64,000 bases of DNA from Polyangiales bacterium (GTDB lineage: Bacteria > Myxococcota_A > Polyangia > Polyangiales > CBDCBC01). Within the stretch, counting starts at the first letter, position 1. Each line of letters begins with the position of its first letter. Shown in pieces: positions 1 through 64,000 of the stretch. Where the stretch lies: contig OZ243942.1 in the NCBI GenBank assembly GCA_965214225.1, positions 712,298 to 776,297 on the forward strand, read 5' to 3'. Made by a program: the position numbers and the translations under genes. The notes beneath the pieces were generated by a model, which saw nothing but the letters and a program-made list of their open reading frames with translations, did not search any database and was not told where the DNA came from.

Positions 1-1
1 C

Positions 2-376
2 GGAAAGTTCAGCATGTTCAACAAGTACATCTTCCAGTGGGATGCGTACGTAGTCGGCGGTCTCGGTGCCCTTCGCACACGACCAGTACCCGTGGTGGAT
101 CCGGAAATCCGTCAGTTCGACTTTGACTGGCGCTTGGCCTTCAACGCCGGCGTGGGCCTACGGGTGTTTCTCACCCGCTACTTCGCCGTGTTCACGGAGT
201 TACGAGATTACGCTTTTCTGGAACGCCTGGAGAGCACAAACGTGGCTCTAGGGTCTGCTAGAGAAAACAAAGACACGTGGCTCGCCGATAGTCCGAGCCT
301 CACAAACAACGTCACCGTGCATCTCGGTGTTACACTCTTTTTCCCATTTGAGTTCGAGTATAAGCTCCCGAAATAG
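2..376 (+). CDS. outer-membrane beta-barrel domain protein, C-terminal part (5' end outside window)
   Basis: The frame is open from nt 2 with no upstream stop. It shows an amphipathic beta-strand pattern (GVGLRVFLT, TVHLGVTLFFPFEFEY) with an aromatic-rich C-terminus. A similar signal-peptide-bearing gene follows 13 nt downstream. Confidence 0.55.
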   Translation, partial: GKFSMFNKYIFQWDAYVVGGLGALRTRPVPVVDPEIRQFDFDWRLAFNAGVGLRVFLTRYFAVFTELRDYAFLERLESTNVALGSARENKDTWLADSPSLTNNVTVHLGVTLFFPFEFEYKLPK

Positions 377-388
377 GCAAGTGCACTG

Positions 389-1270
389 ATGCGAAGATTC
401 CCTACAATGACTCGCGGTTTTATAAGAAGCGTGATATGCGTCGCCAGCCTTTTGGGGGTAGCGTCCTCTGCAGAGGTAGAAGCTCAAGAAGTTCAGCTAA
501 CGGGGCCCCTCAAGGGCGCTCCAGCCGTTCGCCATCTTCGCCTCTACCGCGAAGGCCGCCTGCAGGTCGCACCTCAGGTGGGCTTTACGCTCCAAGACGA
601 ATATTCCCGAGCGATCATGCTTGGCGGACAGTTGAGCTACCATTTCACCGATTGGATTGGCCTTGGCGTCTGGGGTAGCTACGCCGTTGTGAACTCGGAG
701 ACAGGTCTGACGGGGGAAGTGGCCCAGCGGGGGCAAACAACAAGCCGCAACCTTCTCAGCCTGCCGACCGCTGATGGATTCCCAGACCAGATTGCACAGA
801 TAAACTGGATGGCAGCGGTGCAAGCCAACTTCATCCCGCTTCGCGGCAAGCTTGCGCTGTTCCAAGAGATCTTTCTCGACTCCGACTTCTACCTTTTCGG
901 CGGCCTCGCAGCGATTGGTTTGACTGAGCGAGCCGATGCCGACGGCTCGTGCGCGACCGGTGGTGACCTGTGCCAAAGTACCCAAAGCGAACGGGCATCA
1001 CGGATTGCTCTCGCGCCAACCTTCGGCGCCGGGCTAACAGTTTACCCGAGCTCCTTCTGGGGTGTGGCGTTGGAGTGGCGCGCTCTCCCCTTTGCTTGGA
1101 ACACGTCAGGCACCGATGAGCGCGGCCTGAACGCGAGTAGGCAGGCGGACGGCTCGGGCGAGTTCCCGGACGGTCAGATTGACTCAGACGACCAGATTTA
1201 TCACTTCAATCACATGATCTCGCTGGGCCTCGTTTTCTATCTCCCAACTGATATCAACACCACGCCCTAG
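389..1270 (+). CDS. outer-membrane beta-barrel domain protein with signal peptide
   Basis: N-terminal signal peptide (SVICVASLLGVASSAEVEAQ). Alternating beta-strand segments end in ISLGLVFYLP. Looks like the myxobacterial-type OM beta-barrel domain family (by eye, not searched). Confidence 0.7.
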   Translation: MRRFPTMTRGFIRSVICVASLLGVASSAEVEAQEVQLTGPLKGAPAVRHLRLYREGRLQVAPQVGFTLQDEYSRAIMLGGQLSYHFTDWIGLGVWGSYAVVNSETGLTGEVAQRGQTTSRNLLSLPTADGFPDQIAQINWMAAVQANFIPLRGKLALFQEIFLDSDFYLFGGLAAIGLTERADADGSCATGGDLCQSTQSERASRIALAPTFGAGLTVYPSSFWGVALEWRALPFAWNTSGTDERGLNASRQADGSGEFPDGQIDSDDQIYHFNHMISLGLVFYLPTDINTTP

Positions 1271-1368
1271 CTACTCACGCGGCAGCCGGATTGTGGCCTG
1301 GAGTGCGGCGCCAGCGACAGAAAGACATCGTGCTACGCCCCCCCTAGAGGGCACAGCACTGCCTAGAG

Positions 1369-1468
1369 GCACAGTGCTTGAATGCACACAGCGCTTGAAT
1401 ACACACAGCGCTTGAATACACACAGCGCTTGAATACACACAGCGCTTGAATACACACAGCGCTCGAAA
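1369..1468. repeat. 17-bp tandem repeat, ~6 units (acacacagcgcttgaat)
   Basis: Direct reading gives units at 1384, 1401, 1418 and 1435, plus degenerate units at 1369 and 1452. More degenerate copies (ctagagggcacagcact) extend back to ~1345. The array lies between two convergent gene ends. Confidence 0.95.
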
Positions 1469-1508
1469 ACCGACTCACCAGGGACTGACCAGATACACCT
1501 CTGGCTTG

Positions 1509-2222
1509 TCAGCGAGAGACTACGAACTGGCGGGAGCTCGATATAGACACACCCTCTGGAAGTTGTTTGGACTCGACCTGAAGCTGCTGCGTGGTCCAGC
1601 CAAGACGTGCAGCCGCCTCAAGCACCCGAAGCCTGACTCGCAAGCTCTCGTCTTCAACCACGACTTCTTGAAGTTCCGCCACGCACATCTGTGCATTGTC
1701 CTGAGACACGACAGCCTCTACGGCAGCAAACCTAGCCTCTTCGCTGACGTCATCCAAGAAACGTGATGCAGCGGCTGCAATGCGCTCATCACGCCGTTCA
1801 GCCAACGTCTGGAGTATCTGGACCTTTTTGGCTGGGTCGCGCTCGTAATCTGTATCCATCTTCTCGAGCAACTCCAGAAGCGCCTCAACCATCTGCGTTT
1901 TTGGAAGAAGTTGATCCAGGATCTTCACAGGCCAGCTGATCGAGTCTGACTTCCTCAGCGACGCTTTGACCGGAGCGACTGCGTCATCACCAATCCCCAG
2001 AATCGCTTCATAGGCCCGTTCCTTTTCCTCGTGGTCCGTTATGCTTGGCTCTACGGCAAAGCTGAATCTCTTCATCAGCGCACCGACAGCTTCTGCTGAA
2101 GCGGCCTTGGCTAAGAAATTGATTGACTCCCAGCGGTCTGGAGCCTGCGCGCGCTTGTTAGCTACCTTCGCCGCATGCTTGCTGAATGTTCGCTCGGAGT
2201 TTTTGAAGAGACCAAAGACCAT
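1509..2222 (-). CDS. HEAT/armadillo-like helical repeat protein
   Basis: Start chosen at ATG 2222 (MVFGLFKN), 17 nt after the upstream stop at 2242; the longer ORF to 2360 would overlap that CDS. Helical-repeat composition (VQILQTLAERRDERI, RFAAVEAVV, LRVLEAAARLG). Confidence 0.55.
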   Translation of the reverse strand: MVFGLFKNSERTFSKHAAKVANKRAQAPDRWESINFLAKAASAEAVGALMKRFSFAVEPSITDHEEKERAYEAILGIGDDAVAPVKASLRKSDSISWPVKILDQLLPKTQMVEALLELLEKMDTDYERDPAKKVQILQTLAERRDERIAAAASRFLDDVSEEARFAAVEAVVSQDNAQMCVAELQEVVVEDESLRVRLRVLEAAARLGWTTQQLQVESKQLPEGVSISSSRQFVVSR

Positions 2223-2241
2223 AAGGAAAGAGAGGGTGCCG

Positions 2242-3453
2242 CTACTGCTGCCGTTCGTCAAGAGCCTGTTCTTGTGACGACGCCGAGGCTCCTTGTGCGG
2301 CGCTCCCGCCAGACCAGTTGGACGCAGGATGCGAAGGCCGCGAAACGCGCCCCTCGTCATCTTCCTCGTTGACCCCCGTCACCACATTGACAAGCTGGTT
2401 GATCCGGTAAGCTAAACCACCAAACTCTGGACTCTCAATGTCCAGCCTATGGTCGGTTTTCCCATTGATGATGGTGAGTACGCCCTCCTCTATCCGCTCA
2501 ATGGTCCGAATGAAGTAGGACCCAAGGATGGACCCGTACACCGCCACAAACACCATGCCTAGCGTTGTCATCAGTAAGATGACGAGCAATGCTTGAAGAG
2601 GATCCTCAGCATCGCTTCGATTGCCCAGGAGCAGGTAGTCGACACGCATCGACTTAGCCTTAGGCAATCGAGCTACGGTTCCGACGTAGTCATCTCCTGC
2701 AAGACTGACCGTCCAGATTGAACCGTAGCGTGCGCTGGGAACTTTTTGCGAGGTTGTAAAGAGTTGCTGCCTCAGCGCGCTCGCTTCACCGGCATCAAGC
2801 GACGAACTATACACTTCTCCGTTGAACAAGAAGGCAACGTCGCACCCAAGCAGCCTGGCCTCTCTGGAAGCGAGGCCGTTGGATATATCGTATCCTACTG
2901 CCAGACCACCCAGTATCCCGCCACCTTCGCTCGTGATGGGAGCAACAGCGGTTTGGAACACTTTCTGCTCATCCTTCTTGTACCAAACATCAACAGCTGA
3001 GCGCTTCTTACGCAACGCCTCACTAACCAAGGCGAGCTCGCCATCAAGTGCTTCGTCATACATGCGGTTGATATCTTTATTTCTGGCAACGACGCGTCCC
3101 GTGTCGTCAAACACAACCACAATGTCAGGGCTTCTCCCTCGACCCTGCTGATGGTCCGCGAAGGCAACCTCGAGCGCCTCGATCGCGCTGAAGGCAAGCT
3201 TGCGACGACTCTCCCGGTCAAGACCCGAGAAGATGCGCCGCATTGGGCGCGAAAGCGCCTGTTCGCGCACCCGGTCGACAAATCGGATGCCCGACAGGGC
3301 CCACGACCGCTCGAACAGCACGCTGCTCGACTCAAGAGCCGAGTCCACCCGTGCATCAAGCTTCGCACCTATCTCTGATCTAGCCACGAGATAGGAAACC
3401 AAACCCACAAAAGCGACCGCAGCAAGATTGCCTGCAATGATTTTTGTTCGCAT
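2242..3453 (-). CDS. membrane sensor protein with periplasmic domain and HAMP domain, no recognisable output domain
   Basis: N-terminal TM helix (IIAGNLAAVAFVGLVSYLV) and a second TM helix (LLVILLMTTLGMVFVAVYGSILG). A HAMP-like segment follows (IRTIERIEEGVLTIINGKTDHRLDIESPEFGGLAYRINQLV). The tail is short and low-complexity. Confidence 0.7.
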   Translation of the reverse strand: MRTKIIAGNLAAVAFVGLVSYLVARSEIGAKLDARVDSALESSSVLFERSWALSGIRFVDRVREQALSRPMRRIFSGLDRESRRKLAFSAIEALEVAFADHQQGRGRSPDIVVVFDDTGRVVARNKDINRMYDEALDGELALVSEALRKKRSAVDVWYKKDEQKVFQTAVAPITSEGGGILGGLAVGYDISNGLASREARLLGCDVAFLFNGEVYSSSLDAGEASALRQQLFTTSQKVPSARYGSIWTVSLAGDDYVGTVARLPKAKSMRVDYLLLGNRSDAEDPLQALLVILLMTTLGMVFVAVYGSILGSYFIRTIERIEEGVLTIINGKTDHRLDIESPEFGGLAYRINQLVNVVTGVNEEDDEGRVSRPSHPASNWSGGSAAQGASASSQEQALDERQQ

Positions 3454-3681
3454 GAGTTCTCCCGGTCGAGCGCTCTCACGTCGACAGTTCTCCTACGAGA
3501 GGAGTCTAGCGCTTTGAGACTTCCCAGCACAACTTTGCAGTTTCGCTCAAGAGGCAGAGCCACGCTTCCCTCCCGTCGTACCCCTCCCGATTCTGTGCAC
3601 ACTTACTGTGGCACGCCTACAGAAATCAGCGGAACCTCCGATAGATGCATACAAGGACTGCTCTAACTCGGAGGGTATACA

Positions 3682-3840
3682 ATGTCTTTTTGGTCTGAAG
3701 CCAGTGGTGCAGTAAAAGGTGCGATAGTTGTAGGTGTGATCTGTCTTCTCTATTTGGGTGTAGCAAAAGTGTCACATCTGGCTCCCTTCGGGCGACCTGA
3801 TGGAGCGGACGTGACCCAGGTACGTGGCGTTCAACCGTAG
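3682..3840 (+). CDS. candidate small hydrophobic protein (52 aa)
   Basis: ATG preceded by GGAGGG 7 nt upstream. MSFWSEASGAVKGAIVVGVICLLYLGVAKV... contains one TM-like helix. It is below the ORF-track length cutoff and sits in an otherwise unexplained ~550-nt gap. Confidence 0.3.
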   Translation: MSFWSEASGAVKGAIVVGVICLLYLGVAKVSHLAPFGRPDGADVTQVRGVQP

Positions 3841-4000
3841 GCGCTCTACACGAGTCGTCTAGGCACGTCTGCTTTGTCTGAGGCGTGCTTAGACCACACC
3901 ATCTGCAGGTCCCCTCGTGAGCAGCGACGTGAGCACGATGCAGCTCCAAACAGCAGCTAGAGCATGCGCTAAATAGTGCGTAATGTCTTGGGGAGGTCAC

Positions 4001-5314
4001 TCACACGTCATCTACGCCGACCGTTTGAAGGTCTCGCGTAAAGGCATCGGAGATAGCAAGTGAAGCTTCTCGAACCTCCAGTGTGGAGTCCATGTTGATA
4101 GCGATCGGTCGCATCTGCAGGCTCTCCACCTCCCGAGAGTAGCCAGCGACCAACGAAGCTGCACGCTGAAGTGTTTCAATAAGTAATGCGCTCTCCCTCT
4201 CGATCAGCGGCCATCCACGAAGCTGACTGAGGATGTGCGAGGCGCGCTCATAATGGTTGGGTAAAGCGAGCGTGACGCGATCCAGCGAAGCATGCCCATG
4301 AGGATCGTCAAACGCGACATCCGTCCATACGAAGCCGGAACGCCATGTCATGTGCACCCGCAATAATGCACGCGCGGGCGTGTTTGGCCCGACGCTAACG
4401 CCCAGGATTCGGCTTTCGGGAACGGAGTCCCGCGCAAGTTCCACCATCTGCCTGAACACTTCGCGCACGCGTGCTGCATTGTCCACGTTGTCCACACGAA
4501 ACTCGGGATGGTCCCAAATTCGAAGATCGGGAGAGGCCAGTGTGACGCGCACAGGAAATCCGAAGCGGCTCGCTTCAGATGCTGCGCGCGAAGGACTGAG
4601 ACACAGCTCCGCAGACGGCGTGGGAATGCCAAACAACTCGAGCACCGATTTCGTTGCGGGATCGGAAAGTTGTCGCTTCGGGCCGTAAATAATGCCGATA
4701 ACAGAATCTTTGTTCACTGGAGGTGGCGACCAGGCATCACGTCGCCATTCCGGGTGAAACCATCTCAAGGCCTCAGCAGCCTGAACAAAGTCTTCTGCCT
4801 CTCCCAACGAAGCTGCTTCTTCTCGAGTCCCGCCGCTCAGGCCTAGCAGGCCCTGCCCTAGGTCGACCAGCTTCTGAGAGCTTCTTCGTCTCACATATGG
4901 GAGAGGTGCCAGCTGCAGGCGTTGCACCTCGTTGAGTGAGGCTCGACTAAGGGACCAAGGCATCAAGCACCCAGCAGATGACAGCGCTAGGACGCTTGTG
5001 AAAGCACCGACATCGTTGACTGCGACGAGCCCCAGCGAGCGCATGAGACTAAGGGCGTCGTTCCGCTCTCTATCGACGATCAAGACCGCAACTGGAGCTG
5101 CCTTCTGTCCCAAAGCGCGTAACTTCTCTAGATTCTCTACTGAGGGTCGGTTCGTGAAAGCGGCAGCCTGAAGCGCTTCTTCTTGATGATCCTCTTCCTT
5201 CAAGCGATCCTGAGCGACAAAGGTGCAACGCAGCCCTAGCGCGCTGATCTTGCGCACGATCTCGGAACGAAGAGCTTCTGATTCACACGCTATCTTCCAC
5301 TCACGCATGGTCAC
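4001..5314 (-). CDS. ATP-grasp_5-like domain protein (acetate--CoA ligase family C-terminal-domain-like)
   Basis: The C-terminal half resembles the ADP-forming acetyl-CoA synthetase ATP-grasp domain (KSVLELFGIPTPSAE...ASRFGFPVRVTLASPDL...ILGVSV). The N-terminal half is unassigned. Confidence 0.5.
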   Translation of the reverse strand: MTMREWKIACESEALRSEIVRKISALGLRCTFVAQDRLKEEDHQEEALQAAAFTNRPSVENLEKLRALGQKAAPVAVLIVDRERNDALSLMRSLGLVAVNDVGAFTSVLALSSAGCLMPWSLSRASLNEVQRLQLAPLPYVRRRSSQKLVDLGQGLLGLSGGTREEAASLGEAEDFVQAAEALRWFHPEWRRDAWSPPPVNKDSVIGIIYGPKRQLSDPATKSVLELFGIPTPSAELCLSPSRAASEASRFGFPVRVTLASPDLRIWDHPEFRVDNVDNAARVREVFRQMVELARDSVPESRILGVSVGPNTPARALLRVHMTWRSGFVWTDVAFDDPHGHASLDRVTLALPNHYERASHILSQLRGWPLIERESALLIETLQRAASLVAGYSREVESLQMRPIAINMDSTLEVREASLAISDAFTRDLQTVGVDDV

Positions 5315-5440
5315 TGAGTGGGCGGCAAAGGGAGGCGCAAAGGAAGGGAGTGGCGCATATCGGAGGGGATCATATCAGTACGCCCTACGTCGCAAAACTT
5401 CTTGCCGCTGCAGCGCCGCATCGAGAAAACTATGTTTCCT

Positions 5441-6445
5441 CTACGGCTGAAGTTCCTCTGCCCAGTGCAAAGCCGCCTCCATCCCACCGGCGTCTATTGT
5501 TCCTGCGGCCACTGCGTCGTACGCCACACCATGGTCGACGCTCGTCCGGACATATGGCAGCCCCCACGTCACATTCGCTGCGCTCTGCCAATCCAGAAGC
5601 TTTGATGCAATGGTGGCTTGGTCATGAAACATACAGACCGCACCACCGAACTCCCCCTGCGCTACGAGGCGCAGGGCGCTCTCTGCCCCCATCGGACCTC
5701 TAACCAGACGCCCTGACCCCCGGTGATGAAGCTCACTTACCGCTTCATCAATCGCCGGACGGATGGTTAGCGCTTCCTCATCCCCGAACAATCCCGACTC
5801 GCCTGCGTGGGGGTTGAGACCGCTCACCACAATCGGAAGCGGTACGCTAAGACGGCAGAGCGCCTCGTCTAGATGAACGACGGCACGCTTGACCCTCGAC
5901 GCCAGAAGCTCCCTTGGCACGTCGCGAAGAGCATGGTGTGTCGTCGCGAGCGCAAGCTTCAAGCGGCGTCCGAGAAACATCATTGTCACCGCATCCCGCT
6001 CGAGGCCGCATGACTCCGCCAGGTATTCGGTGTGACCGGTAAAGGGACTCCCCGCCATTGATATGGCGGCCTTGCTCACTGGTCCGGTGACAAGGGCGCC
6101 GCCGCGTTTGCGCACGAAGTGTGCAGCTGCCTGCAATGCGCGGAACTGGTGTTTACCCGAGTCTACATTAGGCGAAGGAACTTTCGCGCGTGCCGCTCGG
6201 CCTACGTCGATCAGTGTGACGGGTGCCCGCAACCGCAGCTCCAATTCTTCAAGAACGTCTGCTGGAACGATGTCGCCTTCCATGCCCAGACTCTTGAGTT
6301 GCTGCGCGTCCCCGAACACGACGTACTGAGATGCAGTGCCTGCCCGTCTTCTTTCGCGAAGCGCCTTTGCCGCGACATGAGGCCCTACGCCGTGCGGGTC
6401 GCCCACGGAAATTACGACCGGCACCCTACGCATTGTCCGAGCCAT
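5441..6445 (-). CDS. pdxA: 4-hydroxythreonine-4-phosphate dehydrogenase
   Basis: PdxA hallmarks are present: VVISVGDPHGVGPHV, GHTEYLAE, LNPHAGESG, FHDQATIASK. Length 334 aa. Confidence 0.9.
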   Translation of the reverse strand: MARTMRRVPVVISVGDPHGVGPHVAAKALRERRRAGTASQYVVFGDAQQLKSLGMEGDIVPADVLEELELRLRAPVTLIDVGRAARAKVPSPNVDSGKHQFRALQAAAHFVRKRGGALVTGPVSKAAISMAGSPFTGHTEYLAESCGLERDAVTMMFLGRRLKLALATTHHALRDVPRELLASRVKRAVVHLDEALCRLSVPLPIVVSGLNPHAGESGLFGDEEALTIRPAIDEAVSELHHRGSGRLVRGPMGAESALRLVAQGEFGGAVCMFHDQATIASKLLDWQSAANVTWGLPYVRTSVDHGVAYDAVAAGTIDAGGMEAALHWAEELQP

Positions 6446-7106
6446 TCCCTGCCCGATATCCCACTCCGCGTATGGTGTGTATCACTTCCGAAAGAGCTGG
6501 CGATTTCGCACGAAGCCTGCGGATGTGGATGTCCACGGTGCGGCTTTTTCTCACGTTACGCACCCCCCAAACGTGCTCAAGCAAAAGCTCCCGAGTAAAC
6601 ACCTGACCACGGCGAGCCAGAAGAAAGCTGAGCAAGTCAAACTCCCGTTGCGTCGTCGCTGCCTTCTGACCATCGACGAACAGTTCGCGTGAGGTGAGGT
6701 CAATGAACACACGACCGAGCTTCATCCGGCACGCGGAGCGGAGAGCGTCGTGCCGCCACTCAAGCCTGCGCAGACGAAGGTAGAGTTCCATAGGTTGGCA
6801 CGGCAGAACCACTACGTCGTCAAACGGCATGCTGGGAGCCAAGCGGGAAAGCCCCTCAGGGGCAACGGCGGCAAGAACTGGAACTCTCTCAGGTGGTCTA
6901 AGAGCTGCAAACAGGGCAAACACCTCGCGAGTGAGCGGGAACAACTCATCCACCTCCACACAGCACAAGGGCGGGGTCTGCAGCATCCGTAGCAGACCGG
7001 CCGAGAGTTCGTCGAGGGTCGCCGTTTCGTAGCTACAGCCAAGGGATGCGAGACTGTCTTCCACCCAAGACCTGCCCTCGCAGTTCTTAACGATCAGAAC
7101 TTGCAT
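6426..7106 (-). CDS. OmpR/PhoB-type winged-helix regulator with degenerate (pseudo-)receiver domain
   Basis: C-terminal trans_reg_C motifs (TQREFDLLSFLLARRGQVFTRELLLEHVWG...TVDIHIRRLRAK...IHTIRGVGYR). The N-terminal REC-like fold lacks the DD acidic pair (VLIVKNCEG) and the conserved Lys (LPC instead of KPF). Overlaps the pdxA start by 20 nt. Confidence 0.85.
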   Translation of the reverse strand: MQVLIVKNCEGRSWVEDSLASLGCSYETATLDELSAGLLRMLQTPPLCCVEVDELFPLTREVFALFAALRPPERVPVLAAVAPEGLSRLAPSMPFDDVVVLPCQPMELYLRLRRLEWRHDALRSACRMKLGRVFIDLTSRELFVDGQKAATTQREFDLLSFLLARRGQVFTRELLLEHVWGVRNVRKSRTVDIHIRRLRAKSPALSEVIHTIRGVGYRAGNGSDNA

Positions 7107-7284
7107 GCGAATGTGCGTCGAATCTCTCTATGTAGGAGTGCGTCCCTGCCCCATGCTGATCGCGACACTCCACCGGTTCCACCAGATCTCGCAGTATCAA
7201 CATTTGAGTGGAAGTCGAACCACTTATCGATGTGTCTACTTATGTGTTCTACCTAACCTATCGGTTGAACTACGTCCATCGCTG

Positions 7285-7547
7285 GTACTCGGTCAATCCC
7301 TGGTGAGTCGATTATCGAGGAGGTTGCATTCAAGCTCTGGAGTCGCAGGAGACGCAGTCGACGCCAACTCCACGCACCATTCCACCGGAGCGAAATGGCC
7401 CACCGGCGCGCGCTTAGGTGCGTGAGGATGGGGCGTAAGGACGGGGTTCAGCGACGGGATACAACGACGGGGTTCAGCGACGGGAGCCGAATGCACAATC
7501 TTCTCGGCAAGCGTGGCTTCCTGGTCGAAAAGCCACTGACCCGGTTG
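7285..7547 (+). mobile_element. MITE copy A (expanded, 263 bp) of a 3-copy hairpin element family
   Basis: Flanked by a perfect 9-bp direct repeat CCATCGCTG (7276-7284 and 7548-7556). The ends gtactcggtcaat / actgacccggttg are degenerate versions of the family TIR. The core aligns with copies at 16203 and 39838 and carries internal duplications. Confidence 0.8.
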
Positions 7548-7646
7548 CCATCGCTGAGCGCTTAGGATCTCCGGCGGCGGACGCCGCAAACCTTTCGTGT
7601 GCGTTGCGCGGCTCCGTGAAGTAGGCTTGAAGCCTGCTATTCGGGG

Positions 7647-9377
7647 ATGGACGTGGAAGAACGAGTCTGGAAGTTAGAAATTCACGATGTTGATGACCCG
7701 GATGACTACCAGACAATCAAAGTCACTGCGGGTCATTGGATGCAAGCTTTGGAGCGGGGAAGAGAGCAGCTAGGTGAAGAAGGGGCCGTGCCCACCGGGG
7801 CGAGTTGTTCCGTTTCGCATCCTGGTCGGGTCGTGGTACATGACCACCGGCACCGTCGTGTGTTCACGCTCACCACACTCATGGAGCAGCGCTCATCGCG
7901 ACAACGAACCTCGCGAGATTCGGCAAGTGTCGGCACACCAACAGCTCCTCGAACTACAAATAGCCGTAAAAGCCGTGGAGGAAAGCGGCCAGGATCGCTT
8001 CGTCCCTCTTCAAGTGCAATCCCCACCGCGTCAGCTTCCCGGCAGGATGCTGCTCACCCGAACACAGACATTGCCTCTCAGCCTGAGGAAGGCGCGATGA
8101 CCTACTCGATTCTAAGTCAGCGACGCCATCAACCCTCGGAGTTCACTCCCTTGGCCTACCGTGAAGTAGCCATAACAGTTGATCCTTCTCTCGCTAAAGA
8201 TGACCTGGCCGCACTGCTGCGCACGTGCCTCGATGCAACACAGCAGGACCTGTTAGGAGTTGAACCAGGACAGCTAGTAAAGATTGCCGCGTTCAGCCAG
8301 GCAGACCCCGACCCCCTGGGGACGCGTCCACTCGCCACTCTCGAGTGGAAAGATTGGGTAGGACGCGTGGAAGTGCATATGGGCAGAGTTGCGCCTGCCG
8401 GTGAGTCTGAGTCCATTGGACCGCAGGTGAAGAAGGTTTCAGACGACACCACGAAGGCACGTGTGGACCAGCCCAGACGCAGAGCGGCATCTTTCAAGGT
8501 GACTCAGCCATTCCCTGCCATTGCACCACCTGCTGCTGGAACTTCGGCTTTGAGTCCCAAGGTGGACCCTCCAAGTCGTAGCAAAGAAACGCCCCCTCCC
8601 GAAGTCGGGCCTCTTCCTAAAGCCGCCGTGGCCCAGACTTCAGCAGGCGGAAGCGGTGCAAGTGGCGGTCGAGAGCAGAAGGAAAAGACGCCAAAGAGTG
8701 CGGCTACCACTGCGTCAGCAGAACATCAGCAAGAAGTGGCCGGTGCCTCTTCCGACGTCACAGGGACCCAGGCGGAAGAGATAAGAAGCGTCTCCAGCAA
8801 CGCCTCTAGTGCAGTTCCTAGCAACATCTCCAATGCAGACGAACCTGACGACATACTAAGTGATGTCTTCGACTCTTGCCACGAGCTCTCTTATCAGCCC
8901 ACGCCTCTTGCCGGGTTCCAGTTCGCTGTCGGAGTTCTCAGCCACTACATCGCCTGCGAGCGTGTAACTGCGGCTATTTATGACATTGACGCGGATGAAC
9001 TGAGGGTTGTCGCCTCAAGCGACCGGTCCGCTGGAAATCTTCATGACACAGTTCCAGCCAGCAGAGGCCTCGTCCAGCGAGCGCTCTCCTCAATCGACCA
9101 AACCCTCCGAGTTGATGCCTGCCAAACCGAGGAAGCCTACGCCGCAGAGACCGATTCCTTAGGCGTCCACAATCCCCGCAATCTTCTTCTCGCCCGAGTC
9201 GCCAAGGGTCGTCATGTACTCGGTCTGCTCCACCTTGCTAACGCCAACAAAGGGGGTAACGCCGAAGATGGATTCACAGGAACCGACGAGGAGGTGGTCA
9301 AATATGTCGCGGAGCAACTCGGCCGTTTCATTGACGGCCGCAGAAAAAGCGCGATTCCCCCTGCGCCCCATCGATAG
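7647..9377 (+). CDS. GAF domain-containing protein with long low-complexity Pro/Ser/Ala-rich linker
   Basis: The C-terminal ~170 aa have a GAF-like pattern (FQFAVGVLSHYIACERVTAAIYDIDADELRVVASS...LLLARVAKGRHVLGLLHLANA). The central region is P/S/A/T-rich. Confidence 0.7.
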   Translation: MDVEERVWKLEIHDVDDPDDYQTIKVTAGHWMQALERGREQLGEEGAVPTGASCSVSHPGRVVVHDHRHRRVFTLTTLMEQRSSRQRTSRDSASVGTPTAPRTTNSRKSRGGKRPGSLRPSSSAIPTASASRQDAAHPNTDIASQPEEGAMTYSILSQRRHQPSEFTPLAYREVAITVDPSLAKDDLAALLRTCLDATQQDLLGVEPGQLVKIAAFSQADPDPLGTRPLATLEWKDWVGRVEVHMGRVAPAGESESIGPQVKKVSDDTTKARVDQPRRRAASFKVTQPFPAIAPPAAGTSALSPKVDPPSRSKETPPPEVGPLPKAAVAQTSAGGSGASGGREQKEKTPKSAATTASAEHQQEVAGASSDVTGTQAEEIRSVSSNASSAVPSNISNADEPDDILSDVFDSCHELSYQPTPLAGFQFAVGVLSHYIACERVTAAIYDIDADELRVVASSDRSAGNLHDTVPASRGLVQRALSSIDQTLRVDACQTEEAYAAETDSLGVHNPRNLLLARVAKGRHVLGLLHLANANKGGNAEDGFTGTDEEVVKYVAEQLGRFIDGRRKSAIPPAPHR

Positions 9378-9424
9378 CTAAGACCGTCGATAGCCAAAAC
9401 GACCCACCCGAGATGAAGGGTGGC

Positions 9425-9979
9425 CTATTTCGACAGAGCAGCTTTGATCTTACGTTCCATGTCCTTCTCATCGCCCTTACGGTAGCCCGAGAAGACTTCG
9501 ATCACGGTTCCGTTTTTGTCGATTAGGTACGAACTCGGCATGGTTTCCGGCTGGTACTTATCCGCCACGGCCTTATCGGCGTCTCTGACCATCGGAAAGT
9601 TGATGTCGCCTTTCTGTTTCTCAAGGCGCTTTAGAAACTTCTTCATGTCCTTTGCGTCGCGATCAATGTTGACACCCACGACAACGAGCCCCTTCGCTTT
9701 GTACTTCTGATGAAGTTTCTGAAGAACAGGCAGTTCCTCCTTGCAGGGCTTGCACCAATGGGCCCAGAAGTCGACGAGCACGACCTTGCCCTTCAGCGAC
9801 TTGAGGTCTTTAATACCGTCAGCTTTAACAGCAAAGTTCGGAGCCTTCTCTTTAGTTCCGAGCGCCGCCGCGCGTTCTGTAACGATTGCCTCCACCGAAA
9901 GGGCACAGGCGAAAAGGCCTAGAGGAATTATGATGGACTGTATTTTTTTCATATTTGTGAGACGCGCGCGGTACTGCAT
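9425..9979 (-). CDS. TlpA-family thiol:disulfide oxidoreductase (thioredoxin fold), secreted
   Basis: WAHWCKPC CXXC motif with redoxin-like context (KGKVVLVDFWAHWCKPCKEELP). Signal peptide present. The start may instead be the internal ATG at 9952 (MKKIQSII). Confidence 0.85.
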   Translation of the reverse strand: MQYRARLTNMKKIQSIIIPLGLFACALSVEAIVTERAAALGTKEKAPNFAVKADGIKDLKSLKGKVVLVDFWAHWCKPCKEELPVLQKLHQKYKAKGLVVVGVNIDRDAKDMKKFLKRLEKQKGDINFPMVRDADKAVADKYQPETMPSSYLIDKNGTVIEVFSGYRKGDEKDMERKIKAALSK

Positions 9980-10253
9980 TATTCATCCTCTCAAGTTAAA
10001 AGACATAACTCGAGATTTAGAGTATCAGCTCGCCTGCGTCTGCTGCAAGAGGTGATGACGCGGCAGCAGGCGAACGGGGAAACCAAGCAGGGTCTCACCC
10101 GGAACTCTCCTCCAATGCGCGATGGGAGGCAGGCGTCAACTAGGCGATCAAGACACCCGAGTTGCCTCGTGCGCCCCTGTCCAACTTCAGACTATCTAAC
10201 TTCAGACGCTAGCGCTCAGCTCCAGCAGCAGGCTGTCAGAGCTGCAGCAAGGC

Positions 10254-10508
10254 TTACGACTCGCCGTACGTGACGAGCTGCTCTCGCATCACATCCGGAT
10301 TAATACCGCTTGTCAGGTGGTCTTTCAAGCAGTCAGCCAGGGTGACCAGCAAGTCGTCGATTCCTTTATCTTCAATCAGCTTCGAGAGCAACGCACGCGA
10401 TTCCCGCGTGTCGTCCTCTCGCAAATACTTGCGAACATCTTCCAGAGAAATCGACCCCTCGAAATCTACGTAAAGGTTCTCAAGAAGGTACTTGGTCAGT
10501 TCCCTCAC
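10254..10508 (-). CDS. small acidic hypothetical protein (84 aa)
   Basis: GTG start with GGAGG 6 nt upstream (ggggaggatttaGTG). Balanced, coding-like composition. No family recognised. Confidence 0.55.
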   Translation of the reverse strand: MRELTKYLLENLYVDFEGSISLEDVRKYLREDDTRESRALLSKLIEDKGIDDLLVTLADCLKDHLTSGINPDVMREQLVTYGES

Positions 10509-10672
10509 TAAATCCTCCCCGACCGCCTAACTAAACAGCCATCGCATGAGGAGAACCTACTCGACGAAAGCACGTAGAGCAACTCTTCTGTGTACCGCTC
10601 CATCGCTCAAGCTGACTGCGGAATGTGTTCCATCGGTCCCGTGCAGCATGATGGGAGTCACTGCACGAGATC

Positions 10673-12133
10673 ATGCAGCCGCTTAGGCCTTCGACTGCTG
10701 GAAGATTGCACCATGAAGCCATGACTGATATGGCTAAACGCATGGAGGCTCCGGGAGAGTCGCACGCAGAGCACCGACCGCTCCCTTCGGTCAAAATACC
10801 CTTGCTACAAAATGAGCGGCAGGCGGCACGTACTCGTGTGCTTGTTTGGGGCTCGGCCGGGTGCGGGCTATGCCTCCTGTTACTTCTGATAGGACGCTCG
10901 GGAGGGTCTGCGGCCAAGCCAGCAGCATACACCCGCCGTCCAATGATTGTGGCTGCTTCTGGAGGTCCGGACCCTTCGGGAGGGCCTGCTACAGCCGCCG
11001 GTATAGCCTCGCCGACGAGCGAGGACGCCCCGCATCAGGACGAAGCCTACACCACCGTTCGTGGCACCGTTGGTAAGGTCAAAACCTTCGCCGAATCCCT
11101 GCAGAACATGGGAATGACCACCGAGGAAGTTAATGAGCTAACCACCGCCTTCCTAGAAATTCACCGCTTCCGCACATGTCAACCGGAAGATGAGATCACA
11201 ATCAAGCGCGATATCTCCGGCAAGATTGTCAGTTTCGAGTACAAGCCTTCGGCAATCGTGAGTTATGTAGCGAGGCGTCGGCCTGATGGCAGTCTAGACG
11301 CCTCCAAGGAGAGAGAGCCCGTGCGCGTTGAGCACGTCACGAAGGCGGGCGTTATTCAGACATCTCTTGGAGAAGCGCTCTCTCGCAGTGGACTCAATAA
11401 CTCACTGGTGGGCACGTTCGTTGAAGTGTTTGCCGGCAAGGTCTCATTCACCACCGATGCCCAAAAAGGTGACGGCTTCAGCGTCATCCTCGAGGAGCGT
11501 TACCTCAAGGACAACTTCTTGGGATACGGAGCGATTCACGCTCTGGAGTGGAAGGGAGCGCGCCATGGGCGGCTTCGTGCTTACTGGTTTGACCCTCAAC
11601 ATGAGGAGCCCGGTTACTTCGATGAGTCCGGCCGCAAGCTTCACGGCAGCTGGCTTCGTGCGCCGCTCCACTACGAGCGGTTGTCATCAAGGTACAATCC
11701 CGAGCGCCTCCATCCGACCTTAAAGAAGAAGATGCCACATCTTGGCGTCGATTTCGCGGCAAGTCGGGGGACACCTGTGTGGGCCTCCGCACCTGGCAGA
11801 GTGACGATAGCGGGACGCAAGGGCCCCAACGGCAACCTAGTCGGGATACGGCACAGCAACGGCTACGAGACGCGGTACGCGCATCTACACCGCATTGCAC
11901 GGGGCATACGTTCAGGTGTGACCGTCAAACAAAGGCAGGTGGTCGGCTATGTGGGGTCAACAGGTCGTTCGACCGGCCCCCATCTACATTTCGCTCTGAA
12001 AAGGCACGGACGGTTCATGGACCCGGTCCCCGTCATGTTTGCACCAGGGGCACCGCTTAGAGGGGGTGAACGGCGTAAGTTTCAACGCAAGGTGGGCCGG
12101 CTGTCGCGAAAGCTTGCGCGTTTGCATCGCTAG
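10673..12133 (+). CDS. M23 family metallopeptidase (peptidoglycan DD-endopeptidase-like), membrane-anchored
   Basis: M23 motifs HLGVDFAA, GNLVGIRHSNGYETRYAHL and GSTGRSTGPHLHFAL. N-terminal TM helix (VLVWGSAGCGLCLLLLLIG). The start codon is uncertain. Confidence 0.85.
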   Translation: MQPLRPSTAGRLHHEAMTDMAKRMEAPGESHAEHRPLPSVKIPLLQNERQAARTRVLVWGSAGCGLCLLLLLIGRSGGSAAKPAAYTRRPMIVAASGGPDPSGGPATAAGIASPTSEDAPHQDEAYTTVRGTVGKVKTFAESLQNMGMTTEEVNELTTAFLEIHRFRTCQPEDEITIKRDISGKIVSFEYKPSAIVSYVARRRPDGSLDASKEREPVRVEHVTKAGVIQTSLGEALSRSGLNNSLVGTFVEVFAGKVSFTTDAQKGDGFSVILEERYLKDNFLGYGAIHALEWKGARHGRLRAYWFDPQHEEPGYFDESGRKLHGSWLRAPLHYERLSSRYNPERLHPTLKKKMPHLGVDFAASRGTPVWASAPGRVTIAGRKGPNGNLVGIRHSNGYETRYAHLHRIARGIRSGVTVKQRQVVGYVGSTGRSTGPHLHFALKRHGRFMDPVPVMFAPGAPLRGGERRKFQRKVGRLSRKLARLHR

Positions 12134-12248
12134 AGCAGACCGCGAAAACAAGAGGCCGCTCGAAGCCTGCGACACGTGCGGCCTCTTGACCCCTAAAGAA
12201 GTTTCTGACTTTCCTCTCGCAGCCTGGTATGCAACCTATAGGTGCTTG

Positions 12249-12626
12249 ATGTCAAAGCTGCACATAGAGAATGATGAGCGACGGGAACACGCCCGCTACT
12301 CCGTGTCGCTACAAGTCGATTACAGCGATGGCGAGCACTTCCTCTTTTCGTATATTGAGAATATTAGCCGGATGGGGATATTCCTTCGCTCCGACGATCC
12401 CTTCGAAATAGGTACTGAAATCACACTCCGATTCGCTCCTCCGGGGCAGACCGCATTCGCACTTGAGGGTGAAGTCATGTGGGTTAACCCTGTGGGCGCT
12501 ACAGGCGATGATCTAAATCCGGGGATGGGCGTACGCTTCACTAAGCTGTCGGCGCCTGAGCGTGAGAAGGTCGTCGAGCTCATCCGCACCATCGCTTACC
12601 TTCGGGAGGCAGAGCCATCAGAGTGA
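12249..12626 (+). CDS. PilZ domain protein (TIGR02266-like)
   Basis: Start moved to ATG 12249 (MSKLHIEN) to avoid overlapping the M23 gene. PilZ signatures RREHARY ... ENISRMGIFLRS ... GMGVRFTKL. Confidence 0.8.
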   Translation: MSKLHIENDERREHARYSVSLQVDYSDGEHFLFSYIENISRMGIFLRSDDPFEIGTEITLRFAPPGQTAFALEGEVMWVNPVGATGDDLNPGMGVRFTKLSAPEREKVVELIRTIAYLREAEPSE

Positions 12627-12819
12627 GCAGGGCCGTCAGAGTGAAGGGCGAGCGGCCAATCCCAGCGACGTGAGGCTGCACCGGCAGGTCTAGGTCAAGC
12701 GCTTCTAGATAGGGAGCCGGGTTGAGAGGCTGGCTCGAAAGCTTTCGCGAAAATCAAGAGCTGCTTGAAGAGAGCGCATCGGTACGGCCGCTCACGCTGC
12801 GGAAGGGAAGAGCTGTGAG

Positions 12820-13716
12820 TTAGAAGCGTACCGAGCGTTCCTGCCTAAGCTCAAAGCTGTTTTCACTGACCACGCCGGGCGTCGCGGTAACCTGTTGCGG
12901 CTCCAGCTCAAACATCCAGAATGAACCCTGCCCTCCTTGAGTGGAACTTCCGGCACAGAATGTGCGCAGGCCGTTCTCAGTGCGTGCAGCGTAAAGACGA
13001 TGAATGTGCCCGTGCAACAGCGCCACCCGCTCTGCCCCGCCACACGCCTCTGCCAACTCCTGAGCGTTGTCTAAAGCGTGGCGGGGATGGTCAGCGCTTC
13101 CGTCTTCTCGCACGATGCCGTAGTGCGTAAGCACAAACGTGTGCTCGGCTCTTGCACGGACGGCCTTCAAGAGGGCTGGTAGTGCATCAAGCTGAGCAGG
13201 AGAGATGTAACCGCTCGACTTCCAGGGCTCTGGGTTTGGTCTTGCGCTGTTGATCCCCACTACGGCAAGTGGGCCGAAATATCGTACGAAAGGCCAAAGT
13301 CCATCGCAACAGGAGGAAGCGTGATCCGTGGTTGCCATGTCGCCGAAGTAGCGGTTGAAGCGCTGGGCATGCACCGAATCGCGTAGATAAAGATCATGGT
13401 TTCCAGGCACGGCGACCATAGGCTTTTGGAGTCGGATGAGCGGCATGATCGCGGAACGAGCCACCTTCATCTCCACCTCCGTTCCCATGGTGGTGAAGTC
13501 GCCGCTGCACAGTACGACGTCAACTTGGAGCTCTTGAGCGACCTGTGCCAACTGGGCAACGATTGCTCGAGCGTGCTTGAATCGAGCAAGTCGGCGAAGG
13601 CGGTGGTTTGCCAGCCCCACGAGACGTTTCCCCAACCATTCCGCTAGAGGCACGCCCACCAGCGGTGCAGGAATGTGTAGGTCGCTTATGTGAAGTACAC
13701 GCACCTGATGTCTCAC
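12820..13716 (-). CDS. metallophosphoesterase
   Basis: Calcineurin-like motifs ISDLH, GDFTTMG, GNHD and LLHGHIH. Confidence 0.8.
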   Translation of the reverse strand: MRHQVRVLHISDLHIPAPLVGVPLAEWLGKRLVGLANHRLRRLARFKHARAIVAQLAQVAQELQVDVVLCSGDFTTMGTEVEMKVARSAIMPLIRLQKPMVAVPGNHDLYLRDSVHAQRFNRYFGDMATTDHASSCCDGLWPFVRYFGPLAVVGINSARPNPEPWKSSGYISPAQLDALPALLKAVRARAEHTFVLTHYGIVREDGSADHPRHALDNAQELAEACGGAERVALLHGHIHRLYAARTENGLRTFCAGSSTQGGQGSFWMFELEPQQVTATPGVVSENSFELRQERSVRF

Positions 13717-14766
13717 CTACGGCCACATCGGCCAGGTTGAGAGTCCTGCCGTTTCCTCGAACCCCCACCGGACGTTCATGCATTGAATGGCCTGACCAGC
13801 GGCTCCCTTAATCAAGTTATCAATGGCGCCTTGAGCGATGAGCCTTCCTGTTCGCTCATCGTAGTCGTAACTCAGAATACAGGCGTTGCTCCCTCGGACC
13901 CAGCGCGTGTCCGGACTACGACCACGCAGAACGCGCACAAAGGGAGCGTCTTCATAGAAGGCCTCTGCCTCCGCTCGGATGTCTTCGATTTTCAACGCTT
14001 TCTTATGCGGCCGAGCGTAACAGACGCTGAGGATGCCACGAATAGCTGGCACGAGATGAGGCGTGAAGGTGACCGTCACCGGAGATCCACTCAGGCGCTG
14101 GAGGCTCTGCTCTATCTCCGGTATGTGACGGTGGATACCTCCTACCTTATACGCTCTAATACCCTCGGCCGCCTCGACGAAGTGTGTCGTGAGACTTGTA
14201 GCCCTTCCGGCGCCAGAGACCCCGCTCTTCGCGTCGATGATAATGTCTTCCGTAGATATGACGCCGTTAGCAACAAGAGGAGCAAGAGGAAGGACCGAGG
14301 CGGTGGGATAGCAGCCCGGCACCGAAATGATTTCTGCGTCTGGCAACTGGTCGCCGAAAAGCTCCACCAGGCCGTACACAGCCGCGTCGCTCAAGTGGGA
14401 GTCCGGCGGTTCGGCACCATACCAGTTGCGGTACGCTTGACCGTCGTCGAGTCGGAAGTCGGCGGAAAGATCTATGGGTACGATCTGTCGCTCGTAGAGC
14501 ACTTGAACTGCAGCCGCGCTCTGCCTGTGAGGGAGCGCACAGAAGGCAACATCGAGTCCTTCTCCCGCCGAGGGCGCATTCAGACTCTCGACAGATAGCT
14601 CAAGAAGCCCCTCCGCGTGCGGAAGTACTTCCTTTAAAGGCTGCCCCGCACTGCGCGCGCCAAAGATCGCCCGCAGCTCCGCGTGTGGATGGCGCATCAG
14701 CAGACGCACCAGCTCCGAGCCTACATAGCCTGAAGCCCCTACCACTCCGACACGTAAAGTCATCAA
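13717..14766 (-). CDS. argC: N-acetyl-gamma-glutamyl-phosphate reductase
   Basis: VGVVGASGYVGSELVRLL NAD-binding motif and catalytic PGCYPTA. 349 aa. Abuts the downstream gene with zero gap. Confidence 0.95.
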   Translation of the reverse strand: MMTLRVGVVGASGYVGSELVRLLMRHPHAELRAIFGARSAGQPLKEVLPHAEGLLELSVESLNAPSAGEGLDVAFCALPHRQSAAAVQVLYERQIVPIDLSADFRLDDGQAYRNWYGAEPPDSHLSDAAVYGLVELFGDQLPDAEIISVPGCYPTASVLPLAPLVANGVISTEDIIIDAKSGVSGAGRATSLTTHFVEAAEGIRAYKVGGIHRHIPEIEQSLQRLSGSPVTVTFTPHLVPAIRGILSVCYARPHKKALKIEDIRAEAEAFYEDAPFVRVLRGRSPDTRWVRGSNACILSYDYDERTGRLIAQGAIDNLIKGAAGQAIQCMNVRWGFEETAGLSTWPMWP

Positions 14767-14822
14767 TCAGAGCCTTAACGCAAACCAACGGCTTGTAACC
14801 AGCTATCGAATAATGTCATGAA

Positions 14823-14845
14823 CTTGCATTAATTGATGATGCAAG
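14823..14845. promoter_or_regulatory. AT-rich palindrome CTTGCAT-N9-ATGCAAG upstream of argC (candidate ArgR-type operator)
   Basis: Perfect 7-bp inverted arms with an AT-rich centre, 57-79 nt upstream of the argC start, in an otherwise GC-rich intergenic region. Loosely like an 18-bp ARG box. Not verified. Confidence 0.3.
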
Positions 14846-14872
14846 CATCAGGCACCTATGCAACCCTACCTC

Positions 14873-14974
14873 GTGCAGGGTGAACTCAGGTGCAGGGTGA
14901 ACTCAGGTGTAGGGTAAACTCAGGTGTAGGGTAAACTCAGGTGCAGGGTGAACTCAGGTGCAGGGTGAACTCAG
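14873..14974. repeat. 17-bp tandem repeat x6 (gtgcagggtgaactcag)
   Basis: Six contiguous units read directly; units 3-4 carry the variant gtgtagggtaaactcag. The array is bracketed by a 20-nt direct repeat, gcaacCctacctcgtgcagg (14860) and gcaacGctacctcgtgcaagg (14977). Confidence 0.95.
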
Positions 14975-15037
14975 GTGCAACGCTACCTCGTGCAAGGCCA
15001 ACTTCGGTGCCGGCTGAGCGCCAGAAAGATGGGCGAC

Positions 15038-15460
15038 CTAGCGTTTCGAGTACTGGAACTTCTTTCGCGCACCCGGCTGACCCGGCTTCTTTCGCTCCTT
15101 CTTGCGATCATCACGAGTCAGGAAGCCAGACTTCTTGAGTTGCGCACGCAACTCAGGGTCAACTTTGATGAGTGCTCGCGATATGCCGTGTCGAACGGCT
15201 TCGGCTTGCGCCGATGTCCCACCGCCCGAGGTGGTGCAGCGAACATCGAATTTCTCTGACTGATCGGTTTGGTCAAAAGCCTGTTGGATGATCATGCGCG
15301 ACGTCTCACGAGGGAAGTAGTTTTCAAGCGACCGTCCGTTAACGCTGAACGTGCCCGAACCCGGCATAAGAAACACACGCGCCACTGCAGTCTTACGTCG
15401 CCCTGTCGCGTACGTGACTGGGGGAGCTTTTACACTCGACTTCTGCTCACTCGGACTCAT
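15038..15460 (-). CDS. rpsI: 30S ribosomal protein S9
   Basis: [14 protein letters not shown] and C-terminal [10 protein letters not shown]. 140 aa. Confidence 0.97.
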
Positions 15461-15541
15461 CTAGTTTTACCTTCCACTCTTCCCGCAGCCTCGGTTTTGG
15501 AGGCTCATCAGTTTGCCAAGACGGCTATCTCCAATACCAAC

Positions 15542-16036
15542 TTACGACGCCTGCTTTTGCTGCGCCGCCGCCTCCTGTCCAGAACCCTCTTTGCCTTCAC
15601 TGGCACCTTGCCGGATGGGCAAGGCAGTAGGCTGTTGAGCGGCATGTGGATGTGCGCTGCCGGTATACACCCTCAGTCGAGTGCGCAAAAGGCGCCCCAG
15701 CCGGTTCTTGGGAAGCATGCCGTGTATCGCTTTTTCAACCACAAACGTCGGCTTCCTTTGCTGAAGGTGATCGTAGCGCTCCGCTTTGAAGCCGCCTGGG
15801 ATGCCCGAGTGCTTGTAGTAGTACTTCTTCTGCCACTTCTGTCCTGTGAGAACTACCGACTCGGCGTTGATGACGACGACCTCATCACCTGACTCGGCAT
15901 GAGGCGTGAATGTGGTCTTGTGTTTTCCGATAAGAAGCGAGGCCGCACGCGAGGCGAGCCTCCCTAGAGGGACACCTGCTGCGTCTAGAACCACCCAATG
16001 GCGATCTACGCCGCTTTTCTGCATAAAAGTCTTCAC
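15542..16036 (-). CDS. rplM: 50S ribosomal protein L13 (with ~20-aa C-terminal extension)
   Basis: GTG start at 16036 with GGAGGA 4 nt upstream. (V)KTFMQKSGVDRHWVVLDAAGVPLGRLAS matches the L13 N-terminus. The longer ORF to 16129 is unlikely. Confidence 0.95.
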   Translation of the reverse strand: MKTFMQKSGVDRHWVVLDAAGVPLGRLASRAASLLIGKHKTTFTPHAESGDEVVVINAESVVLTGQKWQKKYYYKHSGIPGGFKAERYDHLQQRKPTFVVEKAIHGMLPKNRLGRLLRTRLRVYTGSAHPHAAQQPTALPIRQGASEGKEGSGQEAAAQQKQAS

Positions 16037-16202
16037 GTAATCCTCCGTCGCCGTTATGACCTCTAATGCGAAGCTGTCAAGCGTCCCGATATCGATTCGA
16101 AGCGCAGGTGAAACCCAGCAGCGCAGCAACAGCGATGCCCCGCAACTGAATCGCCGAGACCGAAGGGGGGCTTCCTGAAAACTCCTAAAGGAAGCGAGAC
16201 CC

Positions 16203-16378
16203 GTATCCGGTCAGTCCCTGGCAAGTCGGTTTCCGAGGAGGTTGTGCACTCGAGCGCGCCCGCAGAACCCCACCGGAGCGCACTTAGGTGCGCGAGGATG
16301 GGGTTTGAGAACGTAAGCCGAGTGCGCAACCTCCTCGGGAAGCGTACATTCCTGGTCAGGGAACCACTGACCGGTTAC
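16203..16378 (+). mobile_element. MITE copy B (176 bp)
   Basis: TIRs are gtatccggtcagt and actgaccggttac (12/13 complementary). A perfect 9-bp TSD GCGAGACCC lies at 16194-16202 and 16379-16387. The whole element folds into one long imperfect hairpin. Confidence 0.9.
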
Positions 16379-16488
16379 GCGAGACCCTCTGCAGATGGGC
16401 TCATCCTGCTACTCGGTACAAGTTCTAGATGCGATTGCCCGGAGCGAGCGGCACAGCATCGGGCATGGGCTGTGCTAGAGTCCGTTCG

Positions 16489-17085
16489 ATGGCTTTGGAT
16501 CAACCGATTGAGAGGTGGCTGACGTTGCCTGCTCTTCTCCTGCCCTTCCTCGCCACGGCTCTACCGCCTCTGAAAGTTTCTGCGGCACAGCCCGCAACCC
16601 TTATTTGCCGCGCCTCGCAAAACGGAGAGCCTGCTGCGGCATCAGTGTCTTTCAGTGGATCTGGATCCCATCAAGGTGAGCAGCGCTGCACATCCGCGGT
16701 TCGAGCCAAGGCCGGTACGTACGATGTGACCGTGACGCTGCACGGGACAGTGGATACACCGTCTGTGAAGCGCAAGGTGACATTGCCTGCCGGCCGAAGA
16801 ACCGTCGTCTCTGCCGCTTTCTCCACCGGCGAACTGCAAGTGGGGGTTGAGTCGGACGGGAGAGCAGCCTCCGGGATGGCCGAGGTCTACCGCGGCAAGG
16901 AACGCGTGGCGATCATCGGCGGCAACGTCCGCGTGAGGATCTCGGCCGGCAGGTACGATCTCGTGGTCAAGCATCACCATCGTGCGTGTGCAGCGGTTCC
17001 TGTCGCGGTGCATGAGGGTAAGAGAACCGAGGTCTCGGCCGCTTTTTCCGCTGAGGATTGCCGCACCCGAATGACTTCGCCCTAG
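16489..17085 (+). CDS. hypothetical secreted protein with repeated beta-sandwich-like modules
   Basis: Signal-like N-terminus (LTLPALLLPFLATALPPLKVSAA). Internal repeats AGTYDVTVTLHG and AGRYDLVVKHH. The competing antisense ORF 16642-17415 looks non-coding. Confidence 0.5.
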   Translation: MALDQPIERWLTLPALLLPFLATALPPLKVSAAQPATLICRASQNGEPAAASVSFSGSGSHQGEQRCTSAVRAKAGTYDVTVTLHGTVDTPSVKRKVTLPAGRRTVVSAAFSTGELQVGVESDGRAASGMAEVYRGKERVAIIGGNVRVRISAGRYDLVVKHHHRACAAVPVAVHEGKRTEVSAAFSAEDCRTRMTSP

Positions 17086-17276
17086 AAGTTTGGTGGGCGT
17101 GCTGACGCTGGGGACGCGGTTAGTGCGCCGATGGTTTCTGCCTGCACCGACACGCACTGACCGCAACTCCGGCAGGCCCCCGAATGCCGCTGAGTAGCGG
17201 GAACAGGCCATCGGCGTTAGCCATCCGGCAGGAAGTGCTGTAGTGTTCGCGCAGCAAGGCTGGGTCAGAACAATCC

Positions 17277-19922
17277 ATGCGTTCAGAGGAACAACAACTC
17301 CCTCCCTCGATGAGCGAGCCAAGAGAAGAAGCGGGTCCAGCTCCTTATCGACCGATCGGCATCCTCCGGTGGTTCTACCAGAGGTTTTTCTCCCACATTC
17401 ACGTGGACGCGACATGGAAGCAGGCAGTCCTCGGTGCTGCCGAGCGAGGAACGGTCGTCTACGTGATGCGCTCGCTCTCGCTGCTTGATTTCCTCTGCCT
17501 CGACTTTCTTCTCAAACGGTTTGCCTTACCTCTGGTGCGTTTCGTCAACGACTTCGGTCTTTGGATACTGGAACCATTTAAGGGCGGCAGGCGGTGTGTC
17601 ATGCGGCGGCAAGTGCCAGAGGAGGTTGCCTTATCAGAGGCCGTCAGAGGAGGCTACAGCGCCCTTCTCTTCCTGCGCCGGCCACCTCCCCTGGCGCGGC
17701 GGCTTCGAAACAGACGAGGGGAAGCTTTCGAGGCTGACCTTCTCCTACAGCTAATTCAGGTGCAGCGTCGACAGGACAGGAGCATCCTGCTTGTGCCGCA
17801 GACCTTCGTCTGGAGCAAAAGGCCTAACCGAGCACAAGCCACATTCACCGACCTGCTCTTCGGTCCAACGGAGTGGCCGGGCCGGCTTCGCGTGCTCTTC
17901 CAGTTTCTGTTCAACTACCGCAACGCGCTTCTCCGTGCAGGGGAGCCGTTCGACCTCAAATCGTTCGTCGACCGGCACGCACATCTATCTGACGCAGACG
18001 TTGCTCAGAAGGTGCGCTACGCCCTGCTAAAGCGGCTCGAGCGTGAGCGCACCCTAGTGCTAGGCCCTACGAAGAAGAGTCCTCAGCGCATCCGCGACGA
18101 GCTCCTGCGCAGCCACCGCGTAGCCAAACACATTGAAACCACTGCCCGCACGCAGCGAAAGACGGTTGACCAGGTAAAGAAGGAGGCGGCAGCTGAGCTA
18201 CAGCGTCTTTGCGCTGCACCGAGCCCCATGGTTGTCGGATTCATGCACCGCTTCCTAAGGTGGCTGCTCCATCGCATGTACCAAGCGGTGGTTGTGGACA
18301 CCGAAGGAATGGAACGGGTGCGTCTGGCCGGGCGCGAGGGAACGCTCGTGCTGATTCCTAGTCATAAGAGCCACATGGACTACCTGGTTCTCAGCGAGGT
18401 AATGTACGCCCATGCGCTCTCTCCACCTCTGATCGCTGCCGGAGACAACCTTAACTTCTGGCCCGTTGGGGGCCTTCTACGACGTGGAGGTGCATTCTTC
18501 ATCCGAAGGGCTTTCCGTGGACGCAAACTCTACAGTGCGCTGGTGGAGGCCTATATCCGCAAGCTGATAGCAGAAGGCTTCAGCATTGAGTTCTTCTTTG
18601 AAGGCGGCCGCTCACGCACCGGTAAGCTACTGCCCCCTAAGCTCGGCCTGCTGTCGATGATCGTGGACGCCGCCATGCTGGTCCGTACACGCCCCATCTT
18701 CATCGTGCCGGTCTACATCGGCTACGAGCGCGTCGTGGAGGAGCGCTCCCACCTTCGTGAAGTGGAGGGAGGCGAGAAACGAAAGGAGAGCCTCGCAGGT
18801 CTTCTTCGTGCACCGAAGGTCGTTAAATCAAAGCATGGCAAGCTGTACGTGCAGTTTGGCACGATTCTCTCCCTTGATAATCTCGTCAAAGAGGCTGCTG
18901 AATGCCGCCCCGCAACCTCATCTTGTAAGAAGCCGCATGCGCCGGACAGTGAAGGATCGCGTCCGCGCCTCACGCCATCGCAAAAGCGCAGCTTGGTGCA
19001 GAAAACAGCCCGTGAGGTAGGTTACCTCATCAACCGCGTTGCGGTGGCAACACCCTCGAGTATCGCTGCAACTGCTCTGCTGGGTCACCGTCGACGTGGC
19101 TCGTCGCAGTCGACATTCTTCGAAGCGTGCCGCTTCCTACACAAGGAACTAATCAAAGTGGGCGCCGAGGTAGCCAGCTCGCTCACAGATGAAGAAGGCG
19201 AGCTCGCCTTAGCTCCCATACTCGAGAGCTTGAACCTCTTCGCGCAAGGCAAAGTGCTGCAAATCCACGAATCGCAGGAACAGCCGATATATGTGGTCTC
19301 GGAGGAAAAACGCCTAACCCTCGAATTCTACAAGAATAACATCCTTCACTTTTTTGTCCCAAAGGCCATCGTGGCAACCTCTGTCTATGCGACAGCGTCC
19401 CGGGCTTCGTCCTATGCGCTGGTCGCAGAGCATGCGACGCGCCTCTCTGAACTTCTTCGACAAGAGTTTACCTTCTCAACGCGCGCTACATTTACCGCTA
19501 CCTTCGAGGCGCAACTCGATCAGCTTCTGGCGGAGCATTATCTCGTCGAGACAGACGATGTGCTTTTTCCAGCAGGAGGCGAGAAAGGGCGTGAGCTGCG
19601 CTGGTACAGTTACATGTTGCGGCCCTACTTGGAGGCTTACCGTCTCGCACTGCTAAGTCTCAAGGGTCAGGCCGACAAGGAGCTCGGCACCCGAGATTGG
19701 ACCAGGAAGGCTTTGGCCTTCGGTCGCAGAATGTATCTTCTCGGCGAGATCGAGTGCCGCGAGGCCTTAGCGCGTCCAAAGTTGGATAACGCGTTGATCG
19801 CCTTTCGAGATCTTGGTTTGGTTGACATCTCTCAAGCCGGCAAGACATCTAAGTTCCGGGTACTGGAAAGCTCCAAGTGGGAAGAGACGAGCGCAGAACT
19901 CGATGCGTACCTACATGTCTAA
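17277..19922 (+). CDS. plsB: glycerol-3-phosphate acyltransferase
   Basis: HX4D acyltransferase motif (PSHKSHMDYLV) and FFFEGGRSRTGKLLPPK. 881 aa, typical PlsB size. Confidence 0.9.
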   Translation: MRSEEQQLPPSMSEPREEAGPAPYRPIGILRWFYQRFFSHIHVDATWKQAVLGAAERGTVVYVMRSLSLLDFLCLDFLLKRFALPLVRFVNDFGLWILEPFKGGRRCVMRRQVPEEVALSEAVRGGYSALLFLRRPPPLARRLRNRRGEAFEADLLLQLIQVQRRQDRSILLVPQTFVWSKRPNRAQATFTDLLFGPTEWPGRLRVLFQFLFNYRNALLRAGEPFDLKSFVDRHAHLSDADVAQKVRYALLKRLERERTLVLGPTKKSPQRIRDELLRSHRVAKHIETTARTQRKTVDQVKKEAAAELQRLCAAPSPMVVGFMHRFLRWLLHRMYQAVVVDTEGMERVRLAGREGTLVLIPSHKSHMDYLVLSEVMYAHALSPPLIAAGDNLNFWPVGGLLRRGGAFFIRRAFRGRKLYSALVEAYIRKLIAEGFSIEFFFEGGRSRTGKLLPPKLGLLSMIVDAAMLVRTRPIFIVPVYIGYERVVEERSHLREVEGGEKRKESLAGLLRAPKVVKSKHGKLYVQFGTILSLDNLVKEAAECRPATSSCKKPHAPDSEGSRPRLTPSQKRSLVQKTAREVGYLINRVAVATPSSIAATALLGHRRRGSSQSTFFEACRFLHKELIKVGAEVASSLTDEEGELALAPILESLNLFAQGKVLQIHESQEQPIYVVSEEKRLTLEFYKNNILHFFVPKAIVATSVYATASRASSYALVAEHATRLSELLRQEFTFSTRATFTATFEAQLDQLLAEHYLVETDDVLFPAGGEKGRELRWYSYMLRPYLEAYRLALLSLKGQADKELGTRDWTRKALAFGRRMYLLGEIECREALARPKLDNALIAFRDLGLVDISQAGKTSKFRVLESSKWEETSAELDAYLHV

Positions 19923-19992
19923 GTTTCTGCGCCGCTCGAAAATCGAGAAGTAATAGCCGACCACCGTCTTGGAAGGTGTAGTATAGGGCTGC

Positions 19993-20601
19993 ATGGTTGA
20001 AGCTGGAGCGGGACGTTGTGGAACGTGCGCCTACTTTGTCAGACTCCACCGGGGCGATGACAGCTTGTGGGCAGGTGAGTGCCGTCTGGGATGCTGGCCC
20101 GCTCCTCTGTTGGAGTCAGCGACATGTGCGGAATACAAACAGGCAGGAACGAGTTGGGAAAAGCCAAAGTCATCCAGACGGCGGTCACGCAGATTAGAGG
20201 TGACACCACCTCAGCGGCGAACGCTGCCAACAAGTGTGGATATCGATATGGAGCTTGAGGAGTTTAGAGAGGTTCTCCGCTCCGTGCTGAGTGAAGAGCT
20301 CGGTCTTGGCGAGGTTGAGTTGGCGGAGAAGTGGCGCGGTGGCTCCGTCATTATTGAGCCGGGGCGGGAGGGCACGCAGGCCAAGAGCCTCGGCATCGAC
20401 ACCTTCTTCCGAAAGATCATCATGGTGCGCGATAAGCTTCGCCTCTTGGAGCAGAAGGTCAATGCCCATTCTCAGCTTCCAGAGGATGAGAAAGTGCAAC
20501 TTCAGCAGTACATCACAGCGGCCTACGGCTCACTTACGAGCTTTAACTTCTTGTTTAAGGAGCGCAAGGATGGTTTCGTCGGCACCGGTGGGGGTGAGTA
20601 G
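19993..20601 (+). CDS. hypothetical protein with N-terminal Cys-rich segment
   Basis: CGTCAYF...C..GC...C pattern followed by a helical acidic C-terminal half. Coding-like composition. No family recognised. Confidence 0.5.
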   Translation: MVEAGAGRCGTCAYFVRLHRGDDSLWAGECRLGCWPAPLLESATCAEYKQAGTSWEKPKSSRRRSRRLEVTPPQRRTLPTSVDIDMELEEFREVLRSVLSEELGLGEVELAEKWRGGSVIIEPGREGTQAKSLGIDTFFRKIIMVRDKLRLLEQKVNAHSQLPEDEKVQLQQYITAAYGSLTSFNFLFKERKDGFVGTGGGE

Positions 20602-21481
20602 CCGAGAATTGAAGCGGCGCTCACTCCACCTCATAATAGTAACTGGCTTATCCGGCGCAGGCCGAAGCACCGCCCTCCAAGCCCTCGAGGATCAGGGGTT
20701 CTTCTGCATTGATAATCTGCCTCCGGATTTCGTTGATTCCCTGACCAACTACCTGGATGAGCACAGTGAATACTGCGAGGTGGGTCTCGGCATTGATGTG
20801 CGTACCGGCTCGCTCTTTGAAGGCGCAGAACGCCTTCTCAAAAAGCTTCGCGAGAAAGGACACAATGTGGAGGTGCTCTTCATCGACTGCGCGGACAAAC
20901 TTCTCGTTCGACGCTACAGCGAAACCCGGAGACCCCACCCGCTAGCGGCCGACGGGGATGTGCTCGAGGCGATTGAGAAAGAGCGGTCGCGTCTTTCCGC
21001 ACTGCGCGCGCAGGCAAGCTTGGTCATCGACACAACGCGGATGAGCGTTCATGAGCTTCGCGCCCGGCTAAGGGACATGGTCCACCTCCGATCCCGCGGG
21101 CTGCAGATGGTCGTACGAATGATGTCCTTTGGCTACAAGTACGGATTGCCGAACGATGTGGATACCGTTTTTGACATACGTTACTTACCCAACCCCCACT
21201 TCGTACGGGAACTCCGACCTCTGACAGGGTGCGATCCAGAGGTTGTTGAGTTTGTCATGCGGGCCCCCGAAGCGAAGGAACTCCTTGATCTATTAAAGAA
21301 CCTCCTTACAACCACGCTGCCACTCTACCAAAAAGAGGGGAAGGCATACTTCAGCATCGGCGTTGGGTGCACGGGAGGAAAACATCGCTCGGTTGTCTTC
21401 ACTGAGCTGCTTGCAAAGCAGTTTCGAGATGACTTTCACGTCAAGACGTTACACCGCGACCTAGGAAGGCAACATGCTTAG
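20570..21481 (+). CDS. rapZ: RNase adapter protein RapZ (YhbJ family P-loop protein)
   Basis: Walker A IIVTGLSGAGRSTAL and C-terminal GCTGGKHRSVVF. The start is uncertain: ATG 20570 overlaps the upstream gene by 32 nt, and GTG at 20588 or 20594 are alternatives. Confidence 0.88.
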   Translation: MVSSAPVGVSSRELKRRSLHLIIVTGLSGAGRSTALQALEDQGFFCIDNLPPDFVDSLTNYLDEHSEYCEVGLGIDVRTGSLFEGAERLLKKLREKGHNVEVLFIDCADKLLVRRYSETRRPHPLAADGDVLEAIEKERSRLSALRAQASLVIDTTRMSVHELRARLRDMVHLRSRGLQMVVRMMSFGYKYGLPNDVDTVFDIRYLPNPHFVRELRPLTGCDPEVVEFVMRAPEAKELLDLLKNLLTTTLPLYQKEGKAYFSIGVGCTGGKHRSVVFTELLAKQFRDDFHVKTLHRDLGRQHA

Positions 21482-22364
21482 CGGCACGCACCTTCGCGTT
21501 CGTCCAAACCTCTTGCTCTGGGCGCTGCACGCGAGTCTTTCGTGGTGCGTGATTGCAGGTGCCTCAGCCGTTCAAGCAGATGGCATCTACGTGGAGTCTC
21601 ATACGATAGGTGCGGACTTGCCGCATCCGAAGGGCGCCCCCACGGCCGTCATCCACGTACCCGCACATGTCTCGCCCCAACGACCCATCCACCTGGTGGT
21701 TCTTCTGCACGGTTGGAACGGATGCGCCAGCGCCATCGCTTACGCAGGCAAGAAAGCTTGCGCGCCCAAGTCAAGGCTTCGACGCGGCTGGGGACTGGCA
21801 GACAGACACGCCGCAGCAAATACCAACAGCATCTTCATCGTTCCGCAGCTTGCCTATCTTCGTCGGTCATCGAGCCCCGGCCGGTTTTCGCAGAAGGGCG
21901 TCTTTCGGAAATTCTTGGAGGACATATTGACCGTTGATGTGACACCCCGCTGGGGAGACGCCATCACCCTAAGGGGAGTCGCATCCGTCACGCTGGTAGC
22001 GCATAGCGCCGGGTACAAAACCGCCCTCGCTGTGCTTGAATCCGGAGGTTTGGAAGAGCAGCTCAAAGCGGTTGTCCTGATGGACGCTCTCTATGGAGGC
22101 ATTGAAGAGTTCGCCCGCTGGAGCGACGATAAGCACCACCGTCTTTTGAGTATCTACACCGGACAAACCACCACCCGAAGAAACAATGGCCGTCTCAAGC
22201 GGCAGCTTGGCAGTGCAGAGCGCGGGGTAGTCACCTTGGGCCGCGGCGCTCTACCCCGCGTTCTCAAGGGTGGAAAGCCTGCTCTGGTGCGGACCTTGGA
22301 AGCGCACGGCAGGATCCCTCATGCCTATCTCACGGAAGCTGTGCGCCTAGCTCTTGCTCCCTGA
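21474..22364 (+). CDS. secreted alpha/beta-hydrolase-like protein
   Basis: Signal peptide. LVVLLHGWNGC (HG oxyanion-like) and VTLVAHSAGY (Sm-x-Ser-x-Sm nucleophile elbow). Start overlaps the rapZ stop by 8 nt. Confidence 0.55.
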   Translation: MLSGTHLRVRPNLLLWALHASLSWCVIAGASAVQADGIYVESHTIGADLPHPKGAPTAVIHVPAHVSPQRPIHLVVLLHGWNGCASAIAYAGKKACAPKSRLRRGWGLADRHAAANTNSIFIVPQLAYLRRSSSPGRFSQKGVFRKFLEDILTVDVTPRWGDAITLRGVASVTLVAHSAGYKTALAVLESGGLEEQLKAVVLMDALYGGIEEFARWSDDKHHRLLSIYTGQTTTRRNNGRLKRQLGSAERGVVTLGRGALPRVLKGGKPALVRTLEAHGRIPHAYLTEAVRLALAP

Positions 22365-22607
22365 GCCGCGACACCTGGTGCCGCACCTGCAGCAAGATCG
22401 CATCTCATCGATGGAGGCACCACGATGATGTCGTACTCCATACCCCTGATCTGGAGGATTCGTACCCTTGATCTGGAGGAACAGAAGCCGACACGGAACA
22501 AATAGGATGCAGGACGGACTCATGCGTCGAGCGCCTTCAACTGAAGCCTTGGCGCGGGAACTTTTCCATCCTGAAACCCCTGAATCGCCCGCTGCACCCT
22601 CTCCTAT

Positions 22608-24047
22608 CTAGAAGTATTTCTTGCGTTGTGCAGAACTCAGGATCCCTAGCATCTCCCGATATTTCGCGACGGTGCGTCGTGCAATGACCACACCCTCTTT
22701 ACCCAAGACCTCCACGATCCGCTGATCGCTAAGCGGGCTGGAGGAGTCCTCGTCTGAAATGATCTTTTTAATAGCTTGCTTCACGCTCTCGGAGGCAATG
22801 GAATCCTGATTGTCCCGCTTGATGGCGCTGTTAAAGAAGTACTTAAGTTCAAACAAGCCGCGCGGGGTGTGTACATACTTGTTGCTGGTCACTCGGGAGA
22901 CGGTGCTTTCGTGCATGCCCACTGTATCGGCCACGTCCCGTAAGATCATCGGCTTGAGATACTCCACCCCGCGGTCGAAGAACTCCCGCTGCTTATCGAC
23001 GATACATTCGGTGACTTTGACAATCGTCTTTCGCCGCTGATCAATGCTCCGAATGAGCCACTGGGCGCTGCGGAGCTTCGTTTGAACGTATTCTTTCGCA
23101 TCGCCGCTCGACTGCATGGCGCTGCGGTAGAAGTTGCTTATCCGCAACTTGGGAAGGCCGTCATCGTTGCTGACGACGAAATACTTATCGCCCACCTTAT
23201 GTATGTAGACATCAGGAACAATGTACTGAGCTTCCCCTACAGAGAAGTTGCGCCCCGGCCGCGGTTCAAGCTCGCAGATGATTTGAGCAACGTCCAGCAC
23301 CTCTTCCATTGAAACATCAAGGTCCTTGCTGATCGCCGGATAGTTTCTTTTCTCGAGGCTTGGGAGATGCTCTTTCAACACACGGATGACGAGCTCGTCG
23401 AGACCGAAGTGCTCGGCCTGGATAAGGAGACACTCCTCAAGGGTTCGTGACGCCACTCCAATCGGATCAAAGCGCTGTACTATCTGGAGGACTTCCTCGG
23501 CGTCCTCAGGATCAAGTTCGGCTTCGGCTGCGAGGCGGGGAACAACATCTTCCGGGCTCACACCATCAAGTCCTAAGAAACCATCGTCTGTGAGGTTGCC
23601 GATGACTAGAAAAGCAAATCGCTTTTCATCCTCAACGAAGTCCGACATTCTCACCTGCCAAGTGAGGTGATCGGTGAGATCTTCCCCGCGGGTGAGGGTT
23701 GACTCTAGGCCGGGATTGTCTTCGGATTCGCCTCGCCGCGATGCGGGCATGGGGGCCTGCATCGCGTGGTTTTCCAGGTAGCGTTCCCAGTCAATCTCGT
23801 TGTCGCGCTCACCCTCGGGAGCGTTTTCGCCAGCCAGTGCTTCAGAACGCTCTTCATTTGAAGGGGCTTCCGGGGAGTCGTTGTCGCCTATCTCTGCGCC
23901 ATCCTCGAGCACAGGATTTTCGAGCATCTCCTCTTGAACGACATCCTGCAGCTCCATGCGAGACATCTGCAGCAATTTGATGGCCTGTTGCAACTGCGGC
24001 GTCATCACCAACTGCTGTGAGAGCCTGAGTTGCTGCTTTATTTCCAT
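22608..24047 (-). CDS. rpoN: RNA polymerase sigma-54 factor
   Basis: N-terminal LRLSQQLVMTPQLQQAIKLLQMSRMEL and C-terminal RpoN box ARRTVAKYR. 479 aa. Confidence 0.97.
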   Translation of the reverse strand: MEIKQQLRLSQQLVMTPQLQQAIKLLQMSRMELQDVVQEEMLENPVLEDGAEIGDNDSPEAPSNEERSEALAGENAPEGERDNEIDWERYLENHAMQAPMPASRRGESEDNPGLESTLTRGEDLTDHLTWQVRMSDFVEDEKRFAFLVIGNLTDDGFLGLDGVSPEDVVPRLAAEAELDPEDAEEVLQIVQRFDPIGVASRTLEECLLIQAEHFGLDELVIRVLKEHLPSLEKRNYPAISKDLDVSMEEVLDVAQIICELEPRPGRNFSVGEAQYIVPDVYIHKVGDKYFVVSNDDGLPKLRISNFYRSAMQSSGDAKEYVQTKLRSAQWLIRSIDQRRKTIVKVTECIVDKQREFFDRGVEYLKPMILRDVADTVGMHESTVSRVTSNKYVHTPRGLFELKYFFNSAIKRDNQDSIASESVKQAIKKIISDEDSSSPLSDQRIVEVLGKEGVVIARRTVAKYREMLGILSSAQRKKYF

Positions 24048-24456
24048 GTACTGCCCTTATAAGAAAACAATCGTCACCACACCCACCCGCATCGGGTCAC
24101 TTATGTTAAGAAGCATGAAGAGAGCGAAAGCCACCCACTGGAAAGCTTTGGTGGGAAAGCGAAAGTTCGTCGTCGAGGAAAAGGGCTCTTCCCTAAGCCC
24201 CCTCTCTTCATGATTGTGCAGAGTCCAACAAGCAGAGTCACCATGCAGAGTTCACCAAAGAAGAGTGTAGCGCAAAATGCTGCCCTTGGGCAGCCCCTGA
24301 AACGCATTGAACCTCCGAACGCATCTCAAGGTCTGCGGATGTGTCAGCTCGAAACTCAAACCCACTTTGCAGATGCCCTTGTCGCACATCGAGTGCGAGG
24401 GTAACCCAGATGTCGTTGGCAAAGGAGGTCCCAAACCGCAGTTCATGATTTGATCG

Positions 24457-24981
24457 CTATTCACGACCAGCCCCTGTAAGCGACGCTGAGGCATCGACAG
24501 ACGTCGCCGCGCGAAACATGCCGAGGGAGGTCGCAATGAGCAACGCCGTTGCTGCTAAGAGTATCCAGAAGCCTTCGCAGTAGCCGACTTCGGCAGTTGC
24601 ACCTGTTTGTTGAGAAAGCTGTCTTGCGCCGCGCTCCACACCACGCCAGGCGGTGTAGAGCGACAAGGAGCTAGCAGCTCCAATAATCAAGAAAGCGGCT
24701 CGTGCACGAAGCAGCTCAGCAGCAGAGCGTCGTGTACGCAGAGCGAACATGAGCATCGCTGCAAAGAACAGAATGGCTACTAGATGAGGCGCAGGTCCTC
24801 GAGCGAGTTGCCATGCCGAGGACGAAGAGTGGTCCGCGCGCACGATGCGAGCAAAGGGTAGGAAGAAGCCGATGACGAGTCCGAAGAAACTTGTCCACGC
24901 GCAAACACGCAGACCTCGGACCAGCGCTACTTTGGTTCGAACCTTCGGAGACGCAAGAGTGAAAACCTGCCCCATCACCAC
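24457..24981 (-). CDS. hypothetical integral membrane protein (~4 TM)
   Basis: Four hydrophobic helices (e.g. WTSFFGLVIGFFLPF, LVAILFFAAMLMFAL, FLIIGAASSLSLY, FWILLAATALLIATSLGMF). Confidence 0.55.
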   Translation of the reverse strand: MVMGQVFTLASPKVRTKVALVRGLRVCAWTSFFGLVIGFFLPFARIVRADHSSSSAWQLARGPAPHLVAILFFAAMLMFALRTRRSAAELLRARAAFLIIGAASSLSLYTAWRGVERGARQLSQQTGATAEVGYCEGFWILLAATALLIATSLGMFRAATSVDASASLTGAGRE

Positions 24982-25081
24982 AGTTATTTTACCATGTGGT
25001 GATGGTTAGACGCCGAAAAGAGGCTGCAGTCGGTGTTTCCGAGGCGGTTGCTTTTGTGGTAAGCCGTACAGAAGAGGAATC

Positions 25082-25543
25082 TTGATCATCCGCGGAATTA
25101 CAAAGGCCGACTACGACTATGTCGTGAGCATTCTCGACCAGTGGTGGGGGGGCCTTGCAAGTGAACGGGCGCACCCTGTGTTCTTCTACGAGTTTGGCAA
25201 ACATGCTCTGATTGCTGAACTTGATGGTTCCATTGCAGGCTTTCTTCTCGGCGTGCTCGCGCCTGTCGAACCAATCACTGGGTATATACACCTGGTAGGT
25301 ATAGCGCCCGAACGACGGCGCAGGGGCGTCGCGCGCGCTCTATATGAACATTTTACTAAACACTGCCTGGCGGAGGGCGCTCAGCGGATTAAAGCTATCA
25401 GTGCTCTAGGAAATGAAGGCTCTGTTCGCTTTCACAAGGCGTTGGGATTTAAGGTGAACGAGAAAGAAGACTATGCCGGGCAGGGATTTGGCCGCTTGGT
25501 ATACTGCCGTGAGCTTGAAACCAGCGACCCTAAGCAGATCTAG
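25082..25543 (+). CDS. GNAT family N-acetyltransferase
   Basis: Acetyl-CoA-binding motif IAPERRRRGVARALY. 153 aa. TTG start as given by the ORF track. Confidence 0.8.
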   Translation: MIIRGITKADYDYVVSILDQWWGGLASERAHPVFFYEFGKHALIAELDGSIAGFLLGVLAPVEPITGYIHLVGIAPERRRRGVARALYEHFTKHCLAEGAQRIKAISALGNEGSVRFHKALGFKVNEKEDYAGQGFGRLVYCRELETSDPKQI

Positions 25544-25588
25544 CTTCAAGGCGATGAAGACGCGATGTCTAACTTTCCTTTTTGACCT

Positions 25589-25672
25589 TTGTTAGGCAGC
25601 TAAGTACGATTGTTGGGCAGCTAAGTACGATTGTTGGGCAGCTAAGTACGATTGTTGGGCAGCTAAGTACGA
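25589..25672. repeat. 21-bp tandem repeat x4 (tgttgggcagctaagtacgat)
   Basis: Four contiguous units read directly. The array ends 19 nt before the start of the next gene (25692). Confidence 0.95.
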
Positions 25673-25691
25673 TGACTCGAGAGGATAACTT

Positions 25692-26579
25692 ATGGCATAT
25701 TCGGGGAGTGAAGTGGCAACTGCCGTAAGACTAAAGCTTGGTGAAGCGCTTGCTGCACTTCAATCAAGTCCAGATGTTCCCGAGGAGGTCATGGAGGTCG
25801 CGCAGAACATTGCTCAAGCGGTGGGCGCTTTGTTCGAGGCCGCTCAGGCAGAGGCTGAACGGCAGGGAAAGAAGCTGGTGCAGCGTGCGCTTGGCTCACT
25901 TAGTCAAACGCTAGCGCTGTTGCAGGAGACGCCCAAAGCGCACCCCGCAATCGAAACAACAACCCAAACGATTGCTGAAGCAATGACGACTCTCTTTAGG
26001 TTGTCTTCTACTCCCTCAGAACCTGCTGCAGCTCATCCGTCGGAGGCGAATGCTTTTTCGGCACCCAGTTCTACTGCAGCAAGACGGTCGGCTGTGAGTG
26101 CACCTGTTTCTCAAGCTCCCGAAAGCAGACCTGTACAAAACCAACCTCCCATCGGTCAGCCCAACCAGATTTCACCTTCCTACTCGGCGCCGCTGGAAAG
26201 TGCATCTAAAGCACCCGTTGCACAGCAAGAGTCACCTGTTGTCGAAGGTGCATCAGAGTATGTGGAAGTCAATGTAGGAGCCAGCACAGACTCTAACTTC
26301 TACGTGGGCTTTAGCGGAGAGGTGAGCGAGGGCGGCATATTCGTATCGACTTATCAGCTCCTTCGAAAATCAACACCTGTTGACGTTCTGATTACTTTTC
26401 CAGGGGGATTTGAGATTAGAGCTCATGCTCATGTAGCTTTTGTGAGGGACTCACAAGGCGCATCGGATGAGGAAGCACCTCCGGGCATGGGTTTGGCTTT
26501 TGAATCTTTGAACCAAGAGCAACGGGAACTTATTTTGCGTTTCATCAGGAAGCGACCGCCCATGTTCTACGACGTATAA
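25692..26579 (+). CDS. PilZ/TIGR02266-type domain protein (paralog 1)
   Basis: GAGAGGA Shine-Dalgarno sequence. The C-terminal domain (VNVGASTDSNFYVGFSGEVSEGGIFVSTY...PPGMGLAFESLNQEQRELILRFIRKRPPMFYD) matches the myxobacterial paralogous PilZ-like family pattern. Confidence 0.75.
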   Translation: MAYSGSEVATAVRLKLGEALAALQSSPDVPEEVMEVAQNIAQAVGALFEAAQAEAERQGKKLVQRALGSLSQTLALLQETPKAHPAIETTTQTIAEAMTTLFRLSSTPSEPAAAHPSEANAFSAPSSTAARRSAVSAPVSQAPESRPVQNQPPIGQPNQISPSYSAPLESASKAPVAQQESPVVEGASEYVEVNVGASTDSNFYVGFSGEVSEGGIFVSTYQLLRKSTPVDVLITFPGGFEIRAHAHVAFVRDSQGASDEEAPPGMGLAFESLNQEQRELILRFIRKRPPMFYDV

Positions 26580-26690
26580 TGGCAGACAGGGTGGGTGAGC
26601 GATTCTTGTTCTCAGTGACGGCGGTTGAAGGATGAAGGACAGGAGCGCGATGAAATCTCGCAAGATCGTCAGCTTTGCGAAGGGGATCCG

Positions 26691-27446
26691 ATGACAGCCG
26701 AGCAGGAAATTCAAGAGCGTAAGCAGGCCGGGCTCGCCATGAGTCACATAGCATCAGCGCTTGCTGAGCTTGGGCAGCCTGCTCCTCAAGAGGCGGTTTC
26801 TGAAATCAAGTCAACCCTGAACCAGTCGGTGGGCGCGCTCAATAGTTTTCTTCAGACGGGAACGGAGCGAAAGTTTCTCGACGAGTCGTATAGGCTTATG
26901 GGAGTAGCACGTGAACTTCTAACTTCTGTTGAAGAAGAAGCGTGCCGCAAAGCACTTGAGTCTGTTACCCGAGGCTTGGCGGTGCTCCATCCTGTCACCA
27001 CGCCATCCGAACCGACGCCTGAAGAGAAAGATGCGGCGAAGCGGCGGCGAGTCATGAGTCGCCAACGAATTGAGAGCCAGCAAGAGATTCAAGTGTCCAG
27101 TGGAGCAGACCGCCGCTCCCAGACGCGTGTGTTCATCGACACCGAGGTTAGCTTTGAAAGCGACTCGAATTTCTACACAGGATTTACCGAGGACTTATCA
27201 GACGGTGGATTGTTTGTAGCTACCTATAATCTGAGGCCAGTAGGCACGGTGATTGAAATGTCTTTTACTCTAGCTGACGGATACGTCATCAACACCCAGG
27301 GCGTGGTCAAGTGGGTTCGAGACCTCAATGAAGGGTCCGATGCGCTTCCAGGAGTGGGTATAGAGTTTGAGCAGTTGGAAGATCCGGACAAAGCGGCCAT
27401 AGATAAGTTTATCAACCGCCGCGATCCCATCTTTTACGATGAGTGA
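26691..27446 (+). CDS. PilZ/TIGR02266-type domain protein (paralog 2)
   Basis: Same architecture as 25692-26579 (VSFESDSNFYTGFTEDLSDGGLFVATY...LPGVGIEFEQLEDPDKAAIDKFINRRDPIFYDE). ATG 26691 has a better-spaced SD (gaagggga) than ATG 26625. Confidence 0.75.
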   Translation: MTAEQEIQERKQAGLAMSHIASALAELGQPAPQEAVSEIKSTLNQSVGALNSFLQTGTERKFLDESYRLMGVARELLTSVEEEACRKALESVTRGLAVLHPVTTPSEPTPEEKDAAKRRRVMSRQRIESQQEIQVSSGADRRSQTRVFIDTEVSFESDSNFYTGFTEDLSDGGLFVATYNLRPVGTVIEMSFTLADGYVINTQGVVKWVRDLNEGSDALPGVGIEFEQLEDPDKAAIDKFINRRDPIFYDE

Positions 27447-27463
27447 CATGAGTAGACTTGACA

Positions 27464-27479
27464 CTGAACCTTTGTTCAG
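27464..27479. promoter_or_regulatory. candidate LexA (SOS) box CTGAAC-CTTT-GTTCAG
   Basis: Perfect 6+6 palindrome of the GAAC-N4-GTTC class, 16 nt upstream of the imuA ATG. imuA-imuB cassettes are classically LexA-controlled. Confidence 0.6.
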
Positions 27480-27494
27480 TATTATGCATCTGCA

Positions 27495-28235
27495 ATGCAC
27501 CTTCCTTCAGTGTCCATAAGCAGTCGCCGTGACATTCCTTCTACATCTGGGTACCCGCTTCCTGATCCTGCACCTTTAGATATCGGCGTAACCAGTCCAT
27601 CGGCACCAATAGATGGTGTGCTGGTGGACGGCACATTGGCTGGCAAGCCTGATCCCGTCCTGTCTTATTCTATACGTGATGCCATACCTGAAAGCCGTCT
27701 TAGCGAGCTTTCAGGAGCGTGTGCTTCCGCTGCTGCCTCACTTATTGTGTCCACACAGCAGCTTGGAAAGCTTGTTGCCTATGTGCATCTTGGTCAGAGC
27801 ACGTTCTATCCTCCAGACCTGCAGCACGCCGGCATTGATCTAGATTCGCTTCTGTTTGTTAGTGTTTCTAAAAGCATACAAACCATGCAGGCCACGGAGA
27901 TTCTGCTCAAGTCTGGAGCTTTCTCACTCATCGTTGTTGATCTAACCGGAGCGCAACCTCCTCGCCATTCTTCAACATGGCAGGGTCGATTGCTTGCACT
28001 TGTGCGAGCTCACCACAGCCGCGTGGTCTTCTTAACTTCTAAGAATGCAAATGATTGCTCTCTTGGTTCGCTAATCAGCACCCATCTTTTTCTATTCGCT
28101 CACTATACCCTTTCAGATGCTTGCAATCGCTCAAGAACAGAAGTTCGATTCAGCAAAGATAAGCTCGGCATAAGGAGTAAGTTTGGCAACCGTTCTCCCA
28201 GATGCGAAAGACTTAGACTTCTCCGATCATGGTGA
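27495..28235 (+). CDS. imuA: ImuA-like SOS mutagenesis protein (RecA-fold, SulA/ImuA family)
   Basis: RLSELSG....AA..L, FYPPDLQHAGIDLDSLLFV, EILLKSGAFSLIVVDL and W.GRLLALVRAHHSRVVFLT match the ImuA pattern. Located directly upstream of imuB. Confidence 0.75.
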   Translation: MHLPSVSISSRRDIPSTSGYPLPDPAPLDIGVTSPSAPIDGVLVDGTLAGKPDPVLSYSIRDAIPESRLSELSGACASAAASLIVSTQQLGKLVAYVHLGQSTFYPPDLQHAGIDLDSLLFVSVSKSIQTMQATEILLKSGAFSLIVVDLTGAQPPRHSSTWQGRLLALVRAHHSRVVFLTSKNANDCSLGSLISTHLFLFAHYTLSDACNRSRTEVRFSKDKLGIRSKFGNRSPRCERLRLLRSW

Positions 28236-28287
28236 CGGCGGGACTGGACTTAGAACGATTCAATACAGCTCAGAGTGAGGCATAGGC

Positions 28288-29898
28288 GTGAGTCAGAGTG
28301 TCGCTTGTATTTACCTTCCTTCGTTTATGCTCCAATGGTCGTTGCGCGACTATTGGAAGCAGCCAGTGCAGCCTTCAGCCACAGTCGCTGAAGATCAGCC
28401 CACAGCCCCCTTGATCGACCTTAATCGCTGCGCACGCAGACTTCACCTTCACCACGGCATGAAGCAAAGCACGGCACGGTTGCTCGTGCCTTCCCTGCGC
28501 GTAGCTTGCGTCACTGCAGAAGGCACCGAACAAGTGTTAGAGGCGTTTTCTAGGAAGCTCTTAGTATTCTCTCCGCACGTGCATCAATGTGAGGCCATTC
28601 CTGGTGCATTTTTCTTCGATATTGCAGGACTGAGCTACCTCTACGCAACGCCCCAAGCATGGATTGAGGCTGTGAGCTGTTTCCTTGAAGAAGAGCGCTT
28701 ACATGCGCGAGCGGCTATTGGTTACACACGTCATCGCACATTTGCTGTGGCAACCGCTTATGCGGGCAAACGGGTGCTAAGCGCACGCGATGAACAACTT
28801 CTTTCTCAGAATGTGCCCATAGCAAAGCTGCCCTTTCCAGATTGGCTGAAACAAGAATGCCATCTACTTGGGATCCAGAAGGTGGCTGATTGGCTTTCAC
28901 TGGAGCGAGGTGAGGTGCTTGCTCGTTTGGGCAAAGAGGCCAGTGAACTGTTCGATTTCTTAGAAGGTTCACGCCCCTCCTCCATGCATCGTGTCGTTCA
29001 TCTCGAGGCTCCTCGTGTGCACCGAGAAATCGACCCTCCTGATGAAGACGTTCAGCGACTTTTGTTCACGCTAAAGAATGCTCTAGATGAACTTATTAAA
29101 ATCACTCAAGGGCGACTGCAAAAGATCCAGCGCCTGATCATCAAGCTTGAACTGGAACGGCATGAACCACATGTTCTAACCATTTCGCCTGCCGACCCTA
29201 CGTGTGATGTAACTGTGCTCATGGATCTGCTGCGGCTACACACACAAAAAGTTGATCTATCTTCAGGTGTTGAAGGAGTCATTGTAGAGGCTGAGTCTGC
29301 TGATGGCGAAAGTTACCAACCCTGGTTACTAGGTCAGCCTGTTCGCTACGATAAAGACGCTGCCAACCGCGCTGTTGCACGCCTCAGAGCTGCATTTGGT
29401 AATGACGCAGTCTCCGTGGCAGCCTCTAAAGAGGCTCACCTACCTGAAGCACAGTACTGCTGGAAAAGAGTAGACCATGTTAATGATCCCACGCCCTGTC
29501 TACCAGCCACCATGCAACCCCAAATTCGCCGCATTTTATCTAAGCCTCACCTTCTTAGTTCTTCGCAATTAAGATCATTGGAACTATGCGAAGGTCCTTT
29601 ACGGTTAAGTGGGGGATGGTGGGCAAGCACAACCACCCGCGACTACTACTACGCACTTCCCAAACCCTTGGAAGGCAAAACAGATCGTGAGCTGCGGTGG
29701 GTGAACGTACACTCTCATCCAGGATCTTCCTTGCTGAAACAACCCACCAAGGTAGCAGCTAGATTCAAAGGCGGTGCAGACGAGACAAGCAGTGCAGCTA
29801 GTGTAATAAGCAAGCCCGAGTGCGAATGTGCTCACTTCTACTGGATATTTTTTGACAAGAAGCGGAAGCGTTGGTTTCTCCACGGATGGTACGGGTAG
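28288..29898 (+). CDS. imuB: ImuB-like Y-family DNA polymerase paralog
   Basis: N-terminal ACIYLPSFMLQWSLR typical of ImuB. 536 aa. GTG start with GTGAGG SD. Gene order imuA-imuB. Confidence 0.8.
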   Translation: MSQSVACIYLPSFMLQWSLRDYWKQPVQPSATVAEDQPTAPLIDLNRCARRLHLHHGMKQSTARLLVPSLRVACVTAEGTEQVLEAFSRKLLVFSPHVHQCEAIPGAFFFDIAGLSYLYATPQAWIEAVSCFLEEERLHARAAIGYTRHRTFAVATAYAGKRVLSARDEQLLSQNVPIAKLPFPDWLKQECHLLGIQKVADWLSLERGEVLARLGKEASELFDFLEGSRPSSMHRVVHLEAPRVHREIDPPDEDVQRLLFTLKNALDELIKITQGRLQKIQRLIIKLELERHEPHVLTISPADPTCDVTVLMDLLRLHTQKVDLSSGVEGVIVEAESADGESYQPWLLGQPVRYDKDAANRAVARLRAAFGNDAVSVAASKEAHLPEAQYCWKRVDHVNDPTPCLPATMQPQIRRILSKPHLLSSSQLRSLELCEGPLRLSGGWWASTTTRDYYYALPKPLEGKTDRELRWVNVHSHPGSSLLKQPTKVAARFKGGADETSSAASVISKPECECAHFYWIFFDKKRKRWFLHGWYG

Positions 29899-29905
29899 GC
29901 AGCTT

Positions 29906-31828
29906 CTACTGACTTACCCTCTCCCACTCTGCATACGCTTTTTCCAACCTCTTCTGCGTCTCTTGATATTCTTCCAATGCAATGCGGTACTTGTCCGGCT
30001 GCGCGTGCAGTTCAGGCGCTCCCAGCGCCTCTTCTTGCTCCGTTTTGCGCTCTTCGAGCCCTGCTATCTTTTCCTCAAGCTGTCCAACCTTCTTTTTCGA
30101 TGTTGGCTTCTTCTGTTTTAAATCCTTGGGAGGCTTCGCATCTTTCTCCGACTTTGGCGGCTCTTTTTGCTGCTGATCTGCCGCACCAGTGTCCCCCGCA
30201 CGCAGGAGGCGCAAGTGGTCCATATACTCATCAAAGGTGCCCGGGTACCGCCGAAGTTCTCCTGATCCAACGTCCCAGATCACAGTTGCCAACCGTTTGA
30301 TAAAGGACTCACTGTGCGAAACAAAAACAAGCGTGCCGTCGTAGTGTGTAAGTGCTTCGGCCAACGCCTCAGCGGATTCGGTGTCGAGATGATTGGTTGG
30401 CTCGTCCATCAATAACAGGTTTCCCGGCTCGATTAGAAGACGAGCTAGGAGCACCCGTGCTCGCTCACCACCAGAGAGCACACCAACTTTCTTCTCTACA
30501 TCGTCGCCCGAGAATAGGAAGGCGCCGCACACCCCTCTCACAAACGATTCCGACTTATCCGGTGCGGCGGCAGCGACTTCTTCCAGCACCGCCCTGTCGG
30601 CACTCAGCTGATCGCTGTGATGCTGCGCGTAGTAACCTCTTTCAACCTTTGCCCCAAGCTGCATGACGCCCTCGGATGGCTCAAGCTCTCCTGCAATCAT
30701 TCTTAGTAGCGTTGTCTTGCCAGCGCCGTTTGGTCCCAGTATTGCCAGCTTCTCTCCACGCGCCACAACCTGGTCGACTCCGCTGTAGAGCACTTTATCT
30801 CCAAAGCTTTTGCCCAGTCCCTCGAACCGAACGACATCCCGCCCTGAACGCGTTGTAGGAGGAAACCTGAAGGAAAGCTTTCTCGGCTTGGGTATCTGCT
30901 TTTCCATCTTCGAGCTCATCTTCTCGATAAGCTTGACCCGACTTTGAGCCTGTCGCGCCTTCGTCGCCTTCGCCTTGAACTTGTCTACGAACTTCTGCAG
31001 CTCCCGTACCTTCTGCTCTTGATTACGCACCCGCGCCTCAAGCTGCTCTTCCTCTTGCTCCCGTTGCTCGCGATAGGCATCGTAGTTGCCGGTGTACATG
31101 CGTACGCCCTCTGGCTCAAAGCTCACCACACGGGTCACCTGACGATTGAGAAACGTGCGGTCGTGGCAAATGAGCACCACAGCAGGCGTAAACTCCTTTA
31201 GAAAATCGTTGAGCCAAAGCACCGTCCCCAGATCGAGATGGTTTGTGGGTTCATCCAGCAGCAACACATCAGGTTGTTGGAACAACAGCCCACCCAGAGC
31301 AGCCCGCATCTTCCAGCCTCCAGAAAACTCCGACAGGGGTCGATCGAGGTCCGCGTTTTCAAACCCGAGGCCTGCAAGGATCCGTTTGGCTTCGGCCTCC
31401 GAATAGTGCATCTCAAAGAACTGATCGCGCTCGAAAAGCTCGCTAAGAGAAGTGGCAAGCTCCATCTGCCGCTCCGGATCCTGCTCCGTCTCAAGCGCCT
31501 TCTCAATGGACTGACGCTTCTCTTGAAGTTCCGAGCGCCCTGGCACTGAATCCATTATTGAGCTGAGCAAAGACCCTTGCGACTGCTCCTGAATGTCCTG
31601 GGATAGATAACCGATTCGGCTGCTCTTTGCGCTGCGAACAAACCCCTCATCAAGGCGCTGAACGCCAGCCAAAACCCGCATCAGCGTCGATTTGCCCGAA
31701 CCATTGGCACCGATGAGTCCCACTCTGTCGCCCTGATCCACCGCAAGAGTCAGGTCGGAGAAGAGTTCGCGTCCACCGAAAGCAAGTGCGCCTTTTTCAA
31801 GAACCAATGAGGTCATGGCTGCCGGCAT
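29906..31828 (-). CDS. ABC-F family ATPase (Uup/YheS-like)
   Basis: Two ABC cassettes (GANGSGKST / LSGGWKMR and GPNGAGKTT / LSGGERAR). No TM domain. C-terminal Lys-rich coiled coil. Confidence 0.93.
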   Translation of the reverse strand: MPAAMTSLVLEKGALAFGGRELFSDLTLAVDQGDRVGLIGANGSGKSTLMRVLAGVQRLDEGFVRSAKSSRIGYLSQDIQEQSQGSLLSSIMDSVPGRSELQEKRQSIEKALETEQDPERQMELATSLSELFERDQFFEMHYSEAEAKRILAGLGFENADLDRPLSEFSGGWKMRAALGGLLFQQPDVLLLDEPTNHLDLGTVLWLNDFLKEFTPAVVLICHDRTFLNRQVTRVVSFEPEGVRMYTGNYDAYREQREQEEEQLEARVRNQEQKVRELQKFVDKFKAKATKARQAQSRVKLIEKMSSKMEKQIPKPRKLSFRFPPTTRSGRDVVRFEGLGKSFGDKVLYSGVDQVVARGEKLAILGPNGAGKTTLLRMIAGELEPSEGVMQLGAKVERGYYAQHHSDQLSADRAVLEEVAAAAPDKSESFVRGVCGAFLFSGDDVEKKVGVLSGGERARVLLARLLIEPGNLLLMDEPTNHLDTESAEALAEALTHYDGTLVFVSHSESFIKRLATVIWDVGSGELRRYPGTFDEYMDHLRLLRAGDTGAADQQQKEPPKSEKDAKPPKDLKQKKPTSKKKVGQLEEKIAGLEERKTEQEEALGAPELHAQPDKYRIALEEYQETQKRLEKAYAEWERVSQ

Positions 31829-31936
31829 GCCATCCTTAGCAGAAGGAGTCCAGTCTTCACCCGGTTGAGCAGGTGCGGTTGGAAGTGCCAGGTCGCCTCA
31901 TTGGCTTTCCTTCGCCAAATGCTATGTCCGATCCGT

Positions 31937-32584
31937 ATGGCGAATGAAGGCGTGATCAAGTACGCGTGCAACCATACGTACAGAAGTCTCACGCCGGGTG
32001 AGCAAGCTGCTTATCCTGATCTTTCGCGATGGCGAAAGGTCTTCAGGCAACGTCAACTGCTTGGTTCCGACCCCTCTCGATACGACGGTCTTGGTTATGG
32101 GAATCTAAGCGCCCGCTTACCAAACGCGACCTTCATCATCACTGGCAGCCAAACCGCGATTGAGGAATGCTTTGAGAGAGACGGATTGGCGCTTGTCACG
32201 TGCGTCGATCTACCTGCGAACGCGCTGACAAGCTTCGGTGAGACCCGTCCCTCTTCCGAAGCTCTCACACACGCCGCGCTGTACGCAGCCGATCCCAGTA
32301 TCTGGTTTGTTTTCCATGCACACTGCCCCCTGATCTGGCACCGACAGCAGCAGCTGCACCTTGCAGCAACCGACGAAAGCACGTCGTACGGAACTCTGGC
32401 AATGGCGCGCGAAGTTTCTGCTCTTTATGCTATGAACTCGAGACTGCGCGAAACGAAAATCCTAGTTATGAAGGGACATGAAGACGGTGTCATTACCTTC
32501 GGCAGGACAGCAGAAGAGGCCGGAGAGGCTATGTGCGAATGGCAGGACCGCGCAGGAATTGTTGAACACGAAGGGGCAACATGA
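31937..32584 (+). CDS. class II aldolase/adducin family protein
   Basis: GNLSARLPNATFIITGSQT and HAHCP motifs. Start set at ATG 31937 (MANEGVIKY). Confidence 0.7.
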   Translation: MANEGVIKYACNHTYRSLTPGEQAAYPDLSRWRKVFRQRQLLGSDPSRYDGLGYGNLSARLPNATFIITGSQTAIEECFERDGLALVTCVDLPANALTSFGETRPSSEALTHAALYAADPSIWFVFHAHCPLIWHRQQQLHLAATDESTSYGTLAMAREVSALYAMNSRLRETKILVMKGHEDGVITFGRTAEEAGEAMCEWQDRAGIVEHEGAT

Positions 32585-33123
32585 CAAGCACCGAACACGA
32601 CTATCTACTCTCCCTGATCCGCGACGTTCCTGACTTTCCAAGGCCCGGGATCGTGTTCAAAGATATCACCCCTCTCTTGGCCGACGGGCGGGCTTTTTCA
32701 CTCGCAGTGCGGTGGATGGCAGAGCAGGTCCCGGCTGGCTCCGTCGATGCCGTCATAGGCATCGAATCACGCGGCTTTGTCTTTGCCTCTGCGGTAGCTG
32801 AACGACTGGGCGTAGGATTCATTCCCTCGCGAAAGCCTGGAAAACTTCCTGCCAAAGTCGTCAGACAAGATTACGCTCTTGAGTATGGCAAAGATGCGAT
32901 GGAGCTCCATGCAGATGCGCTCTCACCAGGGATGTCCGTGCTCATTGTTGATGACGTTATTGCTACTGGAGGAACTGCACGCGCTGTCGTCCAGCTGACC
33001 AAGCGCCTGCAGGCAAAGGTGGCTGGGCTGGTCTTCCTGATCGAGTTGTTAGACCTCGAAGGCAGTACGCTACTGGACGGCCATGCCTACCATTCGCTGC
33101 TGCGTCTTGGTGCGGCATCATGA
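32581..33123 (+). CDS. apt: adenine phosphoribosyltransferase
   Basis: PRPGIVFKDITPLL and PRPP-binding VLIVDDVIATGGTA. 180 aa. 4-nt start/stop overlaps on both sides. Confidence 0.93.
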   Translation: MTSTEHDYLLSLIRDVPDFPRPGIVFKDITPLLADGRAFSLAVRWMAEQVPAGSVDAVIGIESRGFVFASAVAERLGVGFIPSRKPGKLPAKVVRQDYALEYGKDAMELHADALSPGMSVLIVDDVIATGGTARAVVQLTKRLQAKVAGLVFLIELLDLEGSTLLDGHAYHSLLRLGAAS

Positions 33124-33638
33124 GCAGCATCCGAGTTGAACCTAACCATGCGGAAGGAGGTTACGTTCTCAAGGCGGAGGAGTGGCTTCCCCAGCCACCG
33201 GCCGAAGTTTTCCCTTTTTTCGCGGATGCAACGAACCTCGAGAAGATCACGCCCGCCATCCTCCGATTTCGTGTGACAACGCCTCAGCCGATCACGATGC
33301 ACGAGGGCGCTCTCGTCGACTACAAGCTATCCATTCGCGGTATTTCTATGACCTGGCGCACGCGCATCGCCGTGTGGGAACCCAACCGACGTTTTGTCGA
33401 CGAGCAGCTGAAGGGGCCTTACGTGCGGTGGTGGCACGAGCATACCTTTGAAGCCTCTGAGGGCGGGACCTTGTGCCGCGACCGCGTTGAGTATCGCGTT
33501 CCAGGAGGACCTTTCGCACCACTTGTGCATTCCCTGCTTGTCCGACGCGACGTGGAGCGGATCTTTAAGCATCGCCAGACGATTTTGCGGAAGACCTTCA
33601 GAGCGCCAGACACCAGCCGAGCCCAAAACTCTGGCTAG
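33120..33638 (+). CDS. SRPBCC (START/cyclase-dehydrase) family protein
   Basis: Typical SRPBCC pattern (VFPFFADATNLEKITP...WEPNRRFVDEQLKGPY..WWHEHTF). 172 aa. Confidence 0.7.
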   Translation: MSSIRVEPNHAEGGYVLKAEEWLPQPPAEVFPFFADATNLEKITPAILRFRVTTPQPITMHEGALVDYKLSIRGISMTWRTRIAVWEPNRRFVDEQLKGPYVRWWHEHTFEASEGGTLCRDRVEYRVPGGPFAPLVHSLLVRRDVERIFKHRQTILRKTFRAPDTSRAQNSG

Positions 33639-33735
33639 GCGAATGATGAGACGACTTAGCGACTTAGGCGCATGATGAAATGGCAACGCCACGTATATCC
33701 CGAGCCAGGGACAGCCAGGGGCGCCCCCGGCGGGC

Positions 33736-33780
33736 GCTGGTCCGTTACCCGCTGGTCCGTTACCCGCTGTCCAGTTACCC
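33736..33780. repeat. 15-bp tandem repeat x3 (gctggtccgttaccc)
   Basis: Two exact units and one variant unit. A fourth degenerate unit (33781-33795) contains the cls GTG start. Confidence 0.9.
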
Positions 33781-33783
33781 GTT

Positions 33784-35235
33784 GTGCAAGCTGACGAGAT
33801 CCTAGGGCGGCTACTCCCGCATCTGAGCGGCATGCTCATCCTCGTGGTGAGCATCGTTGCCAGTGGCCACGTCGTGCTACGTAAGCGGGATGTAAGAGCG
33901 GCCACTGGCTGGCTCGCCCTTATTTGGCTCGTCCCCGCCGTCGGCGCCATCCTCTACCTTCTGCTGGGCATCAATCGCATCCGTCGCCGCGCCAGGCGCC
34001 TGCGGAAGCCTCTTGACTATCCCAAAGGGCCCTCCGTTCGCACAGAAGAGGACGTCATTCAGACAACCGGCGCGGCACATCTTGCGCCTCTGGCTCACCT
34101 GGTTGACAACCTCAACCCCCGCCACCCACTGCTGGGCGGCAACGACGTGGAGCTGCTCTCAGGAGGAGACGAAGCATTTCCCTCCATGTTGCGTGCCATC
34201 CGCAATGCCACGCAGTCGATCACGATGACGACCTACATTTTCGATAACGATAGGGCCGGGCATCTCTTCATCGAAGCGCTTCAAGAAGCGGCGCGGCGCG
34301 GCGTCGAGATAAGGGTGCTGATCGACGCAGTTGGTGTCCGCTACTCCCGCAGACCCGTTCACCGTTTTCTCCGTGGTCAACGCATTAGAACGCATCTCTT
34401 CCTACCTACACTGGTGCCAGGGTACATGCGTTACCTCAACCTCCGGAGTCATCGGAAGATCCTCGTTGTCGATGGCCAAGTTGGATTCACCGGAGGAATG
34501 AACATACGCGAGGGTAACCTGCAAAAGCTCTCGCCCGCGCCGCGCCACCCAATCATGGATGTGCACGTACGGATTGAAGGCCCTGCGGTGACGCATATGC
34601 AGGAAGTTTTCGCTGAGGACTGGCTCTTCGCTACCGGGCAGAAGCTCCTCGGCGACACCTATTTTCCTTCCATACCTCCTAAGGGCTCGGTGATTGTGCG
34701 TGGGGTGCCCGATGGCCCCGATGAACATCTAGGCCGAACGCGGATGATGTTGCTCTGCGCCCTTTCGGTCGCCCGCCATCATGTGCGTATTGTCACTCCC
34801 TACTTCCTGCCAGACAGCGCTCTAACCATGGCTCTCGGGGTAGCCGCCATGCGAGGGGTGCGGGTAGAGATTGTGCTTCCGGAGAACAATAACCTGTGGC
34901 TTGTGCAATGGGCAAGCCAAGGACTGCTACCCCAAGTGCTCGAAAGGGGCTGTGAGGTGTGGCTCAGTCAAGGACATTTTGACCACAGCAAGCTTCTTGT
35001 CGTTGACGGCGTTTGGTGCTTGGTGGGCTCTTCTAACTGGGATCCCCGCAGCCTGCGCCTCAACTTCGAGTTCAACATGGAGATATACAACCGAGATGTT
35101 GCTCGTGCGATCGACGCCATGATCGACCGCAGGTTGGAGGGTGCGCGACGGCTGCGTCTTGAGGACCTGACGGAGCGACATCTTCTTTTGCGGCTGCGTG
35201 ATGCCTTCGTGCGACTGATGAGCCCTTATCTCTAA
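33784..35235 (+). CDS. cls: cardiolipin synthase
   Basis: Two HKD motifs (HRKILVVDGQVGFTGGMN and DHSKLLVVDGVWCLVGSSN). N-terminal TM helices. Confidence 0.9.
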   Translation: MQADEILGRLLPHLSGMLILVVSIVASGHVVLRKRDVRAATGWLALIWLVPAVGAILYLLLGINRIRRRARRLRKPLDYPKGPSVRTEEDVIQTTGAAHLAPLAHLVDNLNPRHPLLGGNDVELLSGGDEAFPSMLRAIRNATQSITMTTYIFDNDRAGHLFIEALQEAARRGVEIRVLIDAVGVRYSRRPVHRFLRGQRIRTHLFLPTLVPGYMRYLNLRSHRKILVVDGQVGFTGGMNIREGNLQKLSPAPRHPIMDVHVRIEGPAVTHMQEVFAEDWLFATGQKLLGDTYFPSIPPKGSVIVRGVPDGPDEHLGRTRMMLLCALSVARHHVRIVTPYFLPDSALTMALGVAAMRGVRVEIVLPENNNLWLVQWASQGLLPQVLERGCEVWLSQGHFDHSKLLVVDGVWCLVGSSNWDPRSLRLNFEFNMEIYNRDVARAIDAMIDRRLEGARRLRLEDLTERHLLLRLRDAFVRLMSPYL

Positions 35236-35640
35236 GGCACGCGTTCTCCACATGAGCCCCCCTCCCAGTGTCGCGATCAAATGGCTTCTGTGGGGTCCAA
35301 CTTCGTAGCACCTCACCGGGGAATCAGTGAGCACCTCAGGAAGCGCCGCCGGTCCGTGATCTCCGAAAGGCCAACGTCGTTCCCTGAACTGCCCCGCTAG
35401 ATATGGATTAGACACTGTGGCACGCGGTAAGGAGCTTGAGCTCAAGGTGGTGTGTGACGAGGCTCTCAAACAGCCACGATCGCAGTGCGTACAGAGGGTT
35501 CTGGTACACCAACGCGGCGCGAAGCGACGTGCCGCCAACATGGAACCTGGTAGGGATGGTTGGATCGACGAGCAAACTAGAAAATTTACGCCCGCAGTAC
35601 ACTGCGACCGACGAGCCCACTAGCTAAGAGCGTACAGGCT

Positions 35641-35694
35641 CAGTAGTCGAGCTGCTGGCCCAGTCAAGCTGCTGGCCCAGTCAAGCTGCTTGCT
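35641..35694. repeat. 17-bp tandem repeat x3 (cagtcaagctgctggcc)
   Basis: Units at 35641 (20 nt variant), 35661 and 35678. The last unit overlaps the ku stop codon (35693-35695) by 2 nt. Confidence 0.9.
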
Positions 35695-36619
35695 AACTTG
35701 CAGAGGCCTTACGGCGCTTGTTGGACTTCGCCGCTCTTGACTTGCTAGGAGGCTTCAAAGCGTCGGCTTTCTTCTCCGTGGTCCTGCTCTTCTTCGTGGT
35801 CCTGCTCTTCTTCGTGGTCGGTTTCTTCTCCGCAGGTTCTGTCGCATCGAGGCTCGCCCTAAGTGCGTTGAAGAGGTCGATGACCTGCGCCTTAGGCGCA
35901 GCCGCAGGCTGCTTGACCTCTTGCCCCTCAGCCTTAGCTTCGATAGCGCTCAACACCCGCTTCCGATAGGTATCCTCGTACTTCTTTGGCTGAAAAGCTG
36001 CGGCTGTGAGCTGGTCAACCAGTTGGTCTGCAAGCTTTTGCTCTTCGGCTTTAAACTTAACTTCCTCACCTAGCTCAACGTCTTTAAAAGACCGCACCTC
36101 GTTGGCATGAAACAGCTGATGAAGTATAAGGCCCTCCTCGTAGGGCCGAACCATCACCAGTTGCTCTTTTCCCCGCGTGTGGAACCGACCCACCGCCACA
36201 GTCTGCGTGTCAATCATCGCCTGCCGGAGCAAGCGATAAGCGCGTGAACCGCCCTTGTCGGGACCTAAGTAGTACGATTTGTCAACGTAGAGCAGGTCAA
36301 CCGTCTCCTGAGGGACAAACTCCGCAATCTCCAACTGCTTGCTCTTTTCTCCCTCGAGCGCAGCAAGCTCCTCTTCATCGAGCTGAACGTACTGGTCCTT
36401 CGCAACCTCGAAGCCCTTTACGATTTCATCCCTACCGACCACTTCGTCGTGCACCGGGCAGTAAAGCTGCTGTTTGAGTCTGCTGCCGCACCCTTTGTGG
36501 AGCTGGTTGAAGCGCACCTGCTGAGAAGATGCTGCCGTGAACAGCTTTACGGGGATGGCTACAAGGCCAAAGGATAGTGTGCCGGAGCTTACAGCGCGAG
36601 CGGCCATGGACGTAAGCAT
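35693..36619 (-). CDS. ku: NHEJ DNA end-binding protein Ku
   Basis: AVSSGTLSFGLVAIPVKLFTAAS Ku N-terminus and Lys-rich C-terminal tail. Start chosen at ATG 36619 (GAGGA 9 nt upstream); the ORF-track start at 36784 is unlikely. Confidence 0.92.
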   Translation of the reverse strand: MLTSMAARAVSSGTLSFGLVAIPVKLFTAASSQQVRFNQLHKGCGSRLKQQLYCPVHDEVVGRDEIVKGFEVAKDQYVQLDEEELAALEGEKSKQLEIAEFVPQETVDLLYVDKSYYLGPDKGGSRAYRLLRQAMIDTQTVAVGRFHTRGKEQLVMVRPYEEGLILHQLFHANEVRSFKDVELGEEVKFKAEEQKLADQLVDQLTAAAFQPKKYEDTYRKRVLSAIEAKAEGQEVKQPAAAPKAQVIDLFNALRASLDATEPAEKKPTTKKSRTTKKSRTTEKKADALKPPSKSRAAKSNKRRKASAS

Positions 36620-36850
36620 ACCGCATTTCCTCTGGCTGAGACCAAACTTCCGGCGGAAGGCGCCTCCGGGTGCACGATCAGATTGAGAAGAGGGTACATA
36701 CGAGACGGTTTTTGAGGGGTCGTGCCTTCGCCGCAGCGTCCCGTGATCCTGTGGGTCAAGTAGACGCGGGAGATGACTACGCACCCCTCATTCATGTTAC
36801 TTTGAGCGGATGATCTTACACGACCCACTTTATCGCACCTCCACCAACCC

Positions 36851-37267
36851 TTGAGCTACGTCAGCTCTGAAAAGCGCGCTGAACTTGAAGCTCGTCTGCT
36901 ACGGCTTGGCGTCAGGGAGGAGGAGCTCAGCGAGAAGTTTATCCGGGGAGGGGGACCGGGAGGGCAAAAGATCAACAAAACCTCAGTAGCCGTTCAACTG
37001 ATCCACCTTCCGACTAAAACGGAGGTGCGAGTGCAAAGCTCACGCTCCCAAGCGACCAACCGCTTCCTTGCGAGGCGCCGTCTAGCGGAGCTTTTAGAAG
37101 CTGAGAAAGAGGAGCACCTTAGCAAGCAAGCTAGGGAGCGCGCTAAACTGCGGAAGCAGAAAAGAAGGCGCAGCAAGCGCGCCAAAGACAAAGTCATTCA
37201 AGCTAAGAAGCAAGTAGGAGAGAAAAAGCGGCTAAGGCAGAAGGTGAACAAGCATGGTGACGACTAA
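36851..37267 (+). CDS. RF-1 domain (GGQ motif) peptidyl-tRNA-hydrolase-like protein
   Basis: GGPGGQKINKTSVAVQL GGQ motif with a basic C-terminal tail (KLRKQKRRRSKRAKDK). 138 aa. TTG start. The 3' end overlaps the ligD start by 14 nt. Confidence 0.8.
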   Translation: MSYVSSEKRAELEARLLRLGVREEELSEKFIRGGGPGGQKINKTSVAVQLIHLPTKTEVRVQSSRSQATNRFLARRRLAELLEAEKEEHLSKQARERAKLRKQKRRRSKRAKDKVIQAKKQVGEKKRLRQKVNKHGDD

Positions 37268-39803
37268 AACAGTCTACGAGGCCAAACGTAAGCCTACCAA
37301 AACCCGCGAGCCCTTTGCCGCCGAGCGCTCGAACGCGACTCAGCGCGTCGGTGCATTCGTTGTTCATCTGCACGCCGCGCGTCGGCGGCACTACGACTTG
37401 AGGATCGAGCATCGCGGCACGTTGCTCAGTTTCGCAGTGCCAAAGGGCCCCAGCATCAACCCCAAAGACAAGAGGCTTGCAGTACAAACGGAGGACCATC
37501 CGCTCGAGTACCTCCACTTTGAAGACGTCATCCCGGAAGGCAACTACGGCGCAGGCGCCATGATAGTCTGGGATCAGGGGCAGATAGAGTATCTCAACGA
37601 TCCAGATGAAGGCGAGACAGCAGGCAAGCTTGACTTCAACCTGTGGGGCTACAAGCTACGCGGCCACTTCGCCCTCGTAAAGATGAAGCAGCAGGACGCT
37701 GCCCAACCTCAGTGGTTGCTGCTCAAGAAAAAGGATGCGTTCGCTTCAGATGCGCACGGATTCTTGGATCGTCACCCGCAAAGCATTCTCTCAGGTCTAA
37801 CGGTGGAAGAACGCGCGGATCCGTCTCTTCGGCTCGCCCCAGTGAGCAAGAAACTGGATGGAATTGTCGAGAAATCGCCGTTAGCAAGCCTCGGTCGGTG
37901 GAAGCCCATGCTGTGCCGACGGGAGCGACACGTCGCCCTTACGCAAGAGGGCTGGCTCTACGAGCTCAAGCTCGATGGTGTGCGGATCATTGCGTGGAAG
38001 CACGAAGAGACCGTGTCTCTAGCCTACCGGAGCGGACGCTCCGCAGATCGGGACTTCCCCGAGGTGCGCCGCGCGCTTGCAGCTTGGCCTTTTCGCCAGA
38101 TCAAGCTCGACGGAGAGATTGTTGCTTTCGACGAAGAAGGCAGACCGAACTTTGAGCTGCTGGCCGGGCGTCTGCACCACTCGGCAGCTGAGCGCTCAGA
38201 CAAGCGACCGAGTTTCTCCGTGACTTATATGCTCTTTGACCTTGTGGCGCTGAGTGATTTCGATCTGTGCAAGGTCCCACTTCAGCAACGTAAAGAACTG
38301 CTCTCGATGATCGCTCCGCGGAACGGACCTTGCCGCTACCTTGAGCACCTAGCAGACGACGGAGCACCTTTACATGCCTTCAGCGTGGAGCATCACCTTG
38401 AGGGAATCGTCGTAAAGAAGGCAAGCTCCGCATACCGCCCGGGCAAGCGCACCGATGAGTGGATCAAGGTCAAGCGAGAGCGCGAAGACCTCTTCGTAGT
38501 CGTAGGCTACACCTTCGGAACAGGCACGCGTGCAAGCCTCGGTGCCCTCGACCTCGCGTCGTTCCGCGCCGGCTCGTGGGTCGCTCGAGGCAAGGTAGGA
38601 AGCGGTCTCACGGAGTCTTCCATCCACACCCTACGGAGTTCACTCACAGAACTCGATGACGAAGACCTTCCACTTGAAGGTGCGCTGTCTCCTGCACCTG
38701 GCGGTCGCACGATGTGCAAACCCGAGTGCGTGGTCCGAGTCCGCTACCACGGCTTCACATCCGATGGACGGCTTCGCTTCCCTGTGTTTGTTGCGCTCGA
38801 ACCGAACGTGCGTCCAGAGGACTGCCAAGCGGCTCCTCACGCATCGATGTCTCCCACAGCATCAATGTCCCCCACAGCATCAGTGCTTCCCACAGAGCTT
38901 CCGTTGGAGCGGCCACGCGTTTCGAAGGTTACCAATGCCGACAAGGTCTTTTTCCCGCTCATTAACCTCACGAAAGGAGACCTATACCGCTACTACGAAG
39001 CTATCGCACCAACCATCCTCACTTACATAAGCGGACGACCCTTAGCCGTGGTGCGCTATCCCGACGGCATAGACGGGAAAAGCTTCTATCAATGGAGAGC
39101 GCCTCAAGGAGCGCCCTGCTCGGTTCAGCAAGTGGCGCTTCCGCTAAGGGAGGGCAAATCGTCGCGCACCCACGCCTTCCTTATCGACAGCTCGGAAGGG
39201 CTCTTGCACTTGATCAACCTGGGCGCGATTCCCTTGCACATCATGGCTTGCCAAGTTCCGAACTTGGAGGTGTGTGACTTCCTCACGATCGACTTGGATC
39301 CAGGAGACGCCACATGGGCCGAGACCATTGAGTTGGCACGGTGCGCGCATGAGTTACTGGAGGAAGTCGAGCTTCCAAGCTTCCCGAAAACTTCAGGCAA
39401 GGAGGGGCTGCACATCCTTGTCCCGCTCGGCGCCGACGTTCCCTTTGGCGCCGCACGTCAGCTCTGCGACTTACTCGGCCACCTCCTGGTTGAGCGAAAG
39501 CCACACATCGCGACGCGCGAGCACCGCATCGCTAAACGCGGGAAGAAAGTATACGTCGACACCGGGCAAGTCGGGCCCGTGCGAACGATTGTCAGCCCCT
39601 ACTCCGTCCGGGCAACGCCCCACGCCACGGTCTCAACCCCTCTTTTTTGGAGAGAGGTATCCTTGGCCATGCAACCTCAGCAGTTTACCATTCTGAGTGT
39701 GCCAGAAAGAGTGCACGAAGTGGGGGATCCAATGGCCGGCTTGCAAGGTGCGTCCTTGGACCTGCGCGAGAAGCTCCGCTCGTTACAGACTCTGATCAGC
39801 TGA
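37254..39803 (+). CDS. ligD: multidomain ATP-dependent DNA ligase LigD (phosphoesterase-ligase-polymerase)
   Basis: PE domain FVVHLHAARRRHYDLRIE. Ligase adenylation motif YELKLDGVR. C-terminal Pol/primase domain (TNADKVFFP...GRPLAVVRYPDGIDGKSFYQ). 849 aa. Confidence 0.93.
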   Translation: MVTTKTVYEAKRKPTKTREPFAAERSNATQRVGAFVVHLHAARRRHYDLRIEHRGTLLSFAVPKGPSINPKDKRLAVQTEDHPLEYLHFEDVIPEGNYGAGAMIVWDQGQIEYLNDPDEGETAGKLDFNLWGYKLRGHFALVKMKQQDAAQPQWLLLKKKDAFASDAHGFLDRHPQSILSGLTVEERADPSLRLAPVSKKLDGIVEKSPLASLGRWKPMLCRRERHVALTQEGWLYELKLDGVRIIAWKHEETVSLAYRSGRSADRDFPEVRRALAAWPFRQIKLDGEIVAFDEEGRPNFELLAGRLHHSAAERSDKRPSFSVTYMLFDLVALSDFDLCKVPLQQRKELLSMIAPRNGPCRYLEHLADDGAPLHAFSVEHHLEGIVVKKASSAYRPGKRTDEWIKVKREREDLFVVVGYTFGTGTRASLGALDLASFRAGSWVARGKVGSGLTESSIHTLRSSLTELDDEDLPLEGALSPAPGGRTMCKPECVVRVRYHGFTSDGRLRFPVFVALEPNVRPEDCQAAPHASMSPTASMSPTASVLPTELPLERPRVSKVTNADKVFFPLINLTKGDLYRYYEAIAPTILTYISGRPLAVVRYPDGIDGKSFYQWRAPQGAPCSVQQVALPLREGKSSRTHAFLIDSSEGLLHLINLGAIPLHIMACQVPNLEVCDFLTIDLDPGDATWAETIELARCAHELLEEVELPSFPKTSGKEGLHILVPLGADVPFGAARQLCDLLGHLLVERKPHIATREHRIAKRGKKVYVDTGQVGPVRTIVSPYSVRATPHATVSTPLFWREVSLAMQPQQFTILSVPERVHEVGDPMAGLQGASLDLREKLRSLQTLIS

Positions 39804-39837
39804 ATGCCCCGTGCTGATCCGTCGAGTCCGAACCAAG

Positions 39838-40013
39838 GTAACCGGTCAGTCCCTGGTTAGTCGGTTTTCGAGGAGGTTGTGCATTCGAGTGCGCCCGCAG
39901 AACCCCACCGGAGCGCACTCAAGTGCGCGAGGATGGGGTTTGAGGACGTAAACCGAATGCACAGCCTCCTCGGGAAGCGTCCTTTCCCGGTCGGAAAGCC
40001 ACTGACCAGTTAC
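39838..40013 (+). mobile_element. MITE copy C (176 bp)
   Basis: TIRs are gtaaccggtcagt and actgaccagttac. A perfect 9-bp TSD CGAACCAAG lies at 39829-39837 and 40014-40022. Collinear with copy B over its full length. Confidence 0.9.
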
Positions 40014-40106
40014 CGAACCAAGAGCTCAGCTAGGTAGTGCCTCCCGAGGTCATCGAGATCCACCGAGGCATCTAAAACGTCGAAACGCTGACTGGGACGC
40101 CTTGCG

Positions 40107-40709
40107 CTACCTCTTCTGCAACACGACCGAAAAGTTGTTCGCCGGCATTGGCACCGTGCAGACGTGAACGAAGCCGCGCCGCCTTGCTTCTTGAAGAACC
40201 TCCGTCAGGTCCCGCAGCCCCCACCGAGGATCACGCTCTCGCAGCATCGCGTCGAACGCACGGTTGCTTTCGCTGGTGGGGCTCCCGTTGATCAGGTAGG
40301 GCCCGTACATAAAGAGAAATCCGCCGGGCGAGACGCATGTCGCTGCACCGTCAAGTAAGCCTAAGGCACACGACCACGGACTGATATGCAGCATGTTGAT
40401 GTTGAGGAGCAGCTCCACCTGCTCTTCGGGCCACGGTCCTTTTCGCACGTCAAGCAGGATTGGCGCGTGGATGTTCGGCAGCGCTGCTTTCTCCACACGT
40501 GCCGTGATGCTCCGCACGCTTGACTCATCCGCGTCACTCGAGCGCCACATCACATCCGGAAACTGCGAAGCAAGGTGCACGATGTGCTGACCTGTGCCTC
40601 CTGCTACCTCAAAAGCTAAACCGGTTTTGGGAAGGTACTGGCGCAGAACGCGAACGATGGGTTCTTTATTGCGTTCAGCAGCTGGTGCATGCTGGATGTC
40701 GGCGTCCAT
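40107..40709 (-). CDS. DUF938-type class I SAM-dependent methyltransferase
   Basis: AAERNKEPI, LEVAGGTGQH and NMLHISPW patterns typical of DUF938. Start set at ATG 40709 (MDADIQH); ATG 40724 is also possible. Confidence 0.7.
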   Translation of the reverse strand: MDADIQHAPAAERNKEPIVRVLRQYLPKTGLAFEVAGGTGQHIVHLASQFPDVMWRSSDADESSVRSITARVEKAALPNIHAPILLDVRKGPWPEEQVELLLNINMLHISPWSCALGLLDGAATCVSPGGFLFMYGPYLINGSPTSESNRAFDAMLRERDPRWGLRDLTEVLQEARRRGFVHVCTVPMPANNFSVVLQKR

Positions 40710-40918
40710 GCATCTTTCTTGCATCGGGTTCGATGTAGACGCAACAGAGCCCGCGCAGCGGGTCAGCGGCCAGACTCCTAACATTCCCCACATTCTCTGC
40801 TCTACATGGTCCATGGGGTGCCGAGAGCTATGCATCCACTGACACCCGCTACGCGGCCTGTCGACAGCTCGCAAAGAGAGAGCTAGATTTAGAACGAAGA
40901 GAGAGCTAGATTCAGAAC

Positions 40919-41755
40919 ATGCCGAACTCGTACGCTCTACGCCATCGGGCCCTCTTAGGTTTCCCAATCTCCTTTCTGCTGAGTTGCAGCGTTGCCTTGG
41001 TCTTGTTCGTGGGCCTCACAGCCCAAGCGCAGGGCACACCCACTCCTGCTCCACCATCAGTTGCAGGGCAGCCTTCAGGCGCTCCTCCAGCAGACACTGC
41101 TGCAGCTCCGTCAGCATCTACACCTGAGACGCGTCCCTCTCCCCGTCCGACAGCGCCGCCGCCTCCCCCACCGCTCCCCCCGGTTTCGACCTACGACGCT
41201 GAAAACCCTCCCACGGTCGACTACGGACCTTGGGAGCCTGAACCTTGGGGGCAAGCCTCTTTGATATTCGGCATCCCCATCTGGTTGAGCGGCGTCGGCG
41301 ATGCGGTGTCACCTGGTTTTAGCATCGGCGGACGCTTCGGCTGGCGCCTCGAGGACATTATTCCCGAGATCAACACCGGCTACATGATCAACTGGTTTGA
41401 TGATGAGTTTCGTGACCGGGGCACCCTCAGTAACTGGTGGCTCGGCTTTGGCATGCGATGGCAGCCACAAACGTACAGCCGCTTTTCCCCCTACGCGGGC
41501 GGAGGGGTGCAGCTCAACTTTTGGCATGTCAGTGGCGATGAGGTCTACGCCTGCGATTTCTACTACTGCAACAGCTACAACAACTACCGCTTCGCTCCAG
41601 GATTTACCGCCACTGCGGGCATCGACATTGAACTGCATCCTGCGATTGCGCTTGAGCTAGGTGGCCTGTTCGGCCTCACCTTCCCTGGCACCCTGTTTGA
41701 GAGTACCCAGACGTGGATAAGCCCGCAGTTCGGCATCACCGGCCACTTTTACTAG
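40919..41755 (+). CDS. outer-membrane beta-barrel-like protein with Pro-rich N-terminal region
   Basis: Signal peptide (ISFLLSCSVALVLFVGLTAQAQG), a Pro/Ala-rich linker, then beta-strand pattern ending in ...GITGHFY. Confidence 0.6.
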   Translation: MPNSYALRHRALLGFPISFLLSCSVALVLFVGLTAQAQGTPTPAPPSVAGQPSGAPPADTAAAPSASTPETRPSPRPTAPPPPPPLPPVSTYDAENPPTVDYGPWEPEPWGQASLIFGIPIWLSGVGDAVSPGFSIGGRFGWRLEDIIPEINTGYMINWFDDEFRDRGTLSNWWLGFGMRWQPQTYSRFSPYAGGGVQLNFWHVSGDEVYACDFYYCNSYNNYRFAPGFTATAGIDIELHPAIALELGGLFGLTFPGTLFESTQTWISPQFGITGHFY

Positions 41756-42027
41756 AGGCCTTCACCTCGCAACCGGGGCGGCAAGCGCCCTACGCCTCAG
41801 CTCCTTGAGAGCGAACTTCCGCGCGTCGCTCGCGACTCTGGCCCCGCGCTGCTGGCGGCGCAAGCGCTGCTGTCACGCGCTTCCACATCACCCCTCGCAT
41901 ATAACCCCCCACATGTCACCCGGGCACTTTAGACTGCTGCGTACCGCGCTTGGCCTTCCGCAAAATACGGCCTAGCCTCCGCAGAGCGTGACCCTGGGTC
42001 TGACACTGCGTTACTTGAAAGAGCATC

Positions 42028-43092
42028 ATGTTAGTTGAGAGAGCATCGCCCGGTGGCGCAACCAACCGTCTCGCGCACTTCGCCGGGTTCACAACCCTCT
42101 TTACAGTCGCGGTGATCCTCTGGGGCGCCTTTGTGCGAGCCACCTTGTCAGGCGACGGATGTGGCGACAGCTGGCCCGACTGTGGGGGCCACATCGGACC
42201 GTCTTCAAGCCAAACATCCACACGGATCGAATGGGTTCATCGGCTTACGTCGGGCTTGGACCTGCTGCTCATCGCAGCCCTCTTCGTTTGGGTTCGCGTG
42301 AAGGTGCCGCGAGCGCAGAATCCTGCCGCTCGCCGCTGTGCGGCGCTCAGCCTCGCTCTCATCGTTGTGGAAGCGCTCTTGGGAGCAGGGCTCGTCCTGC
42401 TGCGGCTGGTGGCGCTCAATCCTGCACCTGCACGCGTTGTGTGGGTCTCGGTGCACCTTCTCAACACGTTCCTGCTGCTGGGCGCTCTGACACTCACAGC
42501 CTACCACCTGCATCACCGTGCCAGGCCGATCATCGACATGACGCCGCGCTCACGCAAGACACCACGCCGCTACCTCGTGGCACTAGCGGCCGTGCTGGTC
42601 GTGGCTATCACTGGAGCCGTGACAGCTCTGGCTGACACACTCTTTCCCTCTCCAGGTGGTTTACGTGAGATTATGCAAGGCTCCAAGCCGTGGCTTGTGC
42701 GGCTGCGCGTGATCCATCCGGCACTCGCTACGGCAGTGACGACCTACCTGTTCATCCTGATGCGGAAGACGCTGCGTGAAGAGGATGGAACGTCCACATT
42801 CCGCGCCGCCCACGTTGGCGTGCTCACCCTGGTCGTGCTGCAGATGACGGTGGGTGTGTTGAATATCGTCACCCAAACACCCGTTGCCCTTCAACTAACG
42901 CACTTGGCGCTGGCGGATGCTCTTTGGGTTGCGCTCACTCTCTGCGCGGTAACGGCCTCTGAGAGTCCCAACGTGCTGAGCGCAGCGTACGCTTTCAGCA
43001 CTCCTAGCCGCGGCAGAACGCCACTGGGATCGCAGGAATGCAACGACGCGAGCTACGCTCAAAGCGGTTCCCGGTCCGACTCGCGTCCTTAA
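42028..43092 (+). CDS. ctaA: COX15/CtaA family heme A synthase-like membrane protein
   Basis: About 8 TM helices with conserved His-bearing helices (HRLTSGL, VHLLNTFLL, IHPALAT, THLALADALW) and an extracytoplasmic Cys pair (GDGCGDSWPDCGG). Confidence 0.65.
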   Translation: MLVERASPGGATNRLAHFAGFTTLFTVAVILWGAFVRATLSGDGCGDSWPDCGGHIGPSSSQTSTRIEWVHRLTSGLDLLLIAALFVWVRVKVPRAQNPAARRCAALSLALIVVEALLGAGLVLLRLVALNPAPARVVWVSVHLLNTFLLLGALTLTAYHLHHRARPIIDMTPRSRKTPRRYLVALAAVLVVAITGAVTALADTLFPSPGGLREIMQGSKPWLVRLRVIHPALATAVTTYLFILMRKTLREEDGTSTFRAAHVGVLTLVVLQMTVGVLNIVTQTPVALQLTHLALADALWVALTLCAVTASESPNVLSAAYAFSTPSRGRTPLGSQECNDASYAQSGSRSDSRP

Positions 43093-43181
43093 GCACCGAA
43101 GCGCGCTCCCAGTGGTCGCTACGGGTAAGCCTTTACCGGGGCTCTAGGAGGGGGGCTCTGCGCAGACCTTTCGTCGCTTCA

Positions 43182-43229
43182 TTGCTGCGATGCTGGGGTA
43201 CGGTGTTGCTGCGATGCTGGTGCACGGTG
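43182..43229. repeat. 24-bp tandem repeat x2 (ttgctgcgatgctggggtacggtg)
   Basis: Two adjacent units read directly (22/24 identical), ~90 nt downstream of the ctaA stop. Confidence 0.9.
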
Positions 43230-43423
43230 CAGAATACCCCCAAGAGCCGCGGGCTTGGATAGATGAACCGTGCCAAGCCCACTAAGCCGCAAAAAGATCA
43301 GCATAATTCTGAACTTCCGAAGATTCACCAATCTAGCCCTTGAGAAATGCACATGCAGGTCGTTGGGGCATGCCTCGCCCGATCAACAGAGTTCGGGGGT
43401 GGTGTCGAGGTTGACATCGTGGC

Positions 43424-44926
43424 ATGAGGAGGTATGGTCTGACCATGGATGCTAAAATGGGCTCTCTGCATCTGCAGAACTCTGTGCAAGGGGAGCAGAA
43501 CACTGTGCAAGGGGATTCGCCAGTTGCTCTGGGTGGTGCGGCACGCACAAGTGTGTGGCGTCGCCTCGCTCTTGCAGCGGCACTCGCCGCGGGTTCGGCT
43601 GAAGCCACGCCTGGGCAAGCGCAGGCGAATGTCCGCTACGGTACACGTTCTCCTGTCGTCAGCCCCAATCCGAATGATCCGCAGTTTGGCGGCACCGTGG
43701 TGGTGGCAGGACCCTATATCGCTGAGGTCTTGCTGAGGCCTAACGGCTGGCTTGAAGCGTTCGTGGCGCGTCGAGCTAGTTTGGCTCGCCTGCCGAAAGA
43801 TCTCGAGCTGAAGCTAACGGTTCAGACAACTCGGAGAAAGTCGCAGGAAGTGCAGCTTAACTGGGACCCTCTCCGTCGCGTGTTCGCTGGAGCGCTATCT
43901 GGTGGCGACAAACCCACACGAGGGGCTGTTTCTATGACGCTCAAGGCGAGTGGGAAAAGCTACCGTGGTGCCAATAAGGATGCTGCGGTGGTGCCTGCCG
44001 GGCACCTCGGCGGGGTCGTTGTAGCTGCAGGGAGCCATACGCTCGAGATCCGTCCGCACCGCAACGGCTTTATCGAGGTCATCCCGCGCACAAGTGGCGT
44101 GTCGGCCAAGCACTACGAGGCGTTGAAGCTCACCCTCGGCGTGCGCGGACGGAACGGGCAACCCTACGTGGTTCAAACGCGGTGGCATCAAGGCCGCGCG
44201 CGCTTCGTCGGAAGAACGCCTCTCGGTATACGTCTGAGCTCGGGTCCACTCGACCTCTCGCTTCACCAGAACGGCAAGGTTTATCGAGGGGGCATGCACG
44301 AGGTCGCGGCCATTCCTCGCGCCGAGCTGGGTGGTTCCGTGATGATTAGCGGCAATCATACGGTGGAGGTACGACGAGCAGGTGGCCGGCGCATTGAAGC
44401 CATTGTGCTCGATCGGAAGGGACACGAGCCGGCGCACCACAAGATCCAGCTCATCATGAATGTAGTCGATACAGACGGCAGCTCGCACCCAATCCCGATG
44501 ATGTGGGATACGCGCGGCGACGTGTATGCGGGCTACATCTACATCGAGCCTGAGCGTGTCGTTCGGCTCACCAGCCGAGTCAGGACGGGCGACATGGTCA
44601 AAGCCGAACCTTTCGGACCCATGCTTTCGTGGGTTGGCTCAACGCGTTTTTCCTTTCCTTCTTCGCGTCGGATTCACGCCGAACATGGTCGATCAGACAG
44701 AGCGCGAGGACGCGCCCAAGCTCGCAGCGGCATTCGACCGCCACAGCGAAATCGCAGCGAGTGGGACTCCCATCCCGGCGGGCAAACCACGCGAGCGGTC
44801 ACGCCGGTAAGCCATCAAGCTCCTCAGGCGCCAAGCTCCGCGGGAGCAGGTTACGGCAGTGCTATTCAAGCAGGTGGTGGTGGTCGCGGAGACATGAGCT
44901 CTGGTCTCGCACCAGGCATCGACTGA
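43424..44926 (+). CDS. hypothetical secreted protein with three ~105-aa internal repeat modules
   Basis: Signal-like LALAAALAAGSAEA. The module core recurs three times (GGTVVVAGPYIAEVLLRPNGWLEAFV / GGVVVAAGSHTLEIRPHRNGFIEVIP / GGSVMISGNHTVEVRRAGGRRIEAIVL). The start codon is uncertain. Confidence 0.55.
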   Translation: MRRYGLTMDAKMGSLHLQNSVQGEQNTVQGDSPVALGGAARTSVWRRLALAAALAAGSAEATPGQAQANVRYGTRSPVVSPNPNDPQFGGTVVVAGPYIAEVLLRPNGWLEAFVARRASLARLPKDLELKLTVQTTRRKSQEVQLNWDPLRRVFAGALSGGDKPTRGAVSMTLKASGKSYRGANKDAAVVPAGHLGGVVVAAGSHTLEIRPHRNGFIEVIPRTSGVSAKHYEALKLTLGVRGRNGQPYVVQTRWHQGRARFVGRTPLGIRLSSGPLDLSLHQNGKVYRGGMHEVAAIPRAELGGSVMISGNHTVEVRRAGGRRIEAIVLDRKGHEPAHHKIQLIMNVVDTDGSSHPIPMMWDTRGDVYAGYIYIEPERVVRLTSRVRTGDMVKAEPFGPMLSWVGSTRFSFPSSRRIHAEHGRSDRARGRAQARSGIRPPQRNRSEWDSHPGGQTTRAVTPVSHQAPQAPSSAGAGYGSAIQAGGGGRGDMSSGLAPGID

Positions 44927-45056
44927 CGGTTCTCCTTGCGTCTGACGAGCTCAGGGCAGGCATTCAGGACCCTTAGAGGCGGTAGCTAGCCACCGGGGTT
45001 GAAGCGCGACGGCGTCGACGAATGCGCAGGCGACTCGCGACCAAGCACATGCTCCA

Positions 45057-46637
45057 TCAGGCTGCATGTCGAAGGGGTGCGGTGGCTTCGAACTTCCACT
45101 GGTCGTTCTCGCGCTCTGCTCGGGCCAGCTCCCAATCGTCGCGGAAGAGCGCCACCGGCTGCCCATCCTGGTCCTGAACAGCCATCGGGATCCGCCGCGC
45201 CCGCAACGCCTCCACGTTTTCCGCTTGCGGAACCCAACGGGCGAGCGACAAAGGGAGCGGCTCTAAAACAACAGGCGCCCCATACTCGTGCTCCAGGCGG
45301 TACATCAGCACATCGAACTGAAGCCGCCCTACCACACCTAAAATGGGATCCTTTTCCCGCTTGGGTTGAGTGAACAGTTGCACCGTACCCTCTTCAGCGA
45401 GCTGAATGATGCCCTTCTGCAGCTGCTTGCGCTTCATCGGGTCTTTGAGTTGAAGTCGAGCGAAATACTCGGGCGAGAAGCGCGGCACCGTGTCGAAATG
45501 AATGGATGCATCTTCAGCAAGGGTATCGCCTATCCTGAAGATGCCGGGGTCGTACAGACCAACCACGTCGCCCGCATAGGCTTCCGTTATTGCACTGCGT
45601 TCTTGTGCCATGAACTGCTCAGCGCGGTTGAGCCGGATCTCCTTACCAAGGCGCGTGTGCCATACACGCATCCCTCCTTGAAATTTGCCGGAGCACACAC
45701 GCAGAAAAGCGATTCGGTCGCGGTGCGATGGATCCATGTTGGCCTGCACCTTGAACACAAAGGCACTGAATCTAGCATCATCAGGAGCAAGCAGACCTGA
45801 TGATGTCGTGCGCGCACCGGGAGCGGGGCAGAGTTCAGAAAATTTCTCCAAGAAGGGCTCGACGCCGAAGTTGGTGAGCGCGCTGCCAAAGAACACAGGC
45901 GTAAGCTCGCCTGCGAGGAACCTCTCCTTATTGAACGCCTCACCGGCGCCGTCGAGCAGCTCAACTTCTTCCTGCAATGTGCTTAGCAGCTCGTTGCCGA
46001 CGTAGGCCCGCACAGCTTTGTCATCTAGCTTTCCAACCTGCGCGAAGGACTTGGTCGAGTTCTTCTTGGTGCGCTCAAAGGTCAGGACGTGCTGCTCTTG
46101 TCTTCGGTAGACACCACGGAAGCGGTCGCCACTTCCGATCGGCCAATTCATGGGCGAGGTGTCAATGCCGAGAACTTCCTCCACCTCCGCCATCAACGAA
46201 AACGGATCTCGACCTGGTCTGTCGAGCTTGTTGACGAAGGTCACTATAGGTGTGCCCCGCTGCCGACAAACCTGGAAGAGCTTTCGCGTCTGAGGCTCGA
46301 CACCTTTGGCAGCATCGATCAACATCACGGCACAGTCGGCTGCCATCAGCGTGCGGTACGTGTCTTCGCTAAAGTCCTGGTGACCAGGCGTATCGAGCAA
46401 GTTGTACCGAAGCTTGTTGAACTCGAACTGCATGACGCTCGAGGTCACCGAGATGCCCCGCTTTCGTTCCAGTTCCATCCAGTCGCTGGTGGCAGCACGC
46501 TGAGCGCGCCGCGCCTTGACCGCGCCTGCCATGTGAATGGCGCCGCCGTAGAGCAGCAGCTTCTCGGTCATTGTGGTCTTACCCGCATCAGGATGCGAGA
46601 TGATCGCGAAAGTGCGGCGGTTTTGATAAGGCTGCAT
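45057..46637 (-). CDS. prfC: peptide chain release factor 3
   Basis: RRTFAIISHPDAGKTTMTEKLLL G1 motif, DTPGHQDF and NKLDR. Start set at ATG 46637, giving 526 aa. Confidence 0.93.
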   Translation of the reverse strand: MQPYQNRRTFAIISHPDAGKTTMTEKLLLYGGAIHMAGAVKARRAQRAATSDWMELERKRGISVTSSVMQFEFNKLRYNLLDTPGHQDFSEDTYRTLMAADCAVMLIDAAKGVEPQTRKLFQVCRQRGTPIVTFVNKLDRPGRDPFSLMAEVEEVLGIDTSPMNWPIGSGDRFRGVYRRQEQHVLTFERTKKNSTKSFAQVGKLDDKAVRAYVGNELLSTLQEEVELLDGAGEAFNKERFLAGELTPVFFGSALTNFGVEPFLEKFSELCPAPGARTTSSGLLAPDDARFSAFVFKVQANMDPSHRDRIAFLRVCSGKFQGGMRVWHTRLGKEIRLNRAEQFMAQERSAITEAYAGDVVGLYDPGIFRIGDTLAEDASIHFDTVPRFSPEYFARLQLKDPMKRKQLQKGIIQLAEEGTVQLFTQPKREKDPILGVVGRLQFDVLMYRLEHEYGAPVVLEPLPLSLARWVPQAENVEALRARRIPMAVQDQDGQPVALFRDDWELARAERENDQWKFEATAPLRHAA

Positions 46638-46760
46638 GAAAAGACGGAAATATAGCAGCTCAAGCAAAGGGCGGACCAGCTTTTGCACCCTTTCCAGTAA
46701 AGCTTCGGCCCCATTTCAGGCGAGAGACGCTAGTCGTTCCCCCTTGCAGGACGTGCCGTC

Positions 46761-47840
46761 GTGGGAGTAGACTCCGCTGATATGCTGCAAACAAAGCCGA
46801 CAGAGGCCGCACCGTCTCGCGTAGCCCAAGCCTCCTACTATGGCGCGCACGCTGCCGCCTTTGCGATTTTTGGTCTGGCGCAGCGCGCGACGCGACGCCT
46901 GCTCAAGCAGGACACGCAGTCCGACGTGGTGCTGCAGCGCGAGCTGCGAACGCGGTATCTCGACCTGCTCGCTCAGGATTTGCGAAACGTGACCGACGGC
47001 ATCTATCCTGCTCAAGCATTGCGTGAACTTCCCGTTGACCACTATGCAAGGCAGCTCCCCAACCTCTTGACCGAGCTCCCTCGCCTGCACCGCCGACGTG
47101 AACGCGTGGGGTACAGCGAACTGCCGGTGTCCGCTAAGTTGGAATCTTACCCGCCCTATTATCGGCGAAACTTTCACTGGCAGAGCGACGGCTATCTTAG
47201 CCGTGAGTCGGCGAAGCTCTATGACCTCTCGGTGGAGTTTCTGTTTTTAGGCGCAGCGGATGTCATGCGACGGCAAGTGGCGCTTCCAATGAGGCAGTGG
47301 GCTGACCGACGCAACGCGTCCACCCCCCTGCGCATCCTCGACGTGGGTTGTGGCACAGGGCGCACCTTGCAACAACTTCTGTTCGCCTTTCCAGAAGCCG
47401 AGCTTATAGGCGTGGACCTGAGCGAGCCATACGTCGCCTTTGCAAGACAGAGCTTCACCGATCACACAAACGCCACATTCGTCTGCGATAATGGCGAATC
47501 GCTGCCGTTTCCTAACCACGACTTTGACATCGTCACCAGCACCTACCTCTTCCATGAGTTACCCAAGTTTACCCGCCGACGCGTGATTGCCGAGATGCGT
47601 CGTGTGCTCAAACCGGGCGGCCTCGCAGTCGTTCAGGATTCAGTGCAGAGAAATGACAGCGCAACGCTGATGCCCGTACTAGACGCGTTCCACCGCGACT
47701 TTCATGAACCTTTCTACCGACACTACCTTGAAGATGATCTCGAGGAACTGTTCGCTGAAAGTGGCATCCGCGTGGAAGAGAGTAAGGTGAACTTTGTTGC
47801 TAAGACCGTATCCGGCACTCTACCCTCTGTGCACCACTGA
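46761..47840 (+). CDS. class I SAM-dependent methyltransferase
   Basis: ILDVGCGTGR motif I and VLKPGGLAVV post-I/II motifs. Confidence 0.8.
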   Translation: MGVDSADMLQTKPTEAAPSRVAQASYYGAHAAAFAIFGLAQRATRRLLKQDTQSDVVLQRELRTRYLDLLAQDLRNVTDGIYPAQALRELPVDHYARQLPNLLTELPRLHRRRERVGYSELPVSAKLESYPPYYRRNFHWQSDGYLSRESAKLYDLSVEFLFLGAADVMRRQVALPMRQWADRRNASTPLRILDVGCGTGRTLQQLLFAFPEAELIGVDLSEPYVAFARQSFTDHTNATFVCDNGESLPFPNHDFDIVTSTYLFHELPKFTRRRVIAEMRRVLKPGGLAVVQDSVQRNDSATLMPVLDAFHRDFHEPFYRHYLEDDLEELFAESGIRVEESKVNFVAKTVSGTLPSVHH

Positions 47841-47986
47841 GTTACTCCGACCACTGAGTTACTCCGACCACTGAGTTACTCCGACCACTGAGTTACTCCG
47901 ACCACTGAGTTACTCCGACCACTGAGTTACTCCGACCACTGAGTTACTCCGACCACTGAGTTACTCCGACCACTGAGTTACTCCGA
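47834..47986. repeat. 17-bp tandem repeat x9 (ccactgagttactccga)
   Basis: Nine exact contiguous units followed by decaying copies to ~48040. Unit 1 contains the last two codons and the TGA stop of the methyltransferase gene (cac cac tga). Confidence 0.97.
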
Positions 47987-48292
47987 CCACTGAATCACGC
48001 GGGTAACTGAATCACATCGACCGCTGAGTCACATCGACTTCTGGCCACGGTGCGTCCCTCTGCCCGCTGCGCCTCGCCAGACTACGATAGATAACCGGTT
48101 TGGGCTGACGGATGTGTAGAGGCTGGAGCGTGTAGCGGTGTGAGCTCGTCGCTATGCTGCTGTCATTACCACACCACTTATGACAAATGCCATAAATGGC
48201 GTGGGACTTGCTGGTTCCACCTGCACGCATCAATCGCACCTGGGTGAGCCGTGCTAGGGTGGCAGGATGCTTGCGCGAACGGTGGCGGTTCG

Positions 48293-49663
48293 ATGGAAAT
48301 AGCCGGCTGGGGAAGACAAGGCGTGGAGGGGCAGGAGCTGTTTTCTGAGCACCTGCTCCCGCTCGGAGCCACGGGTGCTCTCTCTCGGGGGCTCGGCCGC
48401 TCCTACGGCGACTCGTCTTTACCTCCAAGTTCCAACCCCATTGCAATCAACACCACATTTGCCGACCGGCTGATCCGCTTCGACTCGGAGAGTGGAGAAC
48501 TCCACGCAGAAGCGGGATTTAGGCTCCTAGACCTCAACCGCATCTTCTGGCCTCGCGGCTGGACAACGCCTGTGTCGCCCGGAACTCAATACGTCACCCT
48601 TGGGGGCATGGTGGCGTCCGACGTGCACGGAAAAAACCACCACGTCGAAGGTTGCTTTGGCAACCATGTGTTGGCGCTTCGAATGCTGCCTGGCTCGGGT
48701 GAAGCCACATGGTGCTCGCGCACCGAGCATCCAGACCTTTTCTGGGCCACGGCAGGTGGCATGGGACTGACCGGCCATATCCTTGAGGTTAAGCTCCAAC
48801 TCAAACCCATTGCGTCAGCGTGGATCTGGGGCGAGAGCGAACGAATCGACAACCTGGACGCGTTTTTGCGCGGGTTGGATGAGGCCGCTACCTCGTGGCC
48901 GTACACCGTGGGTTGGATCGACGCTCTAGCTAAGGGACACCGCACAGGGCGCGGGATCCTCTACAAGGGGCGCTGGGCACAACCGGAGGAGGCTCCTGCG
49001 CGTCTGCCTAAGCCGCGAGCACGCCTCTCTGTCCCCGTGGAGTGCCCGTCGTGGGTGATGGGGCGGGCGGTGGTGCGTGGCTTCAACTTCCTCTACTTTT
49101 GGAAGCACCTGAAGCGCAAGCGCGTGGGGATAGTTCACCCTGAGTCCTTCTTCTATCCGTTGGACGTCGCCCTGCATTGGAATCGGCTTTATGGACGGCA
49201 AGGCGTCGTGCAGTACCAGTGCGTCCTGCCGAAAGCAGCCGGGGCAGATGGCGTCAGGCGCATGCTCCAGGTGCTCAGCCAACGAGGCGGTGCCTCCTTT
49301 CTATGCGTCCTCAAAGACTGCGGACCCGAGGGACAGGGGCTTCTTTCGTTTCCGATGCAGGGAACGTCCATCGCGCTCGACCTTCCCCTCCGACCGCAGA
49401 CGCAAGAGCTGGTGGATGCACTCAATGAGCAGCTCCTGCGCGAGGGCGGACGCATCTACCTCACCAAAGATGCGCTGACACGCCCGCACCATTTCCGTCA
49501 GATGGAGTCCCGTCTGGCGGACTGGCAGAGTGTGCGCCACCGCTGGGACCCGGAAAGACGCTTTGGCAGCGCTCAAGCCGAGCGCTTACTCGACGCATCC
49601 CCTAGCCCACCCCCTAATAATGCAGCGATGAGCCAAAGGTTCACGCGAGGAGGTAACCAATGA
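48293..49663 (+). CDS. FAD-binding oxidoreductase, DprE1-like (decaprenylphosphoryl-ribose 2'-oxidase family)
   Basis: Collinear motifs shared with mycobacterial DprE1 as recalled: GWGR, RGLGRSYGD, TLGGMVASDVHGKNHH, FGNHV, LFWATAGGMGLTG, YPLD..WNRLYG..G..QYQ and GGRIYLTKD. ATG 48251 is an alternative start. Confidence 0.82.
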   Translation: MEIAGWGRQGVEGQELFSEHLLPLGATGALSRGLGRSYGDSSLPPSSNPIAINTTFADRLIRFDSESGELHAEAGFRLLDLNRIFWPRGWTTPVSPGTQYVTLGGMVASDVHGKNHHVEGCFGNHVLALRMLPGSGEATWCSRTEHPDLFWATAGGMGLTGHILEVKLQLKPIASAWIWGESERIDNLDAFLRGLDEAATSWPYTVGWIDALAKGHRTGRGILYKGRWAQPEEAPARLPKPRARLSVPVECPSWVMGRAVVRGFNFLYFWKHLKRKRVGIVHPESFFYPLDVALHWNRLYGRQGVVQYQCVLPKAAGADGVRRMLQVLSQRGGASFLCVLKDCGPEGQGLLSFPMQGTSIALDLPLRPQTQELVDALNEQLLREGGRIYLTKDALTRPHHFRQMESRLADWQSVRHRWDPERRFGSAQAERLLDASPSPPPNNAAMSQRFTRGGNQ

Positions 49664-50394
49664 ATATCGTGCTCTTTGGCGCCACAAAAGGAATGGGCCG
49701 TGCACTGGCGCGCAGGTGCGCCCAACGTGGTGACCGGCTCTTCCTCCTGGGACGCCACCTGGAAGACCTGGAGCGCAGCGCATGTGACCTGCGCATCCGC
49801 GCAGAAGCTGATGTGGGCTCGGCATACTGCGATCTTGCGGAACCGGACAGTTTCGAGCCAGCGGCCGGCGCAGCGCGCGAGCACCTTGGCAGAGTGGACG
49901 CTGTGGTGGTCACAGCGGGTGTATTTGCTACCCAGGCCGCACTGGAGCGCGACGCGCAGCAATGCCGCGATTTGCTCACCCTCAACTTTGTCAACACCGT
50001 CCTCTTCTGTGAAATCTTTAGACGCCTCTTACTCGCCCAAGGCGGAGGCACGTTGTGCGTCTTCAGCTCTGTGGCCGGTGATCGAGCGCGCAAACCGGTA
50101 ATCATCTATGGCGCGAGCAAAGCCGGTCTTTCGCACTACTTGGAGGGTCTCGACCACAAGTACGCGCATCAGGGGTTGCACGTGGTCACGGTCAAACCCG
50201 GATTTGTTAAAACCTCGATGACCGCTGCACTCAAACCTCCTCCGTTCGCGGGGACCCCTGAGCAGGTCGCAGAGCAGGTGGCTCGAGCGCTCGAGAAGAA
50301 GCCGCCCGTCGTCTACACACCGAAGATTTGGCGGCTCGTGATGATGGTGATTCGTGCCGTTCCCCGATTCGTTATGCGAAAGGTCTCATTTTAG
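49660..50394 (+). CDS. short-chain dehydrogenase/reductase, DprE2-like
   Basis: LFGATKGMGRALA Rossmann motif and YGASKAG catalytic motif. The C-terminal WRLVMMVIRAVPRFVMRK tail resembles DprE2. 4-nt overlap with the upstream gene. Confidence 0.8.
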   Translation: MNIVLFGATKGMGRALARRCAQRGDRLFLLGRHLEDLERSACDLRIRAEADVGSAYCDLAEPDSFEPAAGAAREHLGRVDAVVVTAGVFATQAALERDAQQCRDLLTLNFVNTVLFCEIFRRLLLAQGGGTLCVFSSVAGDRARKPVIIYGASKAGLSHYLEGLDHKYAHQGLHVVTVKPGFVKTSMTAALKPPPFAGTPEQVAEQVARALEKKPPVVYTPKIWRLVMMVIRAVPRFVMRKVSF

Positions 50395-50424
50395 AGCTGC
50401 AGTTACTTTTAGAGCTGCAGTCAC
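50389..50424. repeat. 18-bp tandem repeat x2 (ttttagagctgcagttac)
   Basis: Two adjacent units (17/18 identical). Unit 1 contains the TAG stop (50392-50394) of the SDR gene. Confidence 0.9.
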
Positions 50425-50649
50425 ATTGTTGCCAAAATCCGTCCTCGGAATGTTTTGTGCACGTAGGCAATCGCATCTAGCTTTGGGGGCAGTGATGAAT
50501 CGTCTTGATCTAGTGGCGACGCACTTTGGAAGGGCCGTGCGTCGTGTTGGCCAGCCGGGGTGACCTGCTTGAGCGCAGACGCATCGCCGTGGCTGGCCCG
50601 CGGGCCGATACATCGCCGCTCACTCAGCGGGACCCACCGTCCTTTGGAC

Positions 50650-51190
50650 GGTCCCCCCAATACGTTCGCTCACGATGCATCTTCCCGCGGGCCCGTCGTA
50701 CATGCCGACATGCGGCACGGGGGAGAGTGGCGTAGTCGACTTCGCCAAGGAGGCTCATTTCCGGGGCGAACCCAATGATTTACACCGATGTATGGACGCA
50801 TCGCGCGGTTGACCCTGCTACCCGAACACGTTCGTGATGGGCGGGGGAGTTTGGGTGAATACCGCGGGATTGACTTCCGCGGCAGAGGGTCTGGGTGCCA
50901 GACCCTCAGTAAAAGTCGCAGCGGTCCCCCCAATGCGTTCGCTCACGATGCATCGGCCAGCAGGCCCGTCGTACATGCCGACATGCGGCACGGGGGAGAG
51001 TGGCGTAGTCGACTTCGCCAAGGAGCTCATTTCCACAAGCCTCCCGGCGATTTGCAACACTGTATGGATGCCATGACCGTCCTCCCTGCTACCCGAACAC
51101 GTTCGTGATGGCGGGGGAGTTTGGGTGAATACCGCGGGATTGACTTCCGCGGTAGAGGGTCTGGGTGCCAGACCCTCGGTAAAAAGAGCG
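50650..51190. repeat. 273-bp tandem direct repeat x2 with conserved hairpins
   Basis: Copy 1 is ~50650-50922 and copy 2 is ~50923-51190. The flanking ~100 nt and ~110 nt are near-identical, while a central ~60-nt segment has diverged. Each copy has a perfect 10-bp stem (gagggtctgg-gtg-ccagaccctc) and a ccgcgg...ccgcgg hairpin. Confidence 0.9.
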
Positions 51191-51277
51191 TAGCCGCCTT
51201 CGCGCGCGGCCTTCTCTGTGAGCTGGATGAGGTCTTGCATCTTGTCGCAGAAGAACGATTGTGATTTGCTCACAGTC

Positions 51278-51883
51278 ATGAAAATGACGCTAAGCATCCC
51301 GCGCGACGACCTCTTTCGCTTCATTCGGCAGGCCGCTCCGATTAGGATTCACCTCACCTCAACTGACGACGACTCAAAGTGGATCGAACTGGAACTTCCC
51401 GAAGAGCTGGAGATGGTGCCGGGCGAGGGTGTCCGGGTTACCACACATGGCCGGCTGCGCTACGAGGTGGCTGGAATGAAAGTGCCACTCAAGATCCGCA
51501 CCGCCACCTTTATGCTCAAACCCACACTCGTCACAACATCTGATATGCAAGAGCGCATCGCCTTTGCCATTGACATACTTCATGGCGACCTCGAGAAGAT
51601 TCCCGATTTCATCGACCGAGGCTTGATTCACAAAGTGAATAAAGCGCTGACGCCCGAAGCTTCGCAGATGGTTTGGGACTTCCGTGAGTCGCTGGCGAAC
51701 ACCTTCGAGATGCCCGAGCGGCTTGAGCCTCTCGGGCACCTCGCATTGAGCGCGCGAGGCGCAACAGTGCTGGTGACGGATCAGGCGTTGGAGCTGGTTC
51801 TTGACCTTCGTGCCGAACTCTCACGTCTGCGGGAACGACCCGTGACAGGTCCTCCCCCCTTAAGGCGCACGCCCGCTGCGTAA
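51278..51883 (+). CDS. hypothetical protein
   Basis: Balanced coding-like composition (MKMTLSIPRDDLFRFIRQ...). No family recognised. Start chosen at ATG 51278. Confidence 0.5.
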   Translation: MKMTLSIPRDDLFRFIRQAAPIRIHLTSTDDDSKWIELELPEELEMVPGEGVRVTTHGRLRYEVAGMKVPLKIRTATFMLKPTLVTTSDMQERIAFAIDILHGDLEKIPDFIDRGLIHKVNKALTPEASQMVWDFRESLANTFEMPERLEPLGHLALSARGATVLVTDQALELVLDLRAELSRLRERPVTGPPPLRRTPAA

Positions 51884-52041
51884 CCACGCCTTGACGCAAG
51901 CCGGTCACAAGGCCACCGACGTGCACTGCCTACAGGCAACCAGCGACAACTTCCGTTCCGGGAACCCAGCGCCGGGATGCCGACGCCAGAGTGCCACCCA
52001 TCCGCTACACACCGCATCCTACGTAGAAGCGGAGACCCATC

Positions 52042-52081
52042 CCTGTGCCCTGACTCATTCCTGTGCCCTGACCCATGTGCC
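52042..52081. repeat. 18-bp tandem repeat x2.2 (cctgtgccctgactcatt)
   Basis: Units at 52042 and 52060, plus a partial third. The array lies ~30 nt downstream of the peroxiredoxin stop (minus strand). Confidence 0.85.
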
Positions 52082-52110
52082 ATAAGTCTGCGCTCTGCCT
52101 ACTGCGCGAC

Positions 52111-52749
52111 CTACTTATTGGGTTGTGGAGTCAGCCTAAGGTACGGCCGCAGCTCCTTGTGCCCCTTGGGGAACCTGCGCTTCAGATCCTCTGGGTCGGT
52201 GATAGTCGGCGCTATCACAACGTCCTGGCCATCTTCCCAGTTGGCCGGTGTGGCCACGCTGTGGCTGTCGGTAAGCTGCAGGGAATCAAGAACCCGCAGT
52301 AGCTCATTGAAGTTTCGTCCCGTGCTTGGGGGATACGTCAACATCGCACGGATCTTCTTGTTTGGATCAATGAAGAAAACCGAGCGGACGGTCACCTTCG
52401 GCTCCAAATCGGGGTGGATCATGCCGTAAAGCTTGGAGACTTTTTGATCGACATCGGCCACGATGGGGTAGTTCAGCTTGGTGCCTTGCGTGTCCTCAAT
52501 GTCCGAGATCCAGTCGCGATGCGAGCTAGCTGGGTCCACGCTCAGGGCGAGCGCTTTGGCATTGCGTCGGTCAAACTCAGGCTTGAGCTTAGCCACGGCT
52601 CCGAGCTCTGTGGTGCACACGGGCGTGAAATCCTTCGGGTGCGAGAAAAACAGAACCCATTTATCTCCACTCCACTCGTGAAACTTGATTGTCCCCTCGC
52701 TGCTATCCTGCTCAAAGTCAGGCGCTTTGCTTCCCAGCTGTAACGTCAT
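52111..52749 (-). CDS. 1-Cys peroxiredoxin (Prx6-like)
   Basis: FSHPKDFTPVCTTE peroxidatic Cys motif. 212 aa from ATG 52749 (MTLQLGSKAPDF). Confidence 0.92.
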   Translation of the reverse strand: MTLQLGSKAPDFEQDSSEGTIKFHEWSGDKWVLFFSHPKDFTPVCTTELGAVAKLKPEFDRRNAKALALSVDPASSHRDWISDIEDTQGTKLNYPIVADVDQKVSKLYGMIHPDLEPKVTVRSVFFIDPNKKIRAMLTYPPSTGRNFNELLRVLDSLQLTDSHSVATPANWEDGQDVVIAPTITDPEDLKRRFPKGHKELRPYLRLTPQPNK

Positions 52750-52822
52750 GCGTCCTCCTACTAGTTCGTGCTCCCACAACAGCGTGTGAGCTATTTGCTG
52801 ATTTGAGTAACCGGTACGCCCC

Positions 52823-52894
52823 CACAGTGCCAGCCCTGGACACAGTGCCAGCCCTGGACACAGTGCCAGCCCTGGACACAGTGCCAGCCCTGCA
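52823..52894. repeat. 18-bp tandem repeat x4 (cacagtgccagccctgga)
   Basis: Three exact units and one variant unit read directly. Located between the glycosyltransferase stop and the peroxiredoxin start. Confidence 0.95.
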
Positions 52895-52938
52895 GACGCC
52901 TTGGCAGAGAAGCGACTGACTCGCTACGCGTTCGACTA

Positions 52939-52990
52939 CCGTGGGGCTTAGCTTGCCGTGGGGGCTTGGCTTACCGTGGGGCTTGGCTTT
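52939..52990. repeat. 17/18-bp tandem repeat x3 (ccgtggggcttggctta)
   Basis: Three adjacent imperfect units. On the minus strand the array begins 7 nt after the glycosyltransferase stop codon (52998-53000). Confidence 0.9.
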
Positions 52991-52997
52991 CCGCACG

Positions 52998-54158
52998 TCA
53001 AGCGCCGACCCGCAACCCTTGCGGCGCAGCAGCGGCTCCTTCTCGATGGCGGTCGCGCCAGGCGTCGACAACCTCATCATAGCGCTCCTCCAACACCTGC
53101 ACACGCTGTCGGTTGTCATACTCCCGCTCCATTTTTTCCCTACCGGCACGGCCGAGCTCGCGGCGGAGTTCAGCTGAGCCCGCCAGCCGGACAATATGCG
53201 CCGCCATGCCGCTCACATCACGCTCGGGCACGAGGTATCCCGTCTTACCATCGTCGATAATCTCAGGGATGCCTCCGTGTCGAGAGCCGATCGGAACGAC
53301 GTGACTCGCGCACGCCTCTTTAGCCACCATCAGGCCTGAGTCGCGATCCCCGTTGCTAGCTACAACGCTCGGAGCGAGCAGAATGTCGCTCGTGCTCAGC
53401 TGTTTGGCCACTTGGGAGCTTGAGAGGGATCCGAGCCAGCGGAGAGACTGACCCAGCTTGAGATCGTCGGCCAGCTGCCTGAGCTTGGACTCGAGCTTGC
53501 CTGAACCCACGATATCAAGACGCACATCTGCGCCATCCTGACGAGCTTTTGCAAAAGCTCGGATGCCGTATGCGAAACCCTTCTTCTCAATGAAACGTCC
53601 TACCATGAGGACGCGTGCTGTCTTTCTATCGTGCTGCGACGGCGAAAACCGTGAGAGCTCAAGCCCTAGGCGGTGAACCACCAACTTCTCGCGTGGAACG
53701 CCAAGCTCGAACAGCAACTCCCGAAGCTCATCCGATGCACAGAGCCCCAGCGCCATGTACCGAAGAAGCGCCTTGCTGCGCACCGCGTACGGCCAGAAGA
53801 CGGGTGAGAAGCGCCACCAGTCGCGGAACACCGCCACGTCGTAGCCGTGAAAGGTCACCACCAAGGGCAGATCGTGACGCTCGGCAAACGGCAGAGCGTA
53901 GCAACCACCCGTGCCAAAGTGCGCGTGAACCAACGCAAACTGCCTCTCTCTGAAGAGGCGATCGAAGCGACGACAGCGAGCTGTGGCGATGTATGACGGG
54001 TGGGCTACGTGAACCGGCTTATAGGGGAACCGCTTCTTGAGCATATGTCGCCATGCGAAAACATCCGCGTGGTAACGCCGGTGCGCAACGAGCTCGTTGT
54101 AGATGAAGGTCTGCGAGTAAGGTAGGAAGTACGTGGAGAAAACGGCAACGCGGCGCAT
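52998..54158 (-). CDS. GT4-family glycosyltransferase
   Basis: GT-B fold pattern (VTFHGYDV; VGRFIEKKGF; C-terminal ...KEACASHVVPIGSRHGGIPEIIDDGKTGYLVPERD). Confidence 0.75.
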   Translation of the reverse strand: MRRVAVFSTYFLPYSQTFIYNELVAHRRYHADVFAWRHMLKKRFPYKPVHVAHPSYIATARCRRFDRLFRERQFALVHAHFGTGGCYALPFAERHDLPLVVTFHGYDVAVFRDWWRFSPVFWPYAVRSKALLRYMALGLCASDELRELLFELGVPREKLVVHRLGLELSRFSPSQHDRKTARVLMVGRFIEKKGFAYGIRAFAKARQDGADVRLDIVGSGKLESKLRQLADDLKLGQSLRWLGSLSSSQVAKQLSTSDILLAPSVVASNGDRDSGLMVAKEACASHVVPIGSRHGGIPEIIDDGKTGYLVPERDVSGMAAHIVRLAGSAELRRELGRAGREKMEREYDNRQRVQVLEERYDEVVDAWRDRHREGAAAAPQGLRVGA

Positions 54159-54343
54159 GGAAATCCTCAAGTTTGGTCTGACATAGCAGAAAACACGTGC
54201 CGGAGCGGGTTGAACTAGCGCGGCCGCCTGCCGGCGCTCTGGCTACGTATGAGCTGACGCTCGCGCGACGCTTCAGCGCGGAAAGCATCGCCGCCGATTT
54301 ATCCTCCTTTGCGTACACGGTCGACCTAAGACATACCCTGGCT

Positions 54344-56998
54344 ATGGCACACAAAGATGTATTTCGTGTGGTCGATCCGGCTGCTCTCCCCAAGCACTTC
54401 GACGCACCTTCCGTCGAAACACGCCTCGACGCGCAGTGGCAAGAAAGCGGAATCTACACCTACAATAGCGACCGAGGCCGCGAGGAAACGTTCGCCGTGG
54501 ACACGCCGCCGCCAACGGTCTCTGGTTCGCTTCACGTAGGACATGTTTTCAGCTACACCCACACCGACATCATCGTGCGTCAACGACGCATGCGCGGGCA
54601 GAACATCTTCTACCCCATGGGGTGGGACGACAACGGACTTCCCACTGAACGGCGCGTCCAAAACCTCTTCCACGTTCGCTGCGACCCGTTCTTCACCGAG
54701 CCGACTGACATCGAGGCGATTGAGCCAGCTTCTGCAAAGATGCGGAAAGAAAGACCGCGGTCCGTCAGCCGAAGTGACTTCATCAAGCTCTGCTCAAGAG
54801 TCACCCTCGAGGACGAAAGGGCCTTCACGGAGCTCTTCCGCCGCGTGGGCCTTTCGGTGGACTGGAATGAGGAGTACGCAACCATCGGAGAGCGCGCACG
54901 GAAGCTTGCGCAGCTGAGTTTTCTCGACCTCTTTGAAAAAGGACATGTCTACAATCAAGAAGCCCCGACCATGTGGGATGTGGACTTCCAAACAGCGGTC
55001 GCGCAGGCTGAAGTTGAAGACCGCCCGACTCCCGGCGCCTACCACAAGCTCGCCTTCGAACTGCCCGCGAGCGGCGAGGAGTTTTTGATCGCAACCACGC
55101 GACCGGAACTTCTTCCCGCGTGCGTGGGAGTGACCGCGCACCCCGACGATGCGCGTTACCAAGCGCTCTTTGGTCAACATGCGCGTACACCGCTCTTTCA
55201 TGTCGATGTGCCCATCTTCCCCAGTGAGCTCGCCGACCCCAAGAAAGGAACGGGCATCGTTATGGTGTGCACGTTTGGCGATGCAAACGACGTAGAGTGG
55301 TGGAGAAAACAGAAGCTGGCGCTTAGGCAGATCGTAGGCCGCGATGGACGCCTGCTTCCCGTGAACTTCGGCAGCGACGCCTTCCCCTCATCCGACGCCA
55401 CCGCAGCCAACGAGAGCTACGCCGACCTGCAAGGCAAGACGCTGAAGAGCGCGAGAGGGCGCATCGTGGAGTTGCTCGCGCAGACAGACGGCGGAGAGCC
55501 TCCTCTTCGAGGAAAGCCGCAATCGATCGAGCACCCGGTGAAATACTTCGAAAAGGGCGACCGACCGCTGGAGATGATCACGACCCGCCAGTGGTTCGTG
55601 CGCTTGGTGAAGCAGAAGGAGGCGCTCCTCCAGCAGGGCGATGCTATCAAGTGGCATCCTGACTTCATGCGGCTCCGCTACCGCAACTGGACCGAGAACC
55701 TGCAGCTCGACTGGTGCATCAGCCGCCAGCGGTTTTTCGGTGTGCCATTTCCGGTCTGGTACCCGCTCGATACGCAGGGCGAGGTCGACTACGCGCACCC
55801 GATCCTAGCGGAGGAAGAGGCGCTGCCTCTCGACCCGATGACGTCCACGCCCGCCGGCTACCAAGAGTCTCAGCGGAACCAGCCCAATGGCTTCGTCGGC
55901 GAGTCGGATGTATTCGACACGTGGTTTACCAGTTCTCTGACTCCACAGATCGGCAGCGGTTGGATATTAGACCGAGAGCGGCACGACAAGCTCTTTCCAG
56001 CCGACATCAGACCTCAGAGCCACGAAATCATTCGAACCTGGGCCTTCTACACCATCGCCAAAGCGCTGCTGCATGAATCCAAGGTGCCGTGGCGTCATGT
56101 CGTTGTCTCGGGTTGGATCTTGGACCCCGACCGGAAGAAGATGTCGAAGAGCAAAGGCAACGTGATCACACCACTTCACTTGATCGACGCGTACACCGCG
56201 GACGGCGTGCGTTACTGGGCTGCCAGTGCGCGACTGGGAATGGACACAGCTTTCGATGAGAAGGTGCTCAAGTTGGGTCGGCGGTTGGTCACCAAGATCT
56301 ACAACGCTGGCAAGTTCGTGCTCTCTCAGGATGGCCGGCCTGGAGAAGTAACTGCTGAACTGGACCGAGGCTTCTTGGCTGCGCTTCGGGCACTCGTTGA
56401 GCGCGTAGACCGCCACTACGAAGCGTTCGACTTTGCGCACGCCTTTATGGACATCGAAAGCTTCTTTTGGCAGCAGTTTACTGACTCGTACCTCGAGCTG
56501 GTGAAGGCGCGGGCGCGCAGCGGCAGTGACCCAGTTGCCAGTGAATCAGTTGGCAGGAACTCGGCTGTTACCACCCTCCGGCTCGGTCTCGACATCCTGC
56601 TGCGGCTCTTTGCTCCCGTCCTTCCTTATGTAACGGAAGAGGTGTGGTCGTGGGCGTTCGCGGAGGAGAAGAACCAGCCGTCAATCCACCGCGCTCCATG
56701 GCCTTCCCTCAAGGAGCTGGAGGACATTCCCTCACCTCGTTTCGCACACGCCTTCACGCAAGCGGCCGCGTGTCTAACATCTATCAACAAGTTCAAAAGT
56801 GAGGCCGGCGCATCCGTGGGGCGCTCTCTCAAAGACCTTGTGATCAGCTGCCACCAAGATGAACTCCCTGCCCTAGATGCCGTCTTCGACGACATCACAT
56901 CAGCCGCACGGGGGCAAGATGCGGAACTCGTTCATTCATCGGAGCTCGAGCCCGGCGCATACCAGGTGTCCGCTGAGGTGCTACCGAAGGCTGTATAG
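54344..56998 (+). CDS. valS: valine--tRNA ligase
   Basis: HIGH-type motif (SLHVGHVFSY), KMSKS and the editing-domain region. Start set at ATG 54344 (MAHKDVFRVV), giving 884 aa. Confidence 0.95.
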   Translation: MAHKDVFRVVDPAALPKHFDAPSVETRLDAQWQESGIYTYNSDRGREETFAVDTPPPTVSGSLHVGHVFSYTHTDIIVRQRRMRGQNIFYPMGWDDNGLPTERRVQNLFHVRCDPFFTEPTDIEAIEPASAKMRKERPRSVSRSDFIKLCSRVTLEDERAFTELFRRVGLSVDWNEEYATIGERARKLAQLSFLDLFEKGHVYNQEAPTMWDVDFQTAVAQAEVEDRPTPGAYHKLAFELPASGEEFLIATTRPELLPACVGVTAHPDDARYQALFGQHARTPLFHVDVPIFPSELADPKKGTGIVMVCTFGDANDVEWWRKQKLALRQIVGRDGRLLPVNFGSDAFPSSDATAANESYADLQGKTLKSARGRIVELLAQTDGGEPPLRGKPQSIEHPVKYFEKGDRPLEMITTRQWFVRLVKQKEALLQQGDAIKWHPDFMRLRYRNWTENLQLDWCISRQRFFGVPFPVWYPLDTQGEVDYAHPILAEEEALPLDPMTSTPAGYQESQRNQPNGFVGESDVFDTWFTSSLTPQIGSGWILDRERHDKLFPADIRPQSHEIIRTWAFYTIAKALLHESKVPWRHVVVSGWILDPDRKKMSKSKGNVITPLHLIDAYTADGVRYWAASARLGMDTAFDEKVLKLGRRLVTKIYNAGKFVLSQDGRPGEVTAELDRGFLAALRALVERVDRHYEAFDFAHAFMDIESFFWQQFTDSYLELVKARARSGSDPVASESVGRNSAVTTLRLGLDILLRLFAPVLPYVTEEVWSWAFAEEKNQPSIHRAPWPSLKELEDIPSPRFAHAFTQAAACLTSINKFKSEAGASVGRSLKDLVISCHQDELPALDAVFDDITSAARGQDAELVHSSELEPGAYQVSAEVLPKAV

Positions 56999-57006
56999 CG
57001 TGAGAC

Positions 57007-57251
57007 ATCCCACCCAAACCAACCCCACCCAGGTTGATTTTGTAGTCAACGGTTTCGGTGTCGGCTCGATGGTAGGGTATGACCCAGCCTTGCCAGGTGT
57101 TGCCCCGGACGACCTACTTCATTTCTCGCCGCTGCTCAGAGCGCCGCTTTTTTTGCTTCCTAGCCCTCAGGTCAACCAGGTCTTTGGCTTTTGCTTGGCT
57201 CAGGCTGCCAAGCACACGACCATGTGGCACGTTACTGGCTGTCGGTGATTG
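57007..57251 (-). pseudogene. remnant of the 3' end of an ISAs1-family element (transposase C-terminal fragment plus terminal sequence)
   Basis: 57025-57195 is ~90% identical to 58129-58300, the 3' end of the ISAs1 copy. The minus-strand remnant reads ...ASNVPHGRVLGSLSQAKAKDLVDLRARKQKKRRSEQRREMK*, resembling ISAs1 transposase C-termini (GNAPEN..L....ALN.L...K.KRKKA). Confidence 0.6.
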
Positions 57252-57444
57252 CTAAGCATCGGGGAAATGTAGCATCTGTGGCTCCAGGTGCCCAACCTCT
57301 GCACTTGAGCAGAAACACCAAAAGCGGAGCCAACAGCAGCAGAGGGCGGACCGCTCCCGGCCCATAGGCTAAGGATTGACCCCCACCACGCGCACCTCCA
57401 GCCGGCTCAGCTGCTCAAGCGCCTCGGCTAGTGGAGGGCCGCCT

Positions 57445-57840
57445 CTACCAGATGCAGGAGACGCCGAAGGCTGCAAGTGCCGCATCTGTGGTGAGGAGCG
57501 GCATGTTCTCCGTAAGAGCTTGTGCCGCCAGCATACGGTCGAAGGGGTCCTTGTGTGGCTGCAGAAATCCCCCTGCGCGCTGAGCATGAACGACGCCGAT
57601 CGGCAGCTCCTTCATGCCTGCCCTAGCCAACCACCCGGACATATCCGACACCATTGGCGCGACTGATCGAATCTTACCGAGACGAAACTTGGTTGAAATC
57701 TCCCATGCCGAGGCACTCGAGACGTAGACGGCGTGACTCGGTTCGCTGATGATGCCTCTGGCTTTGGCTGATAGCTCAGGTGCGTCAAACAACCACCACA
57801 GCAGAGTGTGTGTGTCCAGCAGGTAGTTCACGGCTCCCAC
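57445..57840 (-). CDS. vapC: type II toxin, VapC family PIN-domain ribonuclease
   Basis: YLLDTHTLLWW N-terminus with conserved Asp, and C-terminal LLTTDAAL. 131 aa. Overlaps the antitoxin gene by 13 nt. Confidence 0.9.
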   Translation of the reverse strand: MGAVNYLLDTHTLLWWLFDAPELSAKARGIISEPSHAVYVSSASAWEISTKFRLGKIRSVAPMVSDMSGWLARAGMKELPIGVVHAQRAGGFLQPHKDPFDRMLAAQALTENMPLLTTDAALAAFGVSCIW

Positions 57841-58046
57841 TTCTCGAGCTCATCATCAGAGAGCGGGTCAAAAAACTGCGGCTCCAGCACCCCTTGAAGC
57901 AGCCCGGGTTGACGTGGCTCTGGAGACCCGAGGGGACACAAACGGGCGTAAGGCTTCCCGCTTTTGGCGATGATGATTTCCTCACCCGCGTGCGCCCGCT
58001 CAAGTAGCTTTGAGAAGTGGGTCTTCGCCTCGTGCACGTTGGTCAT
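57828..58046 (-). CDS. type II antitoxin, Phd/YefM family
   Basis: MTNVHEAKTHFSKLLERAHAGEEIIIAKSGKPYARL is a typical Phd/YefM N-terminal domain. 72 aa, immediately upstream of vapC. Confidence 0.88.
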   Translation of the reverse strand: MTNVHEAKTHFSKLLERAHAGEEIIIAKSGKPYARLCPLGSPEPRQPGLLQGVLEPQFFDPLSDDELEKWEP

Positions 58047-58124
58047 TCCTGATGATGACCAAGCGAGAGGACTAAGTCAACCTAAATGCCGAGCCCGATG
58101 CGAGTGCACGGTTGCAGAAAAGAC

Positions 58125-59273
58125 CATCCCACCCAGGTTGATTTTGTAGTCAACGGTTGCCGTGTCGGCTCGATGGTAGGGTATGACCCAGCCTCGCCAG
58201 GTGTTGCCCCGGACGACCTACTTCATTTCTCGCCGCTGCTCAGAGCGCCGCTTGTTCTTGCTTCCTAGCTCAAGAGTCAATCAGATCTTTGGCTTTTGCT
58301 CTACAGCCCAATGGGAGCGAATCGCCCCCGCGATGCGCTCGACTTGTTCAAAGGGCAGCGAGCAGAGATAGTAGCGCAACTCGGTCGTGGTTTTGTGGCC
58401 TGTGGTGCGAACCGATTTGATCTGGATGACCGAAGTGACCAGTTTGGCCCATAGCCCATGACTTTTGTCGGTTAGCCAGCCTGTGACATCCATGGCCGTG
58501 ACAGTAGACTGTTCCATGCGACCATGGGCCTTAGCGCTAGGGCACTGATGCACCGCGAAACGAGCCGGATGAAACGGCGGTTTGAAACATCCTTCGGTCA
58601 ACTTGTCAAAGCGCTTGCCCACCTGACGATACAGCGTTTTGTGATTGCTTTTGAGCGCCAGAAGAAAGTCGCCGCCCTGCTGACGGATTTGAGCGGCAAT
58701 GCTCTTCTGGCAGCCCATCGCGTCCATCGTCACCAAGCTGCCTCGGATATCAAGTAGCGGCAGAAGGGCTTGGATGGCTGCCACTTCGTTTTTCTTCGCT
58801 TCGGAGCCCATTTGGCCGAGCACCAAGTGTTCCGCAGTGCAAAAGGCACTGACCAGGTGGAGTGCGCTCTTTTGTGCGGCCCGATCAAACGTCCGCCGTA
58901 GGGTTTTGCCGTCAATCGCAATCACCCCTTGACCTGCCCTGGTGCGCAACGCTTCGCTCCAGTGGACAAGGCACTTTTGTAGCTCAGAAGGCTGCAGCAT
59001 CGATAGCACGCGACTGAGCGTGTCGTGCGACGGAATGCCACCGGGCAAGCGCAGAAACGTCCGAAGAAATGCCTCCTTCTCGCGAGCCCACGTCTCCACT
59101 AACACAAGAGACTTGGCTCCACACACCAAGCCCAGCACGATGATGACCAAGATGTCGTAGAGCAAGTGCACGCGCAGCTTGGGATGACGAGGGTCGTCAA
59201 CGTAGGACAGATGCTGCATCAGCGGGCAGTTCATCCGCTCTTGCGCGTCGATGGCCACAGGGGTTTGGTTCAT
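58125..59273 (-). mobile_element. defective ISAs1-family insertion sequence (5' boundary not determined)
   Basis: Contains the transposase ORF 58281-59273. The 3' terminal ~170 bp is repeated at 57025-57195. No matching inverted repeat was found upstream of 59273, so the left end is undefined. Confidence 0.7.
58281..59273 (-). pseudogene. ISAs1-family (H-repeat-associated, DDE) transposase, internally deleted at the C-terminus
   Basis: Family motifs DPRHPKLRVHLLYDIL, GIPSHDTLSRV, IAIDGKTLRRTFD, LHLVSAF, VTMDAMGCQKSIA and RYYLCSL..IRSHWAVE. The ORF then runs out of frame into the tail (QKPKI*), skipping the expected N.LHW.LDV.F.ED block. Confidence 0.8.
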
Positions 59274-59520
59274 GAAGGCCTCCTTCGCCCTTACCGGGCG
59301 CTTTGTGAGGCCTTCTTCAAGGTCACGTAACCTGCTGATTTGTCAAAATAAGGTATGCGATAGCCCTGGCGGGCCCGACGAGAAGTCTGGTAGTGGCATG
59401 TGTTTCGCATAGCAACTGAACCCACGCAATTAAAAGGACAAGTAAGGACAAGTAATGCCACTAATGACGAACCTGAAGACGCACTTCCGAAGCTGTAACA
59501 CCTACTCTCGGGCATACCAA

Positions 59521-60435
59521 ATGCCGCTGATAGCTGCCATCCTCATGTTAGCGGCGTCTTGTGCCACGGAATCTGACAACGGTGAAGCGTTGCTTGAACA
59601 GGGGCAGGATGAACAGCGTGACTGGCCATTGCTGGAACAAGAGGGAATGAACAGACCGTTCCACCTTATCGGCGATGTCTCACTCAGGTATTCTGCTGAG
59701 CGTGAAGAAGACGAAGCATACGATTTCGTCTGGACGACCCTCCAAGCGCGTCACTTCGACGGCTCGCCCGCTACCATCATACGCATGTCTCTAAGGGCCC
59801 TGTTCAATGACGGAACTGCTTCTGAATGGAAGACGAAGATTCCGGACGATTCGTATGTCTCTCACGATTCTGACATCTACATCTCATATCAGACGTACAA
59901 CAAACGCGTTGAGGCTGTCGACCTCGTGGTGAGCTCAGAGGCCGGGAGATCACGCTCCCGCTTGCAGCTTCCACCAAGGATAACGAATGCTGCGTTAGCG
60001 CGCGATTACCGAACTCTACGCATGACGTGGGATCCCGTGGAGTCGATCTCCCACCTCATGGCATTCCAAGAAGTCACCTTTGGGACTGAGTCCTTCTACA
60101 ACTGGACACACGATTACCGTATAACCGCCGAAGATGGCCAGGAAGCGTTCAAGTTATTCGTGGGCTACGTCGGCGAGGATGCCGACGGCGCGGGTCATCC
60201 AGTTACGCCCGACCTCGTAACCCTTGAGCGCGTGTCGCTCTACGATGCACACGCCAACGCACAACGCGACAGCCGGGCTCCCGCACCGGGATTCTTCGGC
60301 AAAAACATGTTTTCGGAACAGGCAAATGATGCGCCCAGTCATGGTGCCACTTACGCACTGCGCTCGAGCGTCTCATTGGATGTACCAGCCGGAGAATTGG
60401 CTCCGCCATCACTACCGCAGGACGCGTCATATTAG
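59521..60435 (+). CDS. hypothetical lipoprotein
   Basis: MPLIAAILMLAASC is a lipobox-like signal. Acidic mature protein with no family recognised. The ORF-track start at 59455 is an alternative. Confidence 0.55.
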   Translation: MPLIAAILMLAASCATESDNGEALLEQGQDEQRDWPLLEQEGMNRPFHLIGDVSLRYSAEREEDEAYDFVWTTLQARHFDGSPATIIRMSLRALFNDGTASEWKTKIPDDSYVSHDSDIYISYQTYNKRVEAVDLVVSSEAGRSRSRLQLPPRITNAALARDYRTLRMTWDPVESISHLMAFQEVTFGTESFYNWTHDYRITAEDGQEAFKLFVGYVGEDADGAGHPVTPDLVTLERVSLYDAHANAQRDSRAPAPGFFGKNMFSEQANDAPSHGATYALRSSVSLDVPAGELAPPSLPQDASY

Positions 60436-60658
60436 CCGAATCGTTACGGGTTGATCCTTGTCATCACGCGGAACGAGCCCGGGACGCTTTCATGCCGCAG
60501 TTGCTTTCCAAATCCGCTATGGACAGCACAAACCACGCCACCCAGGTTGATTTTTAGTCACTACTCATTCTGTGGGGGCCGGACCCCTCAGGCGTCAGCC
60601 TGATAATCAAACCTAAATCCGGCCTTCTCGCGCAGAGAATGCTCGTCATCCTCAAGCA

Positions 60659-60703
60659 TGGTTGCGGGGGCCGGATTTGAACCGACGACCTTCGGGTTAT
60701 GAG
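60659..60703 (-). pseudogene. 3' fragment (45 nt) of tRNA-fMet(CAU): anticodon loop to CCA, att-site-like
   Basis: The reverse complement reads ctcataacccgaaggtcgtcggttcaaatccggcccccgcaacca. This is identical to the 3' 45 nt of E. coli initiator tRNA-Met as I recall it. The upstream sequence (gcgcgtt...) cannot form the anticodon, D or acceptor stems. Confidence 0.85.
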
Positions 60704-60843
60704 AACGCGCCGTATTTCTTGCTGGCTGTGTTTCACCTTGTATTTTCAGGGTTATTCGAGGGTGTCCTCTTGTCAAGCTTGGGTTACTCGGCATAGATCG
60801 ATACACCTTTGGCCACAAGGATGGCCACAGCCAGGAGTACCCG

Positions 60844-61335
60844 ATGGAACATAAGCCGCTTCCCGACACCGATGAGGTGCGCGATGCACTCGCAACGGCG
60901 ATGACCGTGGCTGCCTGCTACCAACGCCGCATTGCCCTTTCCGACCAACCCAAGCACCAAGGCCGCGCAGACCAGATTCACGACGAAGCCGCCTTGAAGC
61001 TGATGCGAGACGTGATCGCAGCTTGCGAGACCTATGCCGAGGCCCACCGCGCCCGAATGGAGATATCCGTGAGCCCGGCACTCGTACGGGACGTTGCCAC
61101 CATCTACCGGGATGTCCGATCAAACCTGATTGGAGACAACGAGGCGTATGAGGAGCGAATGCGCGGGGTCTTTCGGGGGAAGGCGGTCACGCTCACGGGT
61201 TGGTCAAGTTCAGACCCTAATGCTTTCCTGTGCGAAGATTCGACAGCTCCGCGGTCCGAGAGAAGCCGCCCGCACAACGGTTGGCCGCCTCTTTGCGATC
61301 AAGTCGCGGGCGATGCACTACCGAGAAGAACGTGA
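60844..61335 (+). CDS. hypothetical protein
   Basis: The first ~120 aa are coding-like (helical, balanced). The tail is Arg/Pro-rich and may be spurious. No family recognised. Confidence 0.4.
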   Translation: MEHKPLPDTDEVRDALATAMTVAACYQRRIALSDQPKHQGRADQIHDEAALKLMRDVIAACETYAEAHRARMEISVSPALVRDVATIYRDVRSNLIGDNEAYEERMRGVFRGKAVTLTGWSSSDPNAFLCEDSTAPRSERSRPHNGWPPLCDQVAGDALPRRT

Positions 61336-61519
61336 TTCAGAACCGTGGTTCATGTTTCCACAAGCCTTCGGTGTCGGGCTCGGACGCAGCGGTTTGATTC
61401 GCTATGCCCTGCACCAGGTTGTCGCCCGCGCCTAATCCTGCGGCTTGCACCGCGCTGCATATCCTTGAAAAGGCATCGATGAGGACTTCCAGCAACATCG
61501 AAAGCGAAAGCTCGGCAGC

Positions 61520-62844
61520 ATGACCCGAACCCTTACGCTTGATGCATTGCGGACAGACTTGATAGCTCGGTGGAAGACCGCACTCGGACGTCGTGCAGAA
61601 GTCACCTCCGCAACGGCCGACGCAGTGAACACGGTATATACGCAATATACGGCGTTCCAGCTCGAAAACTATTCGCTGAAAAAGTTCAACCCGGCGCACG
61701 AACAACAAAGAGTCCGAGTCCAGATGGAGACGACTATGTCTTCGAGATCGATTCCGATGGCCGTCCTCTGCGAGTCCACTATTCGCACACCGTCAACCGG
61801 ACCGACTGGGAAGGCGGTTACCTCTACGGTCCTGACGAGGTCGAACACATTGAGTTTTGCAAGCAGACTGGCGTTCCCAGTCTGTACAACCGGCTAGTCC
61901 TTTCAGATTCCTTCGTCATCGCGGAGCAGCGATTTGTTTGCAACTCCGGCGGATCCGGCAAGTTGTTCACGAAGGGCACGCCCGCAGAAAAGGCTAACCG
62001 GATCCTAGAAGATCCTCACGGCCACTTCATCTCCATCACGCGCTTTCATATTGAAAATGGAGCAACAAAATCCGCGGAAGAACTCCACGTGACTGGCGGT
62101 AGCGTCTACAAGCCGACCCGAGAGTACATTTACGCTGACAACGCTTTGCAGCGAATCGTTCAGCACCGGCCAGAAGGAGAGCAGAGGACGTTATTTGCCG
62201 CTCGGACGAAGAAACGCTCGCTTCGTGACCTGAGTGAAGTTCTGTCGGAGAAAATCGCAGACGCTGTCCTGGCCCACATTCGCGACGCCGCGTTTGGTTC
62301 GCGGCTCATCGCGCTCGAACTCAACTACCGCGAATACGACCGTCCGATTCCGCACTTGATCCCGCTTACCGAGGAGGACAGCGTCGATTCCCTCGCTCTG
62401 GCGGCAGAAATCAAACCCAATCGCTGGATTGCACTCGTTGAGGAGGACTTCGTCCCAGAAATCACTGAGTTCACCGAACGTGTCAAAGCGAAAGAAAATG
62501 TGACGGCGATTCCGAAGATGCTCAGGAAGGCTGCTACTTTAGTCACGCAGAACGCTCCGTCTCTGCCGTGCACGGCAGATGGGTTTGTGGCGTACGCAAT
62601 CGAATGGGAAATCGAGGGTGACCAGATTCGCAAGATCCTGAAACAGTGTGGGGCACCGGCGACTCGGATGAAAGAATGGACCTTCTCTTCTAAATCCATC
62701 CCTGCCACGGGATCAGCTCCATCACAAGCGGCGATGACGTCGGTGGGCTCGCCCAGCAGCATCCGCTCCATCTTCATGATTTCGTGCCCGGCGCGGACGG
62801 TCCGCTCCACTACCCTGGCCAACCGGTCGAGGATGGAAACCTGA
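61520..62844 (+). pseudogene. hypothetical gene disrupted by a frameshift near 61695-61712, with a probably non-native 3' end
   Basis: Frame of 61520 is coding-like up to ...KKFNPAHEQQ. Frame of 61570 becomes coding-like from KSPSPDGDDYVFEIDSDGRPL... to ~62650 (..QIRKILKQCG). After that the composition turns Ser/Thr/Arg-rich. Confidence 0.45.
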
Positions 62845-63336
62845 TCCCACAAAGTCAGAGAGTGGCTTTCTATCAACCTGGGAGAGTCCAAGTGGCTTGA
62901 GCGGGATACCGGGTCGGTTTCTCCAGGCGTCGTATCCCTACATGCGCGCTCACGGGAAGATGGAACCTGCTTGCGTCGACCGCTGCGGGCCGCGCTTCGG
63001 GGTGCAGCTGAGCGCACTCGCCGTCGAAGGCACGGGCGATGCGCCCTTGCCGAGCGATGCGGAGTACCTGCAGCACCTCACCTCCGAGGCCTGAGGGTGG
63101 GTAAGGGCGCGCTTTGATGAGGCGCAACCAGCGCAGAAAACCCAAACGGCGCGCAGACGCGCATTCCCCTCAGTACGGCGAGAGCCGAACTTGCGCTTCC
63201 ACCCCACTCCAAGATCCGGAGGATCCTCCCTTTGTAAAGGTTGCTTTACAAAGGGAGGACGCGGCTTCGCGCGACAGAGCTGACGCGCCGCCCCCGCCCA
63301 GTCCCCCTCCTACGGAACCGCCCGCGAATCCTATAG

Positions 63337-63999
63337 CTACGGTGTGACGGAGGTGGAATGCTGGAACGACGCCAGGATGTTCCTGGCGGCCTGAGTCTCA
63401 AGATCATCATCGGACATACCCGGTTCAAGCCCCTCCACCCACCTGTTCGGGTCTAGACGGACGTGGACGGTGACCTCATCCGGTGTTCCCCTTAGTTCGA
63501 GCGGTTGCTGCTCGCCCGTCTGGTCGACGAGGTCTGCAAAAACGCGGAGACGCAGGTCGGACGCGATGAGAAACTCCTGCCAGTCCACCTTGTTGGAAGT
63601 CCAACGTCCTTCGACGAGGAAGGTCTTGCCAATCATCTCGGTTGCAACAGCCTCTGCATAGTCTCGGGTTGCAGGGGCGACGTCCGCTTGCACCTGGCAA
63701 TACGCATCGGGCGCTGGCCGAATATTGCGCCACGCTTTTCTGCTGAGAGAGAGCGCGTCGAGCACTTCCTCCGTGCGCGCCTCATGCTCTGGCGGAACGT
63801 GGGCCCGCGCAACAGAACGGGTCAGAAGGAGGAGACGGCGCACATTGAATGGCACAGGCGTGTCTGCGCAATCCACAACACCCAGACTTCTTAGACTTAG
63901 CTGCGCACGTTTCAGCTCAAGCGTAATGCCGCGGTCGTTCGTTACGGGTCCCGTAAGAGGAGCAGCATCGAGCGCCAAGGAGAGAGATGTGCGGAAGTC
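63337..63999 (-). CDS. hypothetical protein (5' end outside window)
   Basis: The frame stays open to the window edge (no stop upstream of the TTG at 63978). Coding-like composition. No family recognised. Confidence 0.45.
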   Translation of the reverse strand, partial: DFRTSLSLALDAAPLTGPVTNDRGITLELKRAQLSLRSLGVVDCADTPVPFNVRRLLLLTRSVARAHVPPEHEARTEEVLDALSLSRKAWRNIRPAPDAYCQVQADVAPATRDYAEAVATEMIGKTFLVEGRWTSNKVDWQEFLIASDLRLRVFADLVDQTGEQQPLELRGTPDEVTVHVRLDPNRWVEGLEPGMSDDDLETQAARNILASFQHSTSVTP

Positions 64000-64000
64000 G

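Follow-up and report, generated by a model that had tools for sequence, protein, structure and literature searches.

A hairpin-forming 176-bp element with 9-bp target-site duplications in a Polyangiales genome, very probably a MITE, and a candidate partner in the IS66 family

The DNA analysed here, called the window throughout, is a 64-kb stretch of a Polyangiales genome with a base composition of 50-62% G+C. A 176-bp sequence, termed copy B, occupies the interval between rplM (15542-16036, minus strand; Pfam L13) and an ORF on the plus strand (16429-17085) that has a signal-peptide-like N-terminus and no Pfam match. A previous sequence-only reading had placed copy B between rplM and a putative secreted-protein gene, and had given two further copies, A and C, elsewhere in the window; this context was confirmed, and the coordinates and sequences of all three copies check out on re-reading. 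The copies occupy unrelated loci. Copy A has a response-regulator gene (6426-7106, minus strand) on one side and a 576-aa ORF (7647-9377, plus strand) on the other, while copy C begins 35 nt past the stop codon of ligD (37254-39803), with a convergent gene on its far side. The copies and the repeats that flank them are as follows.

16203-16378, plus strand: putative MITE, copy B, the reference copy; 176 bp, rod-like fold
16194-16202: left target-site duplication of copy B, GCGAGACCC, identical to 16379-16387
16379-16387: right target-site duplication of copy B, GCGAGACCC
7285-7547, plus strand: putative MITE, copy A, the most divergent; 263 bp, some 87 bp of which are additional internal sequence
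7276-7284: left target-site duplication of copy A, CCATCGCTG
7548-7556: right target-site duplication of copy A, CCATCGCTG
39838-40013, plus strand: putative MITE, copy C; 176 bp, 88% identity to copy B
39829-39837: left target-site duplication of copy C, CGAACCAAG
40014-40022: right target-site duplication of copy C, CGAACCAAG
1462-1496, minus strand: truncated fourth copy, the left 35 nt only (GTATCTGGTCAGTCCCTGGTGAGTCGGTTTTCGAG), read from 1496 to 1462
1370-1467, minus strand: tandem array of a 17-nt unit, 5.8 units, continuing the truncated fourth copy

All three full copies are bracketed by exact 9-bp direct repeats whose sequence is different each time. The perfect duplications proposed earlier for B, A and C were thus confirmed, each of them exact at the element boundaries, where the chance of an exact 9-mer match is 3.8e-6 per copy. 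In copies B and A, no match continues beyond the flanking 9-mers, and the duplication is therefore 9 bp and not 8 bp. In an alignment, B and C run collinear with 21 differences over 176 positions (approximately 12%), and copy A has its ends and core in common with both. The extra internal sequence of copy A, which includes a short tandem duplication at 7440-7484, extends the length range of the full copies to 176-263 bp.

Searches of the 64-kb window with the conserved blocks recovered exactly three full copies, with none expected by chance. The earlier description of a three-copy family therefore stands for the full copies, but it overlooked the truncated fourth copy at 1462-1496, which was found by a left-end search and has neither a right end nor a duplication. 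The truncated copy runs into the 17-nt array at 1370-1467, the unit of which resembles the internal TGTGCATTCGAGCGC of the full elements, so that the region 1370-1496 looks like a MITE fragment that may have seeded a tandem repeat.

The window is also unusually rich in other intergenic tandem arrays, with unrelated units of 17-18 nt (21 nt in one case), at 14873-14979, 47833-47993, 52823-52892, 52937-52993, 35645-35690, 35770-35819 and 25589-25673. The array at 47833-47993 consists of 9.5 perfectly identical units, and that at 14873-14979, between argC and rpsI, is bracketed by the direct repeat TGCAACSCTACCTCGTGCA. On a larger scale, a unit of approximately 270 bp occurs twice in tandem at 50649-51194 (95-97% identical); each unit contains the palindrome GAGGGTCTGGGTGCCAGACCCTC, and the two overlap two ORFs that have no Pfam match. 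In addition, the region 25600-29900 has a G+C content of 50-54% and a third-codon-position G+C of 0.41-0.54, compared with about 0.65 elsewhere. Its genes specify a pair of PilZ-domain proteins, together with a RecA-like protein (27495-28235) and a polymerase-like protein of the impB/mucB type (28288-29898); the arrangement is reminiscent of an imuA-imuB mutagenesis cassette and may be the result of horizontal transfer.

The ends and the internal stems of copy B are located as follows.

16203-16215, plus strand: left terminal inverted repeat, GTATCCGGTCAGT; fits the ISBst12-group motif GT[AG][ATG]NNNNTCA[GC]
16366-16378, minus strand: right terminal inverted repeat, GTAACCGGTCAGT on the minus strand
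16235-16252, plus strand: 5' arm of the 18-bp stem, gaggaggttgtgcactcg; pairs with 16319-16336
16319-16336, plus strand: 3' arm of the 18-bp stem, cgagtgcgcaacctcctc
16278-16293, plus strand: apical hairpin GCGCAC-TTAG-GTGCGC, conserved in all three copies

The 13-nt terminal inverted repeats attributed to copy B are present, but their pairing is imperfect: GTATCCGGTCAGT and GTAACCGGTCAGT are complementary at 12 of 13 positions, as are the ends of copy C, and the repeats are degraded in copy A. Likewise, the 18-bp stem exists but consists of 17 Watson-Crick pairs and one G-T pair. The view of the whole element as one long rod was borne out for copy B, for which the RNA fold reached -112.5 kcal/mol against -64.1 +/- 4.1 kcal/mol for shuffled sequences (z = -11.8), and the DNA fold reached -60.5 kcal/mol (z = -10.5). 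The foldback is preserved in all three full copies, and in copy A the apical hairpin is maintained through G-U changes. Between the stems of B and C, two pairs have changed on both sides from C-G to T-A, five have changed on one side to G-U, and four have been lost, chiefly in the outer, subterminal part. The three-way consensus fold comprises 62 pairs, six of which have changed on both sides. Read as plus-strand RNA, every one of the three copies folds 12-16 kcal/mol more favourably than the same pairs do on the minus strand; the reason is that the mismatched positions give G-U (5, 5 and 11 pairs) instead of A-C.

Taken together, these data indicate that the element is very probably a MITE, that is, a 176-bp non-coding, non-autonomous DNA transposon. 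This assignment follows from its short length, which at 176-263 bp falls within the span of about 50-600 bp that characterizes bacterial MITEs, its inverted repeats, its lack of coding capacity, its dispersal (three full copies and a truncated one within 64 kb) and the separate 9-bp duplication that accompanies each full-length insertion. With respect to coding capacity, the longest open frame and the three-copy alignment had no match among 5.8 billion proteins, and blastx of the elements against IS66-type transposases returned no coding remnant and nothing meaningful. Across the three insertions, all 27 duplicated base pairs are still identical on the two sides, even though B and C diverge at 12% of positions; if that divergence had arisen after insertion, duplications as intact as these would be expected with P ~0.03. 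The copies thus appear to have diverged before they inserted, which would imply several active source lineages and fairly recent insertion.

The conserved hairpin also raises the question of whether these copies have been maintained for a function, either as genes for a structured non-coding RNA or as cis-regulatory RNA hairpins, with flanking repeats that are incidental or a by-product of their spread. The survival of the hairpin across diverged copies through the two C-G to T-A double changes between B and C, the six doubly changed pairs of the three-way alignment and the folding advantage of the plus strand would all suit such an origin, as would the position of copy C and the truncated copy directly after stop codons, in the orientation of the gene. 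However, an RNA gene cannot explain three different exact 9-bp duplications at exact boundaries, the ends match a transposon end motif, and copy A has taken up an 87-bp internal insertion. Moreover, Rfam gave no match in the whole window at gathering thresholds and none across copy B at E <= 1, and scans in and next to all three copies found no promoter-like site and no convincing terminator-like site. The covariation is drawn from three sequences only, too few to test selection and therefore anecdotal, and the same pattern could arise if a DNA palindrome were repaired with its hairpin as the template. We therefore consider an RNA gene very unlikely; the earlier preference for transposition over a conserved RNA gene is supported by the distinct duplications, the inverted repeats and the Rfam result. 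A long, stable and imperfect palindrome that is intergenic and present in multiple copies could also recall a REP/BIME-like or IS200/IS605-type palindrome mobilized in single-stranded form by an HUH (Y1) transposase. To our knowledge, IS200/IS605 and REP/RAYT elements lack terminal inverted repeats and insert without duplicating the target site, whereas inverted repeats and duplications are both present in three of three full copies here, and no HUH transposase or RAYT gene was recognized among the 54 ORFs of the window screened with Pfam. Such an element is thus excluded for practical purposes, its probability being extremely small.

As a MITE, the element is of an ordinary kind of mobile DNA, and its family is one that, in our searches, had not been described before. 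When one genome per species was scanned with a 20-nt pattern taken from the left end, 19 matches appeared where about 35 were expected; because the agreement was confined to the 20 nt, these matches are attributed to chance, and no family member was found among them. The left-end and right-end patterns had zero matches in JGI metagenomes, a pattern scan of viral contigs had zero, and a sensitive BLAST search of plasmids likewise had zero. Related genomes were approached through PlsB (17277-19922), the nearest relative of which is 61% identical; the named neighbours of PlsB are metagenome-assembled genomes of Myxococcota, Sandaracinaceae and Polyangiales. One relative conserves the gene order Metallophos, argC, rpsI, rplM, plsB, with only 74 bp between rplM and plsB versus 1.24 kb here. 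No related sequence was found at the relatives' loci, including the rplM-plsB spacer of this syntenic relative. The short spacer is consistent with gain in the present lineage, the relative being too distant for its spacer to count as an empty site. In addition, a literature search found no described myxobacterial MITE.

Several small elements of other bacteria offer comparisons. Correia elements of Neisseria, ERIC/IRU elements of enterobacteria and RUP elements of Streptococcus are short foldbacks that lie in untranslated regions and give transcripts long stem-loops; they have other ends and other duplications (TA in the case of Correia). The likeness of the present element to Correia, ERIC and RUP in an effect on RNA is conjecture. 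MITEAba12 of Acinetobacter is, like the MITE described here, small and non-coding, with inverted repeats, a 9-bp duplication and multiple copies near genes, and its partner insertion sequence was inferred only from matching ends and duplication length, as is done below (PMC6382973). The two are unrelated in sequence: MITEAba12 is 113 bp long and AT-rich, with ends GGCTTTGTTGCA and an IS5/IS903-type partner, while the element studied here is rich in GC, measures 176 bp and is self-complementary over nearly its whole length.

Concerning the enzyme that would move this MITE, the earlier reading had reported no transposase with such ends in the window. This observation was borne out by the Pfam screen of 54 ORFs and by an end search: no longer element carrying the MITE ends was found within the 64 kb, and no IS66-family transposase (NF033517 / PF03050) was found among the 54 ORFs. 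The sole transposase, which the earlier reading had left unmentioned, belongs to the ISAs1 family (58281-59273, minus strand; NCBIfam NF033564, 290 bits) and was rejected as a partner, since the end read for its element, CAGGGCTATCGC, is unrelated to those of the MITE and the two show no sequence similarity.

Some further features surround this ISAs1 insertion sequence, which lies in the region 57024-59370 and has one end, CAGGGCTATCGC, at 59368. A PIN-domain gene (57445-57840, minus strand) is enclosed by two direct copies of a 175-nt repeat, at 57024-57195 and 58128-58300, which are 83-97% identical, and the second of these copies overlaps the 3' end of the ISAs1 transposase gene.

On balance, the most likely partner is a single-ORF insertion sequence of the IS66 family (ISBst12 group), a candidate that we offer as a lead rather than as a proven assignment. 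It is favoured because the MITE ends fit the terminal motif of the group, GTAA....TCAG. IS66-family elements begin with GTAA, and ISfinder lists duplications of 8-9 bp for the family. The motif was derived from eight single-ORF IS66-family elements sampled from plasmids together with ISDge4, a single-ORF element of the ISBst12 group that has the ends GTGACTACTCAGCA / GTAACTGCTCAGCA and an 8-bp repeat (PMC12898284). Two of the sampled transposases, those of ISGka4 on pHTA426 and of Rhodococcus JS3073, matched NCBIfam NF033517, and most of the others were classed by the record label "IS66 family transposase". The sampled elements are listed below.

ISGka4 on pHTA426, 14107-15741: ends GTATCTATTCAGCCC / GTAACTATTCAGCCC; 8-bp duplication, GACGAGTT
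B. thuringiensis pLM4 element: ends GTAACTACTCAGCTT; no duplication readable
Chlorohelix element: ends GTAACAATTCAG; 8-bp duplication
Rhodococcus JS3073 element: ends GTAACTGGTCACGT; 8-bp duplication
Niveispirillum element: ends GTAATTGCTCAC; 8-bp duplication
ISAva2: ends GTAAGGATTCAGGT; 8-bp duplication
Paraburkholderia element: ends GTAACTATTCAGCG; 8-bp duplication
D. wulumuqiensis element: ends GTAACTGCTCAGCA; 8-bp duplication

The ends of these elements have in common GTAA at positions 1-4 and TCAG or TCAC at positions 9-12, and the MITE ends GTATCCGGTCAGT, GTAACCGGTCAGT, GTAACTGGTCAGT and GTATCTGGTCAGT share both blocks with them. B and C carry the motif at each of their ends and the truncated copy carries it at its single end, whereas in copy A it is degraded. 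A random end fits it at a rate of ~2e-4 (about once in 5,000), a figure to be read with the fact that the motif was recognized partly after the fact. The agreement with the Rhodococcus JS3073 element extends to all of the first 11 bases (11/11), and the asymmetry between the two ends, GTAT versus GTAA, is the same in the MITE and in ISGka4. Past the first 12-13 nt, the likeness ceases: the interior of the MITE showed no similarity to the sampled elements and transposases, which are distantly related, and the ISBst12-group elements are 1.45-1.65 kb long and encode a transposase, whereas the MITE has 176 bp and no coding remnant.

Two observations made during this sampling deserve mention in their own right. 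The element at 14107-15741 of pHTA426 belongs to the IS66 family and is labelled "ISGka4 family" by NCBI, while ISGka4 is also the name of an ISLre2-family element that makes 9-bp repeats (PMC8024623); the two usages should not be confused when duplication lengths are compared. In a plasmid of Deinococcus sp. KNUC1210 (614-2615), three right-end-like sequences (ending at 2124, 2478 and 2615) lie beside an ISBst12-type element; they fit GT[AG][ATG]NNNNTCA[GC] and may be solo ends or small derivatives of the ISBst12 group.

The length of the duplication is the point on which the MITE departs from the ISBst12 group. An 8-bp duplication was found in ISDge4 and in all seven sampled elements with readable flanks, compared with 9 bp in three of three MITE copies; an IS66-family partner would therefore need a 9-bp stagger instead of the usual 8-bp one. 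This discrepancy speaks for a different 9-bp DDE family, such as ISLre2, IS4/IS10, the IS903 group of IS5, IS1 or ISAs1, as the source of the transposase, and the presence of an ISAs1-family transposase in the same window adds to it. However, the ends of the MITE are unlike those of every alternative family that was checked. IS1 ends in GGTGATG and IS4 in CT..., both of which differ from the MITE ends, and the ISAs1 copy of the window, with its CAGGGCTATCGC end, shows no similarity to the MITE. For ISLre2, the one example examined, a degraded ISLre2-type pseudogene on pHTA426, has the ends GTGAGTAAAAT / GTCAGTCAAGA, which do not match those of the MITE. Nine base pairs is the duplication typical of IS4 and ISLre2 elements (PMC8024623) and likewise of the IS903-type ISAba12 and of MITEAba12, but the latter two end in GGCTTTGTTGCA (PMC6382973). 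We thus regard mobilization by one of these other families as possible but rather unlikely, and the IS66 family continues to be the favoured candidate.

If this MITE moves as its structure suggests, a DDE transposase encoded elsewhere in the genome would act on it in trans, recognizing the 13-nt terminal inverted repeats (GTAWCYGGTCAGT). Insertion would follow cuts staggered by 9 bp, at targets that share no evident consensus, and gap repair would yield the 9-bp direct repeats. Where the near-perfect foldback body landed in a UTR, it would add a very stable hairpin to the transcript. The strand bias of the mismatches is a hint of selection, acting either on a transcript of the plus strand or on DNA in single-stranded form. 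It is conceivable, though in our opinion doubtful, that the foldback itself is selected, either as a plus-strand UTR hairpin involved in stabilization, processing or termination, or because an IS66-type transposase with a 9-bp stagger needs a hairpin or single-stranded form. Were either case of selection true, it would be the first instance of a transposase of the ISBst12 group being functionally tied to a structured MITE.

Copy C provides an example of the genes that such insertions adjoin. The region 35693-39803 comprises a Ku gene (35693-36784, minus strand) and a gene for a full three-domain LigD (37254-39803, plus strand), which together form a non-homologous end-joining locus, and the MITE lies directly behind ligD. 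Taken over the three full copies, the insertions have put strong hairpins beside rplM, ligD and a response-regulator gene, and expression of these genes could change as a result; a regulatory role of the copies is conjecture. In practice, the relevance of the MITE lies mainly in annotation, as it yields spurious ORFs.

The new family belongs to a deep, uncultured lineage of Myxococcota. Our literature search found no described MITE derived from IS66. Thus, if the link to this family holds, the element would be a documented MITE for a poorly characterized group of transposases, and the group would be shown to be able to use a 9-bp stagger.

What the first reader, a model, noticed from the sequence alone, without database searches (positions are those of the whole stretch)
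47834..48000. Nine exact 17-bp tandem units whose first unit contains the stop codon: flagship of a window-wide class of 17-18-bp arrays at gene 3' ends
ccactgagttactccga is repeated 9 times exactly and then decays. Unit 1 supplies the last two codons and the TGA of the methyltransferase gene (cac cac tga). Across the window I count more than 12 sequence-unrelated tandem arrays. Their periods are 17 (1369, 14873, 35641, 47834), 17/18 (52939) and 18 (12618, 50389, 52042, 52823, plus in-frame 35770 and 38841), with outliers of 15, 21, 22 and 24. Five arrays start 0-7 nt from a stop codon (12618, 35694, 47834, 50389, 52990). Most others lie within ~100 nt downstream of one. Different sequences sharing one period and one position argue for a shared generating mechanism or shared function, not a spreading repeat family. 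Because 17 = 18-1, the one TGA per unit rotates through all three frames every three units. This array is therefore a stop ladder in every frame. That may or may not be meaningful.
Basis: partly seen in the sequence, partly recalled or inferred. Interest (0 to 1): 0.7.

Follow-up and report, generated by a model that had tools for sequence, protein, structure and literature searches.

The report
Seventeen-base minisatellites beside bacterial gene ends
The nine exact 17-base repeats after the methyltransferase gene are real, but they are an ordinary bacterial minisatellite (a variable-number-type tandem array) that happens to include the gene's stop codon. The only unexplained point is why this genome, like Yersinia pestis, so strongly favours units of 17-18 bases.

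Summary
**Observation: confirmed.** Window 47833-47993 holds 9.5 perfect copies of ACCACTGAGTTACTCCG. Three decayed units follow, to about 48036. Unit 1 carries the TGA of a class-I SAM methyltransferase, and the protein's C-terminus sits where its homologues end.

**Class of arrays: real.**
- Sixteen intergenic or gene-end arrays cover about 11% of the intergenic DNA.
- Nine have period 17 or 18, including the three largest.
- Their units are unrelated to each other.
- Period 17 accounts for 6 of 20 arrays here, against 0 of 267 in 1.28 Mb of related Myxococcota DNA.

**Position claim: weaker.** Five of 16 arrays touch a stop codon, against 2.1 expected (P = 0.045). Three or four touch start codons.

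**No sign of function.** I found no terminator, no RNA family, no shared motif and no flanking hairpins.

**Published parallel.** Yersinia pestis VNTR tables show the same picture. Noncoding units have a mode of 17 bp, 67% fall in 16-19 bp, and ten loci overlap stop codons.

**Best reading.** These are locally born minisatellites that grow by slippage. They persist where a unit length not divisible by three does no harm, such as 3' flanks, convergent spacers, or a segment that includes the stop codon. The 17-18 bp preference probably reflects how slippage depends on unit length, but that is unproven.

**Limits.** This is a new member of a known kind. The source genome and any close relatives were unavailable, so genome-wide statistics and copy-number variation could not be tested.

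The parts
47833..47993 (.). Flagship array: 9.5 exact copies of the 17-bp unit ACCACTGAGTTACTCCG
   Evidence: TRF: period 17, 100% matches, score 322. Sequence read directly.
47994..48036 (.). Two and a half decayed units at the end away from the gene (…ATCACGCGG, GTAACTGAATCACATCG, ACCGCTGAGTCACATCG). This is the older part of the same array.
   Evidence: Register-wise print-out. 12 of 17 positions match the core unit.
46761..47840 (+). Class-I SAM-dependent methyltransferase gene (UbiE-like). Its last codons and its TGA (47838-47840) lie in unit 1.
   Evidence: Pfam Methyltransf_25/11/12. 100% match to P0001 and about 50% identity to Myxococcota homologues. C-terminus in register with homologues.
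48251..50394 (+). Downstream FAD-binding oxidase (48251..49663) and short-chain dehydrogenase (49660..50394). They start 257 nt after the exact array. The stop codon of the second gene lies in the 18-bp two-copy array at 50389-50424.
   Evidence: Pfam, gap table, repeat D4.
1370..1467 (.). 17-bp x 5.8 array in a convergent spacer. It grew inside a truncated copy of the dispersed palindromic Family A element (1440-1507).
   Evidence: TRF, blastn of spacers, alignment A2. The unit matches a contiguous 17-mer of the element, and TTCGAG recurs 17 nt apart in an unexpanded paralogue (39815 copy).
12609..12644 (.). 18-bp x 2 array. Unit 1 is the last five codons plus the TGA of a PilZ-domain gene. 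Unit 2 is untranslated.
14873..14979 (.). 17-bp x 6.3 array (unit pattern AABBAA) flanked by 15-17-nt decayed units. It lies 58 nt downstream of rpsI (15038..15460, minus strand) and 106 nt upstream of a semialdehyde dehydrogenase gene.
35645..35695 (.). 17-bp x 3 array. Its third, diverged unit carries the TAG of the ku gene (35693..36784, minus strand).
52034..52076 (.). 18-bp x 2.4 array in a convergent spacer, 34 nt from the stop of a peroxiredoxin gene.
52823..52892 (.). 18-bp x 3.9 exact array in the spacer between the glycosyltransferase and peroxiredoxin genes (both on the minus strand).
52937..52993 (.). 17/18-bp x 3.3 array ending 4 nt from the TGA of the glycosyltransferase gene (52998..54170, minus strand). 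The stop-proximal bases are a decayed unit.
25589..25673 (.). Array of another period (21 bp x 4.0), 18 nt upstream of a start codon. Other-period arrays also lie at 7440 (13 bp), 24217 (14), 33735 (15), 40874 (23), 42010 (20) and 43182 (24).

Best explanation
**The flagship array.** It is a bacterial minisatellite, that is, a VNTR-type array. A 17-bp stretch of local DNA that straddles the 3' end of the methyltransferase gene was duplicated head to tail. It was then amplified one unit at a time by out-of-register re-pairing during replication, or by unequal exchange between sister strands. The copied stretch contains the stop codon, so the first copy still ends the protein at its normal place and all further copies are untranslated. 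The event is therefore harmless. The nine identical units next to the gene are recent. The three diverged units on the far side are the older remains of the same array.

**The window-wide class.** It arises the same way at many independent sites. Selection then filters the result. Units not divisible by three are removed from coding sequence. Large arrays are removed from promoter regions. What remains sits in 3' flanks, in convergent spacers and in stop-overlapping positions.

**The 17-18 bp preference.** Most likely, expansion by slippage depends on unit length. Units of about 16-19 bp are long enough for one unit to hold a misaligned duplex, and still short enough to arise and loop out often. 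Shorter and longer duplications are born, but rarely grow.

**What is shown and what is inferred.**
- Shown: the anatomy, the independence of the units, the excess of 17-18 bp, the lack of terminator or RNA signals, and the published parallels.
- Inferred: slippage as the motor, selection as the filter, and the length optimum as the ruler.
For: - **Anatomy.** Perfect head-to-tail units with a decay gradient and variant blocks typical of stepwise duplication. The array at 14873 reads AABBAA, and the arrays at 1370 and 47833 have decayed flanks.
- **Protein unchanged.** The methyltransferase end is in register with 21 homologues.
- **Independent origins.** Units are unrelated. The lag-17 autocorrelation of intergenic DNA disappears once the arrays are masked.
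- **Local origin seen directly.** The 1370 unit is a contiguous 17-mer of a dispersed element. An unexpanded paralogue (the 39815 copy) carries TTCGAG twice, 17 nt apart.
- **Birth versus growth.** Two-copy duplications have periods from 13 to 27. The three largest arrays are all 17 bp.
- **Excess of period 17.** 6/20 against 0/267 in relatives.
- **Selection filter.** None of the nine 17/18-bp arrays lies in a divergent (promoter-only) spacer. The only 18-bp arrays inside genes are in frame.
- **No function signals.**
- **Published parallels.** In Y. pestis noncoding VNTRs of 10 bp or more, 26 of 39 are 16-19 bp with a mode of 17. Ten VNTRs overlap stop codons, seven of them with 16-19-bp units (PMC3689786). 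In X. citri the most polymorphic intergenic minisatellites are 16 and 18 bp (PMC4045669). Tandem repeats are generally enriched downstream of stops and upstream of starts in prokaryotes (PMC12418385).
Against: - The sample is one 64-kb window with 16 arrays. The source genome could not be retrieved.
- No close relative exists in the databases. Copy-number variation, the defining behaviour of a VNTR, is therefore untested.
- A simple length optimum does not obviously predict so narrow a peak. It also does not explain why related Myxococcota show no 17-bp arrays at all.
- Clean two- to four-copy arrays have integer copy numbers with at most 2 nt of junction microhomology. Classical microhomology-seeded slippage does not predict this.
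- Stop-touching arrays exceed the random expectation (P = 0.045). The 17/18-bp arrays differ in position from arrays of other periods (P = 0.003, post hoc). This leaves room for something specific to 3' ends.
Confidence: 0.6

Rival explanations
1. **A dedicated molecular ruler makes the duplications.** Staggered breaks or unprocessed flaps of about 17-18 nt are filled in and joined. Candidates are the Ku/LigD end-joining system encoded in this window, or faulty Okazaki-flap processing. Each event would add one unit of fixed length, whatever the sequence.
For: - The period peak is narrow, with unrelated sequences.
- Clean arrays have integer copy numbers and at most 2 nt of junction microhomology, which suggests blunt joins.
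- ku (35693..36784) and a full three-domain ligD (37254..39803) are present.
Against: - Two-copy duplications in the window have broad periods (13-27). The ruler, if any, acts on growth and not on birth.
- The same 16-19-bp mode occurs in Y. pestis (PMC3689786), an enterobacterium that to my knowledge lacks Ku/LigD.
- No nicking or recognition motif is shared among the units.
- Related Myxococcota were not checked for NHEJ genes and show no 17-bp arrays.
Confidence: 0.15
2. **The arrays are functional 3'-end elements.** Examples would be loading sites for the Rho termination factor, RNA-stability or protein-binding platforms in 3' untranslated regions, or a barrier of stop codons in all frames. 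Selection would keep them at gene ends.
For: - Five of 16 arrays touch a stop, against 2.1 expected (P = 0.045).
- Seven of nine 17/18-bp arrays sit in convergent spacers or on stops, against 0 of 7 others.
- The flagship unit is C-rich and G-poor in the mRNA sense (6 C, 3 G of 17) and weakly structured, like a Rho loading site.
- Classical hairpin-plus-U terminators are not seen at gene ends.
- Li et al. noted unexpectedly low diversity at some stop-overlapping Y. pestis VNTRs.
Against: - C/G bias in the transcribed sense is inconsistent across arrays. The arrays at 35645, 52823, 12609 and 25589 are G-rich or neutral, as read from the units.
- There is no shared motif, no RNA family and no conserved structure.
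- Nine identical units indicate very recent amplification, not conservation.
- Orthologous gene ends in 79 relatives carry no comparable array. Eight have unrelated small arrays with periods 14-30.
- The stop ladder is an automatic property of such units.
Confidence: 0.1
3. **The arrays are remnants of one mobile element family that carried an internal 17-bp minisatellite.** This would resemble the BrickBuilt MITE of Porphyromonas gingivalis. The units would since have diverged by separate homogenisation at each locus while keeping the period.
For: - The 1370 array and the 13-bp array at 7420-7484 lie inside copies of a dispersed palindromic element, Family A.
- The window holds at least two dispersed intergenic repeat families.
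Against: - The unexpanded Family A copies (16203-16378 and 39838-40013) have no array, so the array arose after insertion.
- The other 17/18-bp arrays share no flanks with each other and no unit similarity.
- No inverted-repeat ends flank them.
Confidence: 0.07
4. **Assembly or sequencing artefact.** The arrays, or their copy numbers, would have been created by the assembler.
For: - The source is a single 3.53-Mb contig from a public assembly of unknown method.
- Copy numbers of exact repeats are the least reliable part of any assembly.
Against: - There are sixteen separate arrays with different units, internal variants and decayed flanks.
- In-frame versions lie inside intact conserved genes (ku, ligD).
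- One array lies inside a recognisable paralogous element.
- These are features of real evolutionary history, not of assembler error.
Confidence: 0.02

Closest known systems
Yersinia pestis VNTR / minisatellite loci used for MLVA typing, such as ms05, ms01 and N0171 (Li et al. 2013, PMC3689786)
   Same: - Head-to-tail arrays of unrelated units scattered in intergenic DNA.
- Noncoding loci of 10 bp or more have a mode of 17 bp, with 26 of 39 in the 16-19 bp range.
- Ten loci have the stop codon of the upstream gene inside the repeat. Seven of these have 16-19-bp units, for example ms05 TTAGCCCATATCAGTAA.
- In-ORF loci are multiples of three.
   Different: - A different phylum (Gammaproteobacteria against Myxococcota).
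- Copy-number variation is demonstrated there and untestable here.
- Y. pestis also has a large 7-9-bp class that is not evident in this window.
Mycobacterial interspersed repetitive units (MIRU)
   Same: - Tandem intergenic arrays.
- By my recollection, units can overlap the stop codon of the upstream gene.
   Different: MIRU properties below are from my recollection of Supply et al. 1997, not checked here.
- MIRU units are 40-100 bp and belong to related sequence families.
- They sit inside operons and also supply the start of the downstream gene.
- Here the units are 17-18 bp and unrelated to each other, and the next gene starts 257 nt after the array.
BrickBuilt, a minisatellite carried by a MITE in Porphyromonas gingivalis (Klein et al. 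2015, PMC4596501)
   Same: - A spacer-free minisatellite (23-bp unit) that is always intergenic and linked to a small mobile element.
- The 1370 array here also sits in a dispersed palindromic element.
   Different: - BrickBuilt has the same unit at all 19 loci, plus leader and tail ends with inverted repeats.
- Here every array has its own unit, and the flagship has no such flanks.
Xanthomonas citri minisatellites Xcc4748 (16 bp) and Xcc3816 (18 bp) (Pruvost et al. 2014, PMC4045669)
   Same: - Intergenic 16-18-bp units are the most expandable and polymorphic of the 31 minisatellites. They have 10 and 7 alleles.
   Different: - X. citri intergenic minisatellites as a whole span 10-205 bp, with no 17-bp mode.

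Membership tests
Bacterial minisatellite / VNTR | Head-to-tail copies of a unit of about 10 bp or more, with no spacers | tested here: met
   TRF gives 17 bp x 9.5 copies, 100% matches, no indels. Sequence read.
Bacterial minisatellite / VNTR | The unit derives from local sequence, and loci are independent of each other | tested here: met
   Pairwise cyclic similarity is near chance. No shared k-mers. The 1370 unit traces to the local element sequence.
Bacterial minisatellite / VNTR | Internal variants and decay consistent with stepwise gain and loss of units | tested here: met
   AABBAA pattern at 14873. Decayed distal units at 47994-48036. Decayed flanks at 1370.
Bacterial minisatellite / VNTR | Copy number varies between strains | not testable with these tools
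   The source genome is absent from genome contigs. No protein is closer than 51% (methyltransferase) or 73% (RF3) identity. The unit is absent from metagenome and viral collections.
CRISPR array | Repeats separated by unique spacers of similar length | tested here: not met
   Units abut directly, and period equals unit length.
MIRU-type intergenic repeat | Units of 40-100 bp belonging to a dispersed related family | tested here: not met
   The unit is 17 bp, and units at different loci are unrelated.
MIRU-type intergenic repeat | The repeat carries both the upstream stop and the downstream start (translational coupling within an operon) | tested here: not met
   The stop is inside unit 1, but the next gene starts 257 nt after the exact array.
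MITE-borne minisatellite (BrickBuilt type) | Same unit at all loci, flanked by leader and tail with inverted-repeat ends | tested here: not met
   The flagship flanks match no other spacer beyond chance; the only hit is 64% array-to-array similarity to 14873. Only weak inverted repeats (77-89% complementary) lie in the spacer downstream of it, and no terminal pair brackets the array. Only the 1370 array lies in a dispersed palindromic element, and its paralogues lack the array.
Intrinsic (Rho-independent) terminator | G+C-rich hairpin followed by a U run just after the gene | tested here: not met
   No terminator-like site lies between 47841 and 48250. The 25 sites found in 20 kb (17 expected) lie mostly inside genes. 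The array RNA folds weakly, z = -1.9.
Rho-dependent terminator (rut region) | At least 70-80 nt of C-rich, G-poor, poorly structured RNA downstream of the stop | tested here: inconclusive
   The flagship fits by composition (6 C and 3 G per 17 nt) and by weak structure. Other 17/18-bp arrays are G-rich or neutral in the transcribed sense (units). Rho dependence cannot be tested here.
Iterons (replication-origin repeats) | Repeats of 17-22 bp next to a replication initiator gene or origin, usually spaced for helical phasing | tested here: not met
   The neighbours are a methyltransferase, an oxidase, RF3 and other housekeeping genes. The units are contiguous, and arrays are scattered over 64 kb of chromosome.

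The most novel reading that the evidence does not exclude
A conserved physical ruler of about 17 bp governs minisatellite growth in bacteria. Candidates are the duplex length held by polymerase plus sliding clamp, or the length of an unprocessed lagging-strand flap. This would explain why unrelated arrays in a Myxococcota genome, in Yersinia pestis and among the most mutable Xanthomonas loci all converge on 16-19 bp. Gene 3' ends would then be preferred birthplaces, because something about the end of translation or transcription provokes the initiating lesion.
Probability: 0.18. Interest if true: 0.65.

Novelty: new member of a known kind. Interest (0 to 1): 0.35.

Why it matters
- **Practical use.** The arrays would be ready-made strain-typing markers for an otherwise unstudied lineage with a small genome.
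- **Annotation.** Stop codons and short C-terminal tails next to such arrays can shift with copy number.
- **Open question.** Noncoding bacterial minisatellites cluster at 16-19 bp in at least two unrelated lineages (this genome and Y. pestis). That pattern is visible in published tables, but the papers I read do not discuss it. It could be tested cheaply in two ways. One is a survey of period histograms across genomes. The other is synthetic arrays of graded unit length. A sharp optimum would report on the geometry of the slipped replication intermediate.

Tried and rejected
**Retrieving the source genome or close relatives**
- Exact-protein look-ups found nothing on record.
- Cluster look-up gave only '3.53-Mb contig, NCBI/ENA', with no name.
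- The genome-contig scan returned only relatives at 43-52% identity.
- The repeat unit is absent from metagenome and viral collections.
- A scan with the Family A core gave 36 chance hits, with no real homology on re-blast.

**Orthologous comparison of gene ends**
- There is no synteny with any of the 80 related loci. Only a count of arrays downstream of orthologous methyltransferases was possible.

**Hidden signals**
- No hidden 17-18 periodicity remains in spacers after masking the arrays.
- No common ancestry of units, and no shared recognition motif.
- No hairpins flank the arrays; only two weak inverted repeats lie downstream of the flagship.
- No RNA family or terminator.

**GC-dependence of a stability threshold**
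- I tried to test this in relatives and abandoned it. My crude coding/noncoding classifier left mostly multiple-of-three arrays, so true noncoding arrays there are too few.

**Literature**
- Two Y. pestis founding papers are not held in the library.
- The first full-text search was uninformative.
Full report
**1. What is there**

Tandem Repeats Finder reports 47833-47993 as 9.5 copies of ACCACTGAGTTACTCCG, with 100% matches and no indels. The sequence itself confirms this. It also shows three further units that diverge progressively away from the gene: ACCACTGAATCACGCGG, GTAACTGAATCACATCG and ACCGCTGAGTCACATCG.

The ORF 46761..47840(+) is a class-I SAM methyltransferase. It ends GTG CAC CAC TGA, so its last codons and stop codon lie in unit 1. 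Aligned with 21 homologues, its C-terminus falls in the normal, variable tail region. The array has therefore not lengthened or truncated the protein.

**2. The setting**

- The window is chromosomal. It carries rpsI, RF3, a class-I aminoacyl-tRNA synthetase, sigma-54, and ku and ligD. It is about 57% G+C.
- It comes from a single 3.53-Mb contig held by NCBI/ENA.
- The nearest proteins are from Polyangiales/Sandaracinaceae-type Myxococcota. Identity is only 51% for the methyltransferase and 73% for RF3.
- The genome itself could not be retrieved.
- My curated gene map leaves 9.26 kb (14.5%) intergenic: 11 convergent, 10 divergent and 23 head-to-tail spacers.

**3. The class**

At score 50 or more the window has 20 non-overlapping arrays: six of period 17, five of period 18, and one or two each of 13, 14, 15, 20, 21, 23, 24 and 27.

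Sixteen arrays are intergenic or overlap a gene end. They occupy about 1.0 kb of the 9.26 kb of spacer. The three largest are all 17 bp, with 9.5, 6.3 and 5.8 copies. Two-copy duplications have periods spread over 13-27.

The only 18-bp arrays inside genes are in frame. They lie in the Ku C-terminal tail and in the LigD inter-domain linker.

The lag-17 peak in the autocorrelation of intergenic DNA (0.287 against a background of about 0.26) vanishes when the arrays are masked. The phenomenon is therefore a set of discrete arrays and not a diffuse property of the spacers.

**4. Is the period preference real?**

In 80 related Myxococcota loci (1.28 Mb), the same TRF settings give 267 arrays. They are dominated by multiples of three, and none has period 17.

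| Comparison | Window | Relatives | Fisher P |
|---|---|---|---|
| Period 17, all arrays | 6/20 | 0/267 | 5e-8 |
| Period 17, among periods not divisible by three | 6/10 | 0/53 | 3e-6 |

A cruder internal test gives 8 of 15 TRF-detected intergenic arrays at 17-18 bp, against a uniform spread over 13-24. That yields P = 0.001, or about 0.014 after allowing for the choice of bin. Arrays of three or more copies are about 3.7 times denser here than in the relatives. The preference is real for this window. Whether it holds genome-wide is untested.

**5. Are the arrays related?**

No.
- The mean best cyclic match between 17/18-bp units is 9.36 positions, against 8.96 ± 0.14 for shuffled units. Part of that small excess comes from comparing the flagship with its own decayed unit.
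- No 4-, 5- or 6-mer is shared by more arrays than in shuffles.
- Spacer-against-spacer blastn finds no common flanks for the flagship.

That same search uncovered two dispersed repeat families. Family A is a hairpin element of about 175 nt (z = -9.6) with four copies. The 17-bp array at 1370 lies inside a truncated Family A copy. Its unit matches a contiguous 17-mer of the element. One unexpanded paralogue (the 39815 copy) carries the hexamer TTCGAG twice, 17 nt apart, and the other two carry near matches. This is a direct view of a local sequence turning into an array after the element had inserted.

**6. Is position special?**

Five of 16 arrays touch a stop codon (12609, 35645, 47833, 50389, 52937). 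Sliding each array at random within its own spacer, and allowing one unit of overlap into genes, gives 2.1 expected (P = 0.045).

Three or four arrays touch or overlap start codons: 33735, 40874 and 42010, with 25589 at 18 nt. In head-to-tail spacers the mean relative position of all arrays is about 0.47 on a scale where 0 is the stop side. For the 17/18-bp arrays alone it is about 0.28 (n = 5, not significant). These figures are my own arithmetic.

A post-hoc contrast is stronger. Seven of nine 17/18-bp arrays lie in convergent spacers or on a stop, against none of seven arrays of other periods (Fisher 0.003; 0.007 without the by-eye array at 50389). None of the nine lies in a divergent spacer, but divergent spacers are only 18% of spacer length.

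The 3'-end association is therefore suggestive and not established. 'Within 100 nt of a stop' says little in spacers this short.

**7. Signs of function**

None was found.
- No Rfam family reaches the gathering threshold in the window. None reaches E ≤ 1 around the flagship.
- No terminator-like site follows the methyltransferase. Such sites in 40-60 kb are barely above the shuffle expectation (25 against 17 ± 4) and lie mostly inside genes.
- The array RNA folds only marginally better than shuffles (z = -1.9).
- No inverted repeats flank the 17/18-bp arrays, apart from two weak ones downstream of the flagship.
- The flagship unit is C-rich and G-poor in the mRNA sense (6 C, 3 G), like a Rho loading site. 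Several other arrays are G-rich or neutral in the transcribed sense (units).
- Nine identical copies speak for recent amplification and not for conservation.
- Orthologous methyltransferase genes in 79 relatives have no comparable array. Eight have small unrelated arrays with periods 14-30 within 300 nt of the stop. Synteny is absent.

**8. What is already known**

Li et al. (2013; PMC3689786) tabulate 88 Y. pestis VNTRs. I counted their Table 1. Loci outside ORFs or overlapping ORF ends, with motifs of 10 bp or more, and excluding the CRISPR locus, distribute as follows:

| Motif length (bp) | 10 | 12 | 14 | 15 | 16 | 17 | 18 | 19 | 20 | 21 | 22 | 41 | 45 |
|---|---|---|---|---|---|---|---|---|---|---|---|---|---|
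| Loci | 2 | 2 | 2 | 1 | 7 | 9 | 6 | 4 | 2 | 1 | 1 | 1 | 1 |

The mode is 17, and 26 of 39 fall in 16-19 bp. Their Table 2 lists ten VNTRs whose repeat contains the stop codon of the upstream gene, with units of 16, 18, 8, 19, 19, 8, 18, 41, 19 and 17 bp. It lists six that contain a start codon. The authors note that variation at the stop-overlapping loci should matter little for the protein.

In X. citri, the most polymorphic intergenic minisatellites are 16 and 18 bp (PMC4045669). A 2025 survey shows that tandem repeats are generally enriched downstream of stops and upstream of starts in prokaryotes (PMC12418385).

The flagship, and the class, therefore belong to a documented kind. In the papers I read, I did not see the 16-19-bp clustering discussed or explained.

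**9. Mechanism**

I commit to local birth plus slippage-type growth plus selective filtering. A duplication that includes the stop codon leaves the first copy of the gene end intact. It is as harmless as a purely intergenic duplication. Units not divisible by three are lethal inside genes, and large arrays disturb promoters. That accounts for the in-frame 18-bp arrays inside genes, the empty divergent spacers and the stop overlaps.

For the period, the data fit a model in which duplications of many lengths are born but units of about 16-19 bp grow best. This step is inference.

Two points speak against a simple story.
- The peak is narrow and absent from the related genomes.
- Clean low-copy arrays have integer copy numbers with at most 2 nt of junction microhomology.

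These points keep a dedicated-ruler model alive, such as fill-in of staggered breaks by the Ku/LigD system encoded at 35693-39803, or unprocessed flaps. The Y. pestis parallel argues against NHEJ as the common cause, because to my knowledge Y. pestis lacks it.

**10. Verdict**

Independent arrays and a real period preference hold up. The positional claim is only weakly supported. A shared function is unsupported.
- This is a new member of a known kind, with one unexplained quantitative feature worth a cheap cross-genome test.

Noticed in passing
window 16203-16378, 39838-40013, 7284-7541, 1440-1507: Family A is a dispersed intergenic element of about 175 nt that folds into a near-perfect long hairpin (DNA fold -63 kcal/mol, z = -9.6). 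The first two copies are 88% identical. Two of the four copies have spawned internal tandem arrays: 13 bp at 7420-7484 and 17 bp at 1370-1467. There is no Rfam match. It looks like a MITE-type or structured repeat element.
   Followed up: partly
window 57024-57195, 58128-58300, partial 60524-60560: Family B is a dispersed repeat of about 173 nt, 93% identical between two copies that both lie just downstream of gene ends. Its conserved core, CCACCCAGGTTGATTTTGTAGTCA, includes one of the few terminator-like hairpin-plus-T sites found by the scan (57020-57036).
   Followed up: no
window 50649-51190 (inside the 823-nt gene-poor stretch 50395-51217): A tandem duplication with a period of about 271 bp, two copies 94-97% identical. 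Each copy contains a perfect hairpin, GAGGGTCTGGGTGCCAGACCCTC. TRF did not report it. There is no Pfam hit for the overlapping ORFs and no credible Rfam hit. It could be a duplicated small RNA or small gene.
   Followed up: partly
window 35693-39803: A complete end-joining repair cluster. It comprises ku (minus strand), an ArfB-like RF-1-domain ribosome-rescue gene (36851..37267) and a three-domain ligD (phosphoesterase, ligase, primase-polymerase). Both ku (35770-35819, C-terminal tail) and ligD (38841-38895, inter-domain linker) carry in-frame 18-bp tandem repeats.
   Followed up: partly
window 27495-29898: A RecA-like small protein (27495..28235) is followed by a weak Y-family-polymerase-like protein (28288..29898; IMS family, E = 1e-4, just below Pfam's cut-off). 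This resembles an imuA-imuB damage-inducible mutagenesis cassette. No dnaE2 follows in the window.
   Followed up: no
whole window: The source is a single 3.53-Mb contig whose housekeeping proteins are only about 50-73% identical to any other sequence in a collection of 5.8 billion proteins. It was not found in the metagenome collection with two DNA probes (the repeat unit and the Family A core). That is unusually small and isolated for a Polyangia-like myxobacterium, and suggests a reduced, possibly host-associated lineage. GC skew is negative across the whole window (cumulative -0.94).
   Followed up: partly
window 7647-9377, 43424-44926, 51218-51883, 389-1270, 40919-41755: Several well-scoring ORFs of 220-576 aa have no Pfam family at E ≤ 0.001. 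They were not examined further.
   Followed up: no
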